From contig CAYTXV010000004.1 in NCBI GenBank assembly GCA_964441495.1, positions 210-64,209 of the forward strand: a stretch of 64,000 bases of DNA, read 5' to 3'. Source of the stretch: an uncultured Candidatus Saccharibacteria bacterium (GTDB lineage Bacteria; Patescibacteriota; Minisyncoccia; Phycocordibacterales; UBA9973). Shown piece after piece: positions 1-64,000 of this stretch. The first letter of the stretch is position 1, and each line of letters opens with the position of its first letter. The notes under the pieces were generated by a model. That model was not told where the DNA came from. It ran no database searches and was given only the letters and a program-made list of their open reading frames with translations. A program made the position numbers and the translations under genes.

Positions 1-1
1 A

Positions 2-253
2 GAGCAGGGCAAAAGCGCTGTTGTACTTACCTGTAGTGATACCGTACTCAAATCTCTCTCTATCCGTAAAAAGAACCCCGAAGAAGAGGGTTCTACCACA
101 GAGCAATCAGGTGCATTTGCTGGATCAAAAAATGGTAGCAAATACTACACCCCTGGTTGTCCAGGGCTTGAGCGAATCAAACCAGAAAACCGTATCTGGT
201 TTAAAAGCGTAGAAGATGCTACGCTCCAAGGGTATACTCCTGCTGCCTGTTAA
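2..253 (+). CDS. 3' end of a gene truncated by the window edge, with a Cys-containing C-terminal tail
   Basis: Frame 2 is open from nt 2 to TAA 251-253. It has no in-window ATG, so it is absent from the ORF track. Translation ends ...AFAGSKNGSKYYTPGCPGLERIKPENRIWFKSVEDATLQGYTPAAC*, resembling metal-binding-like C-terminal tails of secreted/competence-type proteins. Confidence 0.5.
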   Translation, partial: EQGKSAVVLTCSDTVLKSLSIRKKNPEEEGSTTEQSGAFAGSKNGSKYYTPGCPGLERIKPENRIWFKSVEDATLQGYTPAAC

Positions 254-256
254 AAC

Positions 257-1153
257 ATGAAAACATTTAGCAACATTTTCATTACCGTCTCACTTGGGGT
301 GTTTGCCACAGTATTGTTTGCGCCTGATGTTGCAGATAGTGTTACAGAAAGGGTACTTGCAACTTTTGAAAGTAATCAGATTGTTGAACCGATACAAGGG
401 TTGCAAGAACGAGTAAAACCCTTTATCCCGAGTGTATTATCGACAGCTATAAATAAACAGACAGTTACTGATGAGTCTACGATCACTCCTGAAGCTATTG
501 TTGAGGCAACCAATGCAGAGCGGATCAAAGCAGGTGTTCCACCGCTTCAGATCAACAGCAAACTTGTTGCGTCAGCAACTATCAAAACGAACGATATGAT
601 TACTCGTCAGTACTTTGAACACGATTCACCAAGTGGTAAGGGTGTATCTGATTTGGGACGGGAAGTCGGATATCAGTACGTTGTTATGGGTGAAAATTTA
701 GCACTCGGTAACTTTGCAAGTAGCCAAGATGTTGTAAAGGCGTGGATGGAAAGTCCTGGCCATCGCGCCAACATGCTCAATCCCAACTACCAAGAAATTG
801 GCGTCTCTGTTGCAAACGCACTCTACCAAGGACGCGAGGTCTGGTTTGCTGTACAACACTTTGGTACAGGGCGCACCGCATGTCCAACTATCAGTACAAC
901 ACTCAAAGCAAGTATTGACGCACTCAATGCAGATCTCAAAGCTCGACAAGCATACATCACAACAGAAAAGGCACTCCTCGAATCCCCTAATCGCCCCAGC
1001 GGGGAAGAGTATGCTACTCGTGTTGGAGCGTTTAACAATCTTGTTTCCGAATACAACACTACCCTCGTGATCTCTCAAGAAAAAATCAAAGAGTACAATG
1101 CACAGGTAAATGCGTTCAACTCGTGCCTCGGTCGCTACCAGTCAAAACAATAA
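257..1153 (+). CDS. secreted CAP/SCP (YkwD-like) domain protein with coiled C-terminal extension
   Basis: N-terminal hydrophobic anchor. CAP-type motifs are NAERIKAGVPPL, GENLA and AWMESPGHRANMLNPNYQEIGV. Confidence 0.85.
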   Translation: MKTFSNIFITVSLGVFATVLFAPDVADSVTERVLATFESNQIVEPIQGLQERVKPFIPSVLSTAINKQTVTDESTITPEAIVEATNAERIKAGVPPLQINSKLVASATIKTNDMITRQYFEHDSPSGKGVSDLGREVGYQYVVMGENLALGNFASSQDVVKAWMESPGHRANMLNPNYQEIGVSVANALYQGREVWFAVQHFGTGRTACPTISTTLKASIDALNADLKARQAYITTEKALLESPNRPSGEEYATRVGAFNNLVSEYNTTLVISQEKIKEYNAQVNAFNSCLGRYQSKQ

Positions 1154-1444
1154 TAACTCGCTGAAAGGAGAGTGGTTGCAGCACACTGCTCTGAGAGAGA
1201 TGTAACGTCGCACAATATATCTTTTACGACGCTATATAGAGAGTACAAGATGTATCGAGTTTTGTACCTACGCTGGTATGTGCCCTTTGACAAATGTCAT
1301 GATTTCTCGACAATGTCGGCATTTGATTTCAACGATGCCTTCAATCAATATGCCTTTACACAACAATTTGCCACATTTACACCTGTACTCATTTTTTATA
1401 TCTTGGAGCATTAGATAAGTATAAAAACGAGAGTTCAAGAAAAG

Positions 1445-2173
1445 TTAAAGATTGACTGGTACCTCAATCCGAAATTCGCTTCCCTGTTTCTCGCCACTTT
1501 TTACGGTGATTGATCCGTTAAATTCTTTTTCAACAATTTCTCGAACAATAGCAAGTCCAACACCAGAACCTGTTGGTTTGGTTGTATAAAAGAGTGTAAA
1601 TATTTTTTTCTGTATATGTTTGGGTATACCAGATCCACGATCTATGACTCGGACAATAAGTTTCTTTTTGTAGAATGTATAGATGATTTCAACGCGTGGT
1701 TGTGTCGGTACTGTTTTGTATGCATCGATTGCGTTGTCGATGAGATTGCTCATGATTTGGCACCAACAGATCGGGTTGCCAGGTAGCTTCACTCGTATAT
1801 GTTTGTAATCCAAACGAACAGTCGCTTTTGTTGCACGTATCTTTTGATCAAGTCCAGCGAGAGCTCTACGTGTTTGATTGATCGGACAAAACAATTGTTT
1901 TTGATTGGAGCTCATGCATGAGCGATGTTTGCGAACGATGTCTGCAAGTAGTTGCGCAATACACAGTGCCTTTTTGCAGTGACAGCGCCTCAGTGTTTGA
2001 GTGCATCGTATGCTTTGCTCAAGGTGCATCAAAAGCCCGCTGAGCGGATTTGCGATATCGTGGAGCACTTCATGACACTGTCTCCCTGCACGCAAAAGTT
2101 TACGATGCGTATGTATGCGCGTGGACTTCATAGTATCTCTCGAAACGGAAGTCAGGCATCCTCTATGTATCAA
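1445..2173 (-). CDS. soluble, sensor-less histidine kinase (Cys-rich DHp region)
   Basis: H-box HDIANPLSGL, N-box NLIDNAIDAY, G1 DRGSGIP, G2 GSGVGLAIV. No TM segment or sensor domain. Alternative start at 2131. Confidence 0.85.
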   Translation of the reverse strand: MIHRGCLTSVSRDTMKSTRIHTHRKLLRAGRQCHEVLHDIANPLSGLLMHLEQSIRCTQTLRRCHCKKALCIAQLLADIVRKHRSCMSSNQKQLFCPINQTRRALAGLDQKIRATKATVRLDYKHIRVKLPGNPICWCQIMSNLIDNAIDAYKTVPTQPRVEIIYTFYKKKLIVRVIDRGSGIPKHIQKKIFTLFYTTKPTGSGVGLAIVREIVEKEFNGSITVKSGEKQGSEFRIEVPVNL

Positions 2174-2182
2174 GTATAGCGT

Positions 2183-2851
2183 TTATGCGAGTTTGTATCC
2201 AACCCCGGGAACAGTCTGGATCAATGATCGATGTGTATAATCGCCAAGTTTTTTGCGTAGGTTGAGGATATGCGTCTCGACAGTGTTACTCAGTGGATCA
2301 GTGTACATCCCCCAGACGTGCTCGAGTATTGCGCTACGAGAAACCACAAAACCTTGATTGCGAAGCATGTACTCAAGCAATAAAAATTCTTTTGGAGTAA
2401 GCATGATAACTTTGTTGTGTAGTCGAACAGTATGTCTATCAGTATCAACACAAAGCGGACCATACGAAAGAACGGTTCGTTTCGTTTGGGCTGGTCGTTT
2501 AAGCAGAGCCCGAACTCGTGCAAGGAGCTCACCAAAAACAAATGGTTTACCTAGATAATCATCTGCCCCGAGGTTTAAAAGCGTGATTTTGTTGGGGATA
2601 TCTTGGACGATTGAAAGCATGAGTACTCGTGACGTTTCATTTGTTTTTCGAAGCGCTTTACAAATTTCAGCACCTGACTTGTGCGGCAAATTGTGGTCCA
2701 AAATGATCACCTCGTATGGATACGTAAGCGCTTTTGTAAGTCCTGTGCGACCATCGGTTGCACTATCGACAGTAAATCCTTCATCAGTAAATGCCTGTAT
2801 CAAAAACTCGAGGATATCAGTGTTATCTTCGACGATAAGGATTGAATTCAT
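2183..2851 (-). CDS. OmpR-family response regulator
   Basis: Receiver domain (ILIVEDN...ILDHNLPHKSG) plus C-terminal winged helix (TVPGVGYKLA). Lies 9 nt upstream of the kinase gene. Confidence 0.92.
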   Translation of the reverse strand: MNSILIVEDNTDILEFLIQAFTDEGFTVDSATDGRTGLTKALTYPYEVIILDHNLPHKSGAEICKALRKTNETSRVLMLSIVQDIPNKITLLNLGADDYLGKPFVFGELLARVRALLKRPAQTKRTVLSYGPLCVDTDRHTVRLHNKVIMLTPKEFLLLEYMLRNQGFVVSRSAILEHVWGMYTDPLSNTVETHILNLRKKLGDYTHRSLIQTVPGVGYKLA

Positions 2852-2860
2852 AGATCCGGT

Positions 2861-3793
2861 TTATCTATTTACAAAAAACTCAACAAGCACAAATGTCACC
2901 CAGAAGAAAAAGAGGATGTGCGCTTCCTGTTTACTGATTTTGCGGCCTGATCGCATAAAGTAGAACAAAAGAAATGATGCAATCACCATAAACATGCCAG
3001 TCACAAATACTATCTTTTGTGGAAATGAAAACGGGCGTACGAGCGCAAGGATACCGACAACTATTGTCGCATCAGCAAGTACTGTCCCAAGAATGTCTCC
3101 GACCGCAAGCGAGTCATCATTTCGTTTGAGAGATTTGAGTGAAAAGAAGAATTCTGGCATGGTGGTCCCAAGTCCAACGATGAGCATGCCGATGATGATC
3201 GGGCTGACACCGATACTCGTTGCAAGCGCTGTTGCTGCCGTCACGGTGAAATGTGCACCAACAAGAAGGAGTGCCATACTCGCAAGGAGTAGTCCAACAT
3301 TTTTCGCCTTTTCTCCGATACTTTGCTTAACAATCGGACCAGTATAACTCCCCTGTCGAAACGCAAGATAGTAAAAGATACCACCGATAATGATAAGTGT
3401 GGTACCTTCGATCCGAGAAAAATGCCCATTTGCTCCGAGGATGAGTGGTAGGAGTAAGATAAATGGATAGACAGTGTAGTTCTTGAGTATCTTTGATTCT
3501 ATCTTGATGCCACGACCTACGAGGAACAAGATGAGTGCGATGATGAGCGTGAGATCTGCGATGTTGGAACCAAACAGTACTCCGAGTCCAAATGATGGTA
3601 TACCGCTCAGTGCTGCGTTGATAGAGATAAATGTTTCTGGGAGGATCGAGATGATTGCAATGATGATGAACCCTACAGTGTATTTGGACAGGTGGTAGGC
3701 CTGCGCAAGTGCTGTTGCATATCGTGTTGCAAGCGTCGCTCCTTTGATAACCATAAACAGTGCTGTTGCAAAAATAAACACCTGGTTAAGCAT
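2861..3793 (-). CDS. Ca2+/Na+ antiporter family (CaCA, YrbG-like) membrane protein
   Basis: Polytopic membrane protein with two alpha-repeat-like motifs, GSNIADLTLIIAL and GDILGTVLADATIVVG. Confidence 0.8.
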   Translation of the reverse strand: MLNQVFIFATALFMVIKGATLATRYATALAQAYHLSKYTVGFIIIAIISILPETFISINAALSGIPSFGLGVLFGSNIADLTLIIALILFLVGRGIKIESKILKNYTVYPFILLLPLILGANGHFSRIEGTTLIIIGGIFYYLAFRQGSYTGPIVKQSIGEKAKNVGLLLASMALLLVGAHFTVTAATALATSIGVSPIIIGMLIVGLGTTMPEFFFSLKSLKRNDDSLAVGDILGTVLADATIVVGILALVRPFSFPQKIVFVTGMFMVIASFLLFYFMRSGRKISKQEAHILFFFWVTFVLVEFFVNR

Positions 3794-3857
3794 GCTTTAT
3801 TGTACCACCTTATCAAAAGCCGGTAAAAATGAGTAAAGGCAATATCGATAGAAATGA

Positions 3858-3885
3858 TTGACAAAAATTCTTATTGCGGTATTAT
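3858..3885 (+). promoter_or_regulatory. sigma70-like promoter (TTGACA-16 nt-TATTAT)
   Basis: TTGACA at 3858-3863 and TATTAT at 3880-3885, in an AT-rich spacer upstream of ORF 3913..4329. Confidence 0.5.
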
Positions 3886-3912
3886 TGTTTTTAGATTTTT
3901 CACAAAAAAATA

Positions 3913-4329
3913 TTGTTTATGCAAAAAAACCGTTCTCCGCACACCCATCATAAGGGTGACACCAAAATTCCTTACCAAAAAGAATGTAGGGTTTACTCTT
4001 CAAATCCACAGAAACTAATTCTTCTTTGTCTGGAAGGGTTAAAGCGACACAAAATTCATTCACTTTCGAGTTTAAAACACTTTATTTTTAACTTGCGAAG
4101 TGTGCGTGTTGAAAAATACAAGAATGCACCATGCATTGTTGTACCCCGCAAAGGCAAGAAGAGTCCTTTAATTGAAATAGTTCGATACAAAAGGGCTCCT
4201 ATGTCGGTTAAGGTGCGAAATCGTCTGAAGATTGATATCTCGGATCTTAAAATAGAAGAAGGTTTGCAGGATATTTGCGGTCTTGTTGCCTGGATAGAGA
4301 ATGATGCTATACACATCAAGCGAGCATAG
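3913..4329 (+). CDS. hypothetical protein (weak coding signal; TTG start in the track, first ATG at 3919)
   Basis: Only long ORF between a good promoter (3858-3885) and a terminator (4354-4387). No recognisable motif and no SD. Confidence 0.3.
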   Translation: MFMQKNRSPHTHHKGDTKIPYQKECRVYSSNPQKLILLCLEGLKRHKIHSLSSLKHFIFNLRSVRVEKYKNAPCIVVPRKGKKSPLIEIVRYKRAPMSVKVRNRLKIDISDLKIEEGLQDICGLVAWIENDAIHIKRA

Positions 4330-4353
4330 CTTTTCTTGTTTGTTTTTTAATGG

Positions 4354-4387
4354 AAGGCCTTCCCAATTTCTAGGGAGGGCTTTTTTC
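4354..4387 (+). terminator. intrinsic terminator
   Basis: AAGGCCTTCCC (4354-4364) pairs with GGGAGGGCTTT (4373-4383), including 2 G-U pairs, and is followed by a T-run. Confidence 0.55.
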
Positions 4388-4433
4388 TTGACAAAACATA
4401 GTCAAAGAAGTATTGTGAGAAAAACTGTCAGCC

Positions 4434-4883
4434 ATGAAAAAAGTACTTTTGTTGATTCTTTTACTTACGTGTAGTAATTTTTTGGTTTTTGCTCAAACAC
4501 CTTGTTCGTCTACAAGGTTGTTAAATGAGATGACTAGGGTCAGGTTTGATACTCCGCTTGATACAGCGGACATCATCCCTGAGCCAGACAAACACTCATG
4601 CATCACACAGCTCTCGCCTACTCAAGCTGCGGCCGCATGGAGAAGCATAGGTTCACAAAACCGGCACATCTACAGGTATCTTTTGACGGATGGTTTAAAT
4701 ATTATCTCAGCACAGGGGTACAGTGGAGTATATGTATTTAAACCCAAAACGAATACCTGGATGATTCAGAAATGGTCCAATCAGAGGTTGAAAAAAACTA
4801 AAAAGCCAAAGAGGTATTTCAATCCTCGTTCAAGATCGCTTCCCTCACCCGGAGGCGATTTTTTTTGGAAATGGTATACTTAA
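4434..4883 (+). CDS. secreted hypothetical protein
   Basis: Signal peptide MKKVLLLILLLTCSNFLVFA|QT. A basic C-terminus reads through a terminator-like hairpin. Confidence 0.55.
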   Translation: MKKVLLLILLLTCSNFLVFAQTPCSSTRLLNEMTRVRFDTPLDTADIIPEPDKHSCITQLSPTQAAAAWRSIGSQNRHIYRYLLTDGLNIISAQGYSGVYVFKPKTNTWMIQKWSNQRLKKTKKPKRYFNPRSRSLPSPGGDFFWKWYT

Positions 4884-4913
4884 CTCGTTATATCCGTAAC
4901 ATATCAATAAATT

Positions 4914-5459
4914 ATGAAAAAAGCATTTACAATCCTTGCAATAATCACGGCTGTCGTAGTGGTTGGCGCAGGCCTCTCAAATCAAGTAGACCCACAACCC
5001 GCTGATGTCTCAAGACTCATCCCTACTTCTCAGATACCACCGAGCAAGACCGATCCCAAAAAGACTCCGATAATTAAAGAGTCTCAAATTGATATCAATA
5101 CCACACAACCCAAAACAGGTTCACCGCTAATAAAACCGATCACTGATACCAATGAGCAAAGTCAGACAACAACCACTACTCAGCAGCAGGTAGACACAAC
5201 ACAAGAGACTTTTGTACATCAGCAACAACCACAACCATCATTTTTTGCCAATTTATTTGGGAGACGGAGAGAGCGATATTGGTGCCAAGATAATGGAAAC
5301 GGAACAGTGACGTATGGAACTGCAAACTGGGTATGTGAGCGGAGAGTACTGTTTTGTGTTAACGGTTACTGGGATTACGGTATCGGATTGACAATGCCAG
5401 GTAGTGCAGCTACTTGTGATATGTACCTCGAAGGTGTCCCAACAATAGTTGCTCCATAG
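4914..5459 (+). CDS. membrane-anchored hypothetical protein with T/Q/P-rich linker and Cys-rich C-terminal domain
   Basis: N-terminal TM helix (ILAIITAVVVVGAGL), low-complexity TTTTQQQ linker, and C-terminal CQDNGNG...WVCERRVLFCVNGYW...ATCDMY. Confidence 0.6.
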   Translation: MKKAFTILAIITAVVVVGAGLSNQVDPQPADVSRLIPTSQIPPSKTDPKKTPIIKESQIDINTTQPKTGSPLIKPITDTNEQSQTTTTTQQQVDTTQETFVHQQQPQPSFFANLFGRRRERYWCQDNGNGTVTYGTANWVCERRVLFCVNGYWDYGIGLTMPGSAATCDMYLEGVPTIVAP

Positions 5460-5460
5460 T

Positions 5461-5506
5461 AGCTAACAAAAAACCACTCACAAGTGTGAGTGGTTTTTTG
5501 TTAGCT
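5461..5506. terminator. bidirectional intrinsic terminator (perfect 22-nt arms)
   Basis: AGCTAACAAAAAACCACTCACA-AG-TGTGAGTGGTTTTTTGTTAGCT lies between convergent genes, with A- and T-tracts on both sides. Confidence 0.85.
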
Positions 5507-5839
5507 ACACGGCAACCCTGTCGTGAGACTATATGGACTCGTCATAGTGCATCCATCTGGAAACATGATACTGGTATCTGTCGGGTAATACTGTGGTTGG
5601 TATGAGGTATAGCTGTATGAAGTCTGTGGTGCTACAGATTGTTTCTGTGGGATGTATCGTACGATCGAGTATGTACCAACTTGTGCCGGTTGTTTCTGAT
5701 AGGTATCAAGTGGGCTGACACTTGCAGTGAGACCACCAAATCGCGCAAGCGGACGCTGTCCTGCCGCGACAAGGACGATAAGGATGATCCCGATAAAGAT
5801 AAGGATCAGAAGTAGTGTTCGATTGGTTTGGTCGTTCAT
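5501..5839 (-). CDS. membrane-anchored hypothetical protein
   Basis: N-terminal TM helix (LLLILIFIGIILIVLVAA), a Y/Q/P/S-rich middle, and a C-terminal GCTMTSPYSLTTGLPC motif. Confidence 0.55.
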   Translation of the reverse strand: MNDQTNRTLLLILIFIGIILIVLVAAGQRPLARFGGLTASVSPLDTYQKQPAQVGTYSIVRYIPQKQSVAPQTSYSYTSYQPQYYPTDTSIMFPDGCTMTSPYSLTTGLPCS

Positions 5840-5901
5840 ACGTGGGGTATGCTACACCCGGGTACTACTTGACTGCAATGTTTGTTTATGTTGTTTTGGA
5901 T

Positions 5902-6531
5902 ATGGTAGAATTGGACATGTTTGACCTGACTAAAGAGGAGCATCGCTTATTTAAAAAGCTCGATACACCAGATCGTATCCAAGACTTCCTCAACACACTC
6001 TCATATAACTTTGAAGCGGGTGGAGAGACGTGTCGTTCTCCTCGAGAAGTAGTGAGGTATCGCAAAGCACATTGCTTAGAAGGTGCGTATCTTGCCGCTG
6101 CTATCCTTTGGTACCACGGGCATACACCACTACTCCTTGATTTGCGAAGTACCAAAGGTGACCTTGATCATGTTGTTGCACTGTTTAAACGAGATGGGTA
6201 TTGGGGTGCGATCTCCAAAACAAACCATGCAGTACTGCGCTATCGTGAACCGATATACAAAACTATCCGAGAGCTTGTACTATCCTATTTTCACGAGTAC
6301 TTCCTCGATACAGGCATCAAAACGCTTCGTGAGTATTCACTCCCCTTTTCACTTAAACGATATGGAACTTCATGGATTGTGAGCACTGAAGACTTGTGGG
6401 AGATAGGCGCAGATCTTGATGATAGTCGGCACTACGCAGTACTTCCATCATCTATGAATCCTCGAAAGCTACGCAAAGCTGACCCTGTTGAGATAAAAGC
6501 TGGTACACTACTAGAGCATGAAGAAGTATAA
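5902..6531 (+). CDS. transglutaminase-like cysteine peptidase superfamily protein
   Basis: Cys/His/Asp-type motifs: AHCLEGAYLAAAIL (Cys) and DLDHVVALF (His). Start moved to ATG 5902 (alternative 5917) to avoid overlap with the convergent gene; the track ORF starts at 5815. Confidence 0.65.
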   Translation: MVELDMFDLTKEEHRLFKKLDTPDRIQDFLNTLSYNFEAGGETCRSPREVVRYRKAHCLEGAYLAAAILWYHGHTPLLLDLRSTKGDLDHVVALFKRDGYWGAISKTNHAVLRYREPIYKTIRELVLSYFHEYFLDTGIKTLREYSLPFSLKRYGTSWIVSTEDLWEIGADLDDSRHYAVLPSSMNPRKLRKADPVEIKAGTLLEHEEV

Positions 6532-7435
6532 GTATAAAAAACATATACATCTTATTGGTGCAAGTATTGCGCTTGCCGCCGCATCGTATATCAGTTTGCA
6601 CCAGCGACAAACGCTTTCTGCATATATAAACCAGCCTGAACCTGTACTGACACAGACTATGACTTCTACTCTACAGTCACAGCCGATCACTTATCGCAAT
6701 ATCTTTGTTACATCGAGTAAGCCCGGCGCAGAGATTGCTCGCGAGGTTGGGTTGAGTAATACACGATTTGTGATCACTTTTAACCGTCTCGACGAAAAGC
6801 ATATCGCCAAAAACACAACAATCGTCATCCCCTCAGAGCTCAAAAACTGGGACGCGTTATCACCCTTCCCTCAGACGCTCGAAAGCGCAGCATCGATCCC
6901 GCAACTCCTTTTGGTTTCTCAGCGCGTCCAAGCTATCGCTGCATATGAGTACGGCAAGCGTGTTCGTTGGATGGTGACAAGTACTGGCAAAAAGGATACT
7001 CCAACACCAAGCAAGCTCTACTTTACCAACTGGAAAGGAAAACTTGTTGTTAGTAGTGTCAAAGATGAATGGATTTTGCCCTGGTATTTCAACCTTGACA
7101 ATATGGAGGGTATATCACTGCATCAGTACGAGCTTCCAGGGTACCCAGCGAGTCATTCCTGTGTGCGTCTCACAGAGGCTGATGCAGAGTGGATCTACAA
7201 CTGGGCAAAGCAATGGATACTTGCCTCAGATGGCAATACGAAACTTGCTTCAGGAACACCTGTCATAGTGTTTGGCTCATATCAATACGGCAAAACCGCT
7301 CCATGGAAAAAGCTTGCAACTGATCCAACCGCAACAACACTTACCCAAGCAGAGCTTGATGCTATTGTGCAGACGTATCTTCCCGAGATACAACAAAAAG
7401 CTGCTCAAAGAGCAGCTCTCGAAGAGGCTCGTTAG
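6518..7435 (+). CDS. L,D-transpeptidase (YkuD domain) with N-terminal anchor
   Basis: YkuD catalytic signature LHQYELPGYPASHSCVRLTEADAEWIY, plus an N-terminal TM helix. Confidence 0.85.
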   Translation: MKKYKYKKHIHLIGASIALAAASYISLHQRQTLSAYINQPEPVLTQTMTSTLQSQPITYRNIFVTSSKPGAEIAREVGLSNTRFVITFNRLDEKHIAKNTTIVIPSELKNWDALSPFPQTLESAASIPQLLLVSQRVQAIAAYEYGKRVRWMVTSTGKKDTPTPSKLYFTNWKGKLVVSSVKDEWILPWYFNLDNMEGISLHQYELPGYPASHSCVRLTEADAEWIYNWAKQWILASDGNTKLASGTPVIVFGSYQYGKTAPWKKLATDPTATTLTQAELDAIVQTYLPEIQQKAAQRAALEEAR

Positions 7436-7995
7436 TATTTGCGGATCACTCCCCTGATGATTGCAACCACCGCGAGAGAGTGTTTGGGATACATTGGTTT
7501 AAACTTTTTGTTTGCTGGTTCGAGCCAGCTTTTTTTGCCGTCGGTGCGTAGATACTTCATCGTGAACTCTCCATCGATGTTTGCGATCACGATATCACCG
7601 TTTCGAGCTACATTGGTACGCTCTGCGATCACGATGTCACCGTCACAGATATGCTCATCGATCATACTGTCTCCATCGACTTCAACCATATATGTTTCTC
7701 GTTTCTTCCTCACGAGATAATCTTCGAGGTTGAGTGTTTCGAGTACTTCGTCGACTGCAGATGGGAATCCTGCTTTGACTGAACCGAGAAGTGGCATGCT
7801 ATCAAACTGCGCGGTTGGGAGTAGTTTGCCGAGACTATCTTTGACTACTATACCTGCATCTATCATTTTTTCTACAAGCTTGGCAACCGCGTTTTTGGAT
7901 TTGAATCCAAAGAGTGTCAACATCTCCGAATACGTCGGCATACGCTTGTGTTTATGGTGAAAGTCGATGAGTTGTTGTTTGTAATCCTGGTGCAT
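7432..7995 (-). CDS. lexA: LexA repressor (S24 peptidase)
   Basis: N-terminal LexA-type wHTH, an Ala-Gly cleavage site in VKAGFPS, catalytic Ser in VDGDSM and Lys in FTMKYL. Confidence 0.88.
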   Translation of the reverse strand: MHQDYKQQLIDFHHKHKRMPTYSEMLTLFGFKSKNAVAKLVEKMIDAGIVVKDSLGKLLPTAQFDSMPLLGSVKAGFPSAVDEVLETLNLEDYLVRKKRETYMVEVDGDSMIDEHICDGDIVIAERTNVARNGDIVIANIDGEFTMKYLRTDGKKSWLEPANKKFKPMYPKHSLAVVAIIRGVIRKY

Positions 7996-7998
7996 ATG

Positions 7999-8166
7999 CT
8001 AGAACAGAAACAGCTTGATAAACGGAGATTTGTATCGAGACAGTATACTCTTTTGCTTGTGAGGTGTATATCGACTCATGACTGGTGTTGTGCCTGTGTT
8101 GTGTACTTGGCAGAGTGCCTCTAGTCGCACGAGCTCTGATTGTATAAGAGTGCTAAAGGGTGTCAT
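7999..8166 (-). CDS. 55-aa small ORF upstream of lexA (paralog of 8172..8357)
   Basis: Hand translation gives MTPFSTLIQSELVRLEALCQVHNTGTTPVMSRYTPHKQKSILSRYKSPFIKLFLF*. It is below the ORF-track cutoff. It shares the start context ACACCTATGACAC with the upstream ORF and ends 3 nt before the lexA ATG. Confidence 0.4.
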   Translation of the reverse strand: MTPFSTLIQSELVRLEALCQVHNTGTTPVMSRYTPHKQKSILSRYKSPFIKLFLF

Positions 8167-8171
8167 AGGTG

Positions 8172-8357
8172 TTAGACAAATGAGAAAAGTTTGCTAAAAA
8201 GTCCTCGTTTCGACTGACGAGCAAGTTGGCGAAGGAGCGCTTTGTGGCGACGAGATTCGTCAGTATAACGCTGTCCGCGCAAGATCTTGTAATCGATACG
8301 TTCGTTGAGCTCACGGAGCTCCTGGTAGATGTTTTTGGTGTATTGATGTCGTGTCAT
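8172..8357 (-). CDS. 61-aa basic helical small protein with amphipathic hydrophobic C-terminal tail
   Basis: Product MTRHQYTKNIYQELRELNERIDYKILRGQRYTDESRRHKALLRQLARQSKRGLFSKLFSFV. It is the first gene downstream of the SOS-box promoter and is co-directional with lexA. Confidence 0.55.
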   Translation of the reverse strand: MTRHQYTKNIYQELRELNERIDYKILRGQRYTDESRRHKALLRQLARQSKRGLFSKLFSFV

Positions 8358-8405
8358 AGGTGTAGACAGGTTATTCTTGATAATCGCGACCTGTATCTAG
8401 TATAA

Positions 8406-8421
8406 GTGAACGAACGTTCAC
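8406..8421. promoter_or_regulatory. candidate LexA operator (Cheo-type SOS box GAAC-N4-GTTC) inside overlapping divergent promoters
   Basis: GTGAACGAACGTTCAC, with core GAAC(8408-8411)-GAAC-GTTC(8416-8419). Plus-strand promoter: TTGATA 8377-8382 / TATAAG 8401-8406. Minus-strand promoter: TTGCGT 8428-8423 / TATACT 8404-8399, so the box sits in that spacer. Confidence 0.6.
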
Positions 8422-8470
8422 CACGCAAGTACTATGCTGTGGATAACTCAAAAACGTATATACTGTATGG

Positions 8471-9298
8471 ATGAAAAACATATTTCGAGAAACACTTGTG
8501 CACTGGCGTACACACCACGCACAGCGCATGGGTGCAGCGCTTGCCTACTACGCAATGCTCTCATTTGTTCCCCTACTCTTTCTCTTGGTTACGATTGCCG
8601 GGTATCTGTTTAGTATAGAACTTGTCCAGGGCACGCTTATGATTGAGCTCACCAAAACACTTGGTACGAGTGTTGCAGGGTATATTGATCAAGCAGTGCG
8701 CTCTGTGTCGATACAGCAGTTTTCGTTTACTGCAACAGCGGTGAGTGTCGGTATCATTTTGCTTGGTGCGGTTGGTGTGTTTGCTGAGCTCGAGCAAGAT
8801 TTCAAGATCCTCTGGGACACACCAATACAACCGTTTAAGCACAAGCAGACCCTCCTCCAGCATATCTGGGCAGTTGTATACAAAAAGATCATCACGTTTT
8901 CATTCGTGCCATTTCTTGCGCTCATTCTGATCCTTGTCCTCGGACTCAGTGCACTGTTGAGTGTGCTTGAGATATACATGGGTGTTATACAGTTTGTGAC
9001 ACCGGTTGTATTTGGGACGATACTTTTTGCGGTTGTGTATCGACTCCTGCCTGCTCGGACGTTGCCATGGAGAGTGCTCCTTTTGGGCGGAGTTGTCACG
9101 ACGGTACTTTTCATGCTCGGTAATACGCTCATCCTCAAGTACATCAAGCTTCTTGTCCACACAGACCTGTTTGGTCCAGCAGCATCGTTTGTCGGACTGT
9201 TGGTGTGGACGTATTATTCTGCGCAGGTGTTTTTCCTTGGCGCATCATTTACCTATGTTTATGCGCGCAGACGCAAACTTATTCCTTCTCGTGACTGA
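8471..9298 (+). CDS. YihY/BrkB (ribonuclease BN-like) family membrane protein
   Basis: N-terminal signature HHAQRMGAALAYYAMLSFVPLLFLL followed by about 6 TM helices. Confidence 0.85.
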   Translation: MKNIFRETLVHWRTHHAQRMGAALAYYAMLSFVPLLFLLVTIAGYLFSIELVQGTLMIELTKTLGTSVAGYIDQAVRSVSIQQFSFTATAVSVGIILLGAVGVFAELEQDFKILWDTPIQPFKHKQTLLQHIWAVVYKKIITFSFVPFLALILILVLGLSALLSVLEIYMGVIQFVTPVVFGTILFAVVYRLLPARTLPWRVLLLGGVVTTVLFMLGNTLILKYIKLLVHTDLFGPAASFVGLLVWTYYSAQVFFLGASFTYVYARRRKLIPSRD

Positions 9299-10409
9299 GC
9301 CCTATCGTGAGCGCTTCTGTTGCGATTGTACGAGCTGCGGTAGGTATAAAAAATTCTTGAGCATGCTTTGACATCGCATCGTAGCGTTCTTTGTCACCAA
9401 GGATAGACTCTATCTGGTTGAGGAGTACTGATGGGGTAAGGTTTGCTTCTTCGATAACAACACAGGCACCGGTACGAGCGTAGTGGTAAGCATTTTTGCG
9501 TTGATGATCACCATGTGCGTGCACGTACGGGATGATGATGGATGGTTTGCCCCATGCGGCGATTTCAAATAGTGATGAACCTGCGCGTGCTACCACGATA
9601 TCGACTGCTCCTGCAAACACTTTGGACTGTACATTGTTGAGAAATGCAAATGGTTTGTATCGAGTGCGTTTGGTGTCATCTCCGAGTGCTATACGGACCT
9701 CAGTTGTTACATCTGCAAAATCAGCCGCACCTGTTTGGTGAATCACTTGATATTTCTTGATAAGTTCGGGAACGATACTCACAACAGCGTCATTGATAGC
9801 TTTTGCCCCTAGAGATCCACCAAAGACTCCGACTACCGGGAGATTGGTTGGAAGCTCAAAAAACTCTTTTGCACCATCGCGTGTTGGGTGCAAGAAATTG
9901 CGACGGATCGGTTGCCCGGTCACTGCCACCTTTGCAGGGTCAAAGTATTCTGCTGCTTCTGGATACGAGAGTGCGATCTTTTTTGCAAACTTTCCAGACC
10001 ATTTACTGACTCTGCCTGGTACAGTGTCACTCTCGTGGATGATAGTTGGGATCCGCAAGAGCTTGGCAGCAACAAGTACTGGAAACGCAACATAACCACC
10101 TTTGGAGATGATCACATCTGGGTAAAGTCTGAACACTTTGTAAAGCGCTCCGACTACTCCGATACTTGTTTTAAATACATCGACAATGTTTTTGAGTGAA
10201 AAGTATACACGGAGCTTGCCTGCAGTGATCGGGATGAAGTGGATGAATTGCTCTTCGAGGAGTTCTGGGTCAAATGGCTTGTCTGCCATATAGTAGAGCT
10301 TCATGTTGACGATACGTTCCTCGTCCGCAATCCGATTGAGCTCTTCGGCGATCGCCATGAGTGGATAGACATGCCCGCCAGTTCCGCCTCCAGTAAGTAG
10401 TATCTTCAT
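9279..10409 (-). CDS. murG: undecaprenyldiphospho-muramoylpentapeptide beta-N-acetylglucosaminyltransferase
   Basis: MKILLTGGGTGGHVYPLMAIAEEL, GT28 architecture, and position after ftsW. Confidence 0.95.
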   Translation of the reverse strand: MKILLTGGGTGGHVYPLMAIAEELNRIADEERIVNMKLYYMADKPFDPELLEEQFIHFIPITAGKLRVYFSLKNIVDVFKTSIGVVGALYKVFRLYPDVIISKGGYVAFPVLVAAKLLRIPTIIHESDTVPGRVSKWSGKFAKKIALSYPEAAEYFDPAKVAVTGQPIRRNFLHPTRDGAKEFFELPTNLPVVGVFGGSLGAKAINDAVVSIVPELIKKYQVIHQTGAADFADVTTEVRIALGDDTKRTRYKPFAFLNNVQSKVFAGAVDIVVARAGSSLFEIAAWGKPSIIIPYVHAHGDHQRKNAYHYARTGACVVIEEANLTPSVLLNQIESILGDKERYDAMSKHAQEFFIPTAARTIATEALTIGLSHEKE

Positions 10410-10418
10410 ATAGCGATA

Positions 10419-11540
10419 TTATACCCTTTTTTGGTATCTTGACACATTGAGGATTATCCCGACTGCTATAAGTGCTATCGCAAGCGATGTCCCTCCGTGT
10501 GATATGAACACGAGCGGTACTCCAGTGAGTGGAAACAGTCCAACAAGGGATGCAATGTTGAGAAATGATTGTGCAACAATGAGTGTCGTCAATCCGACAA
10601 CAAGGTAACGCCCGAAACTATCTGGTGCTTGCATTGCTATCTTGTATCCACGTACTGCAACAAATATGTACAGCACAACGAGAATCGATGATCCAAAAAA
10701 CCCAAACTCTTCACCGATGACTGCAAATACCGAATCACCTTGTGGCTCAGGGAGATATTTGAATTTCTGTACGCTTTGTCCCAGGCCGCGACCAAACACA
10801 CCTCCGGACCCAACTGCAATCAATGATTGTTGTAGCTGATACGACGCACCACGCGGATCCGATGCAGGGTTGATAAATGTTGTAATGCGCCCCATCACAT
10901 ACGGACGGAAAAACGCAAGTATAGTAATCCCGACAATACCTGTCCCAACGATGATAAGAATCTTTTTCCATGAGACACCCGAGACAAAAAGCATCGCACA
11001 TGCCGCTGCTGTGATAAGGATAAGACTTTTGGTGTCTGGTTGTTTGAGGAGTACTCCAGCAACGAGGCCGAGCATGATAGCAAGTGGAAGTATTTTGAAC
11101 TTTACGTCCTCGAGCTTTTTGTGGGTCCAGGCAAGCCATGTTGCAAAGTAGATCACAAAGGCAAGTTTGAGAATTTCAGCAGGCTGAAACGATAGTGGCC
11201 CGATAGATATCCACCGGAGTGCTCCCCCGTGTCTAAATCCAAGTCCGGGTACAAAAACAAGGAGCGTCAGGATAAGTCCTCCAACAAATATATAAAATGC
11301 GTGCTTGCGCCAAAAGAGATACGGGATTCGCATCGAAAGCCACATCCCTGCAAATCCGCCGATAAATCCAAGCACTATTTGATTAAACAGTACACCATAA
11401 AACTTGCTCTCACTCCGTGCCAGGATACCGAGGCTCGCTGAGACAAACGCAAACAATCCAATCGTGGTGATAAGGACGACGATACCAAAAAAGTATCGAT
11501 CAAAAGGCTTCTTGGATTCTTTGTGAAGGAGTGCGCGCAT
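10419..11540 (-). CDS. ftsW: SEDS-family peptidoglycan polymerase FtsW/RodA
   Basis: About 10 TM helices and the conserved tail GGTSLAIALIAVGIILNVSR. Located between mraY and murG. Confidence 0.9.
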   Translation of the reverse strand: MRALLHKESKKPFDRYFFGIVVLITTIGLFAFVSASLGILARSESKFYGVLFNQIVLGFIGGFAGMWLSMRIPYLFWRKHAFYIFVGGLILTLLVFVPGLGFRHGGALRWISIGPLSFQPAEILKLAFVIYFATWLAWTHKKLEDVKFKILPLAIMLGLVAGVLLKQPDTKSLILITAAACAMLFVSGVSWKKILIIVGTGIVGITILAFFRPYVMGRITTFINPASDPRGASYQLQQSLIAVGSGGVFGRGLGQSVQKFKYLPEPQGDSVFAVIGEEFGFFGSSILVVLYIFVAVRGYKIAMQAPDSFGRYLVVGLTTLIVAQSFLNIASLVGLFPLTGVPLVFISHGGTSLAIALIAVGIILNVSRYQKRV

Positions 11541-11543
11541 GAG

Positions 11544-12617
11544 TTATTTGCTGATAAAGGTGATAACAACGCCAAGGATTGCTACAACGACACTCACGAC
11601 CCAGTAGCGCATGACGATCTTTTCGCGGGACCAACCGATCGCATGGAAGTGGTGATGGAGTGGTGCAACACGAAACACGCGCCGCTTACCACAGTATTTG
11701 TATGAAAAGATCTGGATAAGTGATGAAGCACTTGAAACCACAAGTGGAAGTGCAATGAGCGGCAAGAGGAGTACCGTGTCAGTGAGAAATGCGATAACGG
11801 TGAGCGCAACAAGGAGTCCCATCATCCCTGTCTCCCCCATATAAAACCGTGCAGGTGGGATGTTGAACCACAGAAACGCAAGTGTGGCACCTGCAATCAC
11901 TCCACAAAATGCTGCGATATCTATCTGGTTTTGTCCTGCAGCGATCACCGCATACGCTGCAAAGATGATCGCAAGTACTCCTCCTGCAAGTCCGTCCATG
12001 CCATCGATAACACCCCCCGAAAAGACTGCAATAAGGACAAACACAAATGTAGGTATAAACAGTGCACCAAGGAAGAGTTCGTGAGTACTAAACGGTATGG
12101 CGATCCCTGTCACACCAAGTTTGAAATAAAACCATGACGCGATTACGACGCCGACGATACCGATGAGGAGTATCTTGATATAGCGAAACCTGATCTCGGT
12201 ATCGCGCGCTCGCGTCACTCCAGTCCTGCCGCGAATCTCAAACCAGTCATCGAGTAGCCCAAGCATGCTTCCAAACAAGAGGCTTGCAAGTGGAATGAGC
12301 GTCTGGTTGCGACTATAAAAGTCGAGCTTTGCAGAAAGCTCTGATGGTACAAGTTGGGCCACCAGCCACATGAGACTGATAGTACCAAGGATTGCGATCC
12401 AGATGATGATACCGCCCACACGAGGCGTTGAGGTCTCTACAGCGGTGTTGTGGAGCTTGGCAAAGTCAGCGTTGGTGATCGTTTCCCCTTCTCGTCCACG
12501 CCTGCGCCAGAGTTTGTGCTTGTACATAAAGGTTGTCAGACGAGGCGTGATAGCGATCCCAAGCAAAAATGCGAGTGCTGTTGGAAGAAGGATTTTGATA
12601 ACGCTGAGGATTTGCAT
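11544..12617 (-). CDS. mraY: phospho-N-acetylmuramoyl-pentapeptide transferase
   Basis: Motifs GLLDDWFEI, DGMDGLAGG and VAPLHHHF. Confidence 0.95.
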   Translation of the reverse strand: MQILSVIKILLPTALAFLLGIAITPRLTTFMYKHKLWRRRGREGETITNADFAKLHNTAVETSTPRVGGIIIWIAILGTISLMWLVAQLVPSELSAKLDFYSRNQTLIPLASLLFGSMLGLLDDWFEIRGRTGVTRARDTEIRFRYIKILLIGIVGVVIASWFYFKLGVTGIAIPFSTHELFLGALFIPTFVFVLIAVFSGGVIDGMDGLAGGVLAIIFAAYAVIAAGQNQIDIAAFCGVIAGATLAFLWFNIPPARFYMGETGMMGLLVALTVIAFLTDTVLLLPLIALPLVVSSASSLIQIFSYKYCGKRRVFRVAPLHHHFHAIGWSREKIVMRYWVVSVVVAILGVVITFISK

Positions 12618-12620
12618 AGC

Positions 12621-13151
12621 TTATGATTGTGTTATTTCACGAGCAAGGAGTTCGGTAAGTGTTTGGTTACTTGTTGCATACTCTGGCAAATCTTCGATGC
12701 GTGCAACACCAAAGTGCTCAAGTACTCTCAGTGTCGGCCAGTACCCTACCCCTCGTCCTATCCCGCGCTGCTCGATGAGTCCACGCATCTGGAGTGCTCG
12801 CACACTGTAGGATGCATTGACGCCACGGATAAACTCGATCTGGCTTTTGGTAGCGCCGGGATTGTACGTGACGATCGCAAGCGTCTCGGCCGATGCCTTG
12901 CTGAGCTCTTTGGAGAGTTCTTCTTTGCGGATCGTTTCGATGAGGGTGCTGTAGGTCGGTGCTGTTGCAAGTGCGACGGTACCGTCAAGCTCAACGAGTA
13001 TCACCCCGTGCTCTTTGATTGCGTTTTTGAGCTCTGCGATAGCTGCTGTAACTGCGTCAGTATCTATGCCGAGCACCTTTGCAAGGGAGGTCACCGTGTG
13101 TGGTTCACCAGTTGCAAAGAGTATGGATTGGATAGCGTATGCGGTGTTCAT
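12621..13151 (-). CDS. scpB: segregation and condensation protein B
   Basis: Tandem wHTH with the ScpB N-terminus IQSILFATGEPHTV. Overlaps the scpA stop by 4 nt. Confidence 0.88.
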   Translation of the reverse strand: MNTAYAIQSILFATGEPHTVTSLAKVLGIDTDAVTAAIAELKNAIKEHGVILVELDGTVALATAPTYSTLIETIRKEELSKELSKASAETLAIVTYNPGATKSQIEFIRGVNASYSVRALQMRGLIEQRGIGRGVGYWPTLRVLEHFGVARIEDLPEYATSNQTLTELLAREITQS

Positions 13152-13885
13152 GAGGTTGAGTGTCGATTGAGCTTGATATCACCAAACTGATCGTCTTGCT
13201 CAGCTTGGACAAACCCGCGACGTACAAGCTCTAGCATACCAAGAAACGACACGATCGTATAGACTTTTTGACTTTTGTCATCGCCGTTTGGACTCTGCAC
13301 AACGATATCGGCAAAGCTTCCCTCCATCAGGCGCTCGATGCGCTCTCGGATAGTGTCGATAACCTCAGTGATAGAGATAGTTACTTGGACTCGCGCTTCT
13401 GGTTTGACGGGAGTAGGTGCAGGCATACGCGCACGAAGTCCCTCGATGAGTCCTGGGAGATCTGTAGCTTGGAGTGTCGGGTCTGGAGCAAATACAACAC
13501 CTGTCTTTTGTCCGACACCGTCAAAGAGGATTGTTTTGCCATACGCTTTGGTAAGCTCAAGCGAGATCTTGCTGATGAGCTGATAGAGTGCGACACGACG
13601 CTCAAGGTCGGTGATAGATGCGCTTTCTTCGCTCGTGAGCTCGAGGTTCGGGAGCAGTGATCGCGCCTTGATGAGGATGAGTGTTGCTGCGACAGTGAGG
13701 AAGCTCGCCACCATATCCGGATGCGAACCACGAGACTGGATGTAGTGGATGAAGTCGTCCGTGACCGCAGCGAGTGAGACATCGCTCACAAAGAGTTTGC
13801 GTTTCTCGATGAGCTCAAGCAGTACCTCGATGGGTCCTTCAAAAGATTCATGTTTCACCTGAAATTGTTCGATAGTGGTTTCCAT
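13148..13885 (-). CDS. scpA: segregation and condensation protein A (kleisin)
   Basis: N-terminal FEGPIEVLLELIEKRKLFVSDVSLAAVTDDF, followed by scpB. Confidence 0.9.
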   Translation of the reverse strand: METTIEQFQVKHESFEGPIEVLLELIEKRKLFVSDVSLAAVTDDFIHYIQSRGSHPDMVASFLTVAATLILIKARSLLPNLELTSEESASITDLERRVALYQLISKISLELTKAYGKTILFDGVGQKTGVVFAPDPTLQATDLPGLIEGLRARMPAPTPVKPEARVQVTISITEVIDTIRERIERLMEGSFADIVVQSPNGDDKSQKVYTIVSFLGMLELVRRGFVQAEQDDQFGDIKLNRHSTS

Positions 13886-13887
13886 AG

Positions 13888-14337
13888 CTACTTTTTGTAA
13901 TAGAACGTTGATCCCTCAAGGTATCCGAAATTGTATTCGTTAGGTATTACAAGATTTGGATTATTATTTTTACCATATTCAGTACTTTCAAGAAGCATAT
14001 TTTCAAGTGCTTCAGCTTTATTTCTGATCCCCTCAGTGTCCAGCACTACTTTTGGTACGGCAATTACAACCATACCTTTTACTCCGCGATGTGAATCACC
14101 AGCAAGTTGGCGCTGTACTTGATTGAGTAAACTTTCAGCTCCAACCCACGTCAGTGTACTGGAAATGCCAGTTCCTGGACTTACTTCAAAACTCCCATGA
14201 TATATTTTTTGAGCAGTATCTTCACTTGTCTGATGGCTAAATAAATAATGAGATTGAGCAATGTTTTCAAACACTGATTTCATAGTCTCCATATCTGATG
14301 CATACCGTAACTGCGGCTGCTGAGGCATTTGCTCCAT
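13888..14337 (-). CDS. hypothetical protein (AT-rich orphan at head of the scpA operon)
   Basis: ORF-track frame trimmed to MEQMPQQ... (ATG 14337), which is preceded by TATACT 7 nt upstream. The track ORF extends to 14490. No recognisable motif. Confidence 0.5.
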   Translation of the reverse strand: MEQMPQQPQLRYASDMETMKSVFENIAQSHYLFSHQTSEDTAQKIYHGSFEVSPGTGISSTLTWVGAESLLNQVQRQLAGDSHRGVKGMVVIAVPKVVLDTEGIRNKAEALENMLLESTEYGKNNNPNLVIPNEYNFGYLEGSTFYYKK

Positions 14338-14766
14338 GTCGTATAGTATACCCCATAAAAAGATTCCGGCCTTCACTGGGAAGGCCGTTGACGATTGGTT
14401 TAAAGATATTGGATTGTTGATTTTGGAAAAGGTACAGGATAAGAAAGAACAAAGAAGAAATAAGGGCAAGTGTATGTACACAACGTGCAATCGGGATGAT
14501 GGATGGTATAGACAAAAGTTGTGTATACCACAAGAAAAGAAAGCTCGCTGGTGCCAGATCTATCGAGAGATAGTCTGGATGATACATTATGAGCACACCG
14601 GTTTGAGAGGATGAAGTCCTTTGTGAGAATTAATACAGAAGTATTGAAATCCTCACCCTCATAGTTTCAGTGTGTTCATAATGCCCGTGGCAATGAACAA
14701 TTGTAGAAAGGAGAATACTATCCTATCTACACTTTAGAGACGAGTTATTTTCCTTTTTATTACATA

Positions 14767-14794
14767 TTGACATTACAAATATATTATATATAAT
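14767..14794 (+). promoter_or_regulatory. sigma70-like promoter (TTGACA-16 nt-TATAAT)
   Basis: TTGACA at 14767-14772 and TATAAT at 14789-14794, 18 nt upstream of ATG 14812. Confidence 0.65.
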
Positions 14795-14811
14795 GAAGAA
14801 AATATAACATT

Positions 14812-15168
14812 ATGAAAAGTTATTTTATTAAATTACTTACACGTTTGCTTGGAGGTAATTCATCAGAGTATAAGTTTTCGGTTGGACAAAAAATTGTCTT
14901 AAAAAGCAGAAGAATTTTTGGATATGGTATACGCCCTGAAGGAATAGTCTTGGGGTATACAGACGATGGAAATTATAAGATTTCTATGACACAGGATTTA
15001 ACGGGAGATTTCTTTGAATGGATGAAAACAGGAAAAGTTTCGGACGATGTAAGGAGAATTACACTCGAACAAAAACATTTGAAATCAAATATTGAAAATG
15101 ATTTCAAAAAAGCCTCTTCAAAAAGAGGTTTTTTTATTTCTTCTCTATTTTCTTTAACACAATATTGA
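14812..15168 (+). CDS. hypothetical protein
   Basis: AT-rich ORF behind a consensus promoter. Its 3' end reads through the shared terminator. No recognisable motif. Confidence 0.5.
   Translation: MKSYFIKLLTRLLGGNSSEYKFSVGQKIVLKSRRIFGYGIRPEGIVLGYTDDGNYKISMTQDLTGDFFEWMKTGKVSDDVRRITLEQKHLKSNIENDFKKASSKRGFFISSLFSLTQY
15105..15136. terminator. bidirectional intrinsic terminator
   Basis: AAAAAAGCCTCTT-CAAA-AAGAGGTTTTTTT lies between the convergent gene 14812..15168 and aspS. Confidence 0.75.
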
Positions 15169-16558
15169 GCTCGTCGAGCTGCTTCGCCGAGACTTCGCTC
15201 GGTGCATGCATCATCGGGTCCTTGCCTTCTCCAGTCTTGGGGAATGCCATGACTTCACGGATGTTGGGCTCGTCAAGGAGCAGCATCATGAGACGGTCAA
15301 ATCCCCACGCGATACCACCGTGTGGAGGGGTACCAGTCTTGAACGCGGTGAGCATGTGCGAGAAGTTTGCTTCGATGTCTTCCATACTGTGTCCGAGGAT
15401 TTCAAATACCTTTGCGAGCGCATCGTAGGTGTGGTTGCGGATAGAACCACCCCCGATCTCGTAGCCGTTGAGGACGATGTCGTACTGCGTGGTGAGGATT
15501 GAGCCGATGTCGCGCTTCTCCATGAGGTTGTCCATATGTTCAGGAGTCGGGTGTGAAAACGGGTTGTGTGTGTACGTCCATGCACCTGTTGCGTCAGGGT
15601 TGTCGGACTTCTCTGTTGCTTCAAAGAATGGGAAATCCACCACCCAACAAAATGCGAGGAGGTTTGGATCATTTTTGTCTTCACGGATGTCTGGTCGGTC
15701 GTTGCCATATTTCTCCATAGCTTCAGCGTATGAGATCCGTGGAAACGGTATTTGCTGGATCCGCTTCTCAGGGAAAAACTTCTCGACGATGTCGATGAGG
15801 AGCTTCTCATTGATGTTCATGACATCGTCTCGCTCGACGAAGCTCATCTCCATATCGAGCTGGGTGAACTCTGGCTGACGATCACCGCGTCCGTCTTCGT
15901 CACGCATACACTTGGCAAACTGGAAGTATCGCTCGATGCCTCCTGCCATGAGGAGTTGTTTGTACTGCTGTGGCGACTGCGGGAGCGCATAAAAGGTGCC
16001 TGGGTACAGTCGTGCTGGGACGATATAGTCACGCGCGCCTTCTGGTGTACTCTTGGTGAGGATTGGGGTTTCTACTTCGATGAACTTCTCGGCGTGGAGT
16101 GCGTTGCGTAGGTGCTGTACGACTGCATCACGCATGCGCATGTTGCGCTGCATACGAGCAGAGCGAAGGTCGAGGTAGCGGTGTGCGAGGCGAACTTCTT
16201 CGCCAACCTCTTTGGTGTCGACATTGATCTCAAACGGGAGCGGTTCAGCATAGTTCAAGATCTCGATTGCGGTGATCTCAAGCTCGATGTCGCCGTTTTG
16301 TTTATCAGCTTGCACGTTGCGCTCGGGGCGCTTGTTGACGATACCTTCAACTCGTACCACTGTTTCAGGGCGCGCAGTTTTGGCTATCTCGATCACTTCA
16401 GGACGGTTCGGGAGGACCACACCCTGGATGTACCCAGTCATGTCGCGGAAGTCAAAAAAGACCATTTTGCCCTGGTCACGGCGTACGTCGATCCAGCCCT
16501 TGATCGTCACTGTCTCCCCTGCCTTTGTGTTCAAATCCCCAATGTATGTTCGCTCCAT
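15134..16558 (-). CDS. aspS: aspartyl-tRNA synthetase, bacterial-type core lacking the GAD insertion
   Basis: OB-fold N-terminus (MERTYIGDL...), motif 2 region FRDEDGRGDRQPEFTQLDMEMSF, and motif 3 GGIAWGFDRL. Start trimmed to ATG 16558; the track ORF starts at 16693. Confidence 0.93.
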   Translation of the reverse strand: MERTYIGDLNTKAGETVTIKGWIDVRRDQGKMVFFDFRDMTGYIQGVVLPNRPEVIEIAKTARPETVVRVEGIVNKRPERNVQADKQNGDIELEITAIEILNYAEPLPFEINVDTKEVGEEVRLAHRYLDLRSARMQRNMRMRDAVVQHLRNALHAEKFIEVETPILTKSTPEGARDYIVPARLYPGTFYALPQSPQQYKQLLMAGGIERYFQFAKCMRDEDGRGDRQPEFTQLDMEMSFVERDDVMNINEKLLIDIVEKFFPEKRIQQIPFPRISYAEAMEKYGNDRPDIREDKNDPNLLAFCWVVDFPFFEATEKSDNPDATGAWTYTHNPFSHPTPEHMDNLMEKRDIGSILTTQYDIVLNGYEIGGGSIRNHTYDALAKVFEILGHSMEDIEANFSHMLTAFKTGTPPHGGIAWGFDRLMMLLLDEPNIREVMAFPKTGEGKDPMMHAPSEVSAKQLDELNIVLKKIEKK

Positions 16559-16608
16559 AGTCCCCTGATTATGCCATAAATGAGGCAATAAAAAAAGCCC
16601 GATGATTT

Positions 16609-17394
16609 TTAGGTAAGGCTTCGTATGGCCGCCTCTTGCATCACCGCGTGACTTGCTCCGTAAATAATAAAGATATTTTTTCCCTCCTTCCAATATTTTG
16701 CTATTTCAGTGAGAATATGTCTATCTCGAAAACCACTATTCCCAAACGCGGCAATACGATTGATCACCGTAGTATCTTTTCGTGGATCAACAATATTTCT
16801 AAAAAAATCGATGTTTGAAAGATTAAAGTCAGTTCCAAATAAAGATTTATGAATTTCTTTCATATGTGAAATTGAAAAATCAAAATCTGTCCAACCACTT
16901 GTTGCTTTATCAGCTTCCATTAACTCATTAGCGTACTCCTGGAAGTCTCTTTTTGTTGTCATATTACTCCACTGATACACGATTTGTGCAAAATCTTTAT
17001 AAATAATTTCTTCTCGTGTAAATATTTTTTCAAGCTCAGCAAACCTCTTTTTTTCTCTTGGTTCTGGAGATGAGCGCTCTACCTGCGCTTGATGCGCAAG
17101 ATAAGCAACGTACCCTGCTTCACCGCATTGTAGTATTGCCTCTTTTTCGGTTTTCATTATCGGCCAATTTCCTCCTTCGATAAGTGTTATACGTGGTTGT
17201 CCCGCTGTGTTTTTTAAAAACTCATTATAAAAATTTTTTATTTGCTCAAATTGAAGATCGTTTGGATCATACGAGTGTTTACTTCCAAAATAATAAATAC
17301 ATTTTCCATTTTTTTTGAAAGTATACACATACGGTACTTGGTGCTGACCAAGTTTACTATATTCTTCATATGTCATGAGCAGGTCTTTGTTCAT
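16609..17394 (-). CDS. TraB/GumN/Tiki-superfamily putative hydrolase
   Basis: The two GxxH motifs of the superfamily (YYFGSKHSYD and IFIIYGASHAV) plus a FRDRHIL (ERD..M-like) motif. AT-rich. Confidence 0.55.
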   Translation of the reverse strand: MNKDLLMTYEEYSKLGQHQVPYVYTFKKNGKCIYYFGSKHSYDPNDLQFEQIKNFYNEFLKNTAGQPRITLIEGGNWPIMKTEKEAILQCGEAGYVAYLAHQAQVERSSPEPREKKRFAELEKIFTREEIIYKDFAQIVYQWSNMTTKRDFQEYANELMEADKATSGWTDFDFSISHMKEIHKSLFGTDFNLSNIDFFRNIVDPRKDTTVINRIAAFGNSGFRDRHILTEIAKYWKEGKNIFIIYGASHAVMQEAAIRSLT

Positions 17395-17400
17395 AGGATC

Positions 17401-18291
17401 TTAGAAAAACAGTGCATGTGTGTATCCATTTGGGGTTCTAGTTTTAAATGATTCCTTGCGCTCGAGCTCAAATCCATAGTAGGGATCTTGATGCGCAATA
17501 TGGAGAAATTGCTTCTTAAAGTCGTTGTTGATACCTCCAATACTCATATAGGTAAACCCTTTTTCAAAAACTTGTCTTGCTTTCTCGTATGAGAGCTGGA
17601 GCCCGAGATTCGTGTATCCGCGGAGGCATTTATTGAACGCACTAATACATCCAGTAGCGGTCACACCTACTCCTATCGAATACCCGACAAGTTTTTCTCC
17701 GTCATACACAGCGATTCCAAAATATTGATCAAGTGTATACTCATTAAAAAATCTTGCGTCATTGTGCGTACGATCTGCTGCAAACGGTCTATCTGCACGA
17801 TCTTTGAGCCACTGTTCCCAAAATGCAGGTAGTTTTTCCAACGCTTCCTTGTCAAAATCTTTGAACATAAGATTTGCATTGCGTCTTACTGCTTGTCGAT
17901 AATGCTTTCGAATATTTTTGTCTTCGAGGTGTACATATTTAGATAGATCAACAATGACATCAACTCCTTCAATTTGGTTTTCTTTACGAGGATCCATAAA
18001 GAGCTCATTGTACGCAATAAATGGTGGATCAAATTTTTTCTTCAAGAAATCAACTACTTCTTCAGGAAATATTTCAAACAGTAATCTAATCTCATTATTC
18101 CCAAATTCCCGATCAATTTTGCGCACGACTATATAATCATTTTCTTGATACGAAACACACCACAAATCAAAACCGCGATTGTTGAAAAACGTATGAAGCA
18201 TATGTGGGGACGCAAAGAAACTCAAAGGAAGATTTTTCTTTTGTACGATATTAGCAATTTCTTGATGAGAAGAAAGTTTTAAGAGTTCCAT
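17401..18291 (-). CDS. DUF2156-like / tandem-GNAT putative aminoacyl-tRNA-dependent transferase
   Basis: About 300 aa, with architecture parallel to the clear DUF2156 protein at 26580..27509 (DKNIRKHYRQAVRR; YDGEKLVGYSIG; GINNDFKKQF). By-eye call. Confidence 0.45.
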   Translation of the reverse strand: MELLKLSSHQEIANIVQKKNLPLSFFASPHMLHTFFNNRGFDLWCVSYQENDYIVVRKIDREFGNNEIRLLFEIFPEEVVDFLKKKFDPPFIAYNELFMDPRKENQIEGVDVIVDLSKYVHLEDKNIRKHYRQAVRRNANLMFKDFDKEALEKLPAFWEQWLKDRADRPFAADRTHNDARFFNEYTLDQYFGIAVYDGEKLVGYSIGVGVTATGCISAFNKCLRGYTNLGLQLSYEKARQVFEKGFTYMSIGGINNDFKKQFLHIAHQDPYYGFELERKESFKTRTPNGYTHALFF

Positions 18292-18292
18292 A

Positions 18293-18916
18293 TTATTTTT
18301 TTATTGCGATTACTTTTATGTAATGCCAATGCTTAGTTTCATTTGTACCCTGCACAACAGAATACGCAAAATTGGCATCTTTTTCTGTTTCTTTTAGCAT
18401 TTTTATATCAAATCCTTTGAGCAGGTCTTCTATCTGTTCTTTTGTTAAGAAGGTTTTATTAGATTCTGGTTTGTTCCATTCATCGCTAGTTCCCAAAAAA
18501 TCCCCACAAAAAACTCCCCCTGATCTAAGAGATTTTCTTATATTTTCCATAACGGAATCGAATCGTTCTTTTGGAAGATGAAATAAAATACTCTGTGCAT
18601 TAACTAGTACAAAATGATTCTCTGGAAACGTGTACCCGCCAATCTTATCTTGAATCATTGTAAGCGAGGCATTATTTAGTTTGCTCGCATACTCGATAGA
18701 GGTAGGCGATGGATCGACAGCTGTTACCTCAAATCCGTTCTCTAGGAGAAATTTGGTATCTCTTAAATTACCAGCACCAATATCAAGCGCTTCACCCTTT
18801 TCTTTACAAAGCTTTGTTACGGCTATTTCTAAAGAACGTGAATGTTTATCACCTGCAATTTGCTCATAATACGGCTCCCAATCAAAATCGTCTTTATTTT
18901 CAAAAGGTTTTTCCAT
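18293..18916 (-). CDS. class I SAM-dependent methyltransferase (TehB-like)
   Basis: SAM motif I ALDIGAGNLRDTKFLLENGFEVTAVDPSP and post-I/II motifs. Its start is 2 nt after the trpS stop. Confidence 0.8.
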   Translation of the reverse strand: MEKPFENKDDFDWEPYYEQIAGDKHSRSLEIAVTKLCKEKGEALDIGAGNLRDTKFLLENGFEVTAVDPSPTSIEYASKLNNASLTMIQDKIGGYTFPENHFVLVNAQSILFHLPKERFDSVMENIRKSLRSGGVFCGDFLGTSDEWNKPESNKTFLTKEQIEDLLKGFDIKMLKETEKDANFAYSVVQGTNETKHWHYIKVIAIKK

Positions 18917-18918
18917 AC

Positions 18919-19899
18919 CTACTCCACTAGCCCCACCGCCTCGTACACATCCGTCAGCTTTTTCATCGCAACGTCATTTGCTTTCATGGCGCCTTGGAGG
19001 AGGATTTCTTCGACGAGCTTTGGGTTGTCCTCGTACTGTTTGCGGCGTGCGCGCATGGGCGTGACGAAGGAGATGATGTCCGCTATGAGCATTTTCTTGG
19101 CATCGCCATAGCCGAGGCCTTGGCGGTACTGTGCTCGTAGCTCTGGTGAATCGTTGAACAGTTTGTGGATCTGGTACAAGATCAAATCATCGGGATTCTT
19201 TTCTTCGTCAGGGCGACGTGAATCTGTCGGGATAGACATGACCGCCTTGGTGATTTCTTCGTCAGTGCCGAACAGTGGGATCGTGTTGTTGTAGCTCTTG
19301 GACATCTTTTGCCCGTCGGTGCCCGGGACTACTGCGACTGCCTCAACAACAAGCTCGTTGGGAAGTTTGAACAGCTCACTGTATTGATGGTTAAATTTGC
19401 CCGCGATATCACGCGCGTATTCGATGTGTTGCTTTTGATCTTTGCCTACAGGGACGACATCTGCGTCGTAGAGCAATATGTCAGATGCCATGAGTACTGG
19501 ATAGGTGAACAACCCCATCGATGGTTCGATGTTTTTGGCAACAGCGTCTTTGTATGCGTGCGCGCGCATCATAAACGGTACGGTCACGAGCGTATCAAAT
19601 ATCCAGGTCAGTTGTGTATGCGCAGGAACTGCAGATTGTTTGAACAGCACCACCTTTGCAGGATCGAGTCCGATCGCCAGGTAATCAAGCACGAGTTCGT
19701 GCGTAAATGTGCGCATAGTAGCTGCATCAGAGACACTGTTGAGTGCATGAAGGTCCGCGATAAAGATGTAGGACTCGTACAAATCTTGGAGATCCACAAG
19801 TTGTTTCATTGCTCCAAAGTAGTTGCCGATATGGGGCCGACCAGTTGGCTTGACGCCTGAGACAAGACGCTTCTTGGTAGTAGAAGTTGTGGAAGACAT
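18919..19899 (-). CDS. trpS: tryptophanyl-tRNA synthetase
   Basis: SGVKPTGRPHIGNYFGA (HIGH region) and KMSKS. Start trimmed to MSSTTS (19899); the track ORF starts at 20022. Confidence 0.93.
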   Translation of the reverse strand: MSSTTSTTKKRLVSGVKPTGRPHIGNYFGAMKQLVDLQDLYESYIFIADLHALNSVSDAATMRTFTHELVLDYLAIGLDPAKVVLFKQSAVPAHTQLTWIFDTLVTVPFMMRAHAYKDAVAKNIEPSMGLFTYPVLMASDILLYDADVVPVGKDQKQHIEYARDIAGKFNHQYSELFKLPNELVVEAVAVVPGTDGQKMSKSYNNTIPLFGTDEEITKAVMSIPTDSRRPDEEKNPDDLILYQIHKLFNDSPELRAQYRQGLGYGDAKKMLIADIISFVTPMRARRKQYEDNPKLVEEILLQGAMKANDVAMKKLTDVYEAVGLVE

Positions 19900-19982
19900 G
19901 GGGATATGATACCAAAAATAAGGCTCAAATGTCACGTTTGTGTGCATTTCGTCCGCACGTGCCGGAGTGCTACAATGACTCC

Positions 19983-21368
19983 ATGCAAAAGACTCCAAGT
20001 CTCGCCAACCTCCGTGTCCCACCGCACAACCTCGAAAGTGAGCAGGCAGTGCTCGGCGCGCTCATGCTCCGCCCTGCGGCGATACACGAGATAGTCGACC
20101 TCATCACTGCGGATATGTTCTATGCCAAAAAGCATGCGATTATCTTCAAGATGATCATGGAGCTCTCGATGAAAAACGAACCTATCGATGTCCTCTCTAT
20201 CTCAAACGCACTCAAAGAAAAGAAACAGCTCGCAGATGTCGGTGGCAACACATACCTCAACGAGCTCATGGGCAATGTCCCTTCTACCGTCAACATCCGT
20301 CACTACGCAGACATCGTGTACAAGAAATACATCCTCCGCGCGCTCATCGATGCATCTGAGTCTATCGCGACGCTTGCGTATGAAGAAAACGACATGCCCG
20401 CAACCGAGATCCTCGACACTGCTGAGAAAAGCATTTTCCGTATCTCTTCGGGTGTCCAGACCAAAAACGCATTTGTCTCTATCAAGCAATCCCTCATCGA
20501 AACCGTCGAGCAGATCGAGCACCTGCGCGAACACAAAGATGAGCTTCGCGGTGTACCGACAGGCTTCCCTGACCTTGATAACCTGCTCGCAGGACTTCAA
20601 CGATCTGATCTCATCATCTTGGCTGCAAGGCCGAGTATGGGTAAGACGACATTTGCGCTCGATATCGCGCGCAACGTTGCACTCTCTGGTGTACCGGTAG
20701 GTATATTCTCACTTGAAATGTCAGCGCAGCAGCTCGTACAGCGTATGCTCTCAGCAGAGAGTCGTGTCGATGCGTGGAGTATCCGCACTGGACACGGACT
20801 GTCTAACCAACACTTCACTACGCTCCAAGAAGCAGCGTCTCGCCTCCAGAAGGCTCCTATCTACATCGATGATCAAGCCGGCAACTCGATCGTCAAGATG
20901 CGCTCTGTTGCTCGTCGACTCAAGGCCGAGCACGGACTCGGACTCATCGTTGTCGACTACCTCCAGCTCATGCAGACAAGCAAAAACTATGACTCTATGG
21001 TCAACCAGGTGACCGAAATCTCTCGCTCACTCAAACAGCTTGCGCGTGAGCTCGATGTCCCCGTCCTTGCGCTCTCACAGCTCTCTCGTGCAGTTGAATC
21101 TCGTGGTGGCAAACCTCGTCTCTCGGACCTACGTGACTCGGGATCTATCGAGCAAGATGCGGACCTCGTGATATTTATCCATCGTGATGATCGCTACAAA
21201 GATGAAAAGGATGGTATCGCAGATATCCTCGTTGAGAAGCATCGTAACGGTGCGGTTGGTTCAGTCCAGCTCCTCTTTGATGGCAAGACCACATCGTTCC
21301 TCTCGATAGACAAAGCACACGCTGGTATGGAGCAACCTTCCAAAAAGGTCTCATTTGACGACTTCTAA
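19983..21368 (+). CDS. dnaB: replicative DNA helicase
   Basis: PHNLESEQAVLGALML N-terminus, Walker A ARPSMGKTTFAL, and the LSQLSR / DLRDSGSIEQDAD motifs. Start trimmed to ATG 19983. Confidence 0.95.
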   Translation: MQKTPSLANLRVPPHNLESEQAVLGALMLRPAAIHEIVDLITADMFYAKKHAIIFKMIMELSMKNEPIDVLSISNALKEKKQLADVGGNTYLNELMGNVPSTVNIRHYADIVYKKYILRALIDASESIATLAYEENDMPATEILDTAEKSIFRISSGVQTKNAFVSIKQSLIETVEQIEHLREHKDELRGVPTGFPDLDNLLAGLQRSDLIILAARPSMGKTTFALDIARNVALSGVPVGIFSLEMSAQQLVQRMLSAESRVDAWSIRTGHGLSNQHFTTLQEAASRLQKAPIYIDDQAGNSIVKMRSVARRLKAEHGLGLIVVDYLQLMQTSKNYDSMVNQVTEISRSLKQLARELDVPVLALSQLSRAVESRGGKPRLSDLRDSGSIEQDADLVIFIHRDDRYKDEKDGIADILVEKHRNGAVGSVQLLFDGKTTSFLSIDKAHAGMEQPSKKVSFDDF

Positions 21369-21370
21369 CG

Positions 21371-21982
21371 ATGCAACACGAACTCGAGCGCCTCGCGCAA
21401 CTATTTCTCAAGTTCCCCGGTATCGGCCGCAGACAAGCTGCTCGGTTTGCATACTTTGTCCTCACGCAGCAACCAGGCTATGTCGAAAGCCTCGCCAAGG
21501 CACTCGTTGACGCACGTGCACGTGCACACACCTGTACGCGGTGTATGCGGATATTTGACCTGCCTGCGCAGGCAGGAGGGACTGAGGCGCTCTGTGAGAT
21601 CTGTGGCAACAGTGCGCGTGAGCAGTCACAGCTCCTTGTTGTTGAGAAAAGTCAGGATATCGATGCATTTGCGCAGACTGACTACCACGGACTCTTCTTT
21701 GTCCTCGGCGGACTCATCCCAATCGTCCAAAAGGACGTGCTCCTGGGTACCAACCTCGCACTTCTCAAGGAGCGCATCGCCAAGGAGAGCACCAAGCCAT
21801 ATGAGGTGATCCTTGCCTTCCCCCTTACCCCCAACGGAGATCATACTGACACCGTTGTCCGTGAGGCACTTGCTTCCTACGATGTGCAGCTATCGAGCCT
21901 TGGTCGCGGACTCTCGACTGGTACTGAGCTCGAATACGCCGATGCGCAGTCGCTCAATGCATCACTCAAGAAGCGAGAATAA
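21371..21982 (+). CDS. recR: recombination protein RecR
   Basis: HhH region LFLKFPGIGRRQAARFAY, Cys4 finger CTRC...CEIC, and a Toprim domain. Confidence 0.93.
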   Translation: MQHELERLAQLFLKFPGIGRRQAARFAYFVLTQQPGYVESLAKALVDARARAHTCTRCMRIFDLPAQAGGTEALCEICGNSAREQSQLLVVEKSQDIDAFAQTDYHGLFFVLGGLIPIVQKDVLLGTNLALLKERIAKESTKPYEVILAFPLTPNGDHTDTVVREALASYDVQLSSLGRGLSTGTELEYADAQSLNASLKKRE

Positions 21983-22014
21983 AAAATCTCTCATCGATAT
22001 GAGAGATTTTTATT
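21981..22014. terminator. bidirectional intrinsic terminator
   Basis: AAAAAATCTCTCAT-CGAT-ATGAGAGATTTTTAT lies between the convergent recR and rplU. Confidence 0.8.
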
Positions 22015-22390
22015 TGATCGCAGTGATTGTTACTTTGAAGTATGGTTGGCGGTGGCCGTTTTTCTTGAGGTAGCGAGACTTTTGCTTGTATTTGAGAACA
22101 GTCACTTTTGCAGCGCGGCCGATAGTCGTGACCTCGCCTGAAACTGTTGCGCCACTGATGTATGGAGTGCCGATAGTCGTTTCTGCGCCGGTTTCCTTGA
22201 GGAGTACCTTGTCAAAGGTAACACTGTCACCCTTTTTGTGCTCACCAGCGAGCTTTTCGATAGTGATGGTTTGTCCGACAGCAACCTGGTACTGCTTGCC
22301 ACCAGTTGCGATCACTGCAAACTCGCCTGCCTGTGCAGGAGCTGCTTTTTTGGTGGTCTTTTTTGCGACTGTTTTCTTTGCGGTTGCCAT
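22010..22390 (-). CDS. rplU: 50S ribosomal protein L21 with K/A-rich N-terminal extension
   Basis: FAVIATGGKQYQV...KVTVLKYKQKSRYLKKNGHRQPYFKVTI, preceded by MATAKKTVAKKTTKKAAPAQAGE. Confidence 0.93.
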   Translation of the reverse strand: MATAKKTVAKKTTKKAAPAQAGEFAVIATGGKQYQVAVGQTITIEKLAGEHKKGDSVTFDKVLLKETGAETTIGTPYISGATVSGEVTTIGRAAKVTVLKYKQKSRYLKKNGHRQPYFKVTITAIK

Positions 22391-22453
22391 AAGCTCTATA
22401 GGGGTACAGTATACCTATTTTAGGTGGATTTGCAAGTGTGGTACACTGAGGGC

Positions 22454-23365
22454 ATGATTTCTCGATATAGCGCCCATGGACTGACCTGGGTAGACCTCGA
22501 AAACCCTACCTCCGAAGAGATTGTGCACGTCACCGAGACGTACCACGTGCCAGCACTCCTTGCGCAGGAGCTTGCAACCAGTACGCTCCACTCCAAAGTA
22601 GATTTTTATGAAAACTTCATCTACCTCGTCTTTCACTTCCCCCCATCTGCACACAACGACACCCAGAGCACTGACCAGGAGATAGACATCATCGTCGGCA
22701 AAAACGTTCTCATCACTGCCCACTACGAAAAGATCCATTCGATACAAAAGATAGCTTCAGGATTTGAGACGAGCTTCATCCAGCGCGCTCGACATGAGCA
22801 CGCAGGCTTTTGGTTTATCGAGCTTGTCACAGAACTCTATCGCCATAGCTTGCACAAGCTCGACGAGACGACTGTTGCGCTCGATACGTTTGAGATCAAA
22901 CTGTTCAAAGGTGCCGAAGAAGAGATGGTTCGCTCGCTCTCACTCATCGGACGCAAGCTGCTCGACTTCAAGCGCGCATTTCGTTTCCACCCAGACATCT
23001 TGCGCTCGTATCGATCGGCGAGCGAGAAGCTCTTTGGGGCTGACTACCTGTACTACACAGATATGCTGACGTCAGAGTTTACAAAGGTGCAGTCTATACT
23101 CCAGAGTAACCGTGAGACACTTGCTGAGCTCCAAAAGACTAACGACTCCCTCCTTTCTACCAAACAAAATACGATTATGAAAAAGTTCACAATTTTGTCA
23201 TTTGTCGGACTCCCACTCATGCTTGTGACAGGGATATTTGGGATGAACACTTCTGATAACCTCCTCTTTATCCAAACCCAACAAGACTTTTTTGCAGTGA
23301 TCGGTGCGATGGCGCTTTCTTCGCTTGTGATGTTCGTCTTTTTCAAGTTCAATAAATGGCTATGA
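22454..23365 (+). CDS. corA: CorA-family Mg2+/Co2+ transporter
   Basis: GMN signature (GIFGMNT) followed by a C-terminal TM pair. Start uncertain: ATG 22454 chosen, versus GTG 22424 in the ORF track. Confidence 0.88.
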   Translation: MISRYSAHGLTWVDLENPTSEEIVHVTETYHVPALLAQELATSTLHSKVDFYENFIYLVFHFPPSAHNDTQSTDQEIDIIVGKNVLITAHYEKIHSIQKIASGFETSFIQRARHEHAGFWFIELVTELYRHSLHKLDETTVALDTFEIKLFKGAEEEMVRSLSLIGRKLLDFKRAFRFHPDILRSYRSASEKLFGADYLYYTDMLTSEFTKVQSILQSNRETLAELQKTNDSLLSTKQNTIMKKFTILSFVGLPLMLVTGIFGMNTSDNLLFIQTQQDFFAVIGAMALSSLVMFVFFKFNKWL

Positions 23366-24732
23366 GGATCTATAACAGTGCATCTCGCTCAGTTGAAGCA
23401 TTTGTACCTGGTACTCCAGGGGTTGTGACGATGTACGCGTGTGGTCCCACTGTCTATGACAAAACGCATATCGGGCACCTGCGCAAATACATCACAGATG
23501 ACCTATTGCGCCGCACGCTTACCTATCTCGGGTACGAAGTAACGCATGTGATGAACATCACCGATGTCGGACACCTCACAGATGATGCCGATACTGGAGA
23601 TGACAAGTTTGAAAAGAAAGCACTCCTCGAAGGTAAAAGTGTCTGGGATATCGCCGAGTACTATACCGACTATTTCCATGAAAGCATGCGCGCAGTCAAT
23701 GTACTTGCTCCAACTATCGAAGCAAAGGCAACAGATCATATCGATGAGATGATCGAACTCGTCCAGAAGCTTATAGACAAAGGCTTCGCATACGAGACTG
23801 ATACCGCGGTGTATTTTGCTGTTACGCGAGATCCGGACTATGGATCTCTCTCTGGGCAGAAACTCGCTGACAAGATAACAGCAGCGCGCAGTGATGTCGT
23901 GACTGACCCTGACAAAGAACACCCTGCTGATTTTGCACTCTGGTTCAAACGTGTTGGGCGTTTCGCGCAGCACAGCATGTACTGGCACAGTCCATGGGGC
24001 GACGGCTTCCCTGGATGGCACATCGAGTGTAGTGCGATGAGTATGCACTATCTCGGCGAGACGATCGATATCCACACTGGCGGTATCGACCACATCCCTG
24101 TCCACCACGAGAACGAGATAGCGCAGAGCCAGTGTGCAACAGGCGCGCCGTTTGTCCGATACTGGGTCCACTATGACTTCCTCACTGTTGATGGCGAAAA
24201 GATGTCCAAAAGCAAAGAGAATTTTTATACTGTCCAAGACATCCGTCAGCAACGGATCGACCCGCTCGCAGTCAGACTGTTTGTCATGTCGGCAAGCTAT
24301 CGCAAACCGCTCAACTTCACCTGGCAAGCGCTCGAGAGTGCGCACACCGGACTCCTCAAGCTCAAACGCTTCGTCGCGCGTCACCGTGCGCTCGGGGCTA
24401 TACTTCCCGACTACCAGCGTAGCTTCGCTGATGCGATGAGCGACGACATGAACACCGCTCGCGCACTTGCTGTCCTTTGGGAGCTTATGAACGATAGTGC
24501 TGTGAGCGACAGTGACCGCAGATCGACACTCCTTGCTATGGATCAGGTGCTAGGCCTGGGACTTGCAGAGGTGCCTGAGTTTGTGATCCAGCCAGAGATC
24601 CGAGAGCTGATTGAGATACGAGACAAAGCCCGCGCTGACAAAGACTATACACTCTCAGACGAGATCCGAAGCAAACTTGAGTCACTCGGCTACGAAGTCC
24701 TCGATACACCAGAGGGTACACAGATCCAGTAA
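23356..24732 (+). CDS. cysS: cysteinyl-tRNA synthetase
   Basis: CGPTVYDKTHIGHLRKY (HIGH) and KMSKS. Confidence 0.95.
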   Translation: MAMRIYNSASRSVEAFVPGTPGVVTMYACGPTVYDKTHIGHLRKYITDDLLRRTLTYLGYEVTHVMNITDVGHLTDDADTGDDKFEKKALLEGKSVWDIAEYYTDYFHESMRAVNVLAPTIEAKATDHIDEMIELVQKLIDKGFAYETDTAVYFAVTRDPDYGSLSGQKLADKITAARSDVVTDPDKEHPADFALWFKRVGRFAQHSMYWHSPWGDGFPGWHIECSAMSMHYLGETIDIHTGGIDHIPVHHENEIAQSQCATGAPFVRYWVHYDFLTVDGEKMSKSKENFYTVQDIRQQRIDPLAVRLFVMSASYRKPLNFTWQALESAHTGLLKLKRFVARHRALGAILPDYQRSFADAMSDDMNTARALAVLWELMNDSAVSDSDRRSTLLAMDQVLGLGLAEVPEFVIQPEIRELIEIRDKARADKDYTLSDEIRSKLESLGYEVLDTPEGTQIQ

Positions 24733-26427
24733 CTACATCGCTGGAAGCACCACCTTGAACGTCGATCCTTTGCCGAGACCTTCACTTTCGACGACGATAT
24801 CGCCTTTGTGTGCGAGTGCGATCTGTTTTGCGAGATAGAGCCCAAGCCCGCTTCCACCAGTATTCATCTTGCCTCCTTCACCTCGAGCAAACTTACCAAA
24901 GAGCTTTTCCTTGGTCTCAGGAGAGATACCGACACCGTTATCACTTACCGCAAATTCGATGGTATCGTCGAGGCGTTTGAGCGAGACCGTGATCGTACCT
25001 CCTGCCGGCGTGTACTTGATACTGTTGTCGGTGAGGTTGAGAAAAACCTGCTTGATCTTGGTCGCGTCGACATTTGCCACAAACTTTTGACCTTGTGGGA
25101 CATCGAGTTTGAACACGATGTTTTTGCTCTGCGCAGGGATCTGCATCTCGTTGTAGAGGCTCGTGACAAGCGGCGCGATATCGTTTGGAGAGATTTCATA
25201 CTTCATACCTCCCTGCTCGATCTTGGAGACGTTGAGGAGGTCTTCGACGATACTGACGAGCCCTTGGGCTGAGGTGTAGACACGCTTGATCGGTTCAGCT
25301 ATCTTGTCATCGAGTTTACCAAACGAGCCCTCGATGAGCATCGATGAGTACCCCTTGATCGCAGTGAGGGGCGTGCGGAGCTGGTGTGATGCGAGTGAGA
25401 GGAACTCTGTTTTGAGTTTGTCGACACTCTGAAGCTTCTCGTTTGCATGCTCAAGGTTTTCGTTGGATTGTTCAAGCTGGTCGGCGAGTTCTTGAAGTTG
25501 GTTTTTTTGTTGAATCTCAGCCCGTACTGAACGTACAAGAAAGGTTGCACTGATTGAGAAAAATACAAATGTGACAACGTTGAGCGTGAGATCGATAGGG
25601 TTTGTGTTGTAAAAAAATTTTGCACCGATCAATACTGCAATCAAAAACACAAGTGCTTGAGTTCCAAAAAGCTTGATGTTGAAGGTGTGGTACTTGACAG
25701 TAAGATATCCGAGAAGGATAAAAAAGATAAGAACCCCAACTGGACCCCATAAGTTAAACTCATAGACACCAGTGAGCTCTCCATAAAAGTTTGATACAAA
25801 GAACATGCCCAGCATTGCGACTACCCCTATACTAAACAACTTGATTTGTTTTTTTGTAGCAGCAACTTTTTCTTTGTGATGCGCAATGATACTGACTAGT
25901 GCAATCAAGCCTATTACAAATGCTTCAAAAGCATAAATAACACCCCATAACTTTCCAACAACACCTTCACAGTTCAAAACATCATACGAGACAATATTAT
26001 ATTTTGTAGGAAGCAAAAGTGCTGTTGTAGTCCACACACTAATAATAAGTATTTTTCCCCAGCGAGGAAGATCTTTTTGAAACACAAAGACATACGCAAG
26101 ATAGAGTGCGCTCAAAAAGAACCCGACTTCAAACAGCGCAGTAAGTTCCCATGTAAACATGACCGCGGTGTGATAGGCGGCCGTCCACTGCAAAAGTATA
26201 TTTATCACCCACAAAAAGAAAAATCCTGATGTTGCAAAAAGAAGTTTCGATTTGAGAGACCTCTTATCTTTCCGATAAATAAAGAATCCTATACAAAGTG
26301 ACAAAAACGCGATTGGGATATACGAATAGAAAAGAAGGTTTGGGGCTGCTGAAAAATCGATAAACCCCAAAAAAAATTGATGTACTTCGCCTCCACAAAA
26401 TAATTGGTTGTACTGAGAAAACAACAT
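24733..26427 (-). CDS. membrane sensor histidine kinase (polytopic N-terminal domain), orphan
   Basis: About 8 N-terminal TM helices, a coiled coil, H-box SHQLRTPLTAIKGY, and HATPase motifs DNGVGI and GGSGLGLYLAKQI. No adjacent response regulator. Confidence 0.9.
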   Translation of the reverse strand: MLFSQYNQLFCGGEVHQFFLGFIDFSAAPNLLFYSYIPIAFLSLCIGFFIYRKDKRSLKSKLLFATSGFFFLWVINILLQWTAAYHTAVMFTWELTALFEVGFFLSALYLAYVFVFQKDLPRWGKILIISVWTTTALLLPTKYNIVSYDVLNCEGVVGKLWGVIYAFEAFVIGLIALVSIIAHHKEKVAATKKQIKLFSIGVVAMLGMFFVSNFYGELTGVYEFNLWGPVGVLIFFILLGYLTVKYHTFNIKLFGTQALVFLIAVLIGAKFFYNTNPIDLTLNVVTFVFFSISATFLVRSVRAEIQQKNQLQELADQLEQSNENLEHANEKLQSVDKLKTEFLSLASHQLRTPLTAIKGYSSMLIEGSFGKLDDKIAEPIKRVYTSAQGLVSIVEDLLNVSKIEQGGMKYEISPNDIAPLVTSLYNEMQIPAQSKNIVFKLDVPQGQKFVANVDATKIKQVFLNLTDNSIKYTPAGGTITVSLKRLDDTIEFAVSDNGVGISPETKEKLFGKFARGEGGKMNTGGSGLGLYLAKQIALAHKGDIVVESEGLGKGSTFKVVLPAM

Positions 26428-26430
26428 ACG

Positions 26431-26556
26431 TTATTGTTGAGTAGATTCTTCTGTATTGATAATACTAAAATCTTTTTGCACGACAGTTTTGTAGTACGTA
26501 AGTACTATACTTACGAGCACAATAGCACATATGAAGAATTTGATTACAGGCTTCAC
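26431..26556 (-). CDS. possible 41-aa single-TM micro-protein (GTG start) abutting the kinase gene
   Basis: Hand translation gives (M)KPVIKFFICAIVLVSIVLTYYKTVVQKDFSIINTEESTQQ*. The stop is 3 nt before kinase ATG 26427. No SD and a non-ATG start. Confidence 0.25.
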   Translation of the reverse strand: MKPVIKFFICAIVLVSIVLTYYKTVVQKDFSIINTEESTQQ

Positions 26557-26579
26557 GGTGTGTTTAGTATATCGCAGAT

Positions 26580-27509
26580 TTAGGACAATGTAACGGTTAC
26601 CTTTTTGAGGAGATAGAGTGGTCTATACTTCTCTTTTGCATATCTGAGACCCGAGATGCCGAGGTCTTGTTCAAAGTTTAAAAACTTTACATTTTTTTTA
26701 TGAAATACTCGACCCTCTTCCCAGATGAGTAGATCGTATACTCCAGGGTATTGTTGAACATCTGCTTTTGAAAAATGCGCTATCCCATACTGGTTATGTA
26801 CCTTTTCGTACATAGAAAAAGCAGCAAGTTTTTTATGTATATAGATAGAAATACAAACCAGTGAACGATCTTGAAGCCCAAGAAATCGACGGAATGCTTT
26901 GTATTCGTTGAGATCGTATGCGTGATGCGCGTGTTTATTGAGCGACCACTTATGGAACATTGAAAGATATTCTTTCTTATTTATCTTGTTTAGTGGTTGT
27001 ATTTTTAGCGTGTATTCAGGGAATACTGCAATTGTTTTACGCAGAGATTTGGATTTTGAGCTTTTGTGCCAGGTGTTCATTACCGCGAGATGTTCGCTAA
27101 GATGTATATAGTCAGCGTCGTCACGACTTGAGTCTATATCAAACGGTGAGTTTCTGAATTTAAAGTGAAGCGAAAGCTCCTCGGGTACAAGTTGGAGTAT
27201 ATTTTTCTTTAATTTTTTGTTCGAAAACTCAAGAAGCTCAAATGCTGTTGCTGAAACCTCGTGTTTGCCGATAAAGGATAGAAACGGTTCTCCGGTGATG
27301 TAATCAGAAAACTGTACTACAAGATTTTTGTTGAGCATGCTCACGCGAATCCTGTTTTTGGTATTCCATGACCATAAACTGACGAAGTTGAAGTCAGAGT
27401 ACGGCGGAAAGTCTTTGGTAATCCGTTCAATTTCTTTTTTGTCAGAAAGCTCAAGCTTTTTGAAGGTTGGAAATTTGGGAATCATATATGTGGTTCTATT
27501 ATACCACAA
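26580..27509 (-). CDS. free-standing DUF2156 (MprF C-terminal, aa-tRNA-dependent aminoacyltransferase fold) protein
   Basis: DUF2156 hallmarks FPPYSDFNFVSLWSWN and LNFEQDLGISGLRYAKEKYRP. About 300 aa with no TM segment. Confidence 0.75.
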   Translation of the reverse strand: MWYNRTTYMIPKFPTFKKLELSDKKEIERITKDFPPYSDFNFVSLWSWNTKNRIRVSMLNKNLVVQFSDYITGEPFLSFIGKHEVSATAFELLEFSNKKLKKNILQLVPEELSLHFKFRNSPFDIDSSRDDADYIHLSEHLAVMNTWHKSSKSKSLRKTIAVFPEYTLKIQPLNKINKKEYLSMFHKWSLNKHAHHAYDLNEYKAFRRFLGLQDRSLVCISIYIHKKLAAFSMYEKVHNQYGIAHFSKADVQQYPGVYDLLIWEEGRVFHKKNVKFLNFEQDLGISGLRYAKEKYRPLYLLKKVTVTLS

Positions 27510-27518
27510 AATATCTTT

Positions 27519-28433
27519 TTATGCAAGTAGTGCTGCCCCTGAGATCATAATCGCGATAGAAATCGCTTTTTGAAGGACATTTCTTCGAGAGATATCTTCG
27601 GTTAAGACGCGTGGGAAAAATATTGTAAAAACAATACCAAGTATAAACACGATTGCGGGTTGTACAACCTCAAGAAGCAAGACAGCTGATACTGGGACAA
27701 GGAGTACCGCGTAGTTCGCAAATAAGTTCCCTATAATCGTGGCTGTTTCTGAAAACAAACTAATACCAAGTACTTGCCTTCCATCAGATTTCATAATTTC
27801 AGAAAATCCTTTGCGGTATACAGGGACAAAGAAAATAATAAACAAACCCCCTATCCCAAGTCCTACATGTTCCCAAAATGATGAGACCCAGAAACCACTT
27901 TCTCTTCCAACAAATTTAAAGAGCACACTCCACAATGCGATTAGAAACGATGCGATGGTCATATTTCGAATCAGATTCCATCTAAATGTATATCGAGCAC
28001 TTGCATCGTTTCGCTTGAGCGAAAGAAGCAACCCTCCAATCAAGATAATCGCGCCCCCAATGAGTTGCTGAGAGCTTAACTGTTCACCTAACAAGATGTA
28101 CCCAAGTGCATATCCAAAGAAAGGTGCAGTTAGAAACCACGGTACAACAGAAGAGACGTCTTCGTCCGGGAGCGCTTTAAGGTAAAAAATAATCCACGAT
28201 ACATTACACAGGCCTGCAAGTAGGAGAACTCCGATTTCTTGGAGAGGAAGCATAAATGATCCTTTTGCAAAAAAGTATATCGCAAGTGCTCCTACAAATC
28301 CAAACATACTTGAAAATATCACAAGCGCACCGATTGGATGGCCGAATTTTTTGTTTCGCTCTACCAGGTAGTTATCAGCTATGTTGACAAATGACCAGAG
28401 AAGAACAGCCGAAAGAGTAAGTGTAATCCACAT
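27519..28433 (-). CDS. EamA/DMT-family permease
   Basis: 10 predicted TM helices arranged as two EamA-like halves. Confidence 0.8.
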   Translation of the reverse strand: MWITLTLSAVLLWSFVNIADNYLVERNKKFGHPIGALVIFSSMFGFVGALAIYFFAKGSFMLPLQEIGVLLLAGLCNVSWIIFYLKALPDEDVSSVVPWFLTAPFFGYALGYILLGEQLSSQQLIGGAIILIGGLLLSLKRNDASARYTFRWNLIRNMTIASFLIALWSVLFKFVGRESGFWVSSFWEHVGLGIGGLFIIFFVPVYRKGFSEIMKSDGRQVLGISLFSETATIIGNLFANYAVLLVPVSAVLLLEVVQPAIVFILGIVFTIFFPRVLTEDISRRNVLQKAISIAIMISGAALLA

Positions 28434-28437
28434 AATA

Positions 28438-28836
28438 TTAGTTGGTTATATCTTGTATTGGGTATCGTGTCCCACGCTTCACAAAATTTACCTCGATATC
28501 TGTAGCTTTAAAATTTTCTATAAAATATTGCTTGATAAAGTCTTGGTCCATACCGTTTTTGCAGGTGTAGACATCTGCGCTCACAAATTTCCTACCCACA
28601 AATGTGTGGACGCTTATGTGACTCTCCATGATAACGACAAATCCGCTCCATCCACCAGGATCCTTATCTCCGTTTCCTTCTGCATAGTAGACAACCGGGT
28701 CAGCGAGTTTGTGCATGCCGAGCTTTTCAGGAAGCTCCGTAAGTACATGAAGAACATGTTCTTTTGAGTTGAGAAGCTCCGGATCAGCTCCGTAACAATC
28801 CAACATCATATGCTCTCCAAAGGTAATTGTATTCAT
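28438..28836 (-). CDS. pyruvoyl-dependent S-adenosylmethionine decarboxylase family proenzyme (SpeH/SpeD-like)
   Basis: Self-processing signature VIMESHISVHTF (E-S cleavage site) and a downstream YTC motif. About 130 aa. Confidence 0.8.
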   Translation of the reverse strand: MNTITFGEHMMLDCYGADPELLNSKEHVLHVLTELPEKLGMHKLADPVVYYAEGNGDKDPGGWSGFVVIMESHISVHTFVGRKFVSADVYTCKNGMDQDFIKQYFIENFKATDIEVNFVKRGTRYPIQDITN

Positions 28837-28847
28837 ATCTGTGTAGT

Positions 28848-30305
28848 TTATTCCCTCGGTTTCAAAAGTGGAAACAGCTGCGTCTCACGGAGCGGTTTGT
28901 CGACGAGAAATGCAAAGAGTCGCTCGCCGAATCCAAAGCCACAGGTTGGTGGCATGCCGTGCTCGAGCATGTCGACGAATTCCCATTCAGGCATCATCGC
29001 CTCGTCATCGCCGCGCTCGATCATCTCTTGTTGGAGGAGAAATCGCCCACGTTGATCGATCGGATCATTGAGCTCAGAGAATCCGTTCCCTACTTCGCTT
29101 CCCGCAAGGAGTACCTGGAAGCGTTCGGTCACACGTGGATCATCGGCGCAGCTCTTTGCAAGCGGTGAGACGAGCTTGGGGACGCGCACGAGAAATGCGG
29201 GGCCTGAGATAGATTTGCGGCAGTATTTCCAGAGCGTGTCGGTGAGGCGCTCTTTGTTTGTACCAGTGTACTTCACGCCGAGTTCATCGAGCTTTGCTTG
29301 CATCTGGGCTTCATCTGCATCGAGCACGTTGATATCGGTTTGTGCTTCAATCTCCTTCACATAGTCGATGTGCTTCCACTCACTCGCAAGATCAAACGTG
29401 TGTCCGCGTGTGGTAAAGGTCGTGGTGCCAAACACTTCGAGCGCGATCTTTTTGTAAAGCGCTTCAACGAGCTGCATACCCATGCGGTAGTCCGCGTATG
29501 CCCAGTAGAACTCCATGTTGGTGAACTCCTGGAGGTGATCAGGACTTGAGCCTTCGTTGCGATACACACGCCCGATCTCAAATGTCTTGGGAAAGCCTGC
29601 TGCCATGAGACGCTTCTGCCAGAGCTCCCCGACAGAGATACGCATGAACACATCGAGTGCAAAGTCTTTGTGAAATGCTTTGAACGGGTTCGCTTCAGCA
29701 CCGCCGGTTGTGACTTCGAGTGTCGGCGTCTCGACTTCCATAAATCCATGCTCTTTCATGAAGGTTCGTGTCACTTCCCAAAACTTTGCTTTCTGCTCAA
29801 ACATCCGCCGAAGCTCAGGGTTGGTGAGGATGTCGAGGTATCGCTTGCGGTAGCGTTCGTCTTCATCAGTGAGGCCGTGCCATTTCTCAGGAAGCGGCAG
29901 GAGGCTCTTGGTAAGCATGGTCCAGCCAGACACAAACAATGCTTTTTCACCACGCTTTGTCGTGTATGCGATACCTGTTGCCTCGACGAAGTCTCCCACA
30001 TCGGTCGTGTCATTCCAGAGTTCATAGAGTGCCGCATCCATCTCATCAGACTTCAGAAACAGCTGCATGGTACCTGTACCGTCGTATATATCGGCAAAGG
30101 CAAGTCCGCCCTGCCCGCGCTTGCTCATGATACGTCCTGCGATGGTGCGTACATCTTTGCCTGCCTCATAGAGTGAGAACTGATCCGCAAACTGCTCTAT
30201 AGTGTCGGTGCGACTCGTATGTGCTGGGTACGGATTGATACCCTTTTCTTCCAAAATAGCCTTCTTGCGAAGTCGTTCCTCACGAAGCTCTGGGATAGAT
30301 GCCAT
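28848..30305 (-). CDS. lysS: lysyl-tRNA synthetase (class II)
   Basis: OB-fold N-domain and class II motifs (FMEVETP; VYRNEGSSPDHLQEFTNMEFY; GFGFGERL). Start trimmed to MASIPEL (30305). Confidence 0.95.
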   Translation of the reverse strand: MASIPELREERLRKKAILEEKGINPYPAHTSRTDTIEQFADQFSLYEAGKDVRTIAGRIMSKRGQGGLAFADIYDGTGTMQLFLKSDEMDAALYELWNDTTDVGDFVEATGIAYTTKRGEKALFVSGWTMLTKSLLPLPEKWHGLTDEDERYRKRYLDILTNPELRRMFEQKAKFWEVTRTFMKEHGFMEVETPTLEVTTGGAEANPFKAFHKDFALDVFMRISVGELWQKRLMAAGFPKTFEIGRVYRNEGSSPDHLQEFTNMEFYWAYADYRMGMQLVEALYKKIALEVFGTTTFTTRGHTFDLASEWKHIDYVKEIEAQTDINVLDADEAQMQAKLDELGVKYTGTNKERLTDTLWKYCRKSISGPAFLVRVPKLVSPLAKSCADDPRVTERFQVLLAGSEVGNGFSELNDPIDQRGRFLLQQEMIERGDDEAMMPEWEFVDMLEHGMPPTCGFGFGERLFAFLVDKPLRETQLFPLLKPRE

Positions 30306-30333
30306 ATAGGCACATGATAGCAAATTTGGGCAA

Positions 30334-30360
30334 TAAAAAAAGCCTGTTTTTCAGGCTTTA
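30334..30360 (-). terminator. intrinsic terminator of gene 30371..30925
   Basis: On the minus strand, AAAGCCTG-AAAAA-CAGGCTTT is followed by TTTTTATT. Confidence 0.75.
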
Positions 30361-30370
30361 CTTTAAATGC

Positions 30371-30925
30371 TTACATTTTCTGAAACGAGAGAAGATACTC
30401 AATTTTTCTTCCCGGAAAATCATTGTCATACTTACCTTCAATATAGCTATCAAATTTTTCAACTTCTATTCTTATACCATATACAGCTTCTCTGTCTTCT
30501 TCAGTGTTAATGTAAGGAACCACGGTAATGTTATCAGTATGTACGTAGAGCTCCCCTTTACCTCTAACCGTGTATTTCTTTCCTAGGTATTCAGGAATAT
30601 CGAAACTGAATACTCTTGAACCTAGTGGTAGTTGATTTGAATAGTATTTCAATGTAAGTATTGCACCGTGAGCACCGAGAAAAATAACTTTAGGTAATTT
30701 TTCTAAAAATTTTAAACATTCTTTTTTATGTTTAAGTTTTAGTACTTCCCAAAGCGTAGCTTTTACTACCTCCCCTGGTTGAATTTCGCCAGAGAAATTT
30801 TTAAAGTTTTCACTATTTATCTCGGCAGTAACAAACATGCCATGTGAATCAAGTAAGCTTTTAGAATCAAAATTTGATGGAACAGTAAGATCAAAACTTT
30901 TTAAAATTTTGAATTCATTTTTCAT
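30371..30925 (-). CDS. hypothetical protein (AT-rich islet with its own promoter and terminator)
   Basis: 184-aa ORF with no recognisable motif. Minus-strand promoter: TTGACA (30986-30981), 17 nt spacer, TAGTAT (30963-30958). Confidence 0.55.
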   Translation of the reverse strand: MKNEFKILKSFDLTVPSNFDSKSLLDSHGMFVTAEINSENFKNFSGEIQPGEVVKATLWEVLKLKHKKECLKFLEKLPKVIFLGAHGAILTLKYYSNQLPLGSRVFSFDIPEYLGKKYTVRGKGELYVHTDNITVVPYINTEEDREAVYGIRIEVEKFDSYIEGKYDNDFPGRKIEYLLSFQKM

Positions 30926-31054
30926 TTCATGAATTTTAGTTGTGAAGAACTAGACACATACTATCATATTTTATTATTTTTGTCAATATAAAAAGCCCTT
31001 ATTTCTAAAGGCTCTTTTCCCTACTAACTAACTATCTAAATACTGCTTACTAAC

Positions 31055-32122
31055 CTAGATTCCTTCCTTCTTCAATTCCTCTATCACCTCCTTTGCTCTC
31101 TTGGAAAGTTTCTCAGGGAGCTTGATATCGAGTTTGATGACGAAGTTACCGCGTTTGTGGGCAGATACCGGCACGCCTTTGCCCTTGAGGACGACTGTGT
31201 CGCCTACCTTGGTACCTGCGGGTACTGCGATGGACTCTTTGCCATCGAGTGTCTCGAGTGCGTAAGTTGCGCCGAGCAGTGCGTCGGTGAGTTTGATCGA
31301 GAGCGTCATCACGAGGTCGTTGCCCGCGCGGAGGATATGCGCGTGTGGACGCACAGTGACGTGTACATAGAGATCACCCGGCTGTCCACCAGTGATCGCT
31401 TCACCCATACCAGAGAGGCGAAGTGTCTCGCCGTGCTGGATACCTGCGGGCACAGAGACCTTGATAGTACGCTCTTCGTTGACGACACCGCGACCGCGAC
31501 AGTGATCGCAAGGAGTTTTGGGGATCTTGCCCGCGCCATGACATTTGTCACAGATCTGGTTGGTTGCGATAGAGCCGAGGATCGTGCGCTGGATGTTGCG
31601 CACCTGCCCCTTGCCGTTACATTGACTACAGGTGTGTAGGTCAGTGCCTGGTTTTGCGCCATTACCCTTACAAGTAGTACAGGTAGAAGGCTTTTTGATA
31701 CGGATTTCGCGATCGATACCAAAGATCGCGTCTTTGAATTCGAGGTTGATCGTGGTCTGCAGATCCGCACCCCGCTGCATGCGTGATCGGCGTCCACCAC
31801 CAAAGATGTCACCAAACATATCGCCAAGATCAAACTCAAACCCGCCTCCTTGTTGGAAGCCGCTGAAATCAAATCCTCCAAAGCCTTGTCCACCGCCAAA
31901 TCCTCCCATCTGTGGACCGTCTGATCCAAACTGATCATACTGCGCGCGCTTCTGATCGTCAGAGAGCACCTGGTATGCCTCATTTACTTCCTTAAACTTC
32001 GCCTCATCACCACCGTTTTTGTCCGGGTGGTACTTATGCGCCATCTTGTGGAAGGCCTTTTTGATCTCGTCTTTGGAAGCGCCTTTTTCAACGCCGAGTG
32101 TTTTGTAATAGTCTTTTGACAT
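31055..32122 (-). CDS. dnaJ: molecular chaperone DnaJ
   Basis: J-domain with HPD (YHPDKN), a G/F-rich region, and four CxxCxGxG zinc-finger repeats. Confidence 0.96.
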   Translation of the reverse strand: MSKDYYKTLGVEKGASKDEIKKAFHKMAHKYHPDKNGGDEAKFKEVNEAYQVLSDDQKRAQYDQFGSDGPQMGGFGGGQGFGGFDFSGFQQGGGFEFDLGDMFGDIFGGGRRSRMQRGADLQTTINLEFKDAIFGIDREIRIKKPSTCTTCKGNGAKPGTDLHTCSQCNGKGQVRNIQRTILGSIATNQICDKCHGAGKIPKTPCDHCRGRGVVNEERTIKVSVPAGIQHGETLRLSGMGEAITGGQPGDLYVHVTVRPHAHILRAGNDLVMTLSIKLTDALLGATYALETLDGKESIAVPAGTKVGDTVVLKGKGVPVSAHKRGNFVIKLDIKLPEKLSKRAKEVIEELKKEGI

Positions 32123-32229
32123 AAGGGTATTTTAGCAACTTTGACTTATTTTTTCAATCTGGTACTATTGAGGTACAAATGGTCAAATGGCCCCTGAGAT
32201 CCCTGCTGTGAAGCGGGGATCGTCCGTTT

Positions 32230-32616
32230 TTAAGTAAACAATTTTGTGATTATCGCATCTCTGACGTCTTGAAACAAAGCACTATCGATTTTGCGGATCC
32301 TTCGAGAAAGACGGCTAGTACTTATAAGGCGTACTTGTGACAAAATCAATGCAAATTTGATGTCGTCATGTGTGAAAGTAAAGTAGTATGGATTGTCTTT
32401 GATCTTGGTAGTCAGCGGAACTGCCAATACTATGCGACGATTAAATTTTTTGAGTACAAGTACTGGTCGTTCAAACTTTTCATTTTTACCATCTTCTTCA
32501 TCTCCGATGTTGAGCCCAAGTGAACACCACCAGATTTCTCGTTCATGAATAAACCCTAAAAACTCAGATAGCTGTATCTTTTTCTTTTGTATGTTCCATG
32601 TATCGAAATCTTTCAT
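32230..32616 (-). CDS. PemK/MazF-fold toxin-like protein
   Basis: REIWWCSLGLNIGDEEDGKNEKFERPVLVLKK...LAVPLTTK...LSQVRLISTSRL matches the about-130-aa MazF-like family. Start trimmed to MKDFDTWN (32616). Confidence 0.7.
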   Translation of the reverse strand: MKDFDTWNIQKKKIQLSEFLGFIHEREIWWCSLGLNIGDEEDGKNEKFERPVLVLKKFNRRIVLAVPLTTKIKDNPYYFTFTHDDIKFALILSQVRLISTSRLSRRIRKIDSALFQDVRDAIITKLFT

Positions 32617-32672
32617 AAAAAATACACAAACGCTGCGGCGCTTGTGCACTCTTTTTTAGTATTGCTAGGGTC

Positions 32673-32750
32673 TTATCGATGACGGAGTGAGACAGTCTTG
32701 CCATCCCGCTTTGCCTTCTTTTTGGCTGCAATTTTTCGCTTCTTGTTCAT
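32673..32750 (-). CDS. possible 25-aa highly basic micro-ORF
   Basis: Hand translation gives MNKKRKIAAKKKAKRDGKTVSLRHR*. TATAGT lies 6 nt upstream of the ATG. Located between the 78-aa gene terminator and the MazF-like gene. Confidence 0.2.
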   Translation of the reverse strand: MNKKRKIAAKKKAKRDGKTVSLRHR

Positions 32751-32776
32751 GTCGAAACTATAGCATATTTTGGAAA

Positions 32777-32809
32777 TAAAAAAAGCAATACCCGTACTTT
32801 AGGTATTGC
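32777..32809 (-). terminator. intrinsic terminator of gene 32822..33058
   Basis: On the minus strand, GCAATACC-9 nt-GGTATTGC is followed by TTTTTTTT. Confidence 0.75.
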
Positions 32810-32821
32810 ATATCAATCACT

Positions 32822-33058
32822 TTAAATCTCAGAGAGTTCCAGTTCAAAACGAATATGTTTTTTGTTGGGTAACAACAACCTTACTGTTATGCTGGTACCA
32901 GGACTTGCATATGCTCCGCCCATTTCATAACCCCTGGCTTTTGCCCACGCTTTTGCCTCACCCCAGAGACGGTCGACTGTGGTCGGGGGCTGTTTCTGTT
33001 TTTTTAAGTGATTTAGTAATTCAGTTTTTTCAGGAAATTCAATGATTGTTTTTTGCAT
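32822..33058 (-). CDS. 78-aa hypothetical protein (own promoter and terminator)
   Basis: Minus-strand promoter: TTGACT (33103-33098), 16 nt spacer, TATAAT (33081-33076). Terminator at 32777-32809. The plus-strand ORF 32806..33045 is judged a shadow. Confidence 0.55.
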   Translation of the reverse strand: MQKTIIEFPEKTELLNHLKKQKQPPTTVDRLWGEAKAWAKARGYEMGGAYASPGTSITVRLLLPNKKHIRFELELSEI

Positions 33059-33111
33059 GAAAAAAATTTGTAATTATTATATAACTTTTAAAATAAAAGT
33101 CAATAAAATAC

Positions 33112-33137
33112 AAAAAGCCCTATCTCTAAGGCTTTTT
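33112..33137 (-). terminator. intrinsic terminator after dnaK
   Basis: AAAAAGCC-10 nt-GGCTTTTT immediately downstream of the dnaK stop. Confidence 0.6.
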
Positions 33138-33166
33138 GCGGAACTTCTCCTATTTATTGATTGTGA

Positions 33167-35053
33167 TTATTTTGACTCTTCAGCTGTCGTATCAGTCGCA
33201 TCCGCCTCTTTTACTTCCTCAGGCTGAGGTTCTGCAGTTGTTGATGACTGAGCGTTTTTGTTCATGTATTCACCAATCTTTTGGATTTCAGTAGAGAGTG
33301 CATTGGTTGCTGATTCGATCGCAGCTTTGTCAGCACTTTCTTTTGCTTTCTTGGCTTCGTCGATCTTGGTCTGTACACCTGTTTTGACATCATCGGGGAT
33401 GTTTGCACCATGCTCAGTGAGCGCCTTTTCTGCTGAAAAGATCATCATGTCAGCAGTGTTTTTGGCATCTGCGAGCTCTTTCTTTTGCGAGTCTTCGGCA
33501 GCGTGCATCTCTGCGTCTTTCTTCATCTTTTCGATATCGTCAGCCGAGAGTCCGCTTGAAGCTTCGATGCGGATCGACTGCTCTTTGCCGGTTGCCTTGT
33601 CCTTTGCCTTCACAGAGAGGATACCATTGGCATCGACATCAAACGTCACTTCGATCTGTGGGATACCGCGTGGTGCTGGTGCGATACCGTCGAGCACAAA
33701 TCGTCCGAGTGATTTGTTGTCAGCTGCCATCGGACGCTCACCCTGCGTGATATGGATCTCAACCGATGGTTGGTTGTCTGTTGCTGTCGAGAACACCTGA
33801 CTCTTGGATGAAGGGATCGTCGTGTTGCGTTCGATAAGCTTGGTCGATACCCCACCCATGGTCTCGATGCCAAGCGAGAGTGGAATCACGTCAAGGAGAA
33901 GCACGTCGCGCACATCACCCTGGAGCACGCCGCCCTGGACTGCTGCACCGAGCGCCACGACTTCGTCAGGGTTGATAGAGCGGTTTGGTTCCTTGCCAAA
34001 GAATTTCTGTACCTCTTCGACGATCTTGGGCATGCGTGTCTGTCCACCGACAAGGATGATCTCGTTGATGTCGCTGAGTGTAAATCCTGATGCATCGAGC
34101 GCGCGTTTGGTGATGTCGATCGCACGTGTGATGAACTCGTCAGCGATCTGCTCGAGCTGTGCACGAGTCATCTTCATGAGGAGGTGTTGTGGGCCTGCAT
34201 CGGTACTTGTGATGAATGGGATGTTGATCTCTGTTTCAGTAGTAGTACTGAGCTCGATTTTGGCCTTTTCTGCGGCTTCATCCAGACGCTGGAGCGCGAG
34301 TGGGTCTTTGGTGACATCGATACCGGTTTCTTTCTTGAACTCATCCGCGATCCAGTTCATGATCTTGAGATCGATATCGCGTCCTCCCATCATCGCGTCT
34401 CCGTCAGTTGATTTGACTTCGATCACGTCGTTGGTTATCTCAAGTACTGACACGTCAAACGTTCCACCTCCAAGGTCAAAGACAACAACCTTTTCATCCT
34501 TTTTGTTGTTAAATCCATACGCAAGCGCTGCCGCAGTTGGTTCGTTGATGATACGCTTCACATCGAGTCCTGCGATCGCACCCGCGTCTTTGGTTGCTTT
34601 GCGCTGTGCATCGTTGAAGTATGCAGGCACGGTGATGATCGCTTCGGTTACTTTCTCGCCGAGTTTTGCTTCGACATCTGTTTTGATCTTCTGCAGGATC
34701 ATCGCTGAGATTTCTTCGGGGCGATAGTCTTTGCCAGAGAGACTGACGAGCGCACCACCATCGGTACCACTTTTGACTTCAAAGGGAGAAGTTTTGATCA
34801 CCTTGTCCATACCAGGGTCGTCATACTTGTGACCCATGAAGCGCTTGATACCGTAGATCGTGTTCTTTGGATTCGTCACTGCTTGACGCTTCGCGAGGAG
34901 TCCGACCAATCGATCGCCATTTTTGCCAACTGCGACGATAGACGGTGTCGTACGAGCACCTTCGATGTTTTCGATGATTTTGGGTTGGCCACCCTCGATG
35001 ATGGCTACCGCACTGTTTGTTGTTCCAAGGTCAATTCCAATGATTTTTGCCAT
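33167..35053 (-). CDS. dnaK: molecular chaperone DnaK (Hsp70)
   Basis: [22 protein letters not shown] and the full Hsp70 architecture. Confidence 0.98.
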
Positions 35054-35158
35054 AGTTTCAATAAAAATTAATTGATAAAAGTATTTTCAGGATTTCTACC
35101 GTTATTTCGCGACCGCAAAATACTTGTACAAACGTGAGTATAGTGCTAGCATTTTCTC

Positions 35159-35692
35159 ATGTCAAGCACTACACCCAAAAAGGGTGCATATTCCAAGAAA
35201 ATCCTCCGTCTCCTCGGGGCAAAACCGGCTGTTTCCGATGCGGAACTGGCCGATATGGTAGGGAGTGCATCTCGAGAGCGCTATGCCCTTGCCCGCTCAA
35301 TCCGCGGGCTCGTAGAGAGTGGTCTCGTCGAGACGCACGACTCTGGCCAGCAGACCTATGCGCGCCTCACCCGTGAAGGCAAGAAGCGTGCGCACTCTAT
35401 AGCACTCGATCACGAGGACACGCTCTACAACCCAGCATGGGATGGCAAATGGCGGGTCATCCTCCTGGACTTCCCCGAAGACCGCAAGACGGAGCGTGAC
35501 AGCTTCCGCTACCTCCTCAAAAAGGCAGGATTTGTCTGTATCAAAAACGCGACCTGGGTATCACCACAACCATTTGAGCACCTCTTTGCAAATATAAAAA
35601 AAGACCTCAATCTAACGACCCAGATCATGATTTTTGTGACTGACAACCTGGACACCGAAACTGAGCGAGAGTTTTTGCGGATGGTAAAGTAG
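35159..35692 (+). CDS. PaaX-like transcriptional regulator (wHTH plus Cas2-like ferredoxin-fold domain)
   Basis: N-terminal wHTH, then WDGKWRVILLDFPEDRKTERDSFRYLLKKAGFVCIKNATWVSP, typical of the PaaX family. Divergent from dnaK. Confidence 0.7.
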   Translation: MSSTTPKKGAYSKKILRLLGAKPAVSDAELADMVGSASRERYALARSIRGLVESGLVETHDSGQQTYARLTREGKKRAHSIALDHEDTLYNPAWDGKWRVILLDFPEDRKTERDSFRYLLKKAGFVCIKNATWVSPQPFEHLFANIKKDLNLTTQIMIFVTDNLDTETEREFLRMVK

Positions 35693-35953
35693 TTATTTTA
35701 CTTTGGATTCCAACTTTTCTACACGAACAAGTATATTTTCGATCTTTCTTTCGTGTGAAAGAACAGCCATTTCAAGTGTGGTAAGACCGGTTTTTATTTC
35801 TTTGATGTCTTGCTTCATCTCTCCAAGAGTCGTGCTGATATGAGACATAACCTTGTCTTGATTTGAGAGTGTTTTTGCGACACTTTCCATTACCTTTTCA
35901 AAGGTTTTTTCGGTTACATACTTTTCAGCTTTTTTCGCAACAGGTTTCTTCAT
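35693..35953 (-). CDS. small coiled-coil hypothetical protein
   Basis: MKKPVAKKAEKYV... followed by heptad-like repeats. Start trimmed to 35953 to remove the overlap with grpE. Confidence 0.5.
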   Translation of the reverse strand: MKKPVAKKAEKYVTEKTFEKVMESVAKTLSNQDKVMSHISTTLGEMKQDIKEIKTGLTTLEMAVLSHERKIENILVRVEKLESKVK

Positions 35954-36002
35954 CGTAGAAACAGTATACCCCTTGTTTCTGTGTACCTGCAAACTCAGTA
36001 GC

Positions 36003-36563
36003 TTATACCTTGTGGACAAGCACCACTACGCGTGCAGGGCGTAGGACACTGTCTCCGAGCATGAAGCCTTTTTGGATCACCTTTGCGACGGTGTGATCGC
36101 GGGTAGCGTCATCGGTTTCTTCTTCGCTGATCGCTTCGTACCGAGCTGGATCAAACGTGTCTCCTATCTCACCAAAGAGGACTAGTCCATGTCCACCAAG
36201 CGCACCCATGAGTTGATTGTAGATATACTCGACACCCGTGCGCCAGGTTGCATCTACCTTTTCCCACGTCTCCTTGTTGCTCATCGCCATCGAGAAGCTG
36301 TCTACTACAGGGATCATGTCTTCGATAAACTTTTCTGCAAAGAGTTCTTTGAAGCGCTTTTTGTCGTCTTCGGTTTGCTTCTGGAGGTTGGCGTAGTCTG
36401 CGCGTGCACGCTGCCAGCCGTCGAGGTACTCTTGCTTTTCTTTCTCAAGAGACTTGATCTTTTCTTGAAGTTTTTTGATTTTGTCAGAACCTGCGAGTTC
36501 GTCAGCGTCCTCATTGGACTCAACAAACTCTGGTTCTACTACTACATCGTTTTCTTCATCCAT
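36003..36563 (-). CDS. grpE: nucleotide exchange factor GrpE
   Basis: Acidic N-terminus, a long helix (KIKSLEKEKQEYLDGWQRARADYANL), and a C-terminal beta domain. Confidence 0.93.
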   Translation of the reverse strand: MDEENDVVVEPEFVESNEDADELAGSDKIKKLQEKIKSLEKEKQEYLDGWQRARADYANLQKQTEDDKKRFKELFAEKFIEDMIPVVDSFSMAMSNKETWEKVDATWRTGVEYIYNQLMGALGGHGLVLFGEIGDTFDPARYEAISEEETDDATRDHTVAKVIQKGFMLGDSVLRPARVVVLVHKV

Positions 36564-36627
36564 ACGGGCAGTATTATACCGATTTTTTGCAATAAAAAAA
36601 GCCTCGGACTGAGGCTGTAAGTTATGT

Positions 36628-36909
36628 TTACCGAAGTAAAGCTATGGAATCATTACGTTCCTGCCATGGACTAGGTTCATAATCTCCAGCTGGATCTAAA
36701 CCTAAAGTTAAGAATGTGGTGTATAAAAAAATTACAAAAGGAAACATGGCGATTCCTGCAATTTTTGCACCATCATTTTTAAACATTCCGTATACGATAA
36801 AAATGATAGAAACAGTAAGTCCAGCAAGATGAATACCGAGCCATACCATCCGGCGGTAGTACCTCGCATAGATAAGACCTGTCTTATCTATAATTTCGTC
36901 GTGTGTCAT
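36628..36909 (-). CDS. small 2-TM membrane protein
   Basis: Two hydrophobic helices. A terminator (AGCCTCAGTCCGAGGCTTTTTTT on the minus strand) follows the stop. Confidence 0.55.
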   Translation of the reverse strand: MTHDEIIDKTGLIYARYYRRMVWLGIHLAGLTVSIIFIVYGMFKNDGAKIAGIAMFPFVIFLYTTFLTLGLDPAGDYEPSPWQERNDSIALLR

Positions 36910-37033
36910 GAGCTTTTTTGATTCAAATTACAGTTTAAAGTTACGACTGTCAAGGTGTCCAATCTTAGTTCATTGTATTTTAAAATAAAAAAAGCCCGAC
37001 AATTCAGGCTTTTGGTTTTAAATAAGACAATTT

Positions 37034-37285
37034 TCAGTCTGTAGAAAAACGTGGATCACTTTCGAAATGATGAACAGTACCGTTCATCAAAACCTGAAAA
37101 TGTGATTTACATAAGTAAGTAGACAACTTAGGGGTTTCAGATGTTTTTTCATACATCTCTTTTTCTTCCGGAATATCTGGATTCCATAGATTCTCTTCAG
37201 TAACTTTGTGTGAAGCAAGTTCAGTGCAGTCTTTCTGCATACACTTAACTCCGAAACAAGTACGAGGGGTTAATTCGTTTGCCAT
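37034..37285 (-). CDS. small Cys-containing hypothetical protein
   Basis: C-x4-C-x4-C near the N-terminus (CFGVKCMQKDC) plus a later CKSH. Own TTGACA-type promoter and terminator. Confidence 0.5.
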   Translation of the reverse strand: MANELTPRTCFGVKCMQKDCTELASHKVTEENLWNPDIPEEKEMYEKTSETPKLSTYLCKSHFQVLMNGTVHHFESDPRFSTD

Positions 37286-37359
37286 ATTGTATTTTTATTC
37301 CAAAATACTCTTTCTTGAGTTTCTGTCAAGCAAAAAGCCCCTTTCGGGACCTTTCTGCT

Positions 37360-37764
37360 TTATCGTTTTGACCATTGGCCAGCCTTGCGAGCTTTTTTGA
37401 GACCGAACTTGCGTCGTTCCTTACTTCGAGGATCACGCTTCAAGAACCCTGCCTGCTTGAGCTTGGTCTTGTCAGCTTCGTCTTCGACGACGAGCGCGCG
37501 AGCGATGCCGTGACGGACTGCTTCAGCTTGTGCATGGATACCACCACCAGTTACTTTGACAGAGACAGTGTAGGTCGACTTGTCAGTTGTAGTAAATGGA
37601 TCGGTGACCACTTTTTGGAGTTCGTCTGTTGGGAAGTATACAGCGAGCTCTTTGTCGTTGATCACATAGCTCATCTTGGTAGCTGGAGTGATGCGAACGC
37701 GAGCACTTGCAGTCTTGCGACGGCCGATGGTTTCGATGTATTTCTTTTTGTCAGTTGTTGCCAT
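37360..37764 (-). CDS. rpsI: 30S ribosomal protein S9
   Basis: C-terminus RKFGLKKARKAGQWSKR. Follows rplM. Confidence 0.96.
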   Translation of the reverse strand: MATTDKKKYIETIGRRKTASARVRITPATKMSYVINDKELAVYFPTDELQKVVTDPFTTTDKSTYTVSVKVTGGGIHAQAEAVRHGIARALVVEDEADKTKLKQAGFLKRDPRSKERRKFGLKKARKAGQWSKR

Positions 37765-37769
37765 AGAAG

Positions 37770-38114
37770 TTATTCGGTGATAGTTAGGTGTTTGAGCATG
37801 TCTTTGCGCAGACGATTGTCAGGGAGCATGCCACGGACAGCGTGCATCACTACCTCACGATAGCCCTTGGTGTCGATCACCTTGGCCATGGTGCGCTCCT
37901 TGAGTCCACCTGGATATCCTGAGAATGACAAGTAGGTCTTTTCAAGTTTCTTTTCTGGGCGCATCTTGAGCTTGGATGCGTTGGTAACGGTCACTGAGTT
38001 GCCTGAGAGTGCGTTGCGTGCAAAAGACGGGTCGTTTTTGCCCATGAGGATGGTTGCAACCTCTGTTGCGAGGCGTCCAAGTGATTTGTTTGTTGCGTCG
38101 ATGGTGTAGTTCAT
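37770..38114 (-). CDS. rplM: 50S ribosomal protein L13 (short form)
   Basis: LGRLATEVATILMGK...YLSFSGYPGGLKE...AVRGMLP. Confidence 0.94.
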   Translation of the reverse strand: MNYTIDATNKSLGRLATEVATILMGKNDPSFARNALSGNSVTVTNASKLKMRPEKKLEKTYLSFSGYPGGLKERTMAKVIDTKGYREVVMHAVRGMLPDNRLRKDMLKHLTITE

Positions 38115-38118
38115 AGGA

Positions 38119-38472
38119 TTATATAAATTCGATCATTGCCATAGGAGAGCCGTCACTCTTGCGCTGCACTATCTTGGTGATGCGAGTGTAGCCACCTGCA
38201 CGATCTGTGTACTTGGGAGCGATGTCGGCAATGAGTTTGCTGACAACCGCTTCGTTGTTGTACAGACCAGAGAGGAGGAGGCGTCGGTTTGCAAGCGTTG
38301 GATTCTTGGCCTTGGTGACGAGCTTCTCAACCTTTGGCCGGATTTCCTTTGCCTTTGCTTCAGTTGTAAGGATACGACCGTGCTCAATGAGAGACGCAGC
38401 AAGACCACGAAGCAGTGCTACTCGGGCATTCTTTTCTCGGCCAAATTTTCGGGTGTTGTCGTGGTGTCGCAT
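38119..38472 (-). CDS. rplQ: 50S ribosomal protein L17
   Basis: MRHHDNTRKFGREKNARVALLRGLAASLIEHGRILTT. Follows rpoA. Confidence 0.96.
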   Translation of the reverse strand: MRHHDNTRKFGREKNARVALLRGLAASLIEHGRILTTEAKAKEIRPKVEKLVTKAKNPTLANRRLLLSGLYNNEAVVSKLIADIAPKYTDRAGGYTRITKIVQRKSDGSPMAMIEFI

Positions 38473-38494
38473 AAGAGTACTCTGTTATACCGTA

Positions 38495-39505
38495 TTAGTC
38501 CTTCAAAGACAAGTCGAAGGCAGCAAGCGCTTCTTTGATCTCGGTGATCCCCTTGTCGCCGATACCGTCGATCTCGAGGAGGTCGCTGACATGTTTGCGG
38601 GCGATGCCGCCAACAGTACGGATGTTTGCAGCGGTGAGGGCGTTGAGTGTACGAGTTGAAAGTCCGATAGAATCAATACGGTTTTTGAGAACATCAGTCA
38701 CATCAACATTGTCTTCTGATGATTCTTCAACTGATCCGTCTGCACCTTCAGTACTCTCAGCAAACACAGGAGCTTTCATTGCCATGCGAGACTGTACTTC
38801 ATCGATTGTACCTTGTGCAGAGACTTCCACTACTGCAGCAAGCTGTTCAATCATGATGCGAACTGACTGCTCGAGTGCTTGTCGAGGAGTGATAGTACCA
38901 TCAGTTTCGATAGTCATACGCAAACGGTTAAAGTTGGTCTTGTCGCCAACACGCATTTCTTCGACGTCATATGATACGCGTCGGATTGGAGAAAAGACAG
39001 CATCGAGAAAGATAGTACCGATATCAGCCTTTTGCTTGTGGTGTGCTTCACGAGTGACAAAGCCGAGGCCGTGTTCAACGGTAAGCTCAACATCGAGTGT
39101 TGTTTTGCCAGTAAGCTCGCAGATGTACTGATCAGGATTTGCGACAGATACTGCACCCTTTGCACCGATATCTGCAGCAGTAACAACCTTTGGACCTTTT
39201 ACAGAAAAGTGTACTTTTTGTGGTTCTGGGGTCGTGAGTGAGAAACGAACGTTTTTGAGATTCAAAAGGAGTGTGATCACGTCTTCTTTGACGCCATCGA
39301 TCGTTGCGAACTCGTGGCTTACGCCGTCAATCTTGACCGCAGTGACTGCAGCACCAGGAAGTGATGAGAGGATAATGCGGCGAAGTGAGTTGCCGAGTGT
39401 GTAGCCGTAGCCTGGTACGAGACCGTCTATTTCGAACACGCCCTTAGTGCCTTCTTCTAGGGTTGCTCGTGGTTTTGATGGGAGGATGATGTTTTGTTCA
39501 CTCAT
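38495..39505 (-). CDS. rpoA: DNA-directed RNA polymerase subunit alpha
   Basis: N-terminal-domain motif GYGYTLGNSLRRILLSS and a C-terminal-domain HhH region (LSTRTLNALTAANIRTVGGI). Confidence 0.97.
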   Translation of the reverse strand: MSEQNIILPSKPRATLEEGTKGVFEIDGLVPGYGYTLGNSLRRIILSSLPGAAVTAVKIDGVSHEFATIDGVKEDVITLLLNLKNVRFSLTTPEPQKVHFSVKGPKVVTAADIGAKGAVSVANPDQYICELTGKTTLDVELTVEHGLGFVTREAHHKQKADIGTIFLDAVFSPIRRVSYDVEEMRVGDKTNFNRLRMTIETDGTITPRQALEQSVRIMIEQLAAVVEVSAQGTIDEVQSRMAMKAPVFAESTEGADGSVEESSEDNVDVTDVLKNRIDSIGLSTRTLNALTAANIRTVGGIARKHVSDLLEIDGIGDKGITEIKEALAAFDLSLKD

Positions 39506-39552
39506 AGGAAGTATATTGTACCATTAATTTGTAAAAACTCCTAACATGTGTT

Positions 39553-40155
39553 CTAACGACTGTAGAACTCAAGCACGGTTTCGAGCTGCAAGAAGTGCTC
39601 GTCGTGCGTTGGTTTTGCGACTACTTCAGCCTGGAGTGACTCAGGGGTAAACTTGAGCCAGTTTGGCCACTGGTAGCTTTCGAGCTTCTTTTTCATATCT
39701 GCGAACAATGGACTCTTGCGTGATCCTTCTCGTACTGCAACGACATCACCGACACGAACTTCGTATGATGGAATCGTAACCTTGGTACCACCAACTGTGA
39801 TGTGTCCGTGAGACACGAGCTGGCGAGCAAGGCGACGAGTCGATGCGAGTCCGAGGCGGTACACGACGTTGTCGAGACGTGATTCGAGGAGTTGAGTGAG
39901 CTTTTCTGTTACAGAGATGCCTTTCACAGCACTTGCCTTTGCAACGTAGTTGGAGAGCTGACGTTCTGAGATACCGTATGAGAAACGAACTTTTTGCTTT
40001 TCGATAAGCTGGCGACCGTAGTCAGAGAGCTGTTTTGGACGCTTGCCAGTAGATGACTTCTTGGTTTCAGAAGCTGTGAACTTTTGAGTCTGGCATTTTT
40101 CAAATACTCCAGATCCAAGACGACGACACATTTTGTACTTTGCTGATACTTTCAT
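39553..40155 (-). CDS. rpsD: 30S ribosomal protein S4
   Basis: Has an S4 domain (RLDNVVYRLGLASTRRLARQLVSHGHI). Confidence 0.96.
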   Translation of the reverse strand: MKVSAKYKMCRRLGSGVFEKCQTQKFTASETKKSSTGKRPKQLSDYGRQLIEKQKVRFSYGISERQLSNYVAKASAVKGISVTEKLTQLLESRLDNVVYRLGLASTRRLARQLVSHGHITVGGTKVTIPSYEVRVGDVVAVREGSRKSPLFADMKKKLESYQWPNWLKFTPESLQAEVVAKPTHDEHFLQLETVLEFYSR

Positions 40156-40167
40156 ATAAAACTCTGA

Positions 40168-40602
40168 TTAAACTCTTCGTGGCTTCTTAGGCTTCGGACC
40201 ATTGTGTGGGACCGGGGTGTGGTCTTTGACCGAAAGGAGCTCAATACCGGTACCGATAAATGCTCGGATAAGCGGCTCTCGACCACTTCCAACTCCTTTG
40301 ACAACTGCGTGCACCTCTTTGATACCCGCGGTTGTTGCCTTTTCAGCAAGGATTTCTCCTACCTTTGAAGCAGCAAACGGGGTTCCCTTCTTTGCACCCT
40401 TAAATCCAAGTGAGCCTGATGAAGACCAAAAGAGTACATTACCCTTGGTGTCACTGACCACTGCCTTGGTGTTGTTAAAAGTTGCCTCGATAGAAAGCAT
40501 CGCTGTAGTGAGCTTTTTCTTGGCAGTACGCGCGACTGCTCGGCCACGCTTTTCTGCGTCAACGAGCTGTCCTTCTTGTGTTGCAATTCGTTTTTTTCCC
40601 AT
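40168..40602 (-). CDS. rpsK: 30S ribosomal protein S11
   Basis: NNTKAVVSDTKGNVLFWSSSGSLGFKGAKKGTPFAA...PHNGPKPKKPRRV. Confidence 0.97.
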   Translation of the reverse strand: MGKKRIATQEGQLVDAEKRGRAVARTAKKKLTTAMLSIEATFNNTKAVVSDTKGNVLFWSSSGSLGFKGAKKGTPFAASKVGEILAEKATTAGIKEVHAVVKGVGSGREPLIRAFIGTGIELLSVKDHTPVPHNGPKPKKPRRV

Positions 40603-40608
40603 AGGTGA

Positions 40609-40989
40609 TTATGTTTTACTTTCCTTACGACGACCACTACCCATCGTGTTGCGGACGTTGCCGCGCACGGTGCGAGAGTTGGTCTTGGTACGTTGACCCT
40701 TAACTGGCAATCGGCGCATGTGACGAACGCCACGGTATGCCTTGATATCTTTGAGGCGCTTGATATTTGCAGCGATCTCACGCTTGAGGTTTCCTTCGAT
40801 AGTACGCTCTTCGATGAGTTTGCGGATCTCGTTCTCCTGGTCGATACTGAGATCTTTTGCTTTGACAGAAGGAGCAACACCAACCTGCTTGAGGATCTTG
40901 GTAGCAGTTGCAGTCCCGATACCGTAAAGGGTCGTGAGACCTACATCGAGGCGCTTTTCATTGGGGATAGTTATACCGAGGATACGCAT
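40609..40989 (-). CDS. rpsM: 30S ribosomal protein S13
   Basis: MRILGITIPNEKRLDVGLTTLYGIGTATA...YRGVRHMRRLPVKGQRTKTN. Confidence 0.97.
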   Translation of the reverse strand: MRILGITIPNEKRLDVGLTTLYGIGTATATKILKQVGVAPSVKAKDLSIDQENEIRKLIEERTIEGNLKREIAANIKRLKDIKAYRGVRHMRRLPVKGQRTKTNSRTVRGNVRNTMGSGRRKESKT

Positions 40990-40991
40990 GA

Positions 40992-41102
40992 TTATTGTTT
41001 CTGTTTATGTTTAGGGTTATCACAAATCACGACCAAGTGACGATTGCGTTTTACAATCTTGCACTTGTCACACATTTTCTTGACGGTTGATCGAATCTTC
41101 AT
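40992..41102 (-). CDS. rpmJ: 50S ribosomal protein L36
   Basis: Hand translation gives [36 protein letters not shown] (36 aa, below the ORF-track cutoff), in the canonical position between infA and rpsM. Confidence 0.92.
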
Positions 41103-41141
41103 GATTGTATAAAAATTTGGGGCGGGGTGAGTATACACTAC

Positions 41142-41348
41142 TTATCCGCGTCTGACAATACGTCCTTTTCCACCGTACGGATCAATGACGACATCAACAG
41201 TGTCCCCGATCAAAACCTTGATTCGGTGCAACCGCATTTTGCCTGCCAGATACGCAACGATAGTTTCTCCGCTTTCAAGCGTGACGCGAAACATCGTGTT
41301 GGGCAATGCCTCCAGGACTGTTGCTTTGACTACTGTTTCTGCTGCCAT
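41142..41348 (-). CDS. infA: translation initiation factor IF-1
   Basis: S1-like fold: VLEALPNTMFRVTLESGETIVAYLAGKMRLHRIKVLIGDTV. Confidence 0.95.
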   Translation of the reverse strand: MAAETVVKATVLEALPNTMFRVTLESGETIVAYLAGKMRLHRIKVLIGDTVDVVIDPYGGKGRIVRRG

Positions 41349-41393
41349 GAGAGATAGAACCCTATAATACTATAGACGAAATCTTTGGTCAAC

Positions 41394-42644
41394 TTATTGG
41401 ATCTGTACATCGATACGCTTGTCCATACTCGGAAACAGTGGTGCCCAAAATGGATAGAAATGATACTCGGCACTATCAATCTCTGGGATGGTCCCGAGGA
41501 CGGTACCAAATGCACCCTTGGGGGTACCGACAAGTGATTCTTTGATGAGATCGAGAGAGGCTTTTGCGATGATGGTAGCATCTCCTGATATGCGAACTCT
41601 GATACTTGGAGGGACATCTTCGGGGCGACTATCAAGCGCAGTTACTGGGGTGACTGTAAGGCTTGCAAGTGCAGGTATCGTCACCTGAGCATAGCCTTTG
41701 TCATGGAGGACGTGTTGTGCGATTGCGGTTTCGAGCAGTGCCCGCGGGATAAGGTAGGTTGTCATTGAACCTTTGATACTCGCTGGAAATTTGATGCTTT
41801 CCCCGTGCAGCACGAGGGAGCTTGAATCGATTGTTGTGATTTGTAAGTCTGGAAATGTGATGAGGTCTGGAGGGATTTGGCTTCGTGTTTCTCTCTTGAG
41901 ACGCTCTATGAGCTGGTTTTGTAGTGCAGCAATGACATCTGGCTCGTCCTTTTTGGACACAGAGTGGCGCATACCATCCTCTCCACCAGTGATTGCTCCA
42001 GAGGACTGAGCATAGAGAGTCTTGCCCCAACCAGCTACGCTAAACGTTGTCCCTTGAGAGTTTGAACTTGGGCCCACCGCTGTTGCGACAACTGGTACCG
42101 CGACTGAGGTTCCTGCGGTTTTTACCTTGTTTTTGATTGTATACCCTGGGACAGTGACCGCTTTTGTTGTTTGGTACTTCTTACCCTCTTTGGAGGTTAG
42201 TGTGGTTTTGGCTTTGATTGTCTGAGGTTTGGTACTGTATTCGTTAAAAAATACAACGTTTCCTTTTGCATAACTTGTACTTTGTGCAACCTCTGAACCA
42301 TACACCTGACGCGACACTTCAGCAGAAACAACCATAGTTTGGAACGAGAGGCGACCCTCACCTTCTTTACCTTCATGAACAAGCTCAAATTCTGCTCCAT
42401 CAAGTGAAAATGGGATGGTACGCTCTTTGACGACGACTTTTGCATGGGCAAACTTCATACCGATAACATACAGAAGTGCAAAAAAGATGAGCACAAGCGC
42501 GATCACACCGATCTTTTTCCATGAGACGTGCCTGTGAGTGGTGATGAGAGGTTTGCGAGAAGGCTTTTCTTGTTGCGGTGAAGGCTTTGACTCTGGTACC
42601 TCTTCTCCCAACTCTTCTTTTCTGATAACGTCGTAGAGCTTCAT
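41394..42644 (-). CDS. membrane-anchored hypothetical protein (partner of the actin-fold ATPase upstream)
   Basis: Cytoplasmic P/E/K-rich N-terminus, one TM helix (IGVIALVLIFFALLYVIGM), and a large extracytoplasmic beta-rich region. No known motif. Confidence 0.6.
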   Translation of the reverse strand: MKLYDVIRKEELGEEVPESKPSPQQEKPSRKPLITTHRHVSWKKIGVIALVLIFFALLYVIGMKFAHAKVVVKERTIPFSLDGAEFELVHEGKEGEGRLSFQTMVVSAEVSRQVYGSEVAQSTSYAKGNVVFFNEYSTKPQTIKAKTTLTSKEGKKYQTTKAVTVPGYTIKNKVKTAGTSVAVPVVATAVGPSSNSQGTTFSVAGWGKTLYAQSSGAITGGEDGMRHSVSKKDEPDVIAALQNQLIERLKRETRSQIPPDLITFPDLQITTIDSSSLVLHGESIKFPASIKGSMTTYLIPRALLETAIAQHVLHDKGYAQVTIPALASLTVTPVTALDSRPEDVPPSIRVRISGDATIIAKASLDLIKESLVGTPKGAFGTVLGTIPEIDSAEYHFYPFWAPLFPSMDKRIDVQIQ

Positions 42645-42662
42645 AGATACTAGTATACAAGA

Positions 42663-43820
42663 TTATACAAGACGCTCAGCAAATACCGCACCGATCGCAA
42701 GTGGAATATCTATCGGCATATGGTCGCTGACCCCAATCGCTGTACCGAGTGTTGATTCGTCGACATAGATAACGATAGGTTCTATGCGGCCACAACTATG
42801 CTTGATGATTGGATCCTTTTGTATGACGCCGGTATATATCGCCTCAAATCGCTCGTGCGCAACGAGAAGTATCTGGTGCGGGATACACCACCCATAGTGA
42901 CCTGTTTCGAGAACCTGCTCGAGCCCCTTTTGCCACTCCTTGCTATAGGTAGTGATTGCTCGCTCGACGCGCTTTTTGGTTTGCGGAGCAACTTTGCCGA
43001 GGCGATAACCTTCAAGGAGTGCTCGTGATTCGTGAATGATATCACTACCCTGCTTTGCAAGTGCGCGGTAGAGTCCAAATGTACCGACTGGGAACGAGTG
43101 CTGGTACGCCAGCATACCGTCTTTGACAAAGGCAACATCAGTGACTTCTTCACCGACGTCTACAATCATGCAAGTACTCTCGATCGGGAGCCTGTCTCTG
43201 CCGACAATGAACGTCGTAAACGCACCTGTTGTATAGCGTATCGGTCGAGCTCCATAGGCGCGTTTGATGGTATCAGTAAAGACATCGAGGATCCCCTTGG
43301 GTGCAATAGTGACGATAAGTGTACACTCAAGTGTTGTTGCTTGTTTGCCGTACGGAGTATGGGTAAGGTATCCATTGAGCTTGATACCCGAGATTTGCTT
43401 CTCGATGATGAGCGACTCTTTGCCATAGGGACCAAAGGGTCCATCGCTTTGCATGATATGAGCAATCTCGGCATCGATGAGAGATTCGATGAACTTTTTG
43501 GTACAGGTAAATGGCTTGTCTTTGCGGTAGGTGATAGTACGGGTTTGGGATGTATACCATGGTGAGGCAAGGACAACCTGTACCACAGAAGGTTTGTGTA
43601 GATCACGGGTGTGTATATCGGCGATGACCTGCTCGAGTGCTCCTGTAGTCTTGCCAACAAAGCGTTTGATATCGATGTCTTCGCTGATGACAGACTCTAC
43701 GCGAGACGATGCCAGCATGAGTGCGTTGGGGCACACCTCTTTGCGCAGGAGTACATGTGCACCTCCAACAGAACTTGAACTAATATCAAAAACTGCAAAC
43801 ACGTGTTCGTGTGACGACAT
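42663..43820 (-). CDS. actin-fold (ASKHA) ATPase, PilM/FtsA-like
   Basis: Phosphate-1-like FAVFDISSSSVGGA and phosphate-2-like MIVDVGEEVTDVAFV. About 385 aa. Confidence 0.6.
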   Translation of the reverse strand: MSSHEHVFAVFDISSSSVGGAHVLLRKEVCPNALMLASSRVESVISEDIDIKRFVGKTTGALEQVIADIHTRDLHKPSVVQVVLASPWYTSQTRTITYRKDKPFTCTKKFIESLIDAEIAHIMQSDGPFGPYGKESLIIEKQISGIKLNGYLTHTPYGKQATTLECTLIVTIAPKGILDVFTDTIKRAYGARPIRYTTGAFTTFIVGRDRLPIESTCMIVDVGEEVTDVAFVKDGMLAYQHSFPVGTFGLYRALAKQGSDIIHESRALLEGYRLGKVAPQTKKRVERAITTYSKEWQKGLEQVLETGHYGWCIPHQILLVAHERFEAIYTGVIQKDPIIKHSCGRIEPIVIYVDESTLGTAIGVSDHMPIDIPLAIGAVFAERLV

Positions 43821-43832
43821 GTCACAAGTATA

Positions 43833-45569
43833 TCATGAAAGTGTTGCTTTGATACGACGAATACCCGCAGCTGACGCTTCTTCTTTGAGAATCTTGAACG
43901 TACCGAGCACTCCTGTACGCTCTACGTGTGGTCCACCACAAAATTCTTTGGAAAAAATGTTGTCATGCGCATCATGGATCATATACACCGACACAACATC
44001 GGGATATTTGGTGCCAAACTCCATCTCTGCGCCGAGTGCTTCTGCTTGCGCGCGCGGCATTTCGCGACGAGTGACACTGAGGTCTTCGCGGATTTTTTCA
44101 TTTACGAGCGCTTCTACCTTTTGAAGCTCTTCTTGGGTAAGTTTGCGATCAAAGTTAAAGTCGATACGAAGACGTTCCTCGGTGATGTTACTTCCCTTTT
44201 GGTGGATATCTGGAGAGACAACCTCTTGGAGTGCTTTGAGGAGGAGGTGATGCGCTGTATGGAGCTTGGTCGTCATCTCTGACGTGTTGGCAAGGCCACC
44301 CTTGAACTTGTGCTCTGCACCTGCGCGAGATGCGTCTTGGTGTGCCTTCATCTGTGCATCAAACTGCGCGCGGTCAATCGTGACACCCTTTTCTTGGGCA
44401 AGTTCAAGTGTAAGCTCGATCGGAAATCCGTATGTTGTTGCAAGTGTAAATGCATCGGTCCCTTTTTCAAATTCTTTGAGTCCTGACTCGAGTGTTTTGC
44501 AAAACTTGTCTTCTTCTTGAGTAAGGACTGACTGGATACTGAGCAAAAGAAGTTCTGGGTACGCATCCTTGTACAGCTCACCAAAGAGCACCGCGAGCTC
44601 TCCGATAAAATGAGTAGGAAGTCCAAGCACTCGCGCCTGCATCACTACACGACGAATGAGTCTGCGCAAGATGTATCCCTGATCTTTGTTGCTCGGAAGT
44701 ACGCCATCAGCAATCATAAACACCGCGCTACGTGTGTGGTCTGCAACGATACGTGCAGCGCGCTCATCGTAACGCTCAGCTGCTTGTGAAATCTTGGCCA
44801 TCACAGGCGCAAACATATCTGCTTCGTACACAGTACTCTTGCCTTGCACGATCATCGAGATACGCTCGAGCCCGCTTCCGGTGTCAATGTTCTTTTGCGG
44901 AAGTTGCCCAACTACTTTGCCATCTTTTGACAGATACTGCATGAACACATCGTTCCAAATCTCAACGACGTCTCCTTGATCGTCTGCAGCAACATACTCA
45001 TCGTGCGTCATGTCGCCCAGTGTGCCGGTAACATCATAAAACATCTCAGTATCAGGACCACATGGTCCATTGTCTCCTGCGCTCCACCAGTTGTTTTTCT
45101 TGGGCAAGAAATAGATGCGGTGCTCAGGGATATACTGCTTCCATATTTCAACGGCTTCCATATCACGTGGTGCATCTGCATCACCTTCAAATACCGTGAC
45201 ATAGAGACGCGTTGGATCAAGTCCAAGTCCTTCGTCTTTGCTTGTGAGAAACTCGTAGCTCCACTTGATCGCGTCTTCTTTGAAATAATCTCCAAGTGAC
45301 CAGTTGCCGAGCATTTCAAAAAACGTGAGGTTCTTGTGGTTACCCACCTCTTCGATGTCTCCCGTGCGAACGCATTTCTGACAACTCGCAAGTCTCGTGC
45401 CCAGCGGGTGTGTCTCTCCCATGAGATATGGGACAAGTGGCTGCATACCCGCAGTGTTGAACAGGACCGAGGGGTCGTTCTTGGGTACGAGAGAAGCTGA
45501 AGGGAGTATCGCATGTCCTCGAGCAGCAAAAAAGTCAAGGAATCGTTTACGGATTTCGCTAGATGTCAT
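43833..45569 (-). CDS. alaS: alanyl-tRNA synthetase, compact form without C-Ala domain
   Basis: RKRFLDFFAARGHAILPSASLVPKNDPSVLFNTAGMQPL, editing-domain motifs TAHHLLLKAL and FCGGPHV. Ends after 578 codons. Start trimmed to 45569. Confidence 0.92.
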   Translation of the reverse strand: MTSSEIRKRFLDFFAARGHAILPSASLVPKNDPSVLFNTAGMQPLVPYLMGETHPLGTRLASCQKCVRTGDIEEVGNHKNLTFFEMLGNWSLGDYFKEDAIKWSYEFLTSKDEGLGLDPTRLYVTVFEGDADAPRDMEAVEIWKQYIPEHRIYFLPKKNNWWSAGDNGPCGPDTEMFYDVTGTLGDMTHDEYVAADDQGDVVEIWNDVFMQYLSKDGKVVGQLPQKNIDTGSGLERISMIVQGKSTVYEADMFAPVMAKISQAAERYDERAARIVADHTRSAVFMIADGVLPSNKDQGYILRRLIRRVVMQARVLGLPTHFIGELAVLFGELYKDAYPELLLLSIQSVLTQEEDKFCKTLESGLKEFEKGTDAFTLATTYGFPIELTLELAQEKGVTIDRAQFDAQMKAHQDASRAGAEHKFKGGLANTSEMTTKLHTAHHLLLKALQEVVSPDIHQKGSNITEERLRIDFNFDRKLTQEELQKVEALVNEKIREDLSVTRREMPRAQAEALGAEMEFGTKYPDVVSVYMIHDAHDNIFSKEFCGGPHVERTGVLGTFKILKEEASAAGIRRIKATLS

Positions 45570-45631
45570 GGCAGTACTGTAGCAAAAAATAGCTAATAAA
45601 AAAAGCCGGCACATGCCGGCTGGTTAAGTAG

Positions 45632-45892
45632 TTAAAAGATTTCTTTCCGCTCAAGAAGCCCTTCAAAGAGCTTCACAAGTTCCAGTGAATCTGCCTTTTC
45701 TGAATACTCAGGATGATCTGATGCAAGTCTGCTGACAAACACAGCATTCTCAGGCTGAGTATATCGTACGACATAGCCGTCTTGCCATTGATCTGTTTGG
45801 TTCTTTTTGAAGCGGACAGGATCACCTTTTTGTAACGGGAGAGGTTTACTACTTTCTGTGGGATAAAAACTACGGAAATCATCGGAGCCCAT
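45632..45892 (-). CDS. small hypothetical protein
   Basis: 86-aa ORF followed by a terminator (AGCCGGCATGTGCCGGCTTTTTTT on the minus strand). No motif recognised. Confidence 0.5.
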   Translation of the reverse strand: MGSDDFRSFYPTESSKPLPLQKGDPVRFKKNQTDQWQDGYVVRYTQPENAVFVSRLASDHPEYSEKADSLELVKLFEGLLERKEIF

Positions 45893-45951
45893 ATGTGTAT
45901 AGGTTTAAAAGTTTGTACCATACTACAACTTTTTTAACATTTTGCAATTTC

Positions 45952-47997
45952 TTACATAAGCCCCTTTTTGCGTAAAAGAGCTTTTGGATCAGCATCTCTT
46001 CCACGAAAATTTCTATAAAGAGTTGCAGGGTCTTCCGTATCACCCCTAGAAAGTATTTCTTTTCTAAATTTTGAACCTATAGTCTTTGAAAATAGACCAT
46101 CCTCCTTGAAATATTCAAATGCGTCAGCGGCCAATACTTCGGACCAATGATAACTGTAATACCCCACATCATACCCTCCATCAAACACGTGCTTGAAGAT
46201 AGTAGATTGAGCAGTACCTGGATAAGGATTAATAACCCTATATTCTTTTCTAACCTCTTTTTCAAATATTTCTATATCTTTCACGTCTATAAATGAACCA
46301 TCATGCCATTTTAGATCTATATATGCAAAACCCAACTGAGATAACATTTTCATGCCTGCTTGAAATTTATTTGCGGACAATACCTTATTAATCATTTCAT
46401 CACTCATAGTCTCACTACTTTCATAGTGTTTTGCAACAAGCTTAATACTTTTTGGGTCAGTCAAAAATGTATCGAACAATTGCGATGGAAGTTCAACAAA
46501 ATCCCATACAGTATTAAATCCTGATAATGAACGATATGTACATGTTGAAAATAAAACATGCAAGGCGTGTCCAAACTCGTGGAAAATTGTGCGCGCTTCA
46601 TATTCGTTTAATAATCCAGGTAACGAACCTACTGGTTTAGTAAGATTACAAACAATAAGCAAATGAGGTCGTAGATCCACCCCTTCGGTCATGTGTTGTA
46701 TACGCAGTGCATCAATCCAACCGCCACCTCTTTTTGATTCTCTAGGATACAGATCAAAATACACAATTCCAAGACTTTTATCATCCGTATCTATTATTTC
46801 GTACACGGTAATTTCTGAACAATATACCGGAATATCAAAACGCTGCTTTACTTTTATGCCATACAAACGATCTACGTGATCAAAAATACCCTGCATAACA
46901 CTATCAATAGAAAAGTATGCTCTTGTTTCCTCTGAATCATACTGATATTTTTCTTTCAAAAGTTTTTCCGAATAGTATGCAAGATCCCACGGGTAAAGAG
47001 TTGAAACCCCATCTATCTTATTTTTATATTCTTGAAGCTCTCGTATATCTTGTTCAGCTCTCGGTTTTGCTACTTTTTGCAGTGTGTCAAAAAATACATT
47101 AAGATTTTCTTGGTTTTTTACCATTCTATCTTCGAGTACATAATGAGCATGGTTCTTATATCCGAGAAGTAATGCTTTTTTGTTGCGTAGTTGCACAATA
47201 TCTAAAACAACAGACGCATTATCGTATTTACCCCCAAGAGCACGCGAATTGTATGCAAACCATAACTGCTTTCGAAGCTCTTCATTTTTTGCAAATTCAA
47301 TAAAGGGACCGTAACTTGGTGGTTTTAATGTAAAGACCCATGAATCGCTTTTACCTTCGGTTCTAGCTTCCTCTTTAGCGGCCTCGATTATACGAGCAGG
47401 TAGACCTTCAAGTTGTGAAGAGTCAGTAACTACCAATCGGTACTCGTTTGTTGCCGCAAGTAGATTTTGTCCAAATTTTTGACTAAGTAACACCAATTTT
47501 TGATCAATTTCTCGCAATTCTTTTTTCTTCTCATTAGAAAGGAGTGCTCCTTTTCTAACAAAAGCATTATATTTTCTTTCCAACAATCTCTGCTGTTCCG
47601 GAGACAAAGACTGGTTTTTGTTTTCAAATACAACTTTTATACGTTCAAATAACTGCTCATTAAGTAATATGTCGTTTTCCCACTCAGAAATTTTTGGTAA
47701 TATCTTTTCTGCAATAGTGTTTATCTCGCTGTTTGTATGCGCTTCTTTTAAATTATGGAAAATACTATAGACAGTATCCAAGTCTTTACTACAAGCTTCA
47801 AGTGGTTCGAGAGTATTTTGGAATGTTGGTTTTTCAGTATTTGCAATTATACTTGCCAGATTTTTTCGTGCTACTGCAAAACAAATCTCAAATGCTGGTT
47901 CAAAATGCTCGGGAAGAATTTTATCAAATGGTATGTACGAATCGTTTGTAATATTTTTTATATACGAAAGCAAAGGATTTTCCATACCCGCCATCAT
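45952..47997 (-). CDS. M3-family zinc metallopeptidase (oligopeptidase A / Dcp-like)
   Basis: Zincin motif HEFGHALH with a downstream Glu region, about 680 aa. Strongly AT-rich relative to its neighbours. Confidence 0.88.
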   Translation of the reverse strand: MMAGMENPLLSYIKNITNDSYIPFDKILPEHFEPAFEICFAVARKNLASIIANTEKPTFQNTLEPLEACSKDLDTVYSIFHNLKEAHTNSEINTIAEKILPKISEWENDILLNEQLFERIKVVFENKNQSLSPEQQRLLERKYNAFVRKGALLSNEKKKELREIDQKLVLLSQKFGQNLLAATNEYRLVVTDSSQLEGLPARIIEAAKEEARTEGKSDSWVFTLKPPSYGPFIEFAKNEELRKQLWFAYNSRALGGKYDNASVVLDIVQLRNKKALLLGYKNHAHYVLEDRMVKNQENLNVFFDTLQKVAKPRAEQDIRELQEYKNKIDGVSTLYPWDLAYYSEKLLKEKYQYDSEETRAYFSIDSVMQGIFDHVDRLYGIKVKQRFDIPVYCSEITVYEIIDTDDKSLGIVYFDLYPRESKRGGGWIDALRIQHMTEGVDLRPHLLIVCNLTKPVGSLPGLLNEYEARTIFHEFGHALHVLFSTCTYRSLSGFNTVWDFVELPSQLFDTFLTDPKSIKLVAKHYESSETMSDEMINKVLSANKFQAGMKMLSQLGFAYIDLKWHDGSFIDVKDIEIFEKEVRKEYRVINPYPGTAQSTIFKHVFDGGYDVGYYSYHWSEVLAADAFEYFKEDGLFSKTIGSKFRKEILSRGDTEDPATLYRNFRGRDADPKALLRKKGLM

Positions 47998-48029
47998 AGC
48001 AAAAAACCTCTTGCGAGGCTATGCGAGAG

Positions 48030-48491
48030 TTACTGAGTCGGAGGTTCTTGGTTGTGGTCAAATGGAAGCTTGCGAAGCTGTTTCTCAAGAAACCACATCA
48101 CCACAAATGTAAATAGTGCGAGGATCGTCACGATGATTGCGAGTCGATAAAGTCCAAAACCTGCCGCCATACCAACCCCTGCCGCAACCCACATACCAGA
48201 TGCAGTTGTGATACCACTTACGCGCTGATCGTTGTGAAATATCGCCCCAACTCCGAGAAATCCTGCAGCTGCAACAACCTGTGCTGCCATGCGGAGCGGA
48301 TCAAAGACTTCTCCTGCATGGTGCGCTGCGACCATCTGCGAGATAATCACAAACATCGCTGACCCCATCGAGATGAGTGTGTAGGTACGCATACCTGCGG
48401 TTTTGTGCGCAAGAAACCGTTCAACACCGAGCACCATACCGAGCAGCATCGCTACAAGTAAACTCGTCGTCATAGGATCAAGTATCATCAT
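48030..48491 (-). CDS. MgtC/SapB-family membrane protein
   Basis: LLGMVLGVERFLAHKTAGMRTYTLISMGSAMF and 4-5 TM helices. Confidence 0.85.
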   Translation of the reverse strand: MMILDPMTTSLLVAMLLGMVLGVERFLAHKTAGMRTYTLISMGSAMFVIISQMVAAHHAGEVFDPLRMAAQVVAAAGFLGVGAIFHNDQRVSGITTASGMWVAAGVGMAAGFGLYRLAIIVTILALFTFVVMWFLEKQLRKLPFDHNQEPPTQ

Positions 48492-48512
48492 ATGCGTAAA
48501 GTATATCGCACA

Positions 48513-49568
48513 TTAGTGCACCTGATCAATGATACCTCCCCCAGCAACACGATCTCCCTCATAGAGCACGACTGACTGACCAAGCGCGATAACGCCGCTA
48601 TAGGTGAGCACAACCTGTGTATCAGAGATGATGCGCGCCTGGATCGATTCGCCGTGATAGCGGATCTGTGCAATGTAGTCGCAGGTTGTATCATATGAGC
48701 CAAACCAGTTGGTATCACGAAGTGTGAGCGTCACTGTATCGCCTAAAACCTCAGTACGCAGCGGTTCTGTACTGACTGTAAGTGTATTGCGCTGCAGATC
48801 TTTGCCGACGATATAGTATCGAGGGTCATGTGTTCCCTGTTTGGTGATACGAAATCCGTGACGAGCACCGAGTGTGTAGAACCACACACCATCATGCTCA
48901 CCGATCACTTCTCCGTATTGATCAAGTACGTCTCCCTTCTTTTGTTCTATATAGTGCAAGAGGAACTCGCGCATATCCACATCTCCCAGGAAGCAGATAC
49001 CTTGACTATCCTTTTTGGTAGCGGTAAAGAGATCGGCTTTTTGGGCAATGCTGCGTACCTCATCTTTGTGTAGTTGCCCGAGCGGGAAGCGTATGTGCGC
49101 AAGTTCTCCTTGAGTGATCATCCAGAGGAAGTACGACTGGTCTTTGCCTTCATCAACACCTCGCATGAGGGCAACGCCGTCAGTATGTGCATAGTGTCCT
49201 GTTGCGATCGCATCGGCGCCGTGTGCACGCGCGTACTGCCACATGATGCCAAACTTGATCACGCGGTTACAGAGCACATCTGGGTTGGGTGTACGGCCGG
49301 CTTTGTACTCATCGATCATGTACTGCGCAACACCATCTCGATACTCTTGTTCTGCTTCTACAAAATGAAATGGGATCCCAAGGTGTGCGCACACACGCAT
49401 CGCATCGCGCTTCTCGTCCACCCAGGTACATGGAAGCCACTCCGGCGACCACGTCTTTACAAAGACGCCATGCACCTCATGGCCTTCTTTCATAAGGAGG
49501 TGCGCCGCAACAGAGCTATCAACTCCACCCGATATCCCTACAAAGATTTTTTGTTTTTGAGACTTCAC
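48513..49568 (-). CDS. mnmA: tRNA 2-thiouridine(34) synthase
   Basis: PP-loop VGISGGVDSSVAA, catalytic Cys regions, and an MnmA-length architecture. Confidence 0.94.
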   Translation of the reverse strand: MKSQKQKIFVGISGGVDSSVAAHLLMKEGHEVHGVFVKTWSPEWLPCTWVDEKRDAMRVCAHLGIPFHFVEAEQEYRDGVAQYMIDEYKAGRTPNPDVLCNRVIKFGIMWQYARAHGADAIATGHYAHTDGVALMRGVDEGKDQSYFLWMITQGELAHIRFPLGQLHKDEVRSIAQKADLFTATKKDSQGICFLGDVDMREFLLHYIEQKKGDVLDQYGEVIGEHDGVWFYTLGARHGFRITKQGTHDPRYYIVGKDLQRNTLTVSTEPLRTEVLGDTVTLTLRDTNWFGSYDTTCDYIAQIRYHGESIQARIISDTQVVLTYSGVIALGQSVVLYEGDRVAGGGIIDQVH

Positions 49569-49588
49569 AAAAGTGATACTACCACAAC

Positions 49589-50131
49589 CTATTTCAAATT
49601 CATCAATTTTTTGAAGACTTCGTATGTCGCATATGCATCGGCAAATGCTGAGTGTGCCTTTTTGTTTTCGATACTGTATTTCTCACAGAGCGCGCGAAGT
49701 GAAAGCTTGCCGATATCGTCATTGGTATGCAGGATACCAAATGCAAGCGAGAGCGTGTCGAGTTTGTGATAGTGGAGCTTGCTCTCGATCTGATATCGTC
49801 GCAAGTTGGTTTCGATAAATCCATAATCAAACGTCGCATTGTGCGCAACAAATACTGCGCCCGATGTTTTGTCGACAAATGCTCTGAGTGCTTCTTCGAT
49901 AGTGACTGCAAATATCCAATCTGCTTCGTTATATCCGTTGATACGAAGCGCTTGCGCATCAGCTGTTTCGATATGCTTGGGCGCAACTTTGAGATCGAGC
50001 TGGTCAACAACAGTTAATACTTCGTCTTTGAGCTCTGCAAGCACTACTGCGAGTTCGATGATTTCTCCTCGCTCTGGATCGAGTCCTGTTGTTTCGATAT
50101 CAACAAATGCAAGTCGCTGCTGCAAAATCAT
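49589..50131 (-). CDS. DEDDh 3'-5' exonuclease (DnaQ/epsilon-like)
   Basis: Exo I FVDIETTGLD, Exo II VAHNATFDYGF, Exo III HSAFADAYAT. Start trimmed to MILQQRL (50131). Confidence 0.88.
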   Translation of the reverse strand: MILQQRLAFVDIETTGLDPERGEIIELAVVLAELKDEVLTVVDQLDLKVAPKHIETADAQALRINGYNEADWIFAVTIEEALRAFVDKTSGAVFVAHNATFDYGFIETNLRRYQIESKLHYHKLDTLSLAFGILHTNDDIGKLSLRALCEKYSIENKKAHSAFADAYATYEVFKKLMNLK

Positions 50132-50152
50132 AGGTGCACCAGTATAGCACAA

Positions 50153-51106
50153 TTAGCGCAGGTACTTGGCGATATTTGCCTGATGCTCTTTGTACGTGAC
50201 TGCGTAGCGGATCGTGCCATCATCTCCGTGAAGATAAAACCAGTATGGAGACTGCTCCGGAGCGATCGCCGCCTTGATCGCATCGAGACCCGGGTTACTG
50301 ATCGGTGTTGGCGGGAGTCCTTTGTTGCGATACGTGTTGTATGGAGAGTTTGATGCGAGATCTTTGCGCGTGAGCTCCTTGCTTTCTTTGCCGAGTGTAT
50401 AGAGAAACGGTGCGTCTACCTGAAGTGGCATCCCTTTGTCATAGCGCTTCCACAAGATACCTGCGATGATAGGCATTTCGTCGGCATTGTCTGCTTCCTT
50501 TTCGATGATAGAAGCCATCGTGATGATGTCTGCTCGTGTGCGACCAGAGGTAACGATACTTTGTTCAAGTGGTACGAGCTTGGTTGCAAAGTTGCGCTTG
50601 AGCACGGTCACGACGACATCAGGAGTCACCGATGGGAAGAAGCTATATGTATCCGGGAAGAGATATCCCTCAGAGCCTTTGGCGAGTGTGAGAAACACTG
50701 CGGTATCAAATCCTGGAAATGTCGCTGCGAGTCGCTCACTCATCTGCTTCATCGTAAATCCTTCTGGAAATGTTACCTTTTTGCGTTCTATACCAAACTG
50801 CCTCCCAGAGATACGGAGCGCGATCTCAAATGATGAGACAGGGTGTTCAAAGTAATACTCACCTTCACTCATGGTACGTTCGCCCCCGAGCGCGATCATC
50901 CAGATCTCAAAGAGCCGGGATGATTTGATCACGCTATCTTTCTTGAGCTCACGAGAAACCGAAAACACTGTCTGACCTTGTTCGATCGTGAGCCTGTATG
51001 GCGCTGGGAAATCGCTCGGTGCTGCGATAAATCGCTCAAACAGATAGACCAATAGAGCGACACAAACGACAGCAAGAACAAGTTTGATGAGGGTTGATCG
51101 ATGCAT
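50153..51106 (-). CDS. mltG: endolytic murein transglycosylase MltG (YceG-like)
   Basis: N-terminal TM helix plus PYNTYRNKGLPPTPISNPG and LQVDAPFLY motifs. Confidence 0.9.
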   Translation of the reverse strand: MHRSTLIKLVLAVVCVALLVYLFERFIAAPSDFPAPYRLTIEQGQTVFSVSRELKKDSVIKSSRLFEIWMIALGGERTMSEGEYYFEHPVSSFEIALRISGRQFGIERKKVTFPEGFTMKQMSERLAATFPGFDTAVFLTLAKGSEGYLFPDTYSFFPSVTPDVVVTVLKRNFATKLVPLEQSIVTSGRTRADIITMASIIEKEADNADEMPIIAGILWKRYDKGMPLQVDAPFLYTLGKESKELTRKDLASNSPYNTYRNKGLPPTPISNPGLDAIKAAIAPEQSPYWFYLHGDDGTIRYAVTYKEHQANIAKYLR

Positions 51107-51107
51107 A

Positions 51108-52367
51108 CTAGATAGGAAGGTTTGCTGGAGGTTCTCCCTTTTTGGATTCGATACGGATAAAGTTTGGTGTCTCTACTACACGACCTGGCAAATGAAAGAT
51201 GGTTGCGAGTTCTTCACTCGAGAGAACAAATCCTTTGCTTCCTGAGTTTTCGGGGTGTGTAAAGTACTTTTTGAGTTTCGTAAACTTGAACCCACCATAA
51301 AAGAACGCGCGATCTTTGTAGTCATCGAGAAAGTCTTTCTTCATCTTTTTGACTTTGAGATCGAGAGGGTCTTTCCACGGCATTGCATCAGGTGTCTTGG
51401 TAAGGTCTGACATCTTGAGCGTGTTTAGATCCTCACTTGCATACTGGCGCCACATACTTGTAAACGCAGTGATCGTGTTGCCACTAAAGTTGTCTTTGTT
51501 GGCGATGTACAGGACGCGGATACCACAATCAAACCCTGGTTTGTTGTAGTTGCGCTCAATCGCTTCGATAACGTACTGCTGACCTTTGGTGAGGCGCCCT
51601 GCAACTGTCTTGCCTTCAGCATCCTTACTGTTTGCTTTTGCTTTGAGCTCTTCGACGATGCTTTTTGCTTTGTCTTTCCATGCCTTTCCTTCTTCGGTTT
51701 CTTCGCCCTTTTTGACGCTGTGACGTTTGATGGCTTGACGAAGGTTGATCTGCACCCAGATATGCTCACCGATACCGATAGAACCCATCGTTTCAAGTGT
51801 CGGCGTCATCGGATCGATACGCTGCTCTTCTTCGAGTGAACCGATTGCACGATCAAGCCCAAAGTCTACGTACGTCTTGATCGGATAAGGGTCATCCTTT
51901 TCTAGTTTGAGGTTGTATGCAAATATACCGATTTTGCCAGAATCAAATCCTGGTATCGATGCTGTATAGTCAGCAACTTCGCGCACTTCTGCTTGCGGGT
52001 ACTGTGCATAGAGCTGCGCTTCAAATGCTTTGCGAAACTTTTTGGCAAAGCGAACATAAAAATGAATCTTGCCTTCTGTTGAGACAAGCTCGAGCGAGTA
52101 GTACTGCGCGAGTTCACCTTTCCAATACTTCTCGTACCAGTTACCAGCACCACCGCCGTGGAGCGTGTTGAGCACGAGCTCCATGGCTTCAGGAGATTTG
52201 TGCACTTCTTTGGGAGGAATGATCTCGAGTATCACCCACTCAACTGATCGTAGATACAGCGTGTTGACGTATGTCACCCAAAGGTTCCATGCGAGAACCG
52301 CGACAAATGCAAAGATACCGCACAACAATAACGTATCAAAAAGTTGTGCGAGGACGAGCGGCTGCAT
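51108..52367 (-). CDS. membrane-anchored hypothetical protein
   Basis: N-terminal TM helix, WVILEIIPPKEVHKSPEAMELVLNTLHG, and a C-terminal SSEELATIFHLPG. No confident family assignment. Confidence 0.6.
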   Translation of the reverse strand: MQPLVLAQLFDTLLLCGIFAFVAVLAWNLWVTYVNTLYLRSVEWVILEIIPPKEVHKSPEAMELVLNTLHGGGAGNWYEKYWKGELAQYYSLELVSTEGKIHFYVRFAKKFRKAFEAQLYAQYPQAEVREVADYTASIPGFDSGKIGIFAYNLKLEKDDPYPIKTYVDFGLDRAIGSLEEEQRIDPMTPTLETMGSIGIGEHIWVQINLRQAIKRHSVKKGEETEEGKAWKDKAKSIVEELKAKANSKDAEGKTVAGRLTKGQQYVIEAIERNYNKPGFDCGIRVLYIANKDNFSGNTITAFTSMWRQYASEDLNTLKMSDLTKTPDAMPWKDPLDLKVKKMKKDFLDDYKDRAFFYGGFKFTKLKKYFTHPENSGSKGFVLSSEELATIFHLPGRVVETPNFIRIESKKGEPPANLPI

Positions 52368-52384
52368 ATGGATAGTATAGCAAG

Positions 52385-52882
52385 TTATTTCACAAACGTG
52401 AGCGGTATGCGTGCAGTTACTGTTTGTGGCCCTGTTGCCTTTGCGGGGATAAGGATGAGATATCCTGATTTGGTTTTGGGGACAGTCGTGAGTACCACTG
52501 TTGTATTAAATGTTGTGGTCTCACCCTGAACATCTGTTGGCGGGATCGTTGTGTATGCAGAAACAGGGACACCTTTGCCATCGACTACCTGCGCGTAGAG
52601 CGCCACTGTTTGTGTAGATGGCCACTGACAGCTCATCGTTGCACCGGTCACAGTCACAAATGCGTGCACCTTTTCAAGTGGACGTGGCGAGACAACAGAG
52701 AGTCCGCAGGTGTCTTGTGGTGTTGGTGCGCTAATTGTTGTTGTTTGAGAAGAAGTACTTGGTGCAGACTCTTCAAAAAGTGCCTTACCAGTAGTGAGCC
52801 GCATGAGGATACCTGCTGCAAGGAGCACGATGAGTGCTATCTCAAATGCATCCCAACCCGATCCACCTCCTGCGTCTGCCAT
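52385..52882 (-). CDS. membrane-anchored hypothetical protein with Ig-like (Gmad2-like?) ectodomain
   Basis: TM helix IALIVLLAAGILM, an S/T-rich linker, and a beta-rich C-terminal domain. The family call is tentative. Confidence 0.5.
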   Translation of the reverse strand: MADAGGGSGWDAFEIALIVLLAAGILMRLTTGKALFEESAPSTSSQTTTISAPTPQDTCGLSVVSPRPLEKVHAFVTVTGATMSCQWPSTQTVALYAQVVDGKGVPVSAYTTIPPTDVQGETTTFNTTVVLTTVPKTKSGYLILIPAKATGPQTVTARIPLTFVK

Positions 52883-52889
52883 AGTGTGG

Positions 52890-53921
52890 TTATTTTACCA
52901 CAGTGTAGGTACCATCGGAAAGCTTTTTGAAGTATTTTGGATTTTGGAGATTGACAAGGATAGTGTTTTTCTTGAGGAAGCGCTCTTTGAGTACACGATC
53001 GATCACGTCTTCTTTGGTAAGCGGGCCTTCTTTTGCCAATATCTCTTTGATAACATCACGTACGATACCTGGCTTGTAACCCCATTCAGCAAGTGCGTAG
53101 TATCCACGACCAACGAGTACGAAGCGTGGGTCTTTGATGAGTTCGTTGTGTGTTGTTGCTACGTGCGTCTTTTTGCCAAAGGTATCTTGGATTGCTTTTG
53201 CAACTTCACGGAAGTGCATCGGAGAGCCGTGCTTGCGCATCATGAGAAATGCATAGTCTTTGATCCCACGAGTTTTGATATTTTGAGATTCTGCAGGACC
53301 CCATTCACCGAGAGGGTTTTTTGCGATTTTCTTTGAGATCTTGAGCCAGCGACGAGCGACTTCTTCATTTTTGTACTGAACTGCAACATCAGTGATTTCT
53401 TTGAGAAATCGTGTTACGAGATCGTTTTCGGAGAGAAGCTCTTTGTCATCAAGTGATCGGTATACGCTGTGAAGTGCTTCATGTACTGCAGTTGAAAGAG
53501 ATTCATCGATTGTCCAACGTGCGTTGAAATGATCATCTTCTTTGAGTTTCTTGAACTCATCTGCGAGGACGAGATAGAAGCGAACATGATTTTGGATTGC
53601 TTTATCTTTTGAGATGTATGAGAGAAATTCGTCTTCATGTACCAATGCACCAGCAGACTCCATGAGCGCTTTGAGTTCACCAAATGTTTTGTGTTCAGCC
53701 TTGAATATATCACTTTTGCGGATGGCTGCGAGTGCTGCGTTTTCGATCTGACGAACACGCTCACGAGTGATCCCATACTTTTTACCGATCGCTTCGAGCG
53801 TTTTTGAGTCAGCAGCATCACTCAATCCATATCGGTTGACGATGATGTCGTATGCTCGGTCGTGGAGGTTCGAAAGGAGGCGTTTGGTGACCTGTTTTGG
53901 TTTGAAACTAATAACTGGCAT
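52890..53921 (-). CDS. sigma-70 region-4-like HTH protein with C-terminal HARE-HTH (delta-subunit-like) domain
   Basis: N-terminal TLEAIGKKYGITRERVRQIENAALAAIRK (sigma region 4.2-like). C-terminal MHFREVAKAIQD...LIKDPRFVLVGRGYYALAEWGY (HARE-HTH-like). No sigma region 2. Confidence 0.65.
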   Translation of the reverse strand: MPVISFKPKQVTKRLLSNLHDRAYDIIVNRYGLSDAADSKTLEAIGKKYGITRERVRQIENAALAAIRKSDIFKAEHKTFGELKALMESAGALVHEDEFLSYISKDKAIQNHVRFYLVLADEFKKLKEDDHFNARWTIDESLSTAVHEALHSVYRSLDDKELLSENDLVTRFLKEITDVAVQYKNEEVARRWLKISKKIAKNPLGEWGPAESQNIKTRGIKDYAFLMMRKHGSPMHFREVAKAIQDTFGKKTHVATTHNELIKDPRFVLVGRGYYALAEWGYKPGIVRDVIKEILAKEGPLTKEDVIDRVLKERFLKKNTILVNLQNPKYFKKLSDGTYTVVK

Positions 53922-53973
53922 ATGTGGTGATTGGTATATATCTAATTGGTATATCCCACTTTATCATGGATAT

Positions 53974-54008
53974 AAAAAAAGTCAAATACTCTCAGTGTGG
54001 TATTTGAC
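53974..54008 (-). terminator. intrinsic terminator after rseP
   Basis: On the minus strand, GTCAAATAC-10 nt-GTATTTGAC is followed by TTTTTTT. Confidence 0.8.
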
Positions 54009-54040
54009 CCTTATATAGCAATGGTTTTTGAGGTGAGCAG

Positions 54041-55084
54041 CTATAGTGCAGCGCGGATATCCCCTATCGTGAGGAACACCATGAGTCCGATGAGTATCAA
54101 GAATCCTACTGTGTGAATGATACCTACAACTGTTTTTGAAAACTTGCGCCCTGTGAGCGCTTCGGCCCACACGATGATGAGTCTCCCGCCGTCGAGCGCT
54201 GGAAATGGCAAGATGTTGAGCACTGCAAGGTTGATAGAAATCGTTGCGACAAACGCAAGGAGGTAGGTGAACCCAATAGTTGCAGCAGTGCCGACTTCAC
54301 GTGCAAGTCCGACAGGTCCAACAAGACCGATCGTTGAACCTTGTCCACTAAAAAGTCCAACAATCAAACCGCCCAGTGTCTCAAATATCATTTGAGTAAG
54401 TCCTATGCTTTGGTGCCATGCAGTTGCAAGTGCTTTGAGTGGCGGTTGTTTGATAGTACCAATCGGTTCGATAGCAACACCGATATGTCTCTGCGCGTCC
54501 GGAGTGATAGAAACACTAGACTCAACACCGTCACGCGTATAGGTCACGACAACATCAGTCGTTGTTGCTTGAAGTTTCTCACGTAGTTGTGCTGTATCGA
54601 TTGTTTTGAGTGTTTGCGTGCCGATACGGATACTTTCAATCTTGTCTCCAACGACGATTCCGCTCTGTGCAATAGGTCCACCGGCAACAGTGCTCACCAC
54701 AGTTGGCGTACCGTTTGGGGTTACGCCCGGAAGTCCGATGATGTACCCAACACTAAACAAAACGATTGCAAGAATAAAGTTACATACAACACCAGCAACA
54801 AGCACAAGTGTCTTTTTGTACCAAGGCTTACTATCAAACTGCCGCTCGGGAGATACACCGCTTTCCTGGCCGTTTTCCCCTGCTATCTTTACGAAGCCTC
54901 CGATTGGAAGCGCATTGATAGAGTAGGTTGTCTCACCATGTGTCCATGACCACAAACGTGGAGGGATACCGAACCCAAACTCTTCGACAAGCATGCCGCT
55001 TTTTTTGGCTGCAATGTAATGTCCCCACTCATGAACGAGCACTGTGACGAGCAACACTGCAATAAAGATAATGACAGTCATCAC
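54041..55084 (-). CDS. rseP: RIP site-2 metalloprotease RseP (M50)
   Basis: HEWGHYIAAKKSG (HExxH), a PDZ segment, and NILPFPALDGG. Confidence 0.94.
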   Translation of the reverse strand: MMTVIIFIAVLLVTVLVHEWGHYIAAKKSGMLVEEFGFGIPPRLWSWTHGETTYSINALPIGGFVKIAGENGQESGVSPERQFDSKPWYKKTLVLVAGVVCNFILAIVLFSVGYIIGLPGVTPNGTPTVVSTVAGGPIAQSGIVVGDKIESIRIGTQTLKTIDTAQLREKLQATTTDVVVTYTRDGVESSVSITPDAQRHIGVAIEPIGTIKQPPLKALATAWHQSIGLTQMIFETLGGLIVGLFSGQGSTIGLVGPVGLAREVGTAATIGFTYLLAFVATISINLAVLNILPFPALDGGRLIIVWAEALTGRKFSKTVVGIIHTVGFLILIGLMVFLTIGDIRAAL

Positions 55085-55086
55085 TC

Positions 55087-55623
55087 CTAACTCTGGATAT
55101 CGGTTTCTTTACGCTTGTATTCTGCTTCAAGTACTGCGTTTGCATCATCAACAAGCTTTTGTAGTTCATCTTTTGCTTTGTGAAGTGTGTCTTCGGGGAG
55201 ATCAGCGTCTTTGAGCATGCCGAGCGCAGCTTCACGAGCCTTGCGTACTGTGATACGTGCGTCTTCAAGTTTTTCTTTGGCGATCTTGGCAAGCTGTGTC
55301 CGGGTTTCTGTCGTCAGCGGAGGGATGATCACACGTACACCAGCATCGTCAACCGCGATAGAAAAGCCGAGGTTTGCACTATGAAGCGCGCGCTCGATGT
55401 CTTTGATTTGAGATTTGTCCCAGGGAGCAACACGAAGTGTCTTGGGGTCTTCGATGTTGATACTTGCGACGTTCTTGACGGGCTGAAACGATCCATAACT
55501 CTCTATCTGCACACCATCCAGAAGTGCTGGAGCTGCTCGACCGGTGTGGATCTGTGAGTATTCTTTCACAAGCCACTCTCGTGCCTGTGCTGCATCTTTT
55601 TTAAATTGATCTAACGTATACAT
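55087..55623 (-). CDS. frr: ribosome recycling factor
   Basis: HTGRAAPALLDGVQIESYGS...ITVRKAREAA. Start trimmed to MYTLDQF (55623). Confidence 0.94.
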   Translation of the reverse strand: MYTLDQFKKDAAQAREWLVKEYSQIHTGRAAPALLDGVQIESYGSFQPVKNVASINIEDPKTLRVAPWDKSQIKDIERALHSANLGFSIAVDDAGVRVIIPPLTTETRTQLAKIAKEKLEDARITVRKAREAALGMLKDADLPEDTLHKAKDELQKLVDDANAVLEAEYKRKETDIQS

Positions 55624-55640
55624 ACGGTGACGATTATAGC

Positions 55641-55676
55641 ACAAAAGAACCTTTTCGCTTGTTTGGAAAAGGTTCT
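55641..55676 (-). terminator. intrinsic terminator (11-bp perfect stem)
   Basis: AGAACCTTTTC-9 nt-GAAAAGGTTCT with a T-run on the minus strand, downstream of gene 55683..55967. Confidence 0.8.
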
Positions 55677-55682
55677 TATTGA

Positions 55683-55967
55683 TCACTCTTTTGGTGCAGG
55701 ATAATACTTTAAAAGCTTATGTGCTCGAATAACAACATGCATTGCACTATCTCGAACCTTCTGACGAAGGACTACAAGATCGTGATCCTTGGCCCAAAAT
55801 GTGTTTGGTGCAGTTGTAGAAACTGTTTCCAAAACACGAACTTTTGTGTAGCCACCAGGGACGGTTCTTACTGAAACAAGGGTTACCCTTTTTGCAAGAT
55901 AGAGGGTATCTTGTGCATATACATGCGCTCCAGCACATACAAAAAGCAGGAACAGTATTTTTTTCAT
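55683..55967 (-). CDS. small secreted hypothetical protein
   Basis: Signal peptide MKKILFLLFVCAGAHVYA|QD. Start trimmed to 55967. Confidence 0.55.
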   Translation of the reverse strand: MKKILFLLFVCAGAHVYAQDTLYLAKRVTLVSVRTVPGGYTKVRVLETVSTTAPNTFWAKDHDLVVLRQKVRDSAMHVVIRAHKLLKYYPAPKE

Positions 55968-55994
55968 TGGCGTAGGTTTTGCCAAAGTATAGCA

Positions 55995-56594
55995 CTACAA
56001 GACTGCGGTCACTGCATATTCAACAACAAACTTTGTTGGCATGTTTGCTTTGAACAGGAGCGCTTTTGCTTCATAGATCGCACGGGCCTTTGCCATATCG
56101 CGCCCAACAAGCACCTCAAGCTGATCAAGAAATCGTGTGGCATCAGCACGTTTTGTTGCAGCATCATCGACGCGATCGGTTCCAAATTCTTTTTTGACGT
56201 ATTCAAGGAGTGCGCTCTTTTTTATTTCAAGGGTCGCAACTGTTCGGTTCTCTAGTGGCAAAAGCATGACGCGCGACCTGATTGTTTGCGGGATGGCATA
56301 TGGGTACGGCGTGATAAGTACAACAACTGTATGCATATCAGGTTCTTCAAAAGACTTGAGGAGTACCTGTGCAGCTTCAGGCATAAACACCGGTGTATAG
56401 ATAACGAGTATCCGCTCTGTGCCTGTGCCTTCAGTAATCCATGTTGCTACCGTACGAGCATCGTCCATCGTGAAGCGCGCTACAGTAAGCGCGTGGAGTG
56501 TGTGTTGATCTTGAAGCGCACATACCTTGCGATAGGTTTCTTCATCACCCTGCATGAGAAATATCCGTTGTGGGAGGTACTGTGTAAACATCAT
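55995..56594 (-). CDS. holB: DNA polymerase III delta'-like clamp-loader subunit (short, no Walker A)
   Basis: AAQVLLKSFEEP and the sensor-1-like TIRSRV. Shows 4-nt overlap with the mreB stop. Confidence 0.7.
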   Translation of the reverse strand: MMFTQYLPQRIFLMQGDEETYRKVCALQDQHTLHALTVARFTMDDARTVATWITEGTGTERILVIYTPVFMPEAAQVLLKSFEEPDMHTVVVLITPYPYAIPQTIRSRVMLLPLENRTVATLEIKKSALLEYVKKEFGTDRVDDAATKRADATRFLDQLEVLVGRDMAKARAIYEAKALLFKANMPTKFVVEYAVTAVL

Positions 56595-57604
56595 CGCTTT
56601 ACAAGGATAGAGCGCTTATATTCATCAAGGTGTCCCAGGAGTATCCCTGTACCATTGGCAACTGCGTATAGTGGATCATCTGCAACACGTACAGTGATAC
56701 CTGTCTGCTGTTCGATAAGCGCTGGGAAGTGCGCGAGCCCTGCTGTCCCACCTGTCATGACGATACCGTTGTCGATGATGTCGCTTGCAAGCTCAGGTGG
56801 TGTTTGCTCAAGCACGCTCTTGATGCCTTTGATGATGAGTTTGAGTTCATAGTCAATCGCTCGTGCAAGTTCGTTGGTAGTTACACTAATCGTAACAGGA
56901 AGTCCAGATACCGCATCGCGACCTTTGACCTGACCAGTAACATCTGGATTGATAGGGAGCGCAGAAGCAAGTGTCTTTTTGAGTTCTTCGGCGGTCTGGT
57001 CTCCGATAACAACGTTGTGGGTGCGTTTGATGTAGTCGATGATTGCTTGATCGAGCTTGTTACCACCACACTTAACCGATGTCGATGCGACGATACCACC
57101 GAGCGATATAACCGCAACATCAGTTGTTCCTCCTCCCGAATCAATGATCATGCACCCTTTTGCATCGTTGATCGCAACACCAGCGCCGAGCGCTGCAAGT
57201 ACTGCCTCTTTGACGATGATGGCACTTTTGGCGCCTGCCTGGATGGTTGCCTCGATGACTGCGCGTCGCTCTGTAGAGGAAATCCCTGCGGGAACAGAAA
57301 CAAGCACATCTGGTTTAAAGAGTGTTGTTCGTCCGAGTGTCTTGGTGATGAAGTAGCGAAGCATCGCATACGTGATGTTGTAGTCAGCGATTGCTCCATC
57401 TTGCATCGGGCGATAGACAGTGATCGTATCTGGGGTTTTGCCAATCATATCTTTTGCTTCTTGACCGATAGCAACGATTGCTTTTGTCGTCCGATCAACA
57501 GCTACTACTGTTGGTTCGTTGAGTACCACCCCTTTGCCCGCGAGATAGACCAAGGTGTTTGTTGTGCCGAGATCGATCCCGAGCTTTTTGGTAGCTTTCC
57601 ACAT
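56591..57604 (-). CDS. mreB: rod-shape determining protein MreB
   Basis: [40 protein letters not shown]. Start trimmed to MWKATKK (57604). Confidence 0.95.
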   Translation of the reverse strand: MWKATKKLGIDLGTTNTLVYLAGKGVVLNEPTVVAVDRTTKAIVAIGQEAKDMIGKTPDTITVYRPMQDGAIADYNITYAMLRYFITKTLGRTTLFKPDVLVSVPAGISSTERRAVIEATIQAGAKSAIIVKEAVLAALGAGVAINDAKGCMIIDSGGGTTDVAVISLGGIVASTSVKCGGNKLDQAIIDYIKRTHNVVIGDQTAEELKKTLASALPINPDVTGQVKGRDAVSGLPVTISVTTNELARAIDYELKLIIKGIKSVLEQTPPELASDIIDNGIVMTGGTAGLAHFPALIEQQTGITVRVADDPLYAVANGTGILLGHLDEYKRSILVKR

Positions 57605-57631
57605 AATACTAATAGATAGTATAGTGCATCT

Positions 57632-59503
57632 ATGCACGTGGCAACAATCATCCCTATCGCCCGCGGGATCCCGTTTGATACACTCACTTACTACTCTCCG
57701 ACAGAACTTCGGCCGGGAACACTTGTTTCAGTACCCTTTGGCAAGCAGCTCATCGTTGGCATCGTCTGTGTCTCGACACCTCTTGCCGAAGCAAAAACAC
57801 TGATCAAATCTGCAACCTTTTCACTCAAAAAGATCAAGCAAGTACTGGGACATCTTCCCTACTTTGAACAAGCGATCGGTGCACTCCAAACAGCAGCAAT
57901 CGCTACCTTTGCACCGCTCGGAGCAGTTGCTGGTGCGGTGATCCCACAGTTTCTCTTTGAGTACATGCAAGGAGAAAAGCTCTCTGATCTACTACAGACA
58001 CAACCCGCGCCTCCAGAAGTATCATCACAAGAACATGTCATTGTTGCAACACAGACAGAACGAGCCGATCAATACAAACGACTCATCAGAAGCGCGTTTG
58101 CAGAAAAGCAAAGTGTGTACTTTGTTGCACCAACGATTCGCGCACTTGAACAATGGAAAGATATCCTTTCCAAAGGAATCCAAAAACATGTTGTCGTAGT
58201 ACATGGCAAAACAACCAAAAAGGCACTTCGTGGTGCGTTTGCACTTATCAAAACAAGTGAACGTCCGCTCCTTGTGTTTGTGACACCAGGATACTTTTTG
58301 ATACCGCGCAGTGATCTAGGATATGTCATCGCCGAAAACGAAAGTAGTACGCTCTACAAAACACACGATCGCTACAACATCGATACACGCATCATTATCA
58401 AAGGGTTTTGTGAACTTGCACATGTCGAGCTCACCTGGGGAGATGCTCTGCCACGGTTTGAAACACTTGAGCGCCTGGGTGCAGCCCACCTGCCACGTGC
58501 GTATATCCCCGACAAACTCCACATCGTCCCGATCGAACATTATCGCACTGTGCTTCCTTCAGAAGTCATGGATCTCATCCGTCATGGCGAAAAGAAAAAA
58601 GTGCGACTCTTTGTCTACACCAACCGCAAAGGTATCGCGCCACTATCACGCTGTAGTGACTGCGGCACACTGGTTGCCTGTCCTACGTGTGCACTACCGA
58701 TGGTACTGCGCGCACGGGTCCGTGATGGAGAGTCAGAACGATTCTTTGTCTGTACACACTGCGGCGATGAGCTCCCTGCTACACATCTGTGTGAATACTG
58801 CGGATCATGGAACATCACTCCTGTTGCGATCGGCACCGAAAGCATCGCACATGAAATCGCTTCTCTTGTCGACAAAGAGTCTGTGTACGCCATCGATGAC
58901 GATCTGACTCCTGATGCTCCTGGTATCCAAAAGCTGCTCGATGAAATCCATCACAAAAAGTTTGCAGTTATCGTCGGCACTACAAAGGTGCTCCCGTATC
59001 TACGTGGGATCCACTACACACTCATCCCGTTTTTTGATCGGATACTCTCAACACCTTCACTTTACACAACAGAACAAACACTCAGACTTATCATGGAGTG
59101 CAACGAACAATCTAGTGAAGGTGTTATTGTCTGCACGCGCGCACCAGCATTCGCATTTACCAAACACCTTGAGACACAAAAGATAAATAGCATCATCGCA
59201 GACGAACTCGCTCTGCGCAAAGATATCGGCTACCCACCATACGGCACACTACTGAAAATATCGCTCACTGTCCCCGAAGGACATCGTCACAAAATAAAAG
59301 AACTTGTCGAAGAATACTTTGCTGGAGCAGATATTTCTGCACTTGCGCCACGACGGATTAGCCCCGGAAGCATGAAAGTTCTCCTCGTCTGGATCATCAA
59401 AACAACACCGAGCTATGTCGAAGAAGAAAGTATGACGCTCACCATGTTTCTCGACAGTCTCAAGTTCCCTTATAAAATCGAGCAAAATCCTGAGCGGTTC
59501 TAG
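57632..59503 (+). CDS. priA: primosomal protein N' (PriA) homolog with degenerate helicase motifs
   Basis: PriA N-terminus (ATIIPIARGIPFDTLTYYSP), Cys-rich zinc region (CSDCG..CPTC...CTHCG...CEYCG) and C-terminal domain. The Walker A/B positions read VATQTERAD and VIAENES. Confidence 0.8.
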   Translation: MHVATIIPIARGIPFDTLTYYSPTELRPGTLVSVPFGKQLIVGIVCVSTPLAEAKTLIKSATFSLKKIKQVLGHLPYFEQAIGALQTAAIATFAPLGAVAGAVIPQFLFEYMQGEKLSDLLQTQPAPPEVSSQEHVIVATQTERADQYKRLIRSAFAEKQSVYFVAPTIRALEQWKDILSKGIQKHVVVVHGKTTKKALRGAFALIKTSERPLLVFVTPGYFLIPRSDLGYVIAENESSTLYKTHDRYNIDTRIIIKGFCELAHVELTWGDALPRFETLERLGAAHLPRAYIPDKLHIVPIEHYRTVLPSEVMDLIRHGEKKKVRLFVYTNRKGIAPLSRCSDCGTLVACPTCALPMVLRARVRDGESERFFVCTHCGDELPATHLCEYCGSWNITPVAIGTESIAHEIASLVDKESVYAIDDDLTPDAPGIQKLLDEIHHKKFAVIVGTTKVLPYLRGIHYTLIPFFDRILSTPSLYTTEQTLRLIMECNEQSSEGVIVCTRAPAFAFTKHLETQKINSIIADELALRKDIGYPPYGTLLKISLTVPEGHRHKIKELVEEYFAGADISALAPRRISPGSMKVLLVWIIKTTPSYVEEESMTLTMFLDSLKFPYKIEQNPERF

Positions 59504-59542
59504 CTCTTGCTCAGTCGCACGCTCTATGGTACGATATCGCCC

Positions 59543-59767
59543 ATGTCAATGACCAATATCGAACTCAAGAAAAATCCTCATGAAAACGGCCTTTCACTCT
59601 TGCGCCGGTTTTCACGCAAGATGCAGGAGTCAGGTATCATCCCCAAAGTTAAAGGAAATCGATACGCATCTCGCGACACTTCCAAGCTCGCACTCAAAAA
59701 CATGCGCCTCAAGAGCCTCGCTCGTCGCGCAGAAGTAGAGCGCCTCAAAAAGCTTGGTAAGATGTAA
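59543..59767 (+). CDS. rpsU: 30S ribosomal protein S21
   Basis: GLSLLRRFSRKMQESGIIPKVKGNRYASRDTSKLALK and a basic tail. Start trimmed to ATG 59543. Confidence 0.85.
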   Translation: MSMTNIELKKNPHENGLSLLRRFSRKMQESGIIPKVKGNRYASRDTSKLALKNMRLKSLARRAEVERLKKLGKM

Positions 59768-59772
59768 GACAC

Positions 59773-60201
59773 ATGGTTACTGAGTTTCCTAACCTCACCA
59801 TCTCCCACAGTGGCACTCTCCCCGAGGTGCCATTTTTGGCGCTTAAGGACAAGATCCTCGGCAAGCGCTACGATCTCTCTATCGCATTTGTGCCCAAGCA
59901 AAAGGCACAGGCACTCAACATCGCACACCGGGGCAAAGACTACACCCCCAACACACTCTCGTTTGAACTCTCACCAAAGAGTGGTGAAATCATACTCTGT
60001 TCGAGTATCCTGCGCGCACAGCATCGATCGTTTGATCTTTCGTACGATGATTTTGTCACATTTATCTGCATTCACAGTATGCTTCATTTGAAAGGAATGG
60101 AACATGGGAGTACAATGGAGCGTATGGAAAAGAAGTTTTGTACTCTTTTCATCTCTTCACACACTCATCCTCATGAAGCACACAACAACTGTCGGCATTG
60201 A
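59773..60201 (+). CDS. ybeY: rRNA maturation endoribonuclease YbeY
   Basis: Zinc motif IHSMLHLKGMEH (HxxxHxxxxxH). Confidence 0.88.
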   Translation: MVTEFPNLTISHSGTLPEVPFLALKDKILGKRYDLSIAFVPKQKAQALNIAHRGKDYTPNTLSFELSPKSGEIILCSSILRAQHRSFDLSYDDFVTFICIHSMLHLKGMEHGSTMERMEKKFCTLFISSHTHPHEAHNNCRH

Positions 60202-61339
60202 TATCGGGACATCACTGACTCGTGTTGTTGTCTGTGAGCACGAGCAGGCTGGACAACTTCCTCGTATCGTTGGTGTCGGTATCAACCCAAGTCGCGGTAT
60301 GCGTCACGGATATATCGTTAATGCACAAGAAGCAACAAGCGCTGTGACTCAAGCGCTACGAGATGCCGAAAAAGAATCTGGGAAACGTATCCGTCATGCA
60401 AGTCTTGCGATTGGTGGCGTCGGTGTTGGGTGTGAGTATGCAACAGGGGCTGCTATGGTTACTCGTGCTGACTCGATCATCAGCAAACTCGACATCGACA
60501 AAGCAATCGCAGATGCTGAAACAAAAGTAGAACTCAAAAACAAAGTTATCTTGCACGCCTTTCCGATAAGTTTCCGCGTCGACGGTACAGAACTTCCGAC
60601 AAGACCTGAAGGTGTCCAAGGATTTAAACTCGAAGTACATGTACTCTTTGTGACTTGTTTGCAGCAACATCTCGATGATCTCATCGCAGTTGTTGGACAA
60701 GCCGGTGTCAAAGTAACCAGCTTCACCGCAACGCCGATTGCAACTGAGCAGATACTCCTGACTGACCTGCAGCGCAACTTTGGCTGCGCACTCATCGACA
60801 TCGGCGCAGAAACAACCTCTGTTGCTGTATTTGAAAACGGCACACTAATGTCACTCTATGTGTTTGGTATCGGCTCGCTCGATATCACCAAAGACATCGC
60901 GCTTGGACTGCGCATCAGCCCCGAAGAAGCAGAAAGTGTGAAGCTTGGTGTTGTTGGCTTCAACAGTATCTCCAAGAAAAAGCTCGATGACATCATCGAA
61001 GCTCGTCTCTCAGATATCTTTGAACTTATCGACAAGTATTTCAAAAAGATCGGTCGCAGTGGACTACTACCTGCAGGTGCGATACTCACTGGTGGCGGAT
61101 CACAGATCCCGATGATTGAAACTGTTGCAAAAAATCTTTTGCGTATCCCGATCAAGATTGGTTTTGTCGAATTCCCTTCAGTTTCTGGTCCCAAAGCTTC
61201 CAAAGATCAACGTGTTGTTGTTGCGTACGGAGTAGCAACGGGTATCGTCGATCGTGTGAGCGCTCCATCACATCGAACCCATGATGCTGATGGAGTCATC
61301 GGTGTCATCAAAAACTTTTTCAAACAGTTGATGCCATAG
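60173..61339 (+). CDS. ftsA: cell division protein FtsA
   Basis: VGIDIGTSLTRVVV, ALIDIGAETTSVAVF, ILTGGGSQIP. Immediately upstream of ftsZ. Start trimmed to MKHTTT (60173), giving a 29-nt overlap with ybeY. Confidence 0.9.
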   Translation: MKHTTTVGIDIGTSLTRVVVCEHEQAGQLPRIVGVGINPSRGMRHGYIVNAQEATSAVTQALRDAEKESGKRIRHASLAIGGVGVGCEYATGAAMVTRADSIISKLDIDKAIADAETKVELKNKVILHAFPISFRVDGTELPTRPEGVQGFKLEVHVLFVTCLQQHLDDLIAVVGQAGVKVTSFTATPIATEQILLTDLQRNFGCALIDIGAETTSVAVFENGTLMSLYVFGIGSLDITKDIALGLRISPEEAESVKLGVVGFNSISKKKLDDIIEARLSDIFELIDKYFKKIGRSGLLPAGAILTGGGSQIPMIETVAKNLLRIPIKIGFVEFPSVSGPKASKDQRVVVAYGVATGIVDRVSAPSHRTHDADGVIGVIKNFFKQLMP

Positions 61340-61432
61340 AAGGATACGCGCACAAGATCTTGTCAATACTCATTGCGCTTCCCTGGGGTTCTGCTAGTAT
61401 AGATGCATACTCATTTTGTAGAGCACCCATCT

Positions 61433-62617
61433 ATGGCCAAAATCACCCCTGAGATAGAAACAGCAGCACGCATCAAAGTCATCGGTATCGGTGGCTCTGG
61501 CAAAAACGCACTCAACCACATGATCGAGAACAAGGTTCGTTCAGTCGAATTCATCGCGATGAACACTGACGTTCAGGACCTGCACAACTCACTCGCTGAC
61601 AAGAAAATCCACCTCGGCAAAAACCTCACCAAAGGTCTCGGTGCAGGCATGAACCCAGAAGTCGGTGCTCGTGCAGCCGAAGAAACCAAAGCCGAGATCC
61701 AAGACGCTGTCAAAGGTGCAGATATGGTATTCATCGCGTGTGGTATGGGTGGCGGTACTGGTACTGGTGGTGCATCGATCGTTGCGCGCCAAGCCAAAGA
61801 GCAAGGCATACTCACCGTAGCAGTCGTCACCAAACCGTTCTTCTTTGAAGGCAACCAGCGCATGCGTATCGCTGAACAAGGTATCGCTGAACTCGAAAAG
61901 GAGGTTGATGCGATCATTGTCATCCCCAACGATCGCCTCCTTGCGATCGCTGGTAAAGACACCACGTTCAAAGACGCATTTGCGCGCTGTGACGAAGTCC
62001 TCCGTCAGGCAGTCGAAGGTATCAGTGAGCTTATCGCATCTCCTGGTATCATCAACGTCGACTTTGCCGATATGAAAAGCGTGCTTACTGACGCAGGTAC
62101 CGCACTCATGGGAGTCGGCTTTGCCTCAGGTGATGGCCGTGCTGAAAAGGCAGCGATCCAAGCAATCAACTCACCGCTTCTAGATATCTCTATCAACGGC
62201 GCAAAAGGTGTCCTCTTTGCGATCTCAAGTAACGACGACCTCACCATGGCAGAGTTCCAAGACGCTGCAAAAGTCATCACCGAAAGCATCGACAAAGACG
62301 CTCGCGTCATCATCGGTACTATCATCGATGATCGTATGAAAAAGGGTGAAATCAAGATAACTGTCATCGCAACGGGATTTCCAAGTGAAAACGGCAAAAA
62401 GGGCACACTCTTTACTCAGTCAGGTCGCGAGTTGTTCAACCGACAAGAACAAGCTTCTCAAGCAGCTGAACGTGCCCAGATGACAGCACAGGCTGCCGAA
62501 GAGCGCCCCATGGTGCAAAAGCCAGAACCTCGAGAAAGCGACATCGCTGACACTGTCGAAGACGACCTCGATAACTTTGGCGCGATCCCTGCATTTCTCC
62601 GAAGAAATAAGAAATAA
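61433..62617 (+). CDS. ftsZ: cell division GTPase FtsZ
   Basis: IGIGGSGKNALNHM, tubulin signature GMGGGTGTGGA, and the C-terminal peptide IPAFLRR. Start trimmed to MAKITPE (61433). Confidence 0.97.
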   Translation: MAKITPEIETAARIKVIGIGGSGKNALNHMIENKVRSVEFIAMNTDVQDLHNSLADKKIHLGKNLTKGLGAGMNPEVGARAAEETKAEIQDAVKGADMVFIACGMGGGTGTGGASIVARQAKEQGILTVAVVTKPFFFEGNQRMRIAEQGIAELEKEVDAIIVIPNDRLLAIAGKDTTFKDAFARCDEVLRQAVEGISELIASPGIINVDFADMKSVLTDAGTALMGVGFASGDGRAEKAAIQAINSPLLDISINGAKGVLFAISSNDDLTMAEFQDAAKVITESIDKDARVIIGTIIDDRMKKGEIKITVIATGFPSENGKKGTLFTQSGRELFNRQEQASQAAERAQMTAQAAEERPMVQKPEPRESDIADTVEDDLDNFGAIPAFLRRNKK

Positions 62618-62625
62618 GAAGAAGT

Positions 62626-62688
62626 AAAAACCACTATTTCTGAGTGTCTGGCTGAACTGACCCGAGGACCGAAGAAATAGTGGTTTTT
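62626..62688 (+). terminator. long-stem hairpin after ftsZ (16-bp perfect stem, 31-nt loop, A5/T5 flanks)
   Basis: AAAAACCACTATTTCT (62626-62641) pairs perfectly with AGAAATAGTGGTTTTT (62673-62688). Confidence 0.55.
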
Positions 62689-62734
62689 ACTTTGGAATTT
62701 TGTTTTTGGAATAGAAACGGTATACTCAAACCCT

Positions 62735-63670
62735 ATGCACTACGAACTCATCATCATCGGTGGCGGACCAGCAGCGTGTGCTGCAGCCGTCTATGCTGCC
62801 CGCAAACAACTCAAAACCCTACTCATCGCCGAAGAAATCGGTGGACAGTCTTCTGTTTCGGATACTATCTACAACTGGATCGGTACTCCCGAGATCAGTG
62901 GTATCGACCTTGCCAAGAGTCTCAAATCTCATATCGAAGCGTACGCGCAACCACCACACACACTCACCCTCAAGCTCGGCACACGCGTCCAGAGTGTCTC
63001 AAAAGCTGCTGATGGGTTTGTCGCAACCCTTTCTGATAGTGAGAGTGTCTCTGCTCGATCGGTACTCATCGCGACTGGTTCTCATCACCGCAAGCTTGAT
63101 GTACCTGGAGCTGCACAGTTTGATTACAAAGGTATCATGTACTGCGCAACCTGCGATGGTCCACTGTTCTCTGGTATGCCAGTTGCGGTCGCAGGTGGTG
63201 GCAATGCGGCGCTCGAAGCAGTACTTCAACTTGCACAGTATGCATCACACGTGACACTCATCCACCGCAGTGAGTCATATCGCGCAGATCCGATCACTGT
63301 TGCCAAAGCAACAGCACTTGCAAACGTGACACTCCTAACCAACACCGACATCGTAGAAATCAAGGGTGACAAGTTCGTCTCAGGTATCGTGTACAAAGCA
63401 AAAGACGACCCTGAAACTGTTGAGCTCCCAGTAAGCGCTGTCTTTGTCGAGATCGGACAGATCCCTAACACAGATCTCGTCGCAGATACTGTTGCGCGAG
63501 ATCAGTCGGGCAAAATCATCGTCGATCCGATGAACCAACGTACACAGACTCTCGGTATCTGGGCTGCTGGTGACTGTACCAACGGACTCTATCACCAAAA
63601 CAACATTGCAGCTGGTGATGCGGTCAAAGCTATTGAAGACTTGTATATCTGGCTCAAGACTGGTAAATAA
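62735..63670 (+). CDS. trxB: thioredoxin-disulfide reductase
   Basis: FAD motif IIIGGGPAACAAAVYAAR, redox-active CATCDG, and NADPH motif VAVAGGGNAALE. Confidence 0.95.
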   Translation: MHYELIIIGGGPAACAAAVYAARKQLKTLLIAEEIGGQSSVSDTIYNWIGTPEISGIDLAKSLKSHIEAYAQPPHTLTLKLGTRVQSVSKAADGFVATLSDSESVSARSVLIATGSHHRKLDVPGAAQFDYKGIMYCATCDGPLFSGMPVAVAGGGNAALEAVLQLAQYASHVTLIHRSESYRADPITVAKATALANVTLLTNTDIVEIKGDKFVSGIVYKAKDDPETVELPVSAVFVEIGQIPNTDLVADTVARDQSGKIIVDPMNQRTQTLGIWAAGDCTNGLYHQNNIAAGDAVKAIEDLYIWLKTGK

Positions 63671-63678
63671 CCAGTACT

Positions 63679-63765
63679 GGAAACGTGGCTGAGTGGTTGA
63701 AGGCACCGGTTTCGAAAACCGTCGTACGGGTAACTGTACCGAGAGTTCGAATCTCTCCGTTTCCG
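63679..63765 (+). tRNA. tRNA-Ser (anticodon CGA), type II with long variable arm, CCA not encoded
   Basis: Hand fold: acceptor GGAAACG/CGTTTCC; anticodon stem CCGGT/ACCGT with loop TTCGAAA; variable-arm hairpin GTACGG/CTGTAC; T-arm GAGAG-TTCGAAT-CTCTC; discriminator G. Confidence 0.9.
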
Positions 63766-63771
63766 CAAGTA

Positions 63772-63800
63772 TTGACAATATTTGCTATAGGTGCTATGAT
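63772..63800 (+). promoter_or_regulatory. sigma70-like promoter (TTGACA-17 nt-TATGAT)
   Basis: TTGACA at 63772-63777 and TATGAT at 63795-63800. No ORF follows. Confidence 0.6.
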
Positions 63801-63806
63801 TAACAA

Positions 63807-63926
63807 AGAGTTTAATGGGTTAGAAAAAAGTGTCCGCTACTTGATAGGTTTCTAGTTATACAACCTAACATTGGCAACTGAAACCTGAAGGGTTTAAGAA
63901 GGGGGTTATAAGTAGCGGCACTTTTT
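63807..63926 (+). ncRNA. candidate structured small RNA (unclassified)
   Basis: About 120 nt between the promoter and a T-run. A 20-bp closing helix (63825-63846 with 63907-63926, two 1-nt bulges) encloses inner hairpins. No ORF longer than 19 codons on either strand. Confidence 0.35.
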
Positions 63927-63963
63927 CAATTAGTTCATTAGATTGGTTTTTATAGGACACACA

Positions 63964-63988
63964 AGCGGCTCATCTGAGCCGCTTTTTG
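63964..63988 (+). terminator. intrinsic terminator
   Basis: AGCGGCTC-ATCT-GAGCCGCT followed by TTTTT. Confidence 0.75.
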
Positions 63989-64000
63989 TATTGGTGCGCG

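Follow-up and report, generated by a model that had tools for sequence, protein, structure and literature searches.

A conserved Patescibacteria gene module that may link a DUF2156 transferase to agmatine or polyamine metabolism

The genes next to lysS in this genome are best explained as a conserved unit of five Patescibacteria genes, encoding a SpeD-like pyruvoyl enzyme, an EamA permease, a DUF2156 transferase, a small TM protein and a 7TM-type histidine kinase. On the basis of guilt by association, we hold with moderate confidence that this unit is an arginine-to-agmatine (polyamine) module comprising a DUF2156 transferase, a permease and a membrane kinase, with lysS as an incidental neighbour. 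The first-pass annotation of the locus had proposed a different centre, a partnership between the lysyl-tRNA synthetase (LysRS) and DUF2156.

Gene array in the window

The window is the whole stretch of 64,000 nucleotides that was analysed. The following features are relevant to the module:

30339..30359, minus strand: hairpin resembling a terminator, located between lysS and the hypothetical gene upstream of it, found by pattern match alone
28848..30305 (ATG start) or 28848..30323 (TTG start), minus strand: lysS, class II lysyl-tRNA synthetase (tRNA-synt_2, 1.3e-62, and anticodon OB domain)
28438..28836, minus strand: SpeD-like pyruvoyl proenzyme of the AdoMetDC family (PF02675, 7.3e-25)
27519..28433, minus strand: EamA/DMT permease of about 10 TM segments (PF00892, 9.1e-12; 9-10 hydrophobic segments)
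26580..27485, minus strand: free-standing, soluble DUF2156 tandem-GNAT transferase of 301 aa, BT_3689/2HQY-like subfamily (PF09924, 5.3e-16)
26431..26556, minus strand: small conserved single-TM ORF of 41 aa that starts with GTG and lies 3 nt before the start of the kinase gene, read from the sequence
24733..26427, minus strand: sensor histidine kinase of a divergent HisKA_7TM type (HisKA, 1.2e-16; HATPase_c, 1.9e-27)

The four co-directional ORFs of the first-pass annotation (lysS, AdoMetDC-family, EamA and DUF2156) are all present on the minus strand, and their domain calls stand in profile-HMM searches. Of the intergenic gaps given there, those of 11 nt (lysS-SpeD) and 4 nt (SpeD-EamA) are correct, but the 9-nt gap between EamA and DUF2156 is obtained solely with a TTG start at 27509 and becomes 33 nt with the ATG at 27485. 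The latter is the family-supported start, as all members of the family open with MIP(K/E)FP, the 301-aa database copy (P0001) among them. The array does not end at 26580, but goes on tightly on the same strand with the small TM ORF after 23 nt and the histidine kinase after a further 3 nt. The accessory genes are indeed AT-richer than lysS (GC contents of 0.38-0.42 versus 0.52), but this is not a trait peculiar to them, as 18 of 70 window ORFs have a GC content below 0.43. In the kinase gene, the half encoding the membrane domain has a GC content of 0.38 and the catalytic half one of 0.51. The hairpin, with an 8-bp stem AAAGCCTG...CAGGCTTT followed by TTTTATT, likely forms the upstream edge of the transcription unit. 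In the window, four aminoacyl-tRNA synthetase (aaRS) genes are found within about 15 kb.

The N-terminal membrane domain of the kinase contains eight hydrophobic segments, and its N-terminal 320 residues are homologous to the kinases of loci L088 and L089 (1e-16 and 8e-33, respectively), the first of which scores 49 bits against PF16927. No response regulator is present in the window's gene array. Homologs of the small ORF with the motif YY(K/H/Q)T(I/V)I(Q/H)(K/Q)DF occur in L001, L002, L003, L010, L022, L029 and L089, and the small TM ORF is found in 15 SpeD-centred loci; the ORF at 26431..26556 gives no significant match to the Cys7 HMM. Judging from their neighbourhood, the small TM protein and the kinase might sense or regulate the pathway.

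Neighbourhood conservation and the position of lysS

The surroundings of the module were compared in 72 Patescibacteria loci centred on DUF2156, 44 of which are flanked by 3 kb or more on each side; absences are weak evidence, as many loci from metagenomes are short, and shared phylogeny makes the loci non-independent. Of the 44 full-flank loci, 37 have an EamA gene no more than 3 kb from DUF2156, 40 a histidine kinase (HK), and 42 HK or one of its membrane partners Mem4 and Cys7. In 29 loci the EamA gene sits immediately upstream of DUF2156 and in 16 immediately downstream; HK shares the direction of DUF2156 in 63 cases and diverges from it in 4. The linkage thus survives rearrangement. A SpeD-like gene abuts DUF2156 in the absence of a nearby EamA gene in L026, L044, L047, L050 and L068. 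The three accessory genes are linked far more often than chance would allow, and the linkage is present in loci whose labels span different CPR classes, Woykebacteria, Amesbacteria and Doudnabacteria among them. With neighbours kept through changes of order and strand, the earlier view of the three accessory genes as a functional unit is upheld. A decarboxylase gene lies within 3 kb in 17 of the 44 full-flank loci (about 39%), and the core function of DUF2156 may therefore not need one. The linkage of the kinase could in part reflect conserved Paceibacteria synteny. Further insertions in the module are amine-tailoring enzymes, i.e., SET (alongside DUF2156 in L013 and L038), class I methyltransferases, formyltransferase-like proteins and GNAT proteins. 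Some modules also carry SAM synthetase and SAM-dependent methyltransferases, and an LCAT-family lipase is encoded upstream in one locus.

It is improbable that the genes share no pathway and merely persist, with independent functions, in the conserved gene order of small, gene-dense Paceibacteria genomes. Such phylogenetic inertia would be in line with the macro-synteny (DnaJ ... CysRS) conserved around the locus, the non-independence of the samples and the variable composition of the module, including its frequent lack of a decarboxylase. However, the adjacency outlasts the changes described above, with SpeD-like genes as well as EamA found on either side, and it extends over loci labelled as different CPR classes. 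Displacement of the SpeD-like gene by an unrelated decarboxylase gene in the same position (see below) is also hard to square with inertia.

Unlike the linkage of the accessory genes, the adjacency of lysS is not far above chance. A genuine lysS adjoins the DUF2156 module in 3 of the 72 Patescibacteria (CPR-type) loci, L001-L003, which form a single clade of relatives 61-71% identical to the window copy; it is absent from the same DnaJ...module...HK/CysRS synteny in L013, L021, L051, L068 and L079. For these two reasons lysS is better explained as an incidental neighbour, specific to the window's clade, than as a conserved module member, and the proposed LysRS-DUF2156 partnership is not retained. 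Other housekeeping genes, namely metK, CysRS and Asp/AsnRS-like paralogs from the class II D/K/N family, likewise adjoin or split the module in other lineages.

A housekeeping LysRS that feeds Lys-tRNA to DUF2156, as an operonic form of mycobacterial LysX, with a lysylated product (an envelope lipid or a small molecule) being decarboxylated, modified and exported, is very unlikely. In this genome lysS is probably co-transcribed with the module, in view of its position 11 nt upstream on the same strand and the hairpin just before it. In addition, characterised PF09924 relatives of DUF2156 use aminoacyl-tRNA, often Lys-tRNA, and the adjacency is kept in the three related genomes, where L003 has the order lysS-EamA-DUF2156 after loss of the SpeD-like gene. 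Against this stand the restriction to one clade, the comparable positions of metK and other synthetase genes, and the richness of the window in aaRS genes. The lysS product scores 481.8 against NCBIfam PRK00484 (cutoff 468), but only 393.5 against the LysX model, far under its cutoff of 742. Moreover, lysine is accepted by no characterised AdoMetDC homolog (PMC10407285), and by chemical reasoning an esterified or amidated lysyl group would have no free carboxylate to offer to a pyruvoyl decarboxylase. Arginine, rather than lysine as suggested at first, is the presumed substrate.

The SpeD-like decarboxylase and its substrate

The AdoMetDC-family product contains the self-cleavage motif VVIMESHISVHTF, and its processing and catalytic Ser, His and Cys residues align with those of Thermotoga maritima AdoMetDC, with HTFV in place of HTWP. 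The AdoMetDC-diagnostic proline is missing from the window protein, as it is from ADC-type SpeD homologs (PMC10407285). Genuine AdoMetDC activity may nevertheless occur, since roughly half of the SpeD-like proteins linked to the module keep this proline and the window protein, with a score of 74.5, misses the TIGR03330 cutoff of 75.65 by about 1 bit. Of the SpeD homologs from CPR bacteria, the tested Kaiserbacteria and Peribacteria enzymes are proven ornithine decarboxylases, and arginine-decarboxylating homologs are proven in other phyla (PMC10407285).

Two lines of genomic evidence point to arginine. Firstly, the SpeD-like gene, present in 20 loci, is displaced by an unrelated PdaD-type arginine decarboxylase gene (PvlArgDC, PF01862) in L019, L032, L062, L063, L069 and L078. 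PF01862 matches range from 1e-26 to 5e-33 in the four of these loci that were scanned against Pfam, and none of the six also contains a SpeD-like gene. Secondly, orthologs of the window protein cluster with SpeY and ureohydrolase genes. In a sample of SpeD-centred loci, independent of the DUF2156-centred one, 7 loci have a DHS-family SpeY (1e-85 to 1e-98) just after an ortholog that shares 61-69% identity with the window protein; the gene order in L103 is Cys7-EamA-SpeD-SpeY-arginase-HK. Arginase-family genes lie inside or beside the DUF2156 module in L021, L051, L060, L049 and L015. SpeY pathways depend strictly on agmatine (PMC13625781). The window enzyme most likely converts L-arginine to agmatine, which agrees with the earlier suggestion that it is an amino-acid rather than a SAM decarboxylase.

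The SpeD-centred loci contain one slot that is occupied by DUF2156 (13 loci), a PurD-like ATP-grasp ligase (8 loci) or SpeY (7 loci), never together. The exclusivity of DUF2156 and SpeY is not strict, as L051, L060 and L013 have pairs of SpeY and arginase-family genes at the flanks of the DUF2156 module. The EamA gene co-occurs with each of these second-step variants and abuts the decarboxylase gene of either fold, including PvlArgDC in all five PvlArgDC loci that have an EamA gene. This constant pairing, whatever the downstream enzyme, suggests that the permease carries arginine, agmatine or a polyamine through the membrane. Similar pairings are known from the decarboxylase/antiporter pair AdiA/AdiC and the polyamine acetyltransferase/exporter pairs BltD/Blt and SpeG. 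The window module, known from its genes alone, resembles these in that a decarboxylase is paired to a transporter in the membrane and a putative N-acyltransferase to a putative exporter, but all its families are distinct (pyruvoyl SpeD fold, DMT permease and tandem GNAT).

The DUF2156 transferase and its place in the module

The DUF2156 protein scores 59 bits against PF09924 (cutoff 27.5) over profile positions 8-294 of 298, and a hydrophobic-segment scan reveals no TM segment. Both its family assignment and its description as a soluble, free-standing protein lacking the MprF flippase domain are thereby confirmed. Its AlphaFold model (pLDDT 93.9) has a predicted tandem-GNAT fold, with a basic helix where GNAT I and GNAT II join; R200 and K184 are 99% and 94% conserved. 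The family comprises 1016 representatives at 50% identity (E<=1e-30), nearly all of about 300 aa. In the PDB the family profile matches solely 2HQY (2.9e-27; 24% identity to the window protein), while MprF structures (about 10% identity) give no match even at E<=10. In Foldseek comparisons 2HQY (TM 0.80) is followed by MprF C-domains (about 0.64), FemX (0.60) and Sba18/Sbb17 (0.53-0.57), all aminoacyl-tRNA transferases. By these criteria MprF is a distant relative of the protein, which lies much nearer to BT_3689/2HQY; because MprF is this distant, transfer from aminoacyl-tRNA to lipid would be an extrapolation. Aminoacyl-tRNA is slightly favoured as donor over acetyl- or acyl-CoA, a preference weakened by the acetyl-CoA reportedly bound to the nearest solved homolog.

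The PF09924 domain, the tandem-GNAT fold and the basic junction helix are shared with MprF and LysX. Together with the multi-TM partners that are always adjacent and the lipase in one locus, they would suit a split MprF-like system, in which DUF2156 aminoacylates a membrane lipid from some aminoacyl-tRNA, EamA stands in for the flippase, the kinase responds to membrane charge or to cationic peptides and the decarboxylase is an unrelated passenger. This arrangement is unlikely. The window protein has neither a fused flippase domain nor a LysRS fusion, nor a membrane anchor of its own, and its genomic partners are polyamine rather than lipid genes. EamA goes together with the arginine decarboxylase, and equally with SpeY and ATP-grasp variants that are unrelated to lipids, and the slot shared with these enzymes points to a soluble amine substrate.

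BT_3689 (2HQY) and Helicobacter pylori HPB8_1270 are likewise free-standing DUF2156 proteins of equal length and architecture, with the common C-terminal motif N-x-E-(Q/E)-D-L-G-I-x-G-L-R-x-x-K. The functions of both are putative: the crystal of 2HQY is reported to hold acetyl-CoA in the active site, and HPB8_1270 has been proposed to be a protein lysine acetyltransferase, its deletion leading to less acetylation at four RNase J lysines. By analogy, DUF2156 could acetylate cellular proteins or the adjacent kinase, in line with the recurrence of SET-domain and PrmA-like protein methyltransferase genes in the module of some lineages, the polyamine genes then being separate. We consider this improbable too, as the support from H. 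pylori comes from genetics, is partial and includes no reported activity in vitro, and identity to 2HQY is just 24%. It also leaves unexplained the coupling to arginine decarboxylases of two folds and the slot sharing with SpeY and the ATP-grasp ligase. Bacteroidales and Clostridia homologs differ in neighbourhood, with an SLC13 permease and a GNAT gene but no EamA, kinase or decarboxylase.

Another parallel is provided by enzymes acting on small molecules. In the valanimycin cluster, VlmA is paired with a dedicated aaRS gene. VlmA (with the SerRS VlmL), Sba18/Sbb17, PacB and DhpH/K are GNAT-type enzymes that transfer an amino acid from aminoacyl-tRNA to a small-molecule amine or hydroxyl (PMC6103681). 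Sba18/Sbb17 are structural neighbours of the window protein, for which such a donor is putative; these enzymes belong to actinomycete antibiotic clusters, whereas the window synthetase is a housekeeping enzyme whose adjacency is not conserved. The published SpeDA/SpeY/ureohydrolase homospermidine clusters (Li et al., PMC10407285, PMC13625781) share with the window locus an AdoMetDC-derived pyruvoyl decarboxylase, and window-protein orthologs sit with SpeY and arginase-family genes as they do; the window locus has DUF2156 instead of SpeY and ureohydrolase. In their published descriptions those clusters appear to have no EamA, small-TM or 7TM-kinase partner.

Since its slot is filled elsewhere by SpeY or the ATP-grasp ligase, DUF2156 probably modifies an amine, placing an acyl or aminoacyl group on one of the amino groups of agmatine or of a polyamine derived from it. 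Of the modification and export module first envisaged, modification and transport of a small molecule is still plausible, but the LysRS partnership is not supported and the lipid part would be an extrapolation. The DUF2156 route would give agmatine a fate other than the conversion to homospermidine through SpeY and ureohydrolase in sister lineages, and this link between DUF2156 and an agmatine or polyamine pathway appears to be undescribed.

Organization of the gene array

The four minus-strand ORFs of the first-pass annotation are present in the window, and each domain call is upheld by profile searches. The array extends beyond these genes, however, to include a small transmembrane (TM) ORF and a histidine kinase downstream of DUF2156.

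Minus-strand gene array, in order of transcription
30339..30359, minus strand: terminator-like hairpin just upstream of lysS, the sole convincing one in the region
28848..30305, minus strand: lysS; tRNA-synt_2 (1.3e-62) and OB anticodon domain, PRK00484 (NCBIfam) over cutoff
28438..28836, minus strand: AdoMetDC-family (SpeD-like) proenzyme; PF02675 (7.3e-25), motif ESHISVHTF
27519..28433, minus strand: EamA/DMT permease; PF00892 (9.1e-12, first repeat), 9-10 hydrophobic segments
from ATG 27485, minus strand: DUF2156 protein; soluble, 301 aa in the database copy
26431..26556, minus strand: small single-TM ORF, 41 aa, GTG start, unannotated; 23 nt after DUF2156
24733..26427, minus strand: histidine kinase, 564 aa, starting 3 nt after the small ORF; eight N-terminal hydrophobic segments

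The DUF2156 protein matches PF09924 (LPG_synthase_C/DUF2156) with 59 bits, against a cutoff of 27.5, over profile positions 8-294 of 298. Residues 45-301 of the permease are covered by NCBIfam DMT models; a search of the permease against solved structures gave nothing meaningful. The stop codon of the kinase gene abuts a convergent CysRS gene. The first two intergenic gaps are 11 and 4 nt, as originally described, but the third is 33 nt rather than 9, because the family-wide start MIP(K/E)FP and the 301-aa database copy place the initiation codon at ATG 27485. In this genome lysS is likely co-transcribed with the module. Promoter-like sites in the region show no excess over the shuffled expectation. 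Between dnaJ and lysS, followed by the hairpin, lies a 184-aa ORF (30371..30925, minus strand; GC 0.32), for which Pfam and NCBIfam searches gave zero matches.

The accessory genes are indeed AT-richer than lysS (GC 0.38-0.42 versus 0.52), but this is not peculiar to them. GC is below 0.43 in 18 of the 70 window ORFs, and the kinase gene itself changes from 0.38 in its N-terminal membrane half to 0.51 in its C-terminal catalytic half. As the mosaic is genome-wide, AT-richness is no sign of foreign origin. Horizontal transfer of the accessory genes was considered and rejected, since the mosaic is found even inside one gene and the module lies in conserved synteny. Gene by gene, GC in the window is 0.48-0.56 for housekeeping genes and 0.30-0.42 for membrane or poorly conserved ones.

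Two further genes were observed in the nearby grpE-dnaK-dnaJ region.

32230..32649, minus strand: PemK/MazF-like toxin gene (PF02452, 1.1e-12), between dnaK and dnaJ
35159..35692, plus strand: protein of 177 aa carrying the PaaX central Cas2-like domain (PF20803, 1.9e-20), between dnaK and grpE

Conservation of lysS and of the membrane partners

The first-pass annotation proposed a partnership of LysRS and DUF2156 as an operonic counterpart of mycobacterial LysX. This proposal was examined in 80 loci with DUF2156 relatives, one genome per species, with flanks annotated by phmmer, unbiased clustering and Pfam. In eight of these loci (bins labelled Myxococcota, Polyangiales, delta proteobacterium, Bacteroidetes and Rhodocyclaceae) DUF2156 stands alone; the remaining 72 are of the Patescibacteria type. 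A true LysRS adjoins DUF2156 in only 3 of the 72, all in one clade (L001-L003), where the DUF2156 proteins are 61-71% identical to the window copy. The same synteny, running from DnaJ through the module to the histidine kinase and CysRS, occurs without lysS in L013, L021, L051, L068 and L079, and in other lineages the module is abutted or interrupted by metK, CysRS or Asp/AsnRS-like paralogs. The window itself carries four aminoacyl-tRNA synthetase genes in about 15 kb and no LysX fusion (score with the LysX model 393.5, cutoff 742). The rarity of LysRS, the synteny without lysS and the other abutting housekeeping genes together show that the position of lysS next to DUF2156 is a lineage-specific adjacency. 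The proposed partnership is thus not borne out, and the tempting picture of a split LysX, encoded as a LysRS-DUF2156 operon, falls away.

Another tightly packed array of co-directional genes in the window (15134..20022, minus strand) likewise has accessory genes wedged between aminoacyl-tRNA synthetase genes, its middle genes being AT-rich (GC 0.37).

Second array
18919..20022, minus strand: Trp/TyrRS
18293..18916, minus strand: class I methyltransferase
17401..18291, minus strand: weak GNAT-like protein, 296 aa (Acetyltransf_6, E 0.01); aligned by hhalign with the DUF2156 family at E 1e-3, GNAT-II half only
16609..17394, minus strand: 261-aa protein
15134..16693, minus strand: Asp/AsnRS

Neighbourhood conservation does not include lysS, but it does hold for EamA and the kinase. 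In 44 loci the sequence extends 3 kb or more from DUF2156 in both directions; of these, EamA lies within 3 kb of DUF2156 in 37 and a kinase in 40, and a kinase or an alternative membrane partner (the novel membrane proteins Mem4a/b, or Cys7) is found in 42. EamA lies immediately upstream of DUF2156 in 29 loci; in 16 it is immediately downstream. The kinase gene is divergent in four loci, and the SpeD-like gene is found on either side. This variation in order and orientation argues for functional linkage rather than inertia. The SpeD-like gene also adjoins DUF2156 where no EamA is nearby.

The window kinase matches HisKA and HATPase_c. PF16927 (HisKA_7TM) was not detected directly, but the N-terminal 320 residues are homologous (1e-16) to the kinase of locus L088, which matches PF16927 with 49 bits. 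A response regulator is adjacent in only nine cases, and the sole one in the window lies at a distance of 22 kb. The motif YY(K/H/Q)T(I/V)I(Q/H)(K/Q)DF of the small ORF is kept in L001-L003, L010, L022, L029 and L089. In other lineages the kinase is preceded by Cys7 proteins, which are Cys-rich and 130 aa long, and the 41-aa ORF looks like their N-terminal TM part; its match to a Cys7 HMM is not significant, although the motif likeness is visible nonetheless.

Mem4a (~275 aa, multi-TM) and Mem4b (~100 aa) occur in L020, L034, L040, L062 and about 35 other loci (for example L040:10944-11771 and 11734-12060), and are sometimes fused into a protein of ~390 aa. They always lie between DUF2156 and a short kinase with DHp and CA domains only, suggesting that sensor and kinase have been split apart. 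The idea that they are a split form of the kinase N-terminal domain was rejected, as hmmsearch revealed zero similarity. A Pfam search of Mem4 and Cys7 gave zero matches. In addition, a ~200-aa multi-TM protein without Pfam match recurs beside SpeD-like or DUF2156 genes, in some loci without EamA, and may be an alternative transporter (L116:911-1486, L131:2857-3447, L144:1298-1906, L032:9212-9874, L049:1865-2488, L070:9396-10001).

The decarboxylase and the slot occupied by DUF2156

The SpeD-like protein retains the self-processing Ser as well as the catalytic His and Cys, its ES/H...H...C residues aligning to S63, H68 and C83 of the Thermotoga maritima enzyme. Where bona fide AdoMetDCs carry HTWP it has HTFV, with loss of the proline, and in module-linked orthologs this position is variable (P, A or V). 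The AdoMetDC equivalog model TIGR03330 scores 74.5 against a cutoff of 75.65. Loss of this proline marks arginine-decarboxylase derivatives of AdoMetDC (PMC10407285). Proven ornithine decarboxylases are found among SpeD homologs of Patescibacteria (CPR) and proven arginine decarboxylases in other phyla, and lysine is accepted by none (PMC10407285).

The contextual evidence for arginine comes from orthologs rather than from the window locus. Six loci lack the SpeD-like gene and carry a PdaD-type arginine decarboxylase, PvlArgDC, instead (PF01862, 1e-26 to 5e-33 in the four scanned). PvlArgDC lies against EamA in all five of these loci that have EamA, and the two decarboxylases never occur in the same locus. 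Arginase-family genes are present in or beside the module in the DUF2156-centred loci L021, L051, L060, L049 and L015 and in two SpeD-centred loci. Finally, metagenome contigs were scanned with SpeD as the anchor, and in seven loci an ortholog sharing 61-69% identity with the window protein is followed by SpeY, a DHS-family homospermidine synthase (1e-85 to 1e-98), as in L103 with the order Cys7-EamA-SpeD-SpeY-arginase-HK. In SpeY pathways two agmatines, formed by arginine decarboxylase, are condensed, after which a ureohydrolase frees homospermidine (PMC13625781). From the PvlArgDC swap, the arginase-family neighbours and the SpeY clusters we infer that the substrate is arginine and that the window enzyme is a putative producer of agmatine.

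The slot after decarboxylase or permease in the SpeD-centred sample is occupied by DUF2156 in 13 loci, SpeY in 7 and a divergent PurD-like ATP-grasp ligase in 8, never together there. A strict exclusivity of DUF2156 and SpeY was nevertheless withdrawn, since in L051, L060 and L013 the DUF2156 module has pairs of SpeY and arginase-family genes at its flanks. EamA accompanies all these second-step variants, which links it with the arginine/agmatine step and not with the product of DUF2156. Other lineage-specific insertions are SET-domain, class I methyltransferase, formyltransferase-like and GNAT genes, with SET co-occurring with DUF2156 in two loci. Many of the contigs surveyed are short, and phylogenetically the loci are non-independent.

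The PurD-like protein (GARS_A ~1e-12 and GARS_C, ~447 aa) takes the place of DUF2156 beside SpeD-like and 7TM-kinase genes (L100:7321-8673, L126:4395-5720, L127:3596-4945, L130:3996-5351, L139:1379-2722, L146:6384-7700), and is a candidate amine-carboxylate ligase for agmatine or a polyamine. A variant without DUF2156 or EamA (L089:4136-7381) combines a SpeD-like gene and a 52-aa small TM ORF with genes for a SET-domain protein, the 7TM kinase and a convergent single-domain response regulator; the link between decarboxylase and kinase thus persists independently of DUF2156. In L088 a 310-aa protein without Pfam match, with N-terminal TM segments and a soluble C-terminal domain (6387-7319), lies between the SpeD-like and HisKA_7TM kinase genes, the slot of DUF2156 elsewhere.

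Read most simply, DUF2156 would be an alternative to several other putative enzymes whose target is the amino group of agmatine, or of a polyamine derived from it; judging by the neighbourhood, its acceptor is more likely a soluble amine than a lipid. The sole lipid-related neighbour seen is in L085 (3448-6504), a JGI contig with a near-identical Logan contig, L086; there an LCAT-family (PF02450) lipase/acyltransferase of 1018 aa is encoded immediately upstream of the DUF2156 module.

The AlphaFold model of the DUF2156 protein predicts a tandem GNAT fold (pLDDT 93.9). By far the closest solved relative is 2HQY, the structure of the free-standing DUF2156 protein BT_3689 (hmmsearch 2.9e-27 over residues 8-295; Foldseek TM 0.80, E 1.8e-21, 24% identity). 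MprF C-domains come next (Foldseek probability 1.0, TM ~0.64, ~10% identity), followed by FemX (0.60) and the tRNA-dependent peptide synthases Sba18/Sbb17, all ranking before acyl-CoA tandem GNATs. The family profile gave zero matches to MprF and FemX chains even at E<=10. The family comprises 1,016 representatives (50% identity, E<=1e-30), essentially always free-standing and of ~300 aa. Among the best 150 of these, no Rosetta-stone fusion was found; two (382 and 389 aa) have an unmatched extension of ~80 residues and the others are 207-342 aa long. The original observation that the MprF flippase domain is absent is confirmed, as the 301-aa protein contains no hydrophobic segment and the ~80-residue extensions are far too short.

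The donor may be an aminoacyl-tRNA or an acyl-/acetyl-CoA. A basic helix at the GNAT I/II junction is the feature by which aminoacyl-tRNA transferases bind the tRNA acceptor stem (PMC6103681). In the model a predicted helix spans residues 143-154 (SKSKSLRKTIAV), with K/R at 46-63% in six positions. R200 (99%) and K184 (94%) are highly conserved, and a compact motif near the C-terminus reads N-x-E-Q-D-L-G-I-x-G-L-R-x-x-K. For CoA, 2HQY is reported to hold acetyl-CoA in its active site, and deletion of the Helicobacter pylori homolog HPB8_1270 lowers lysine acetylation of RNase J, evidence that is genetic and partial (PMC10700544). That an ATP-grasp ligase can stand in the place of DUF2156 is in keeping with amide-bond formation and mildly favours aminoacyl transfer. 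Net charge and pI, considered as a proxy for tRNA versus polyamine binding, are uninformative (family median pI 7.1, range 5.0-9.7), and the neighbourhoods of cultured homologs (Parabacteroides, Monoglobus, Fusobacterium) bear no relation to the CPR module and offer no clue to function.

Relation to known systems and implications

The window locus has the PF09924 domain and a predicted tandem-GNAT fold in common with MprF. However, it contains no flippase domain, no fusion and no conserved coupling to LysRS, and its sequence relation to MprF is remote only; it is not an MprF or LysX system. Its DUF2156 protein is significantly similar in sequence and structure to BT_3689 (2HQY), both being soluble proteins of ~300 aa with a tandem GNAT fold, predicted for the window copy. 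The locus as a whole would work most like the published clusters of SpeD-derived arginine decarboxylase and SpeY, to which it adds the putative DUF2156 transferase, DMT permease, small TM protein and 7TM-type kinase. In the literature we found nothing joining DUF2156 to polyamines, nor any MprF or DUF2156 described in Patescibacteria.

A bolder reading, which we regard as improbable, is that CPR bacteria use the module for chemical signalling, as a circuit complete in itself. An N-aminoacyl- or N-acyl-agmatine would be made by the arginine decarboxylase together with DUF2156; with an aminoacyl-tRNA as donor, this would be the first tRNA-dependent aminoacylation of a polyamine-type amine. The product would be exported by the DMT permease and sensed by the 7TM kinase, which is always adjacent, and its small TM partner; lineage-specific swaps (ATP-grasp ligase, SET, methyltransferases, formyltransferase-like) might diversify the signal. 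Such a circuit would be analogous in architecture to the synthase/receptor-kinase pairs LuxM-LuxN and CqsA-CqsS.

The simpler reading, in which DUF2156 acts on agmatine or a polyamine, has consequences of its own. To our knowledge, DUF2156 is otherwise known almost solely from MprF-type lipid aminoacylation. The present analysis gives a large free-standing DUF2156 family (>1,000 representatives) a probable arginine-to-agmatine/polyamine context, and modification of agmatine or a polyamine would represent a new acceptor class for DUF2156 chemistry. If the donor is an aminoacyl-tRNA, this would be a new non-ribosomal use of aminoacyl-tRNA.

Patescibacteria are abundant, mostly uncultured and metabolically minimal, and conserved multi-gene modules are rare hints on their lifestyle. 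The published SpeD-decarboxylase/SpeY clusters are extended here by three unreported partners, the DMT permease, the small TM protein and the 7TM-type kinase, which suggest that polyamine metabolism in CPR bacteria is sensed or regulated at the membrane.
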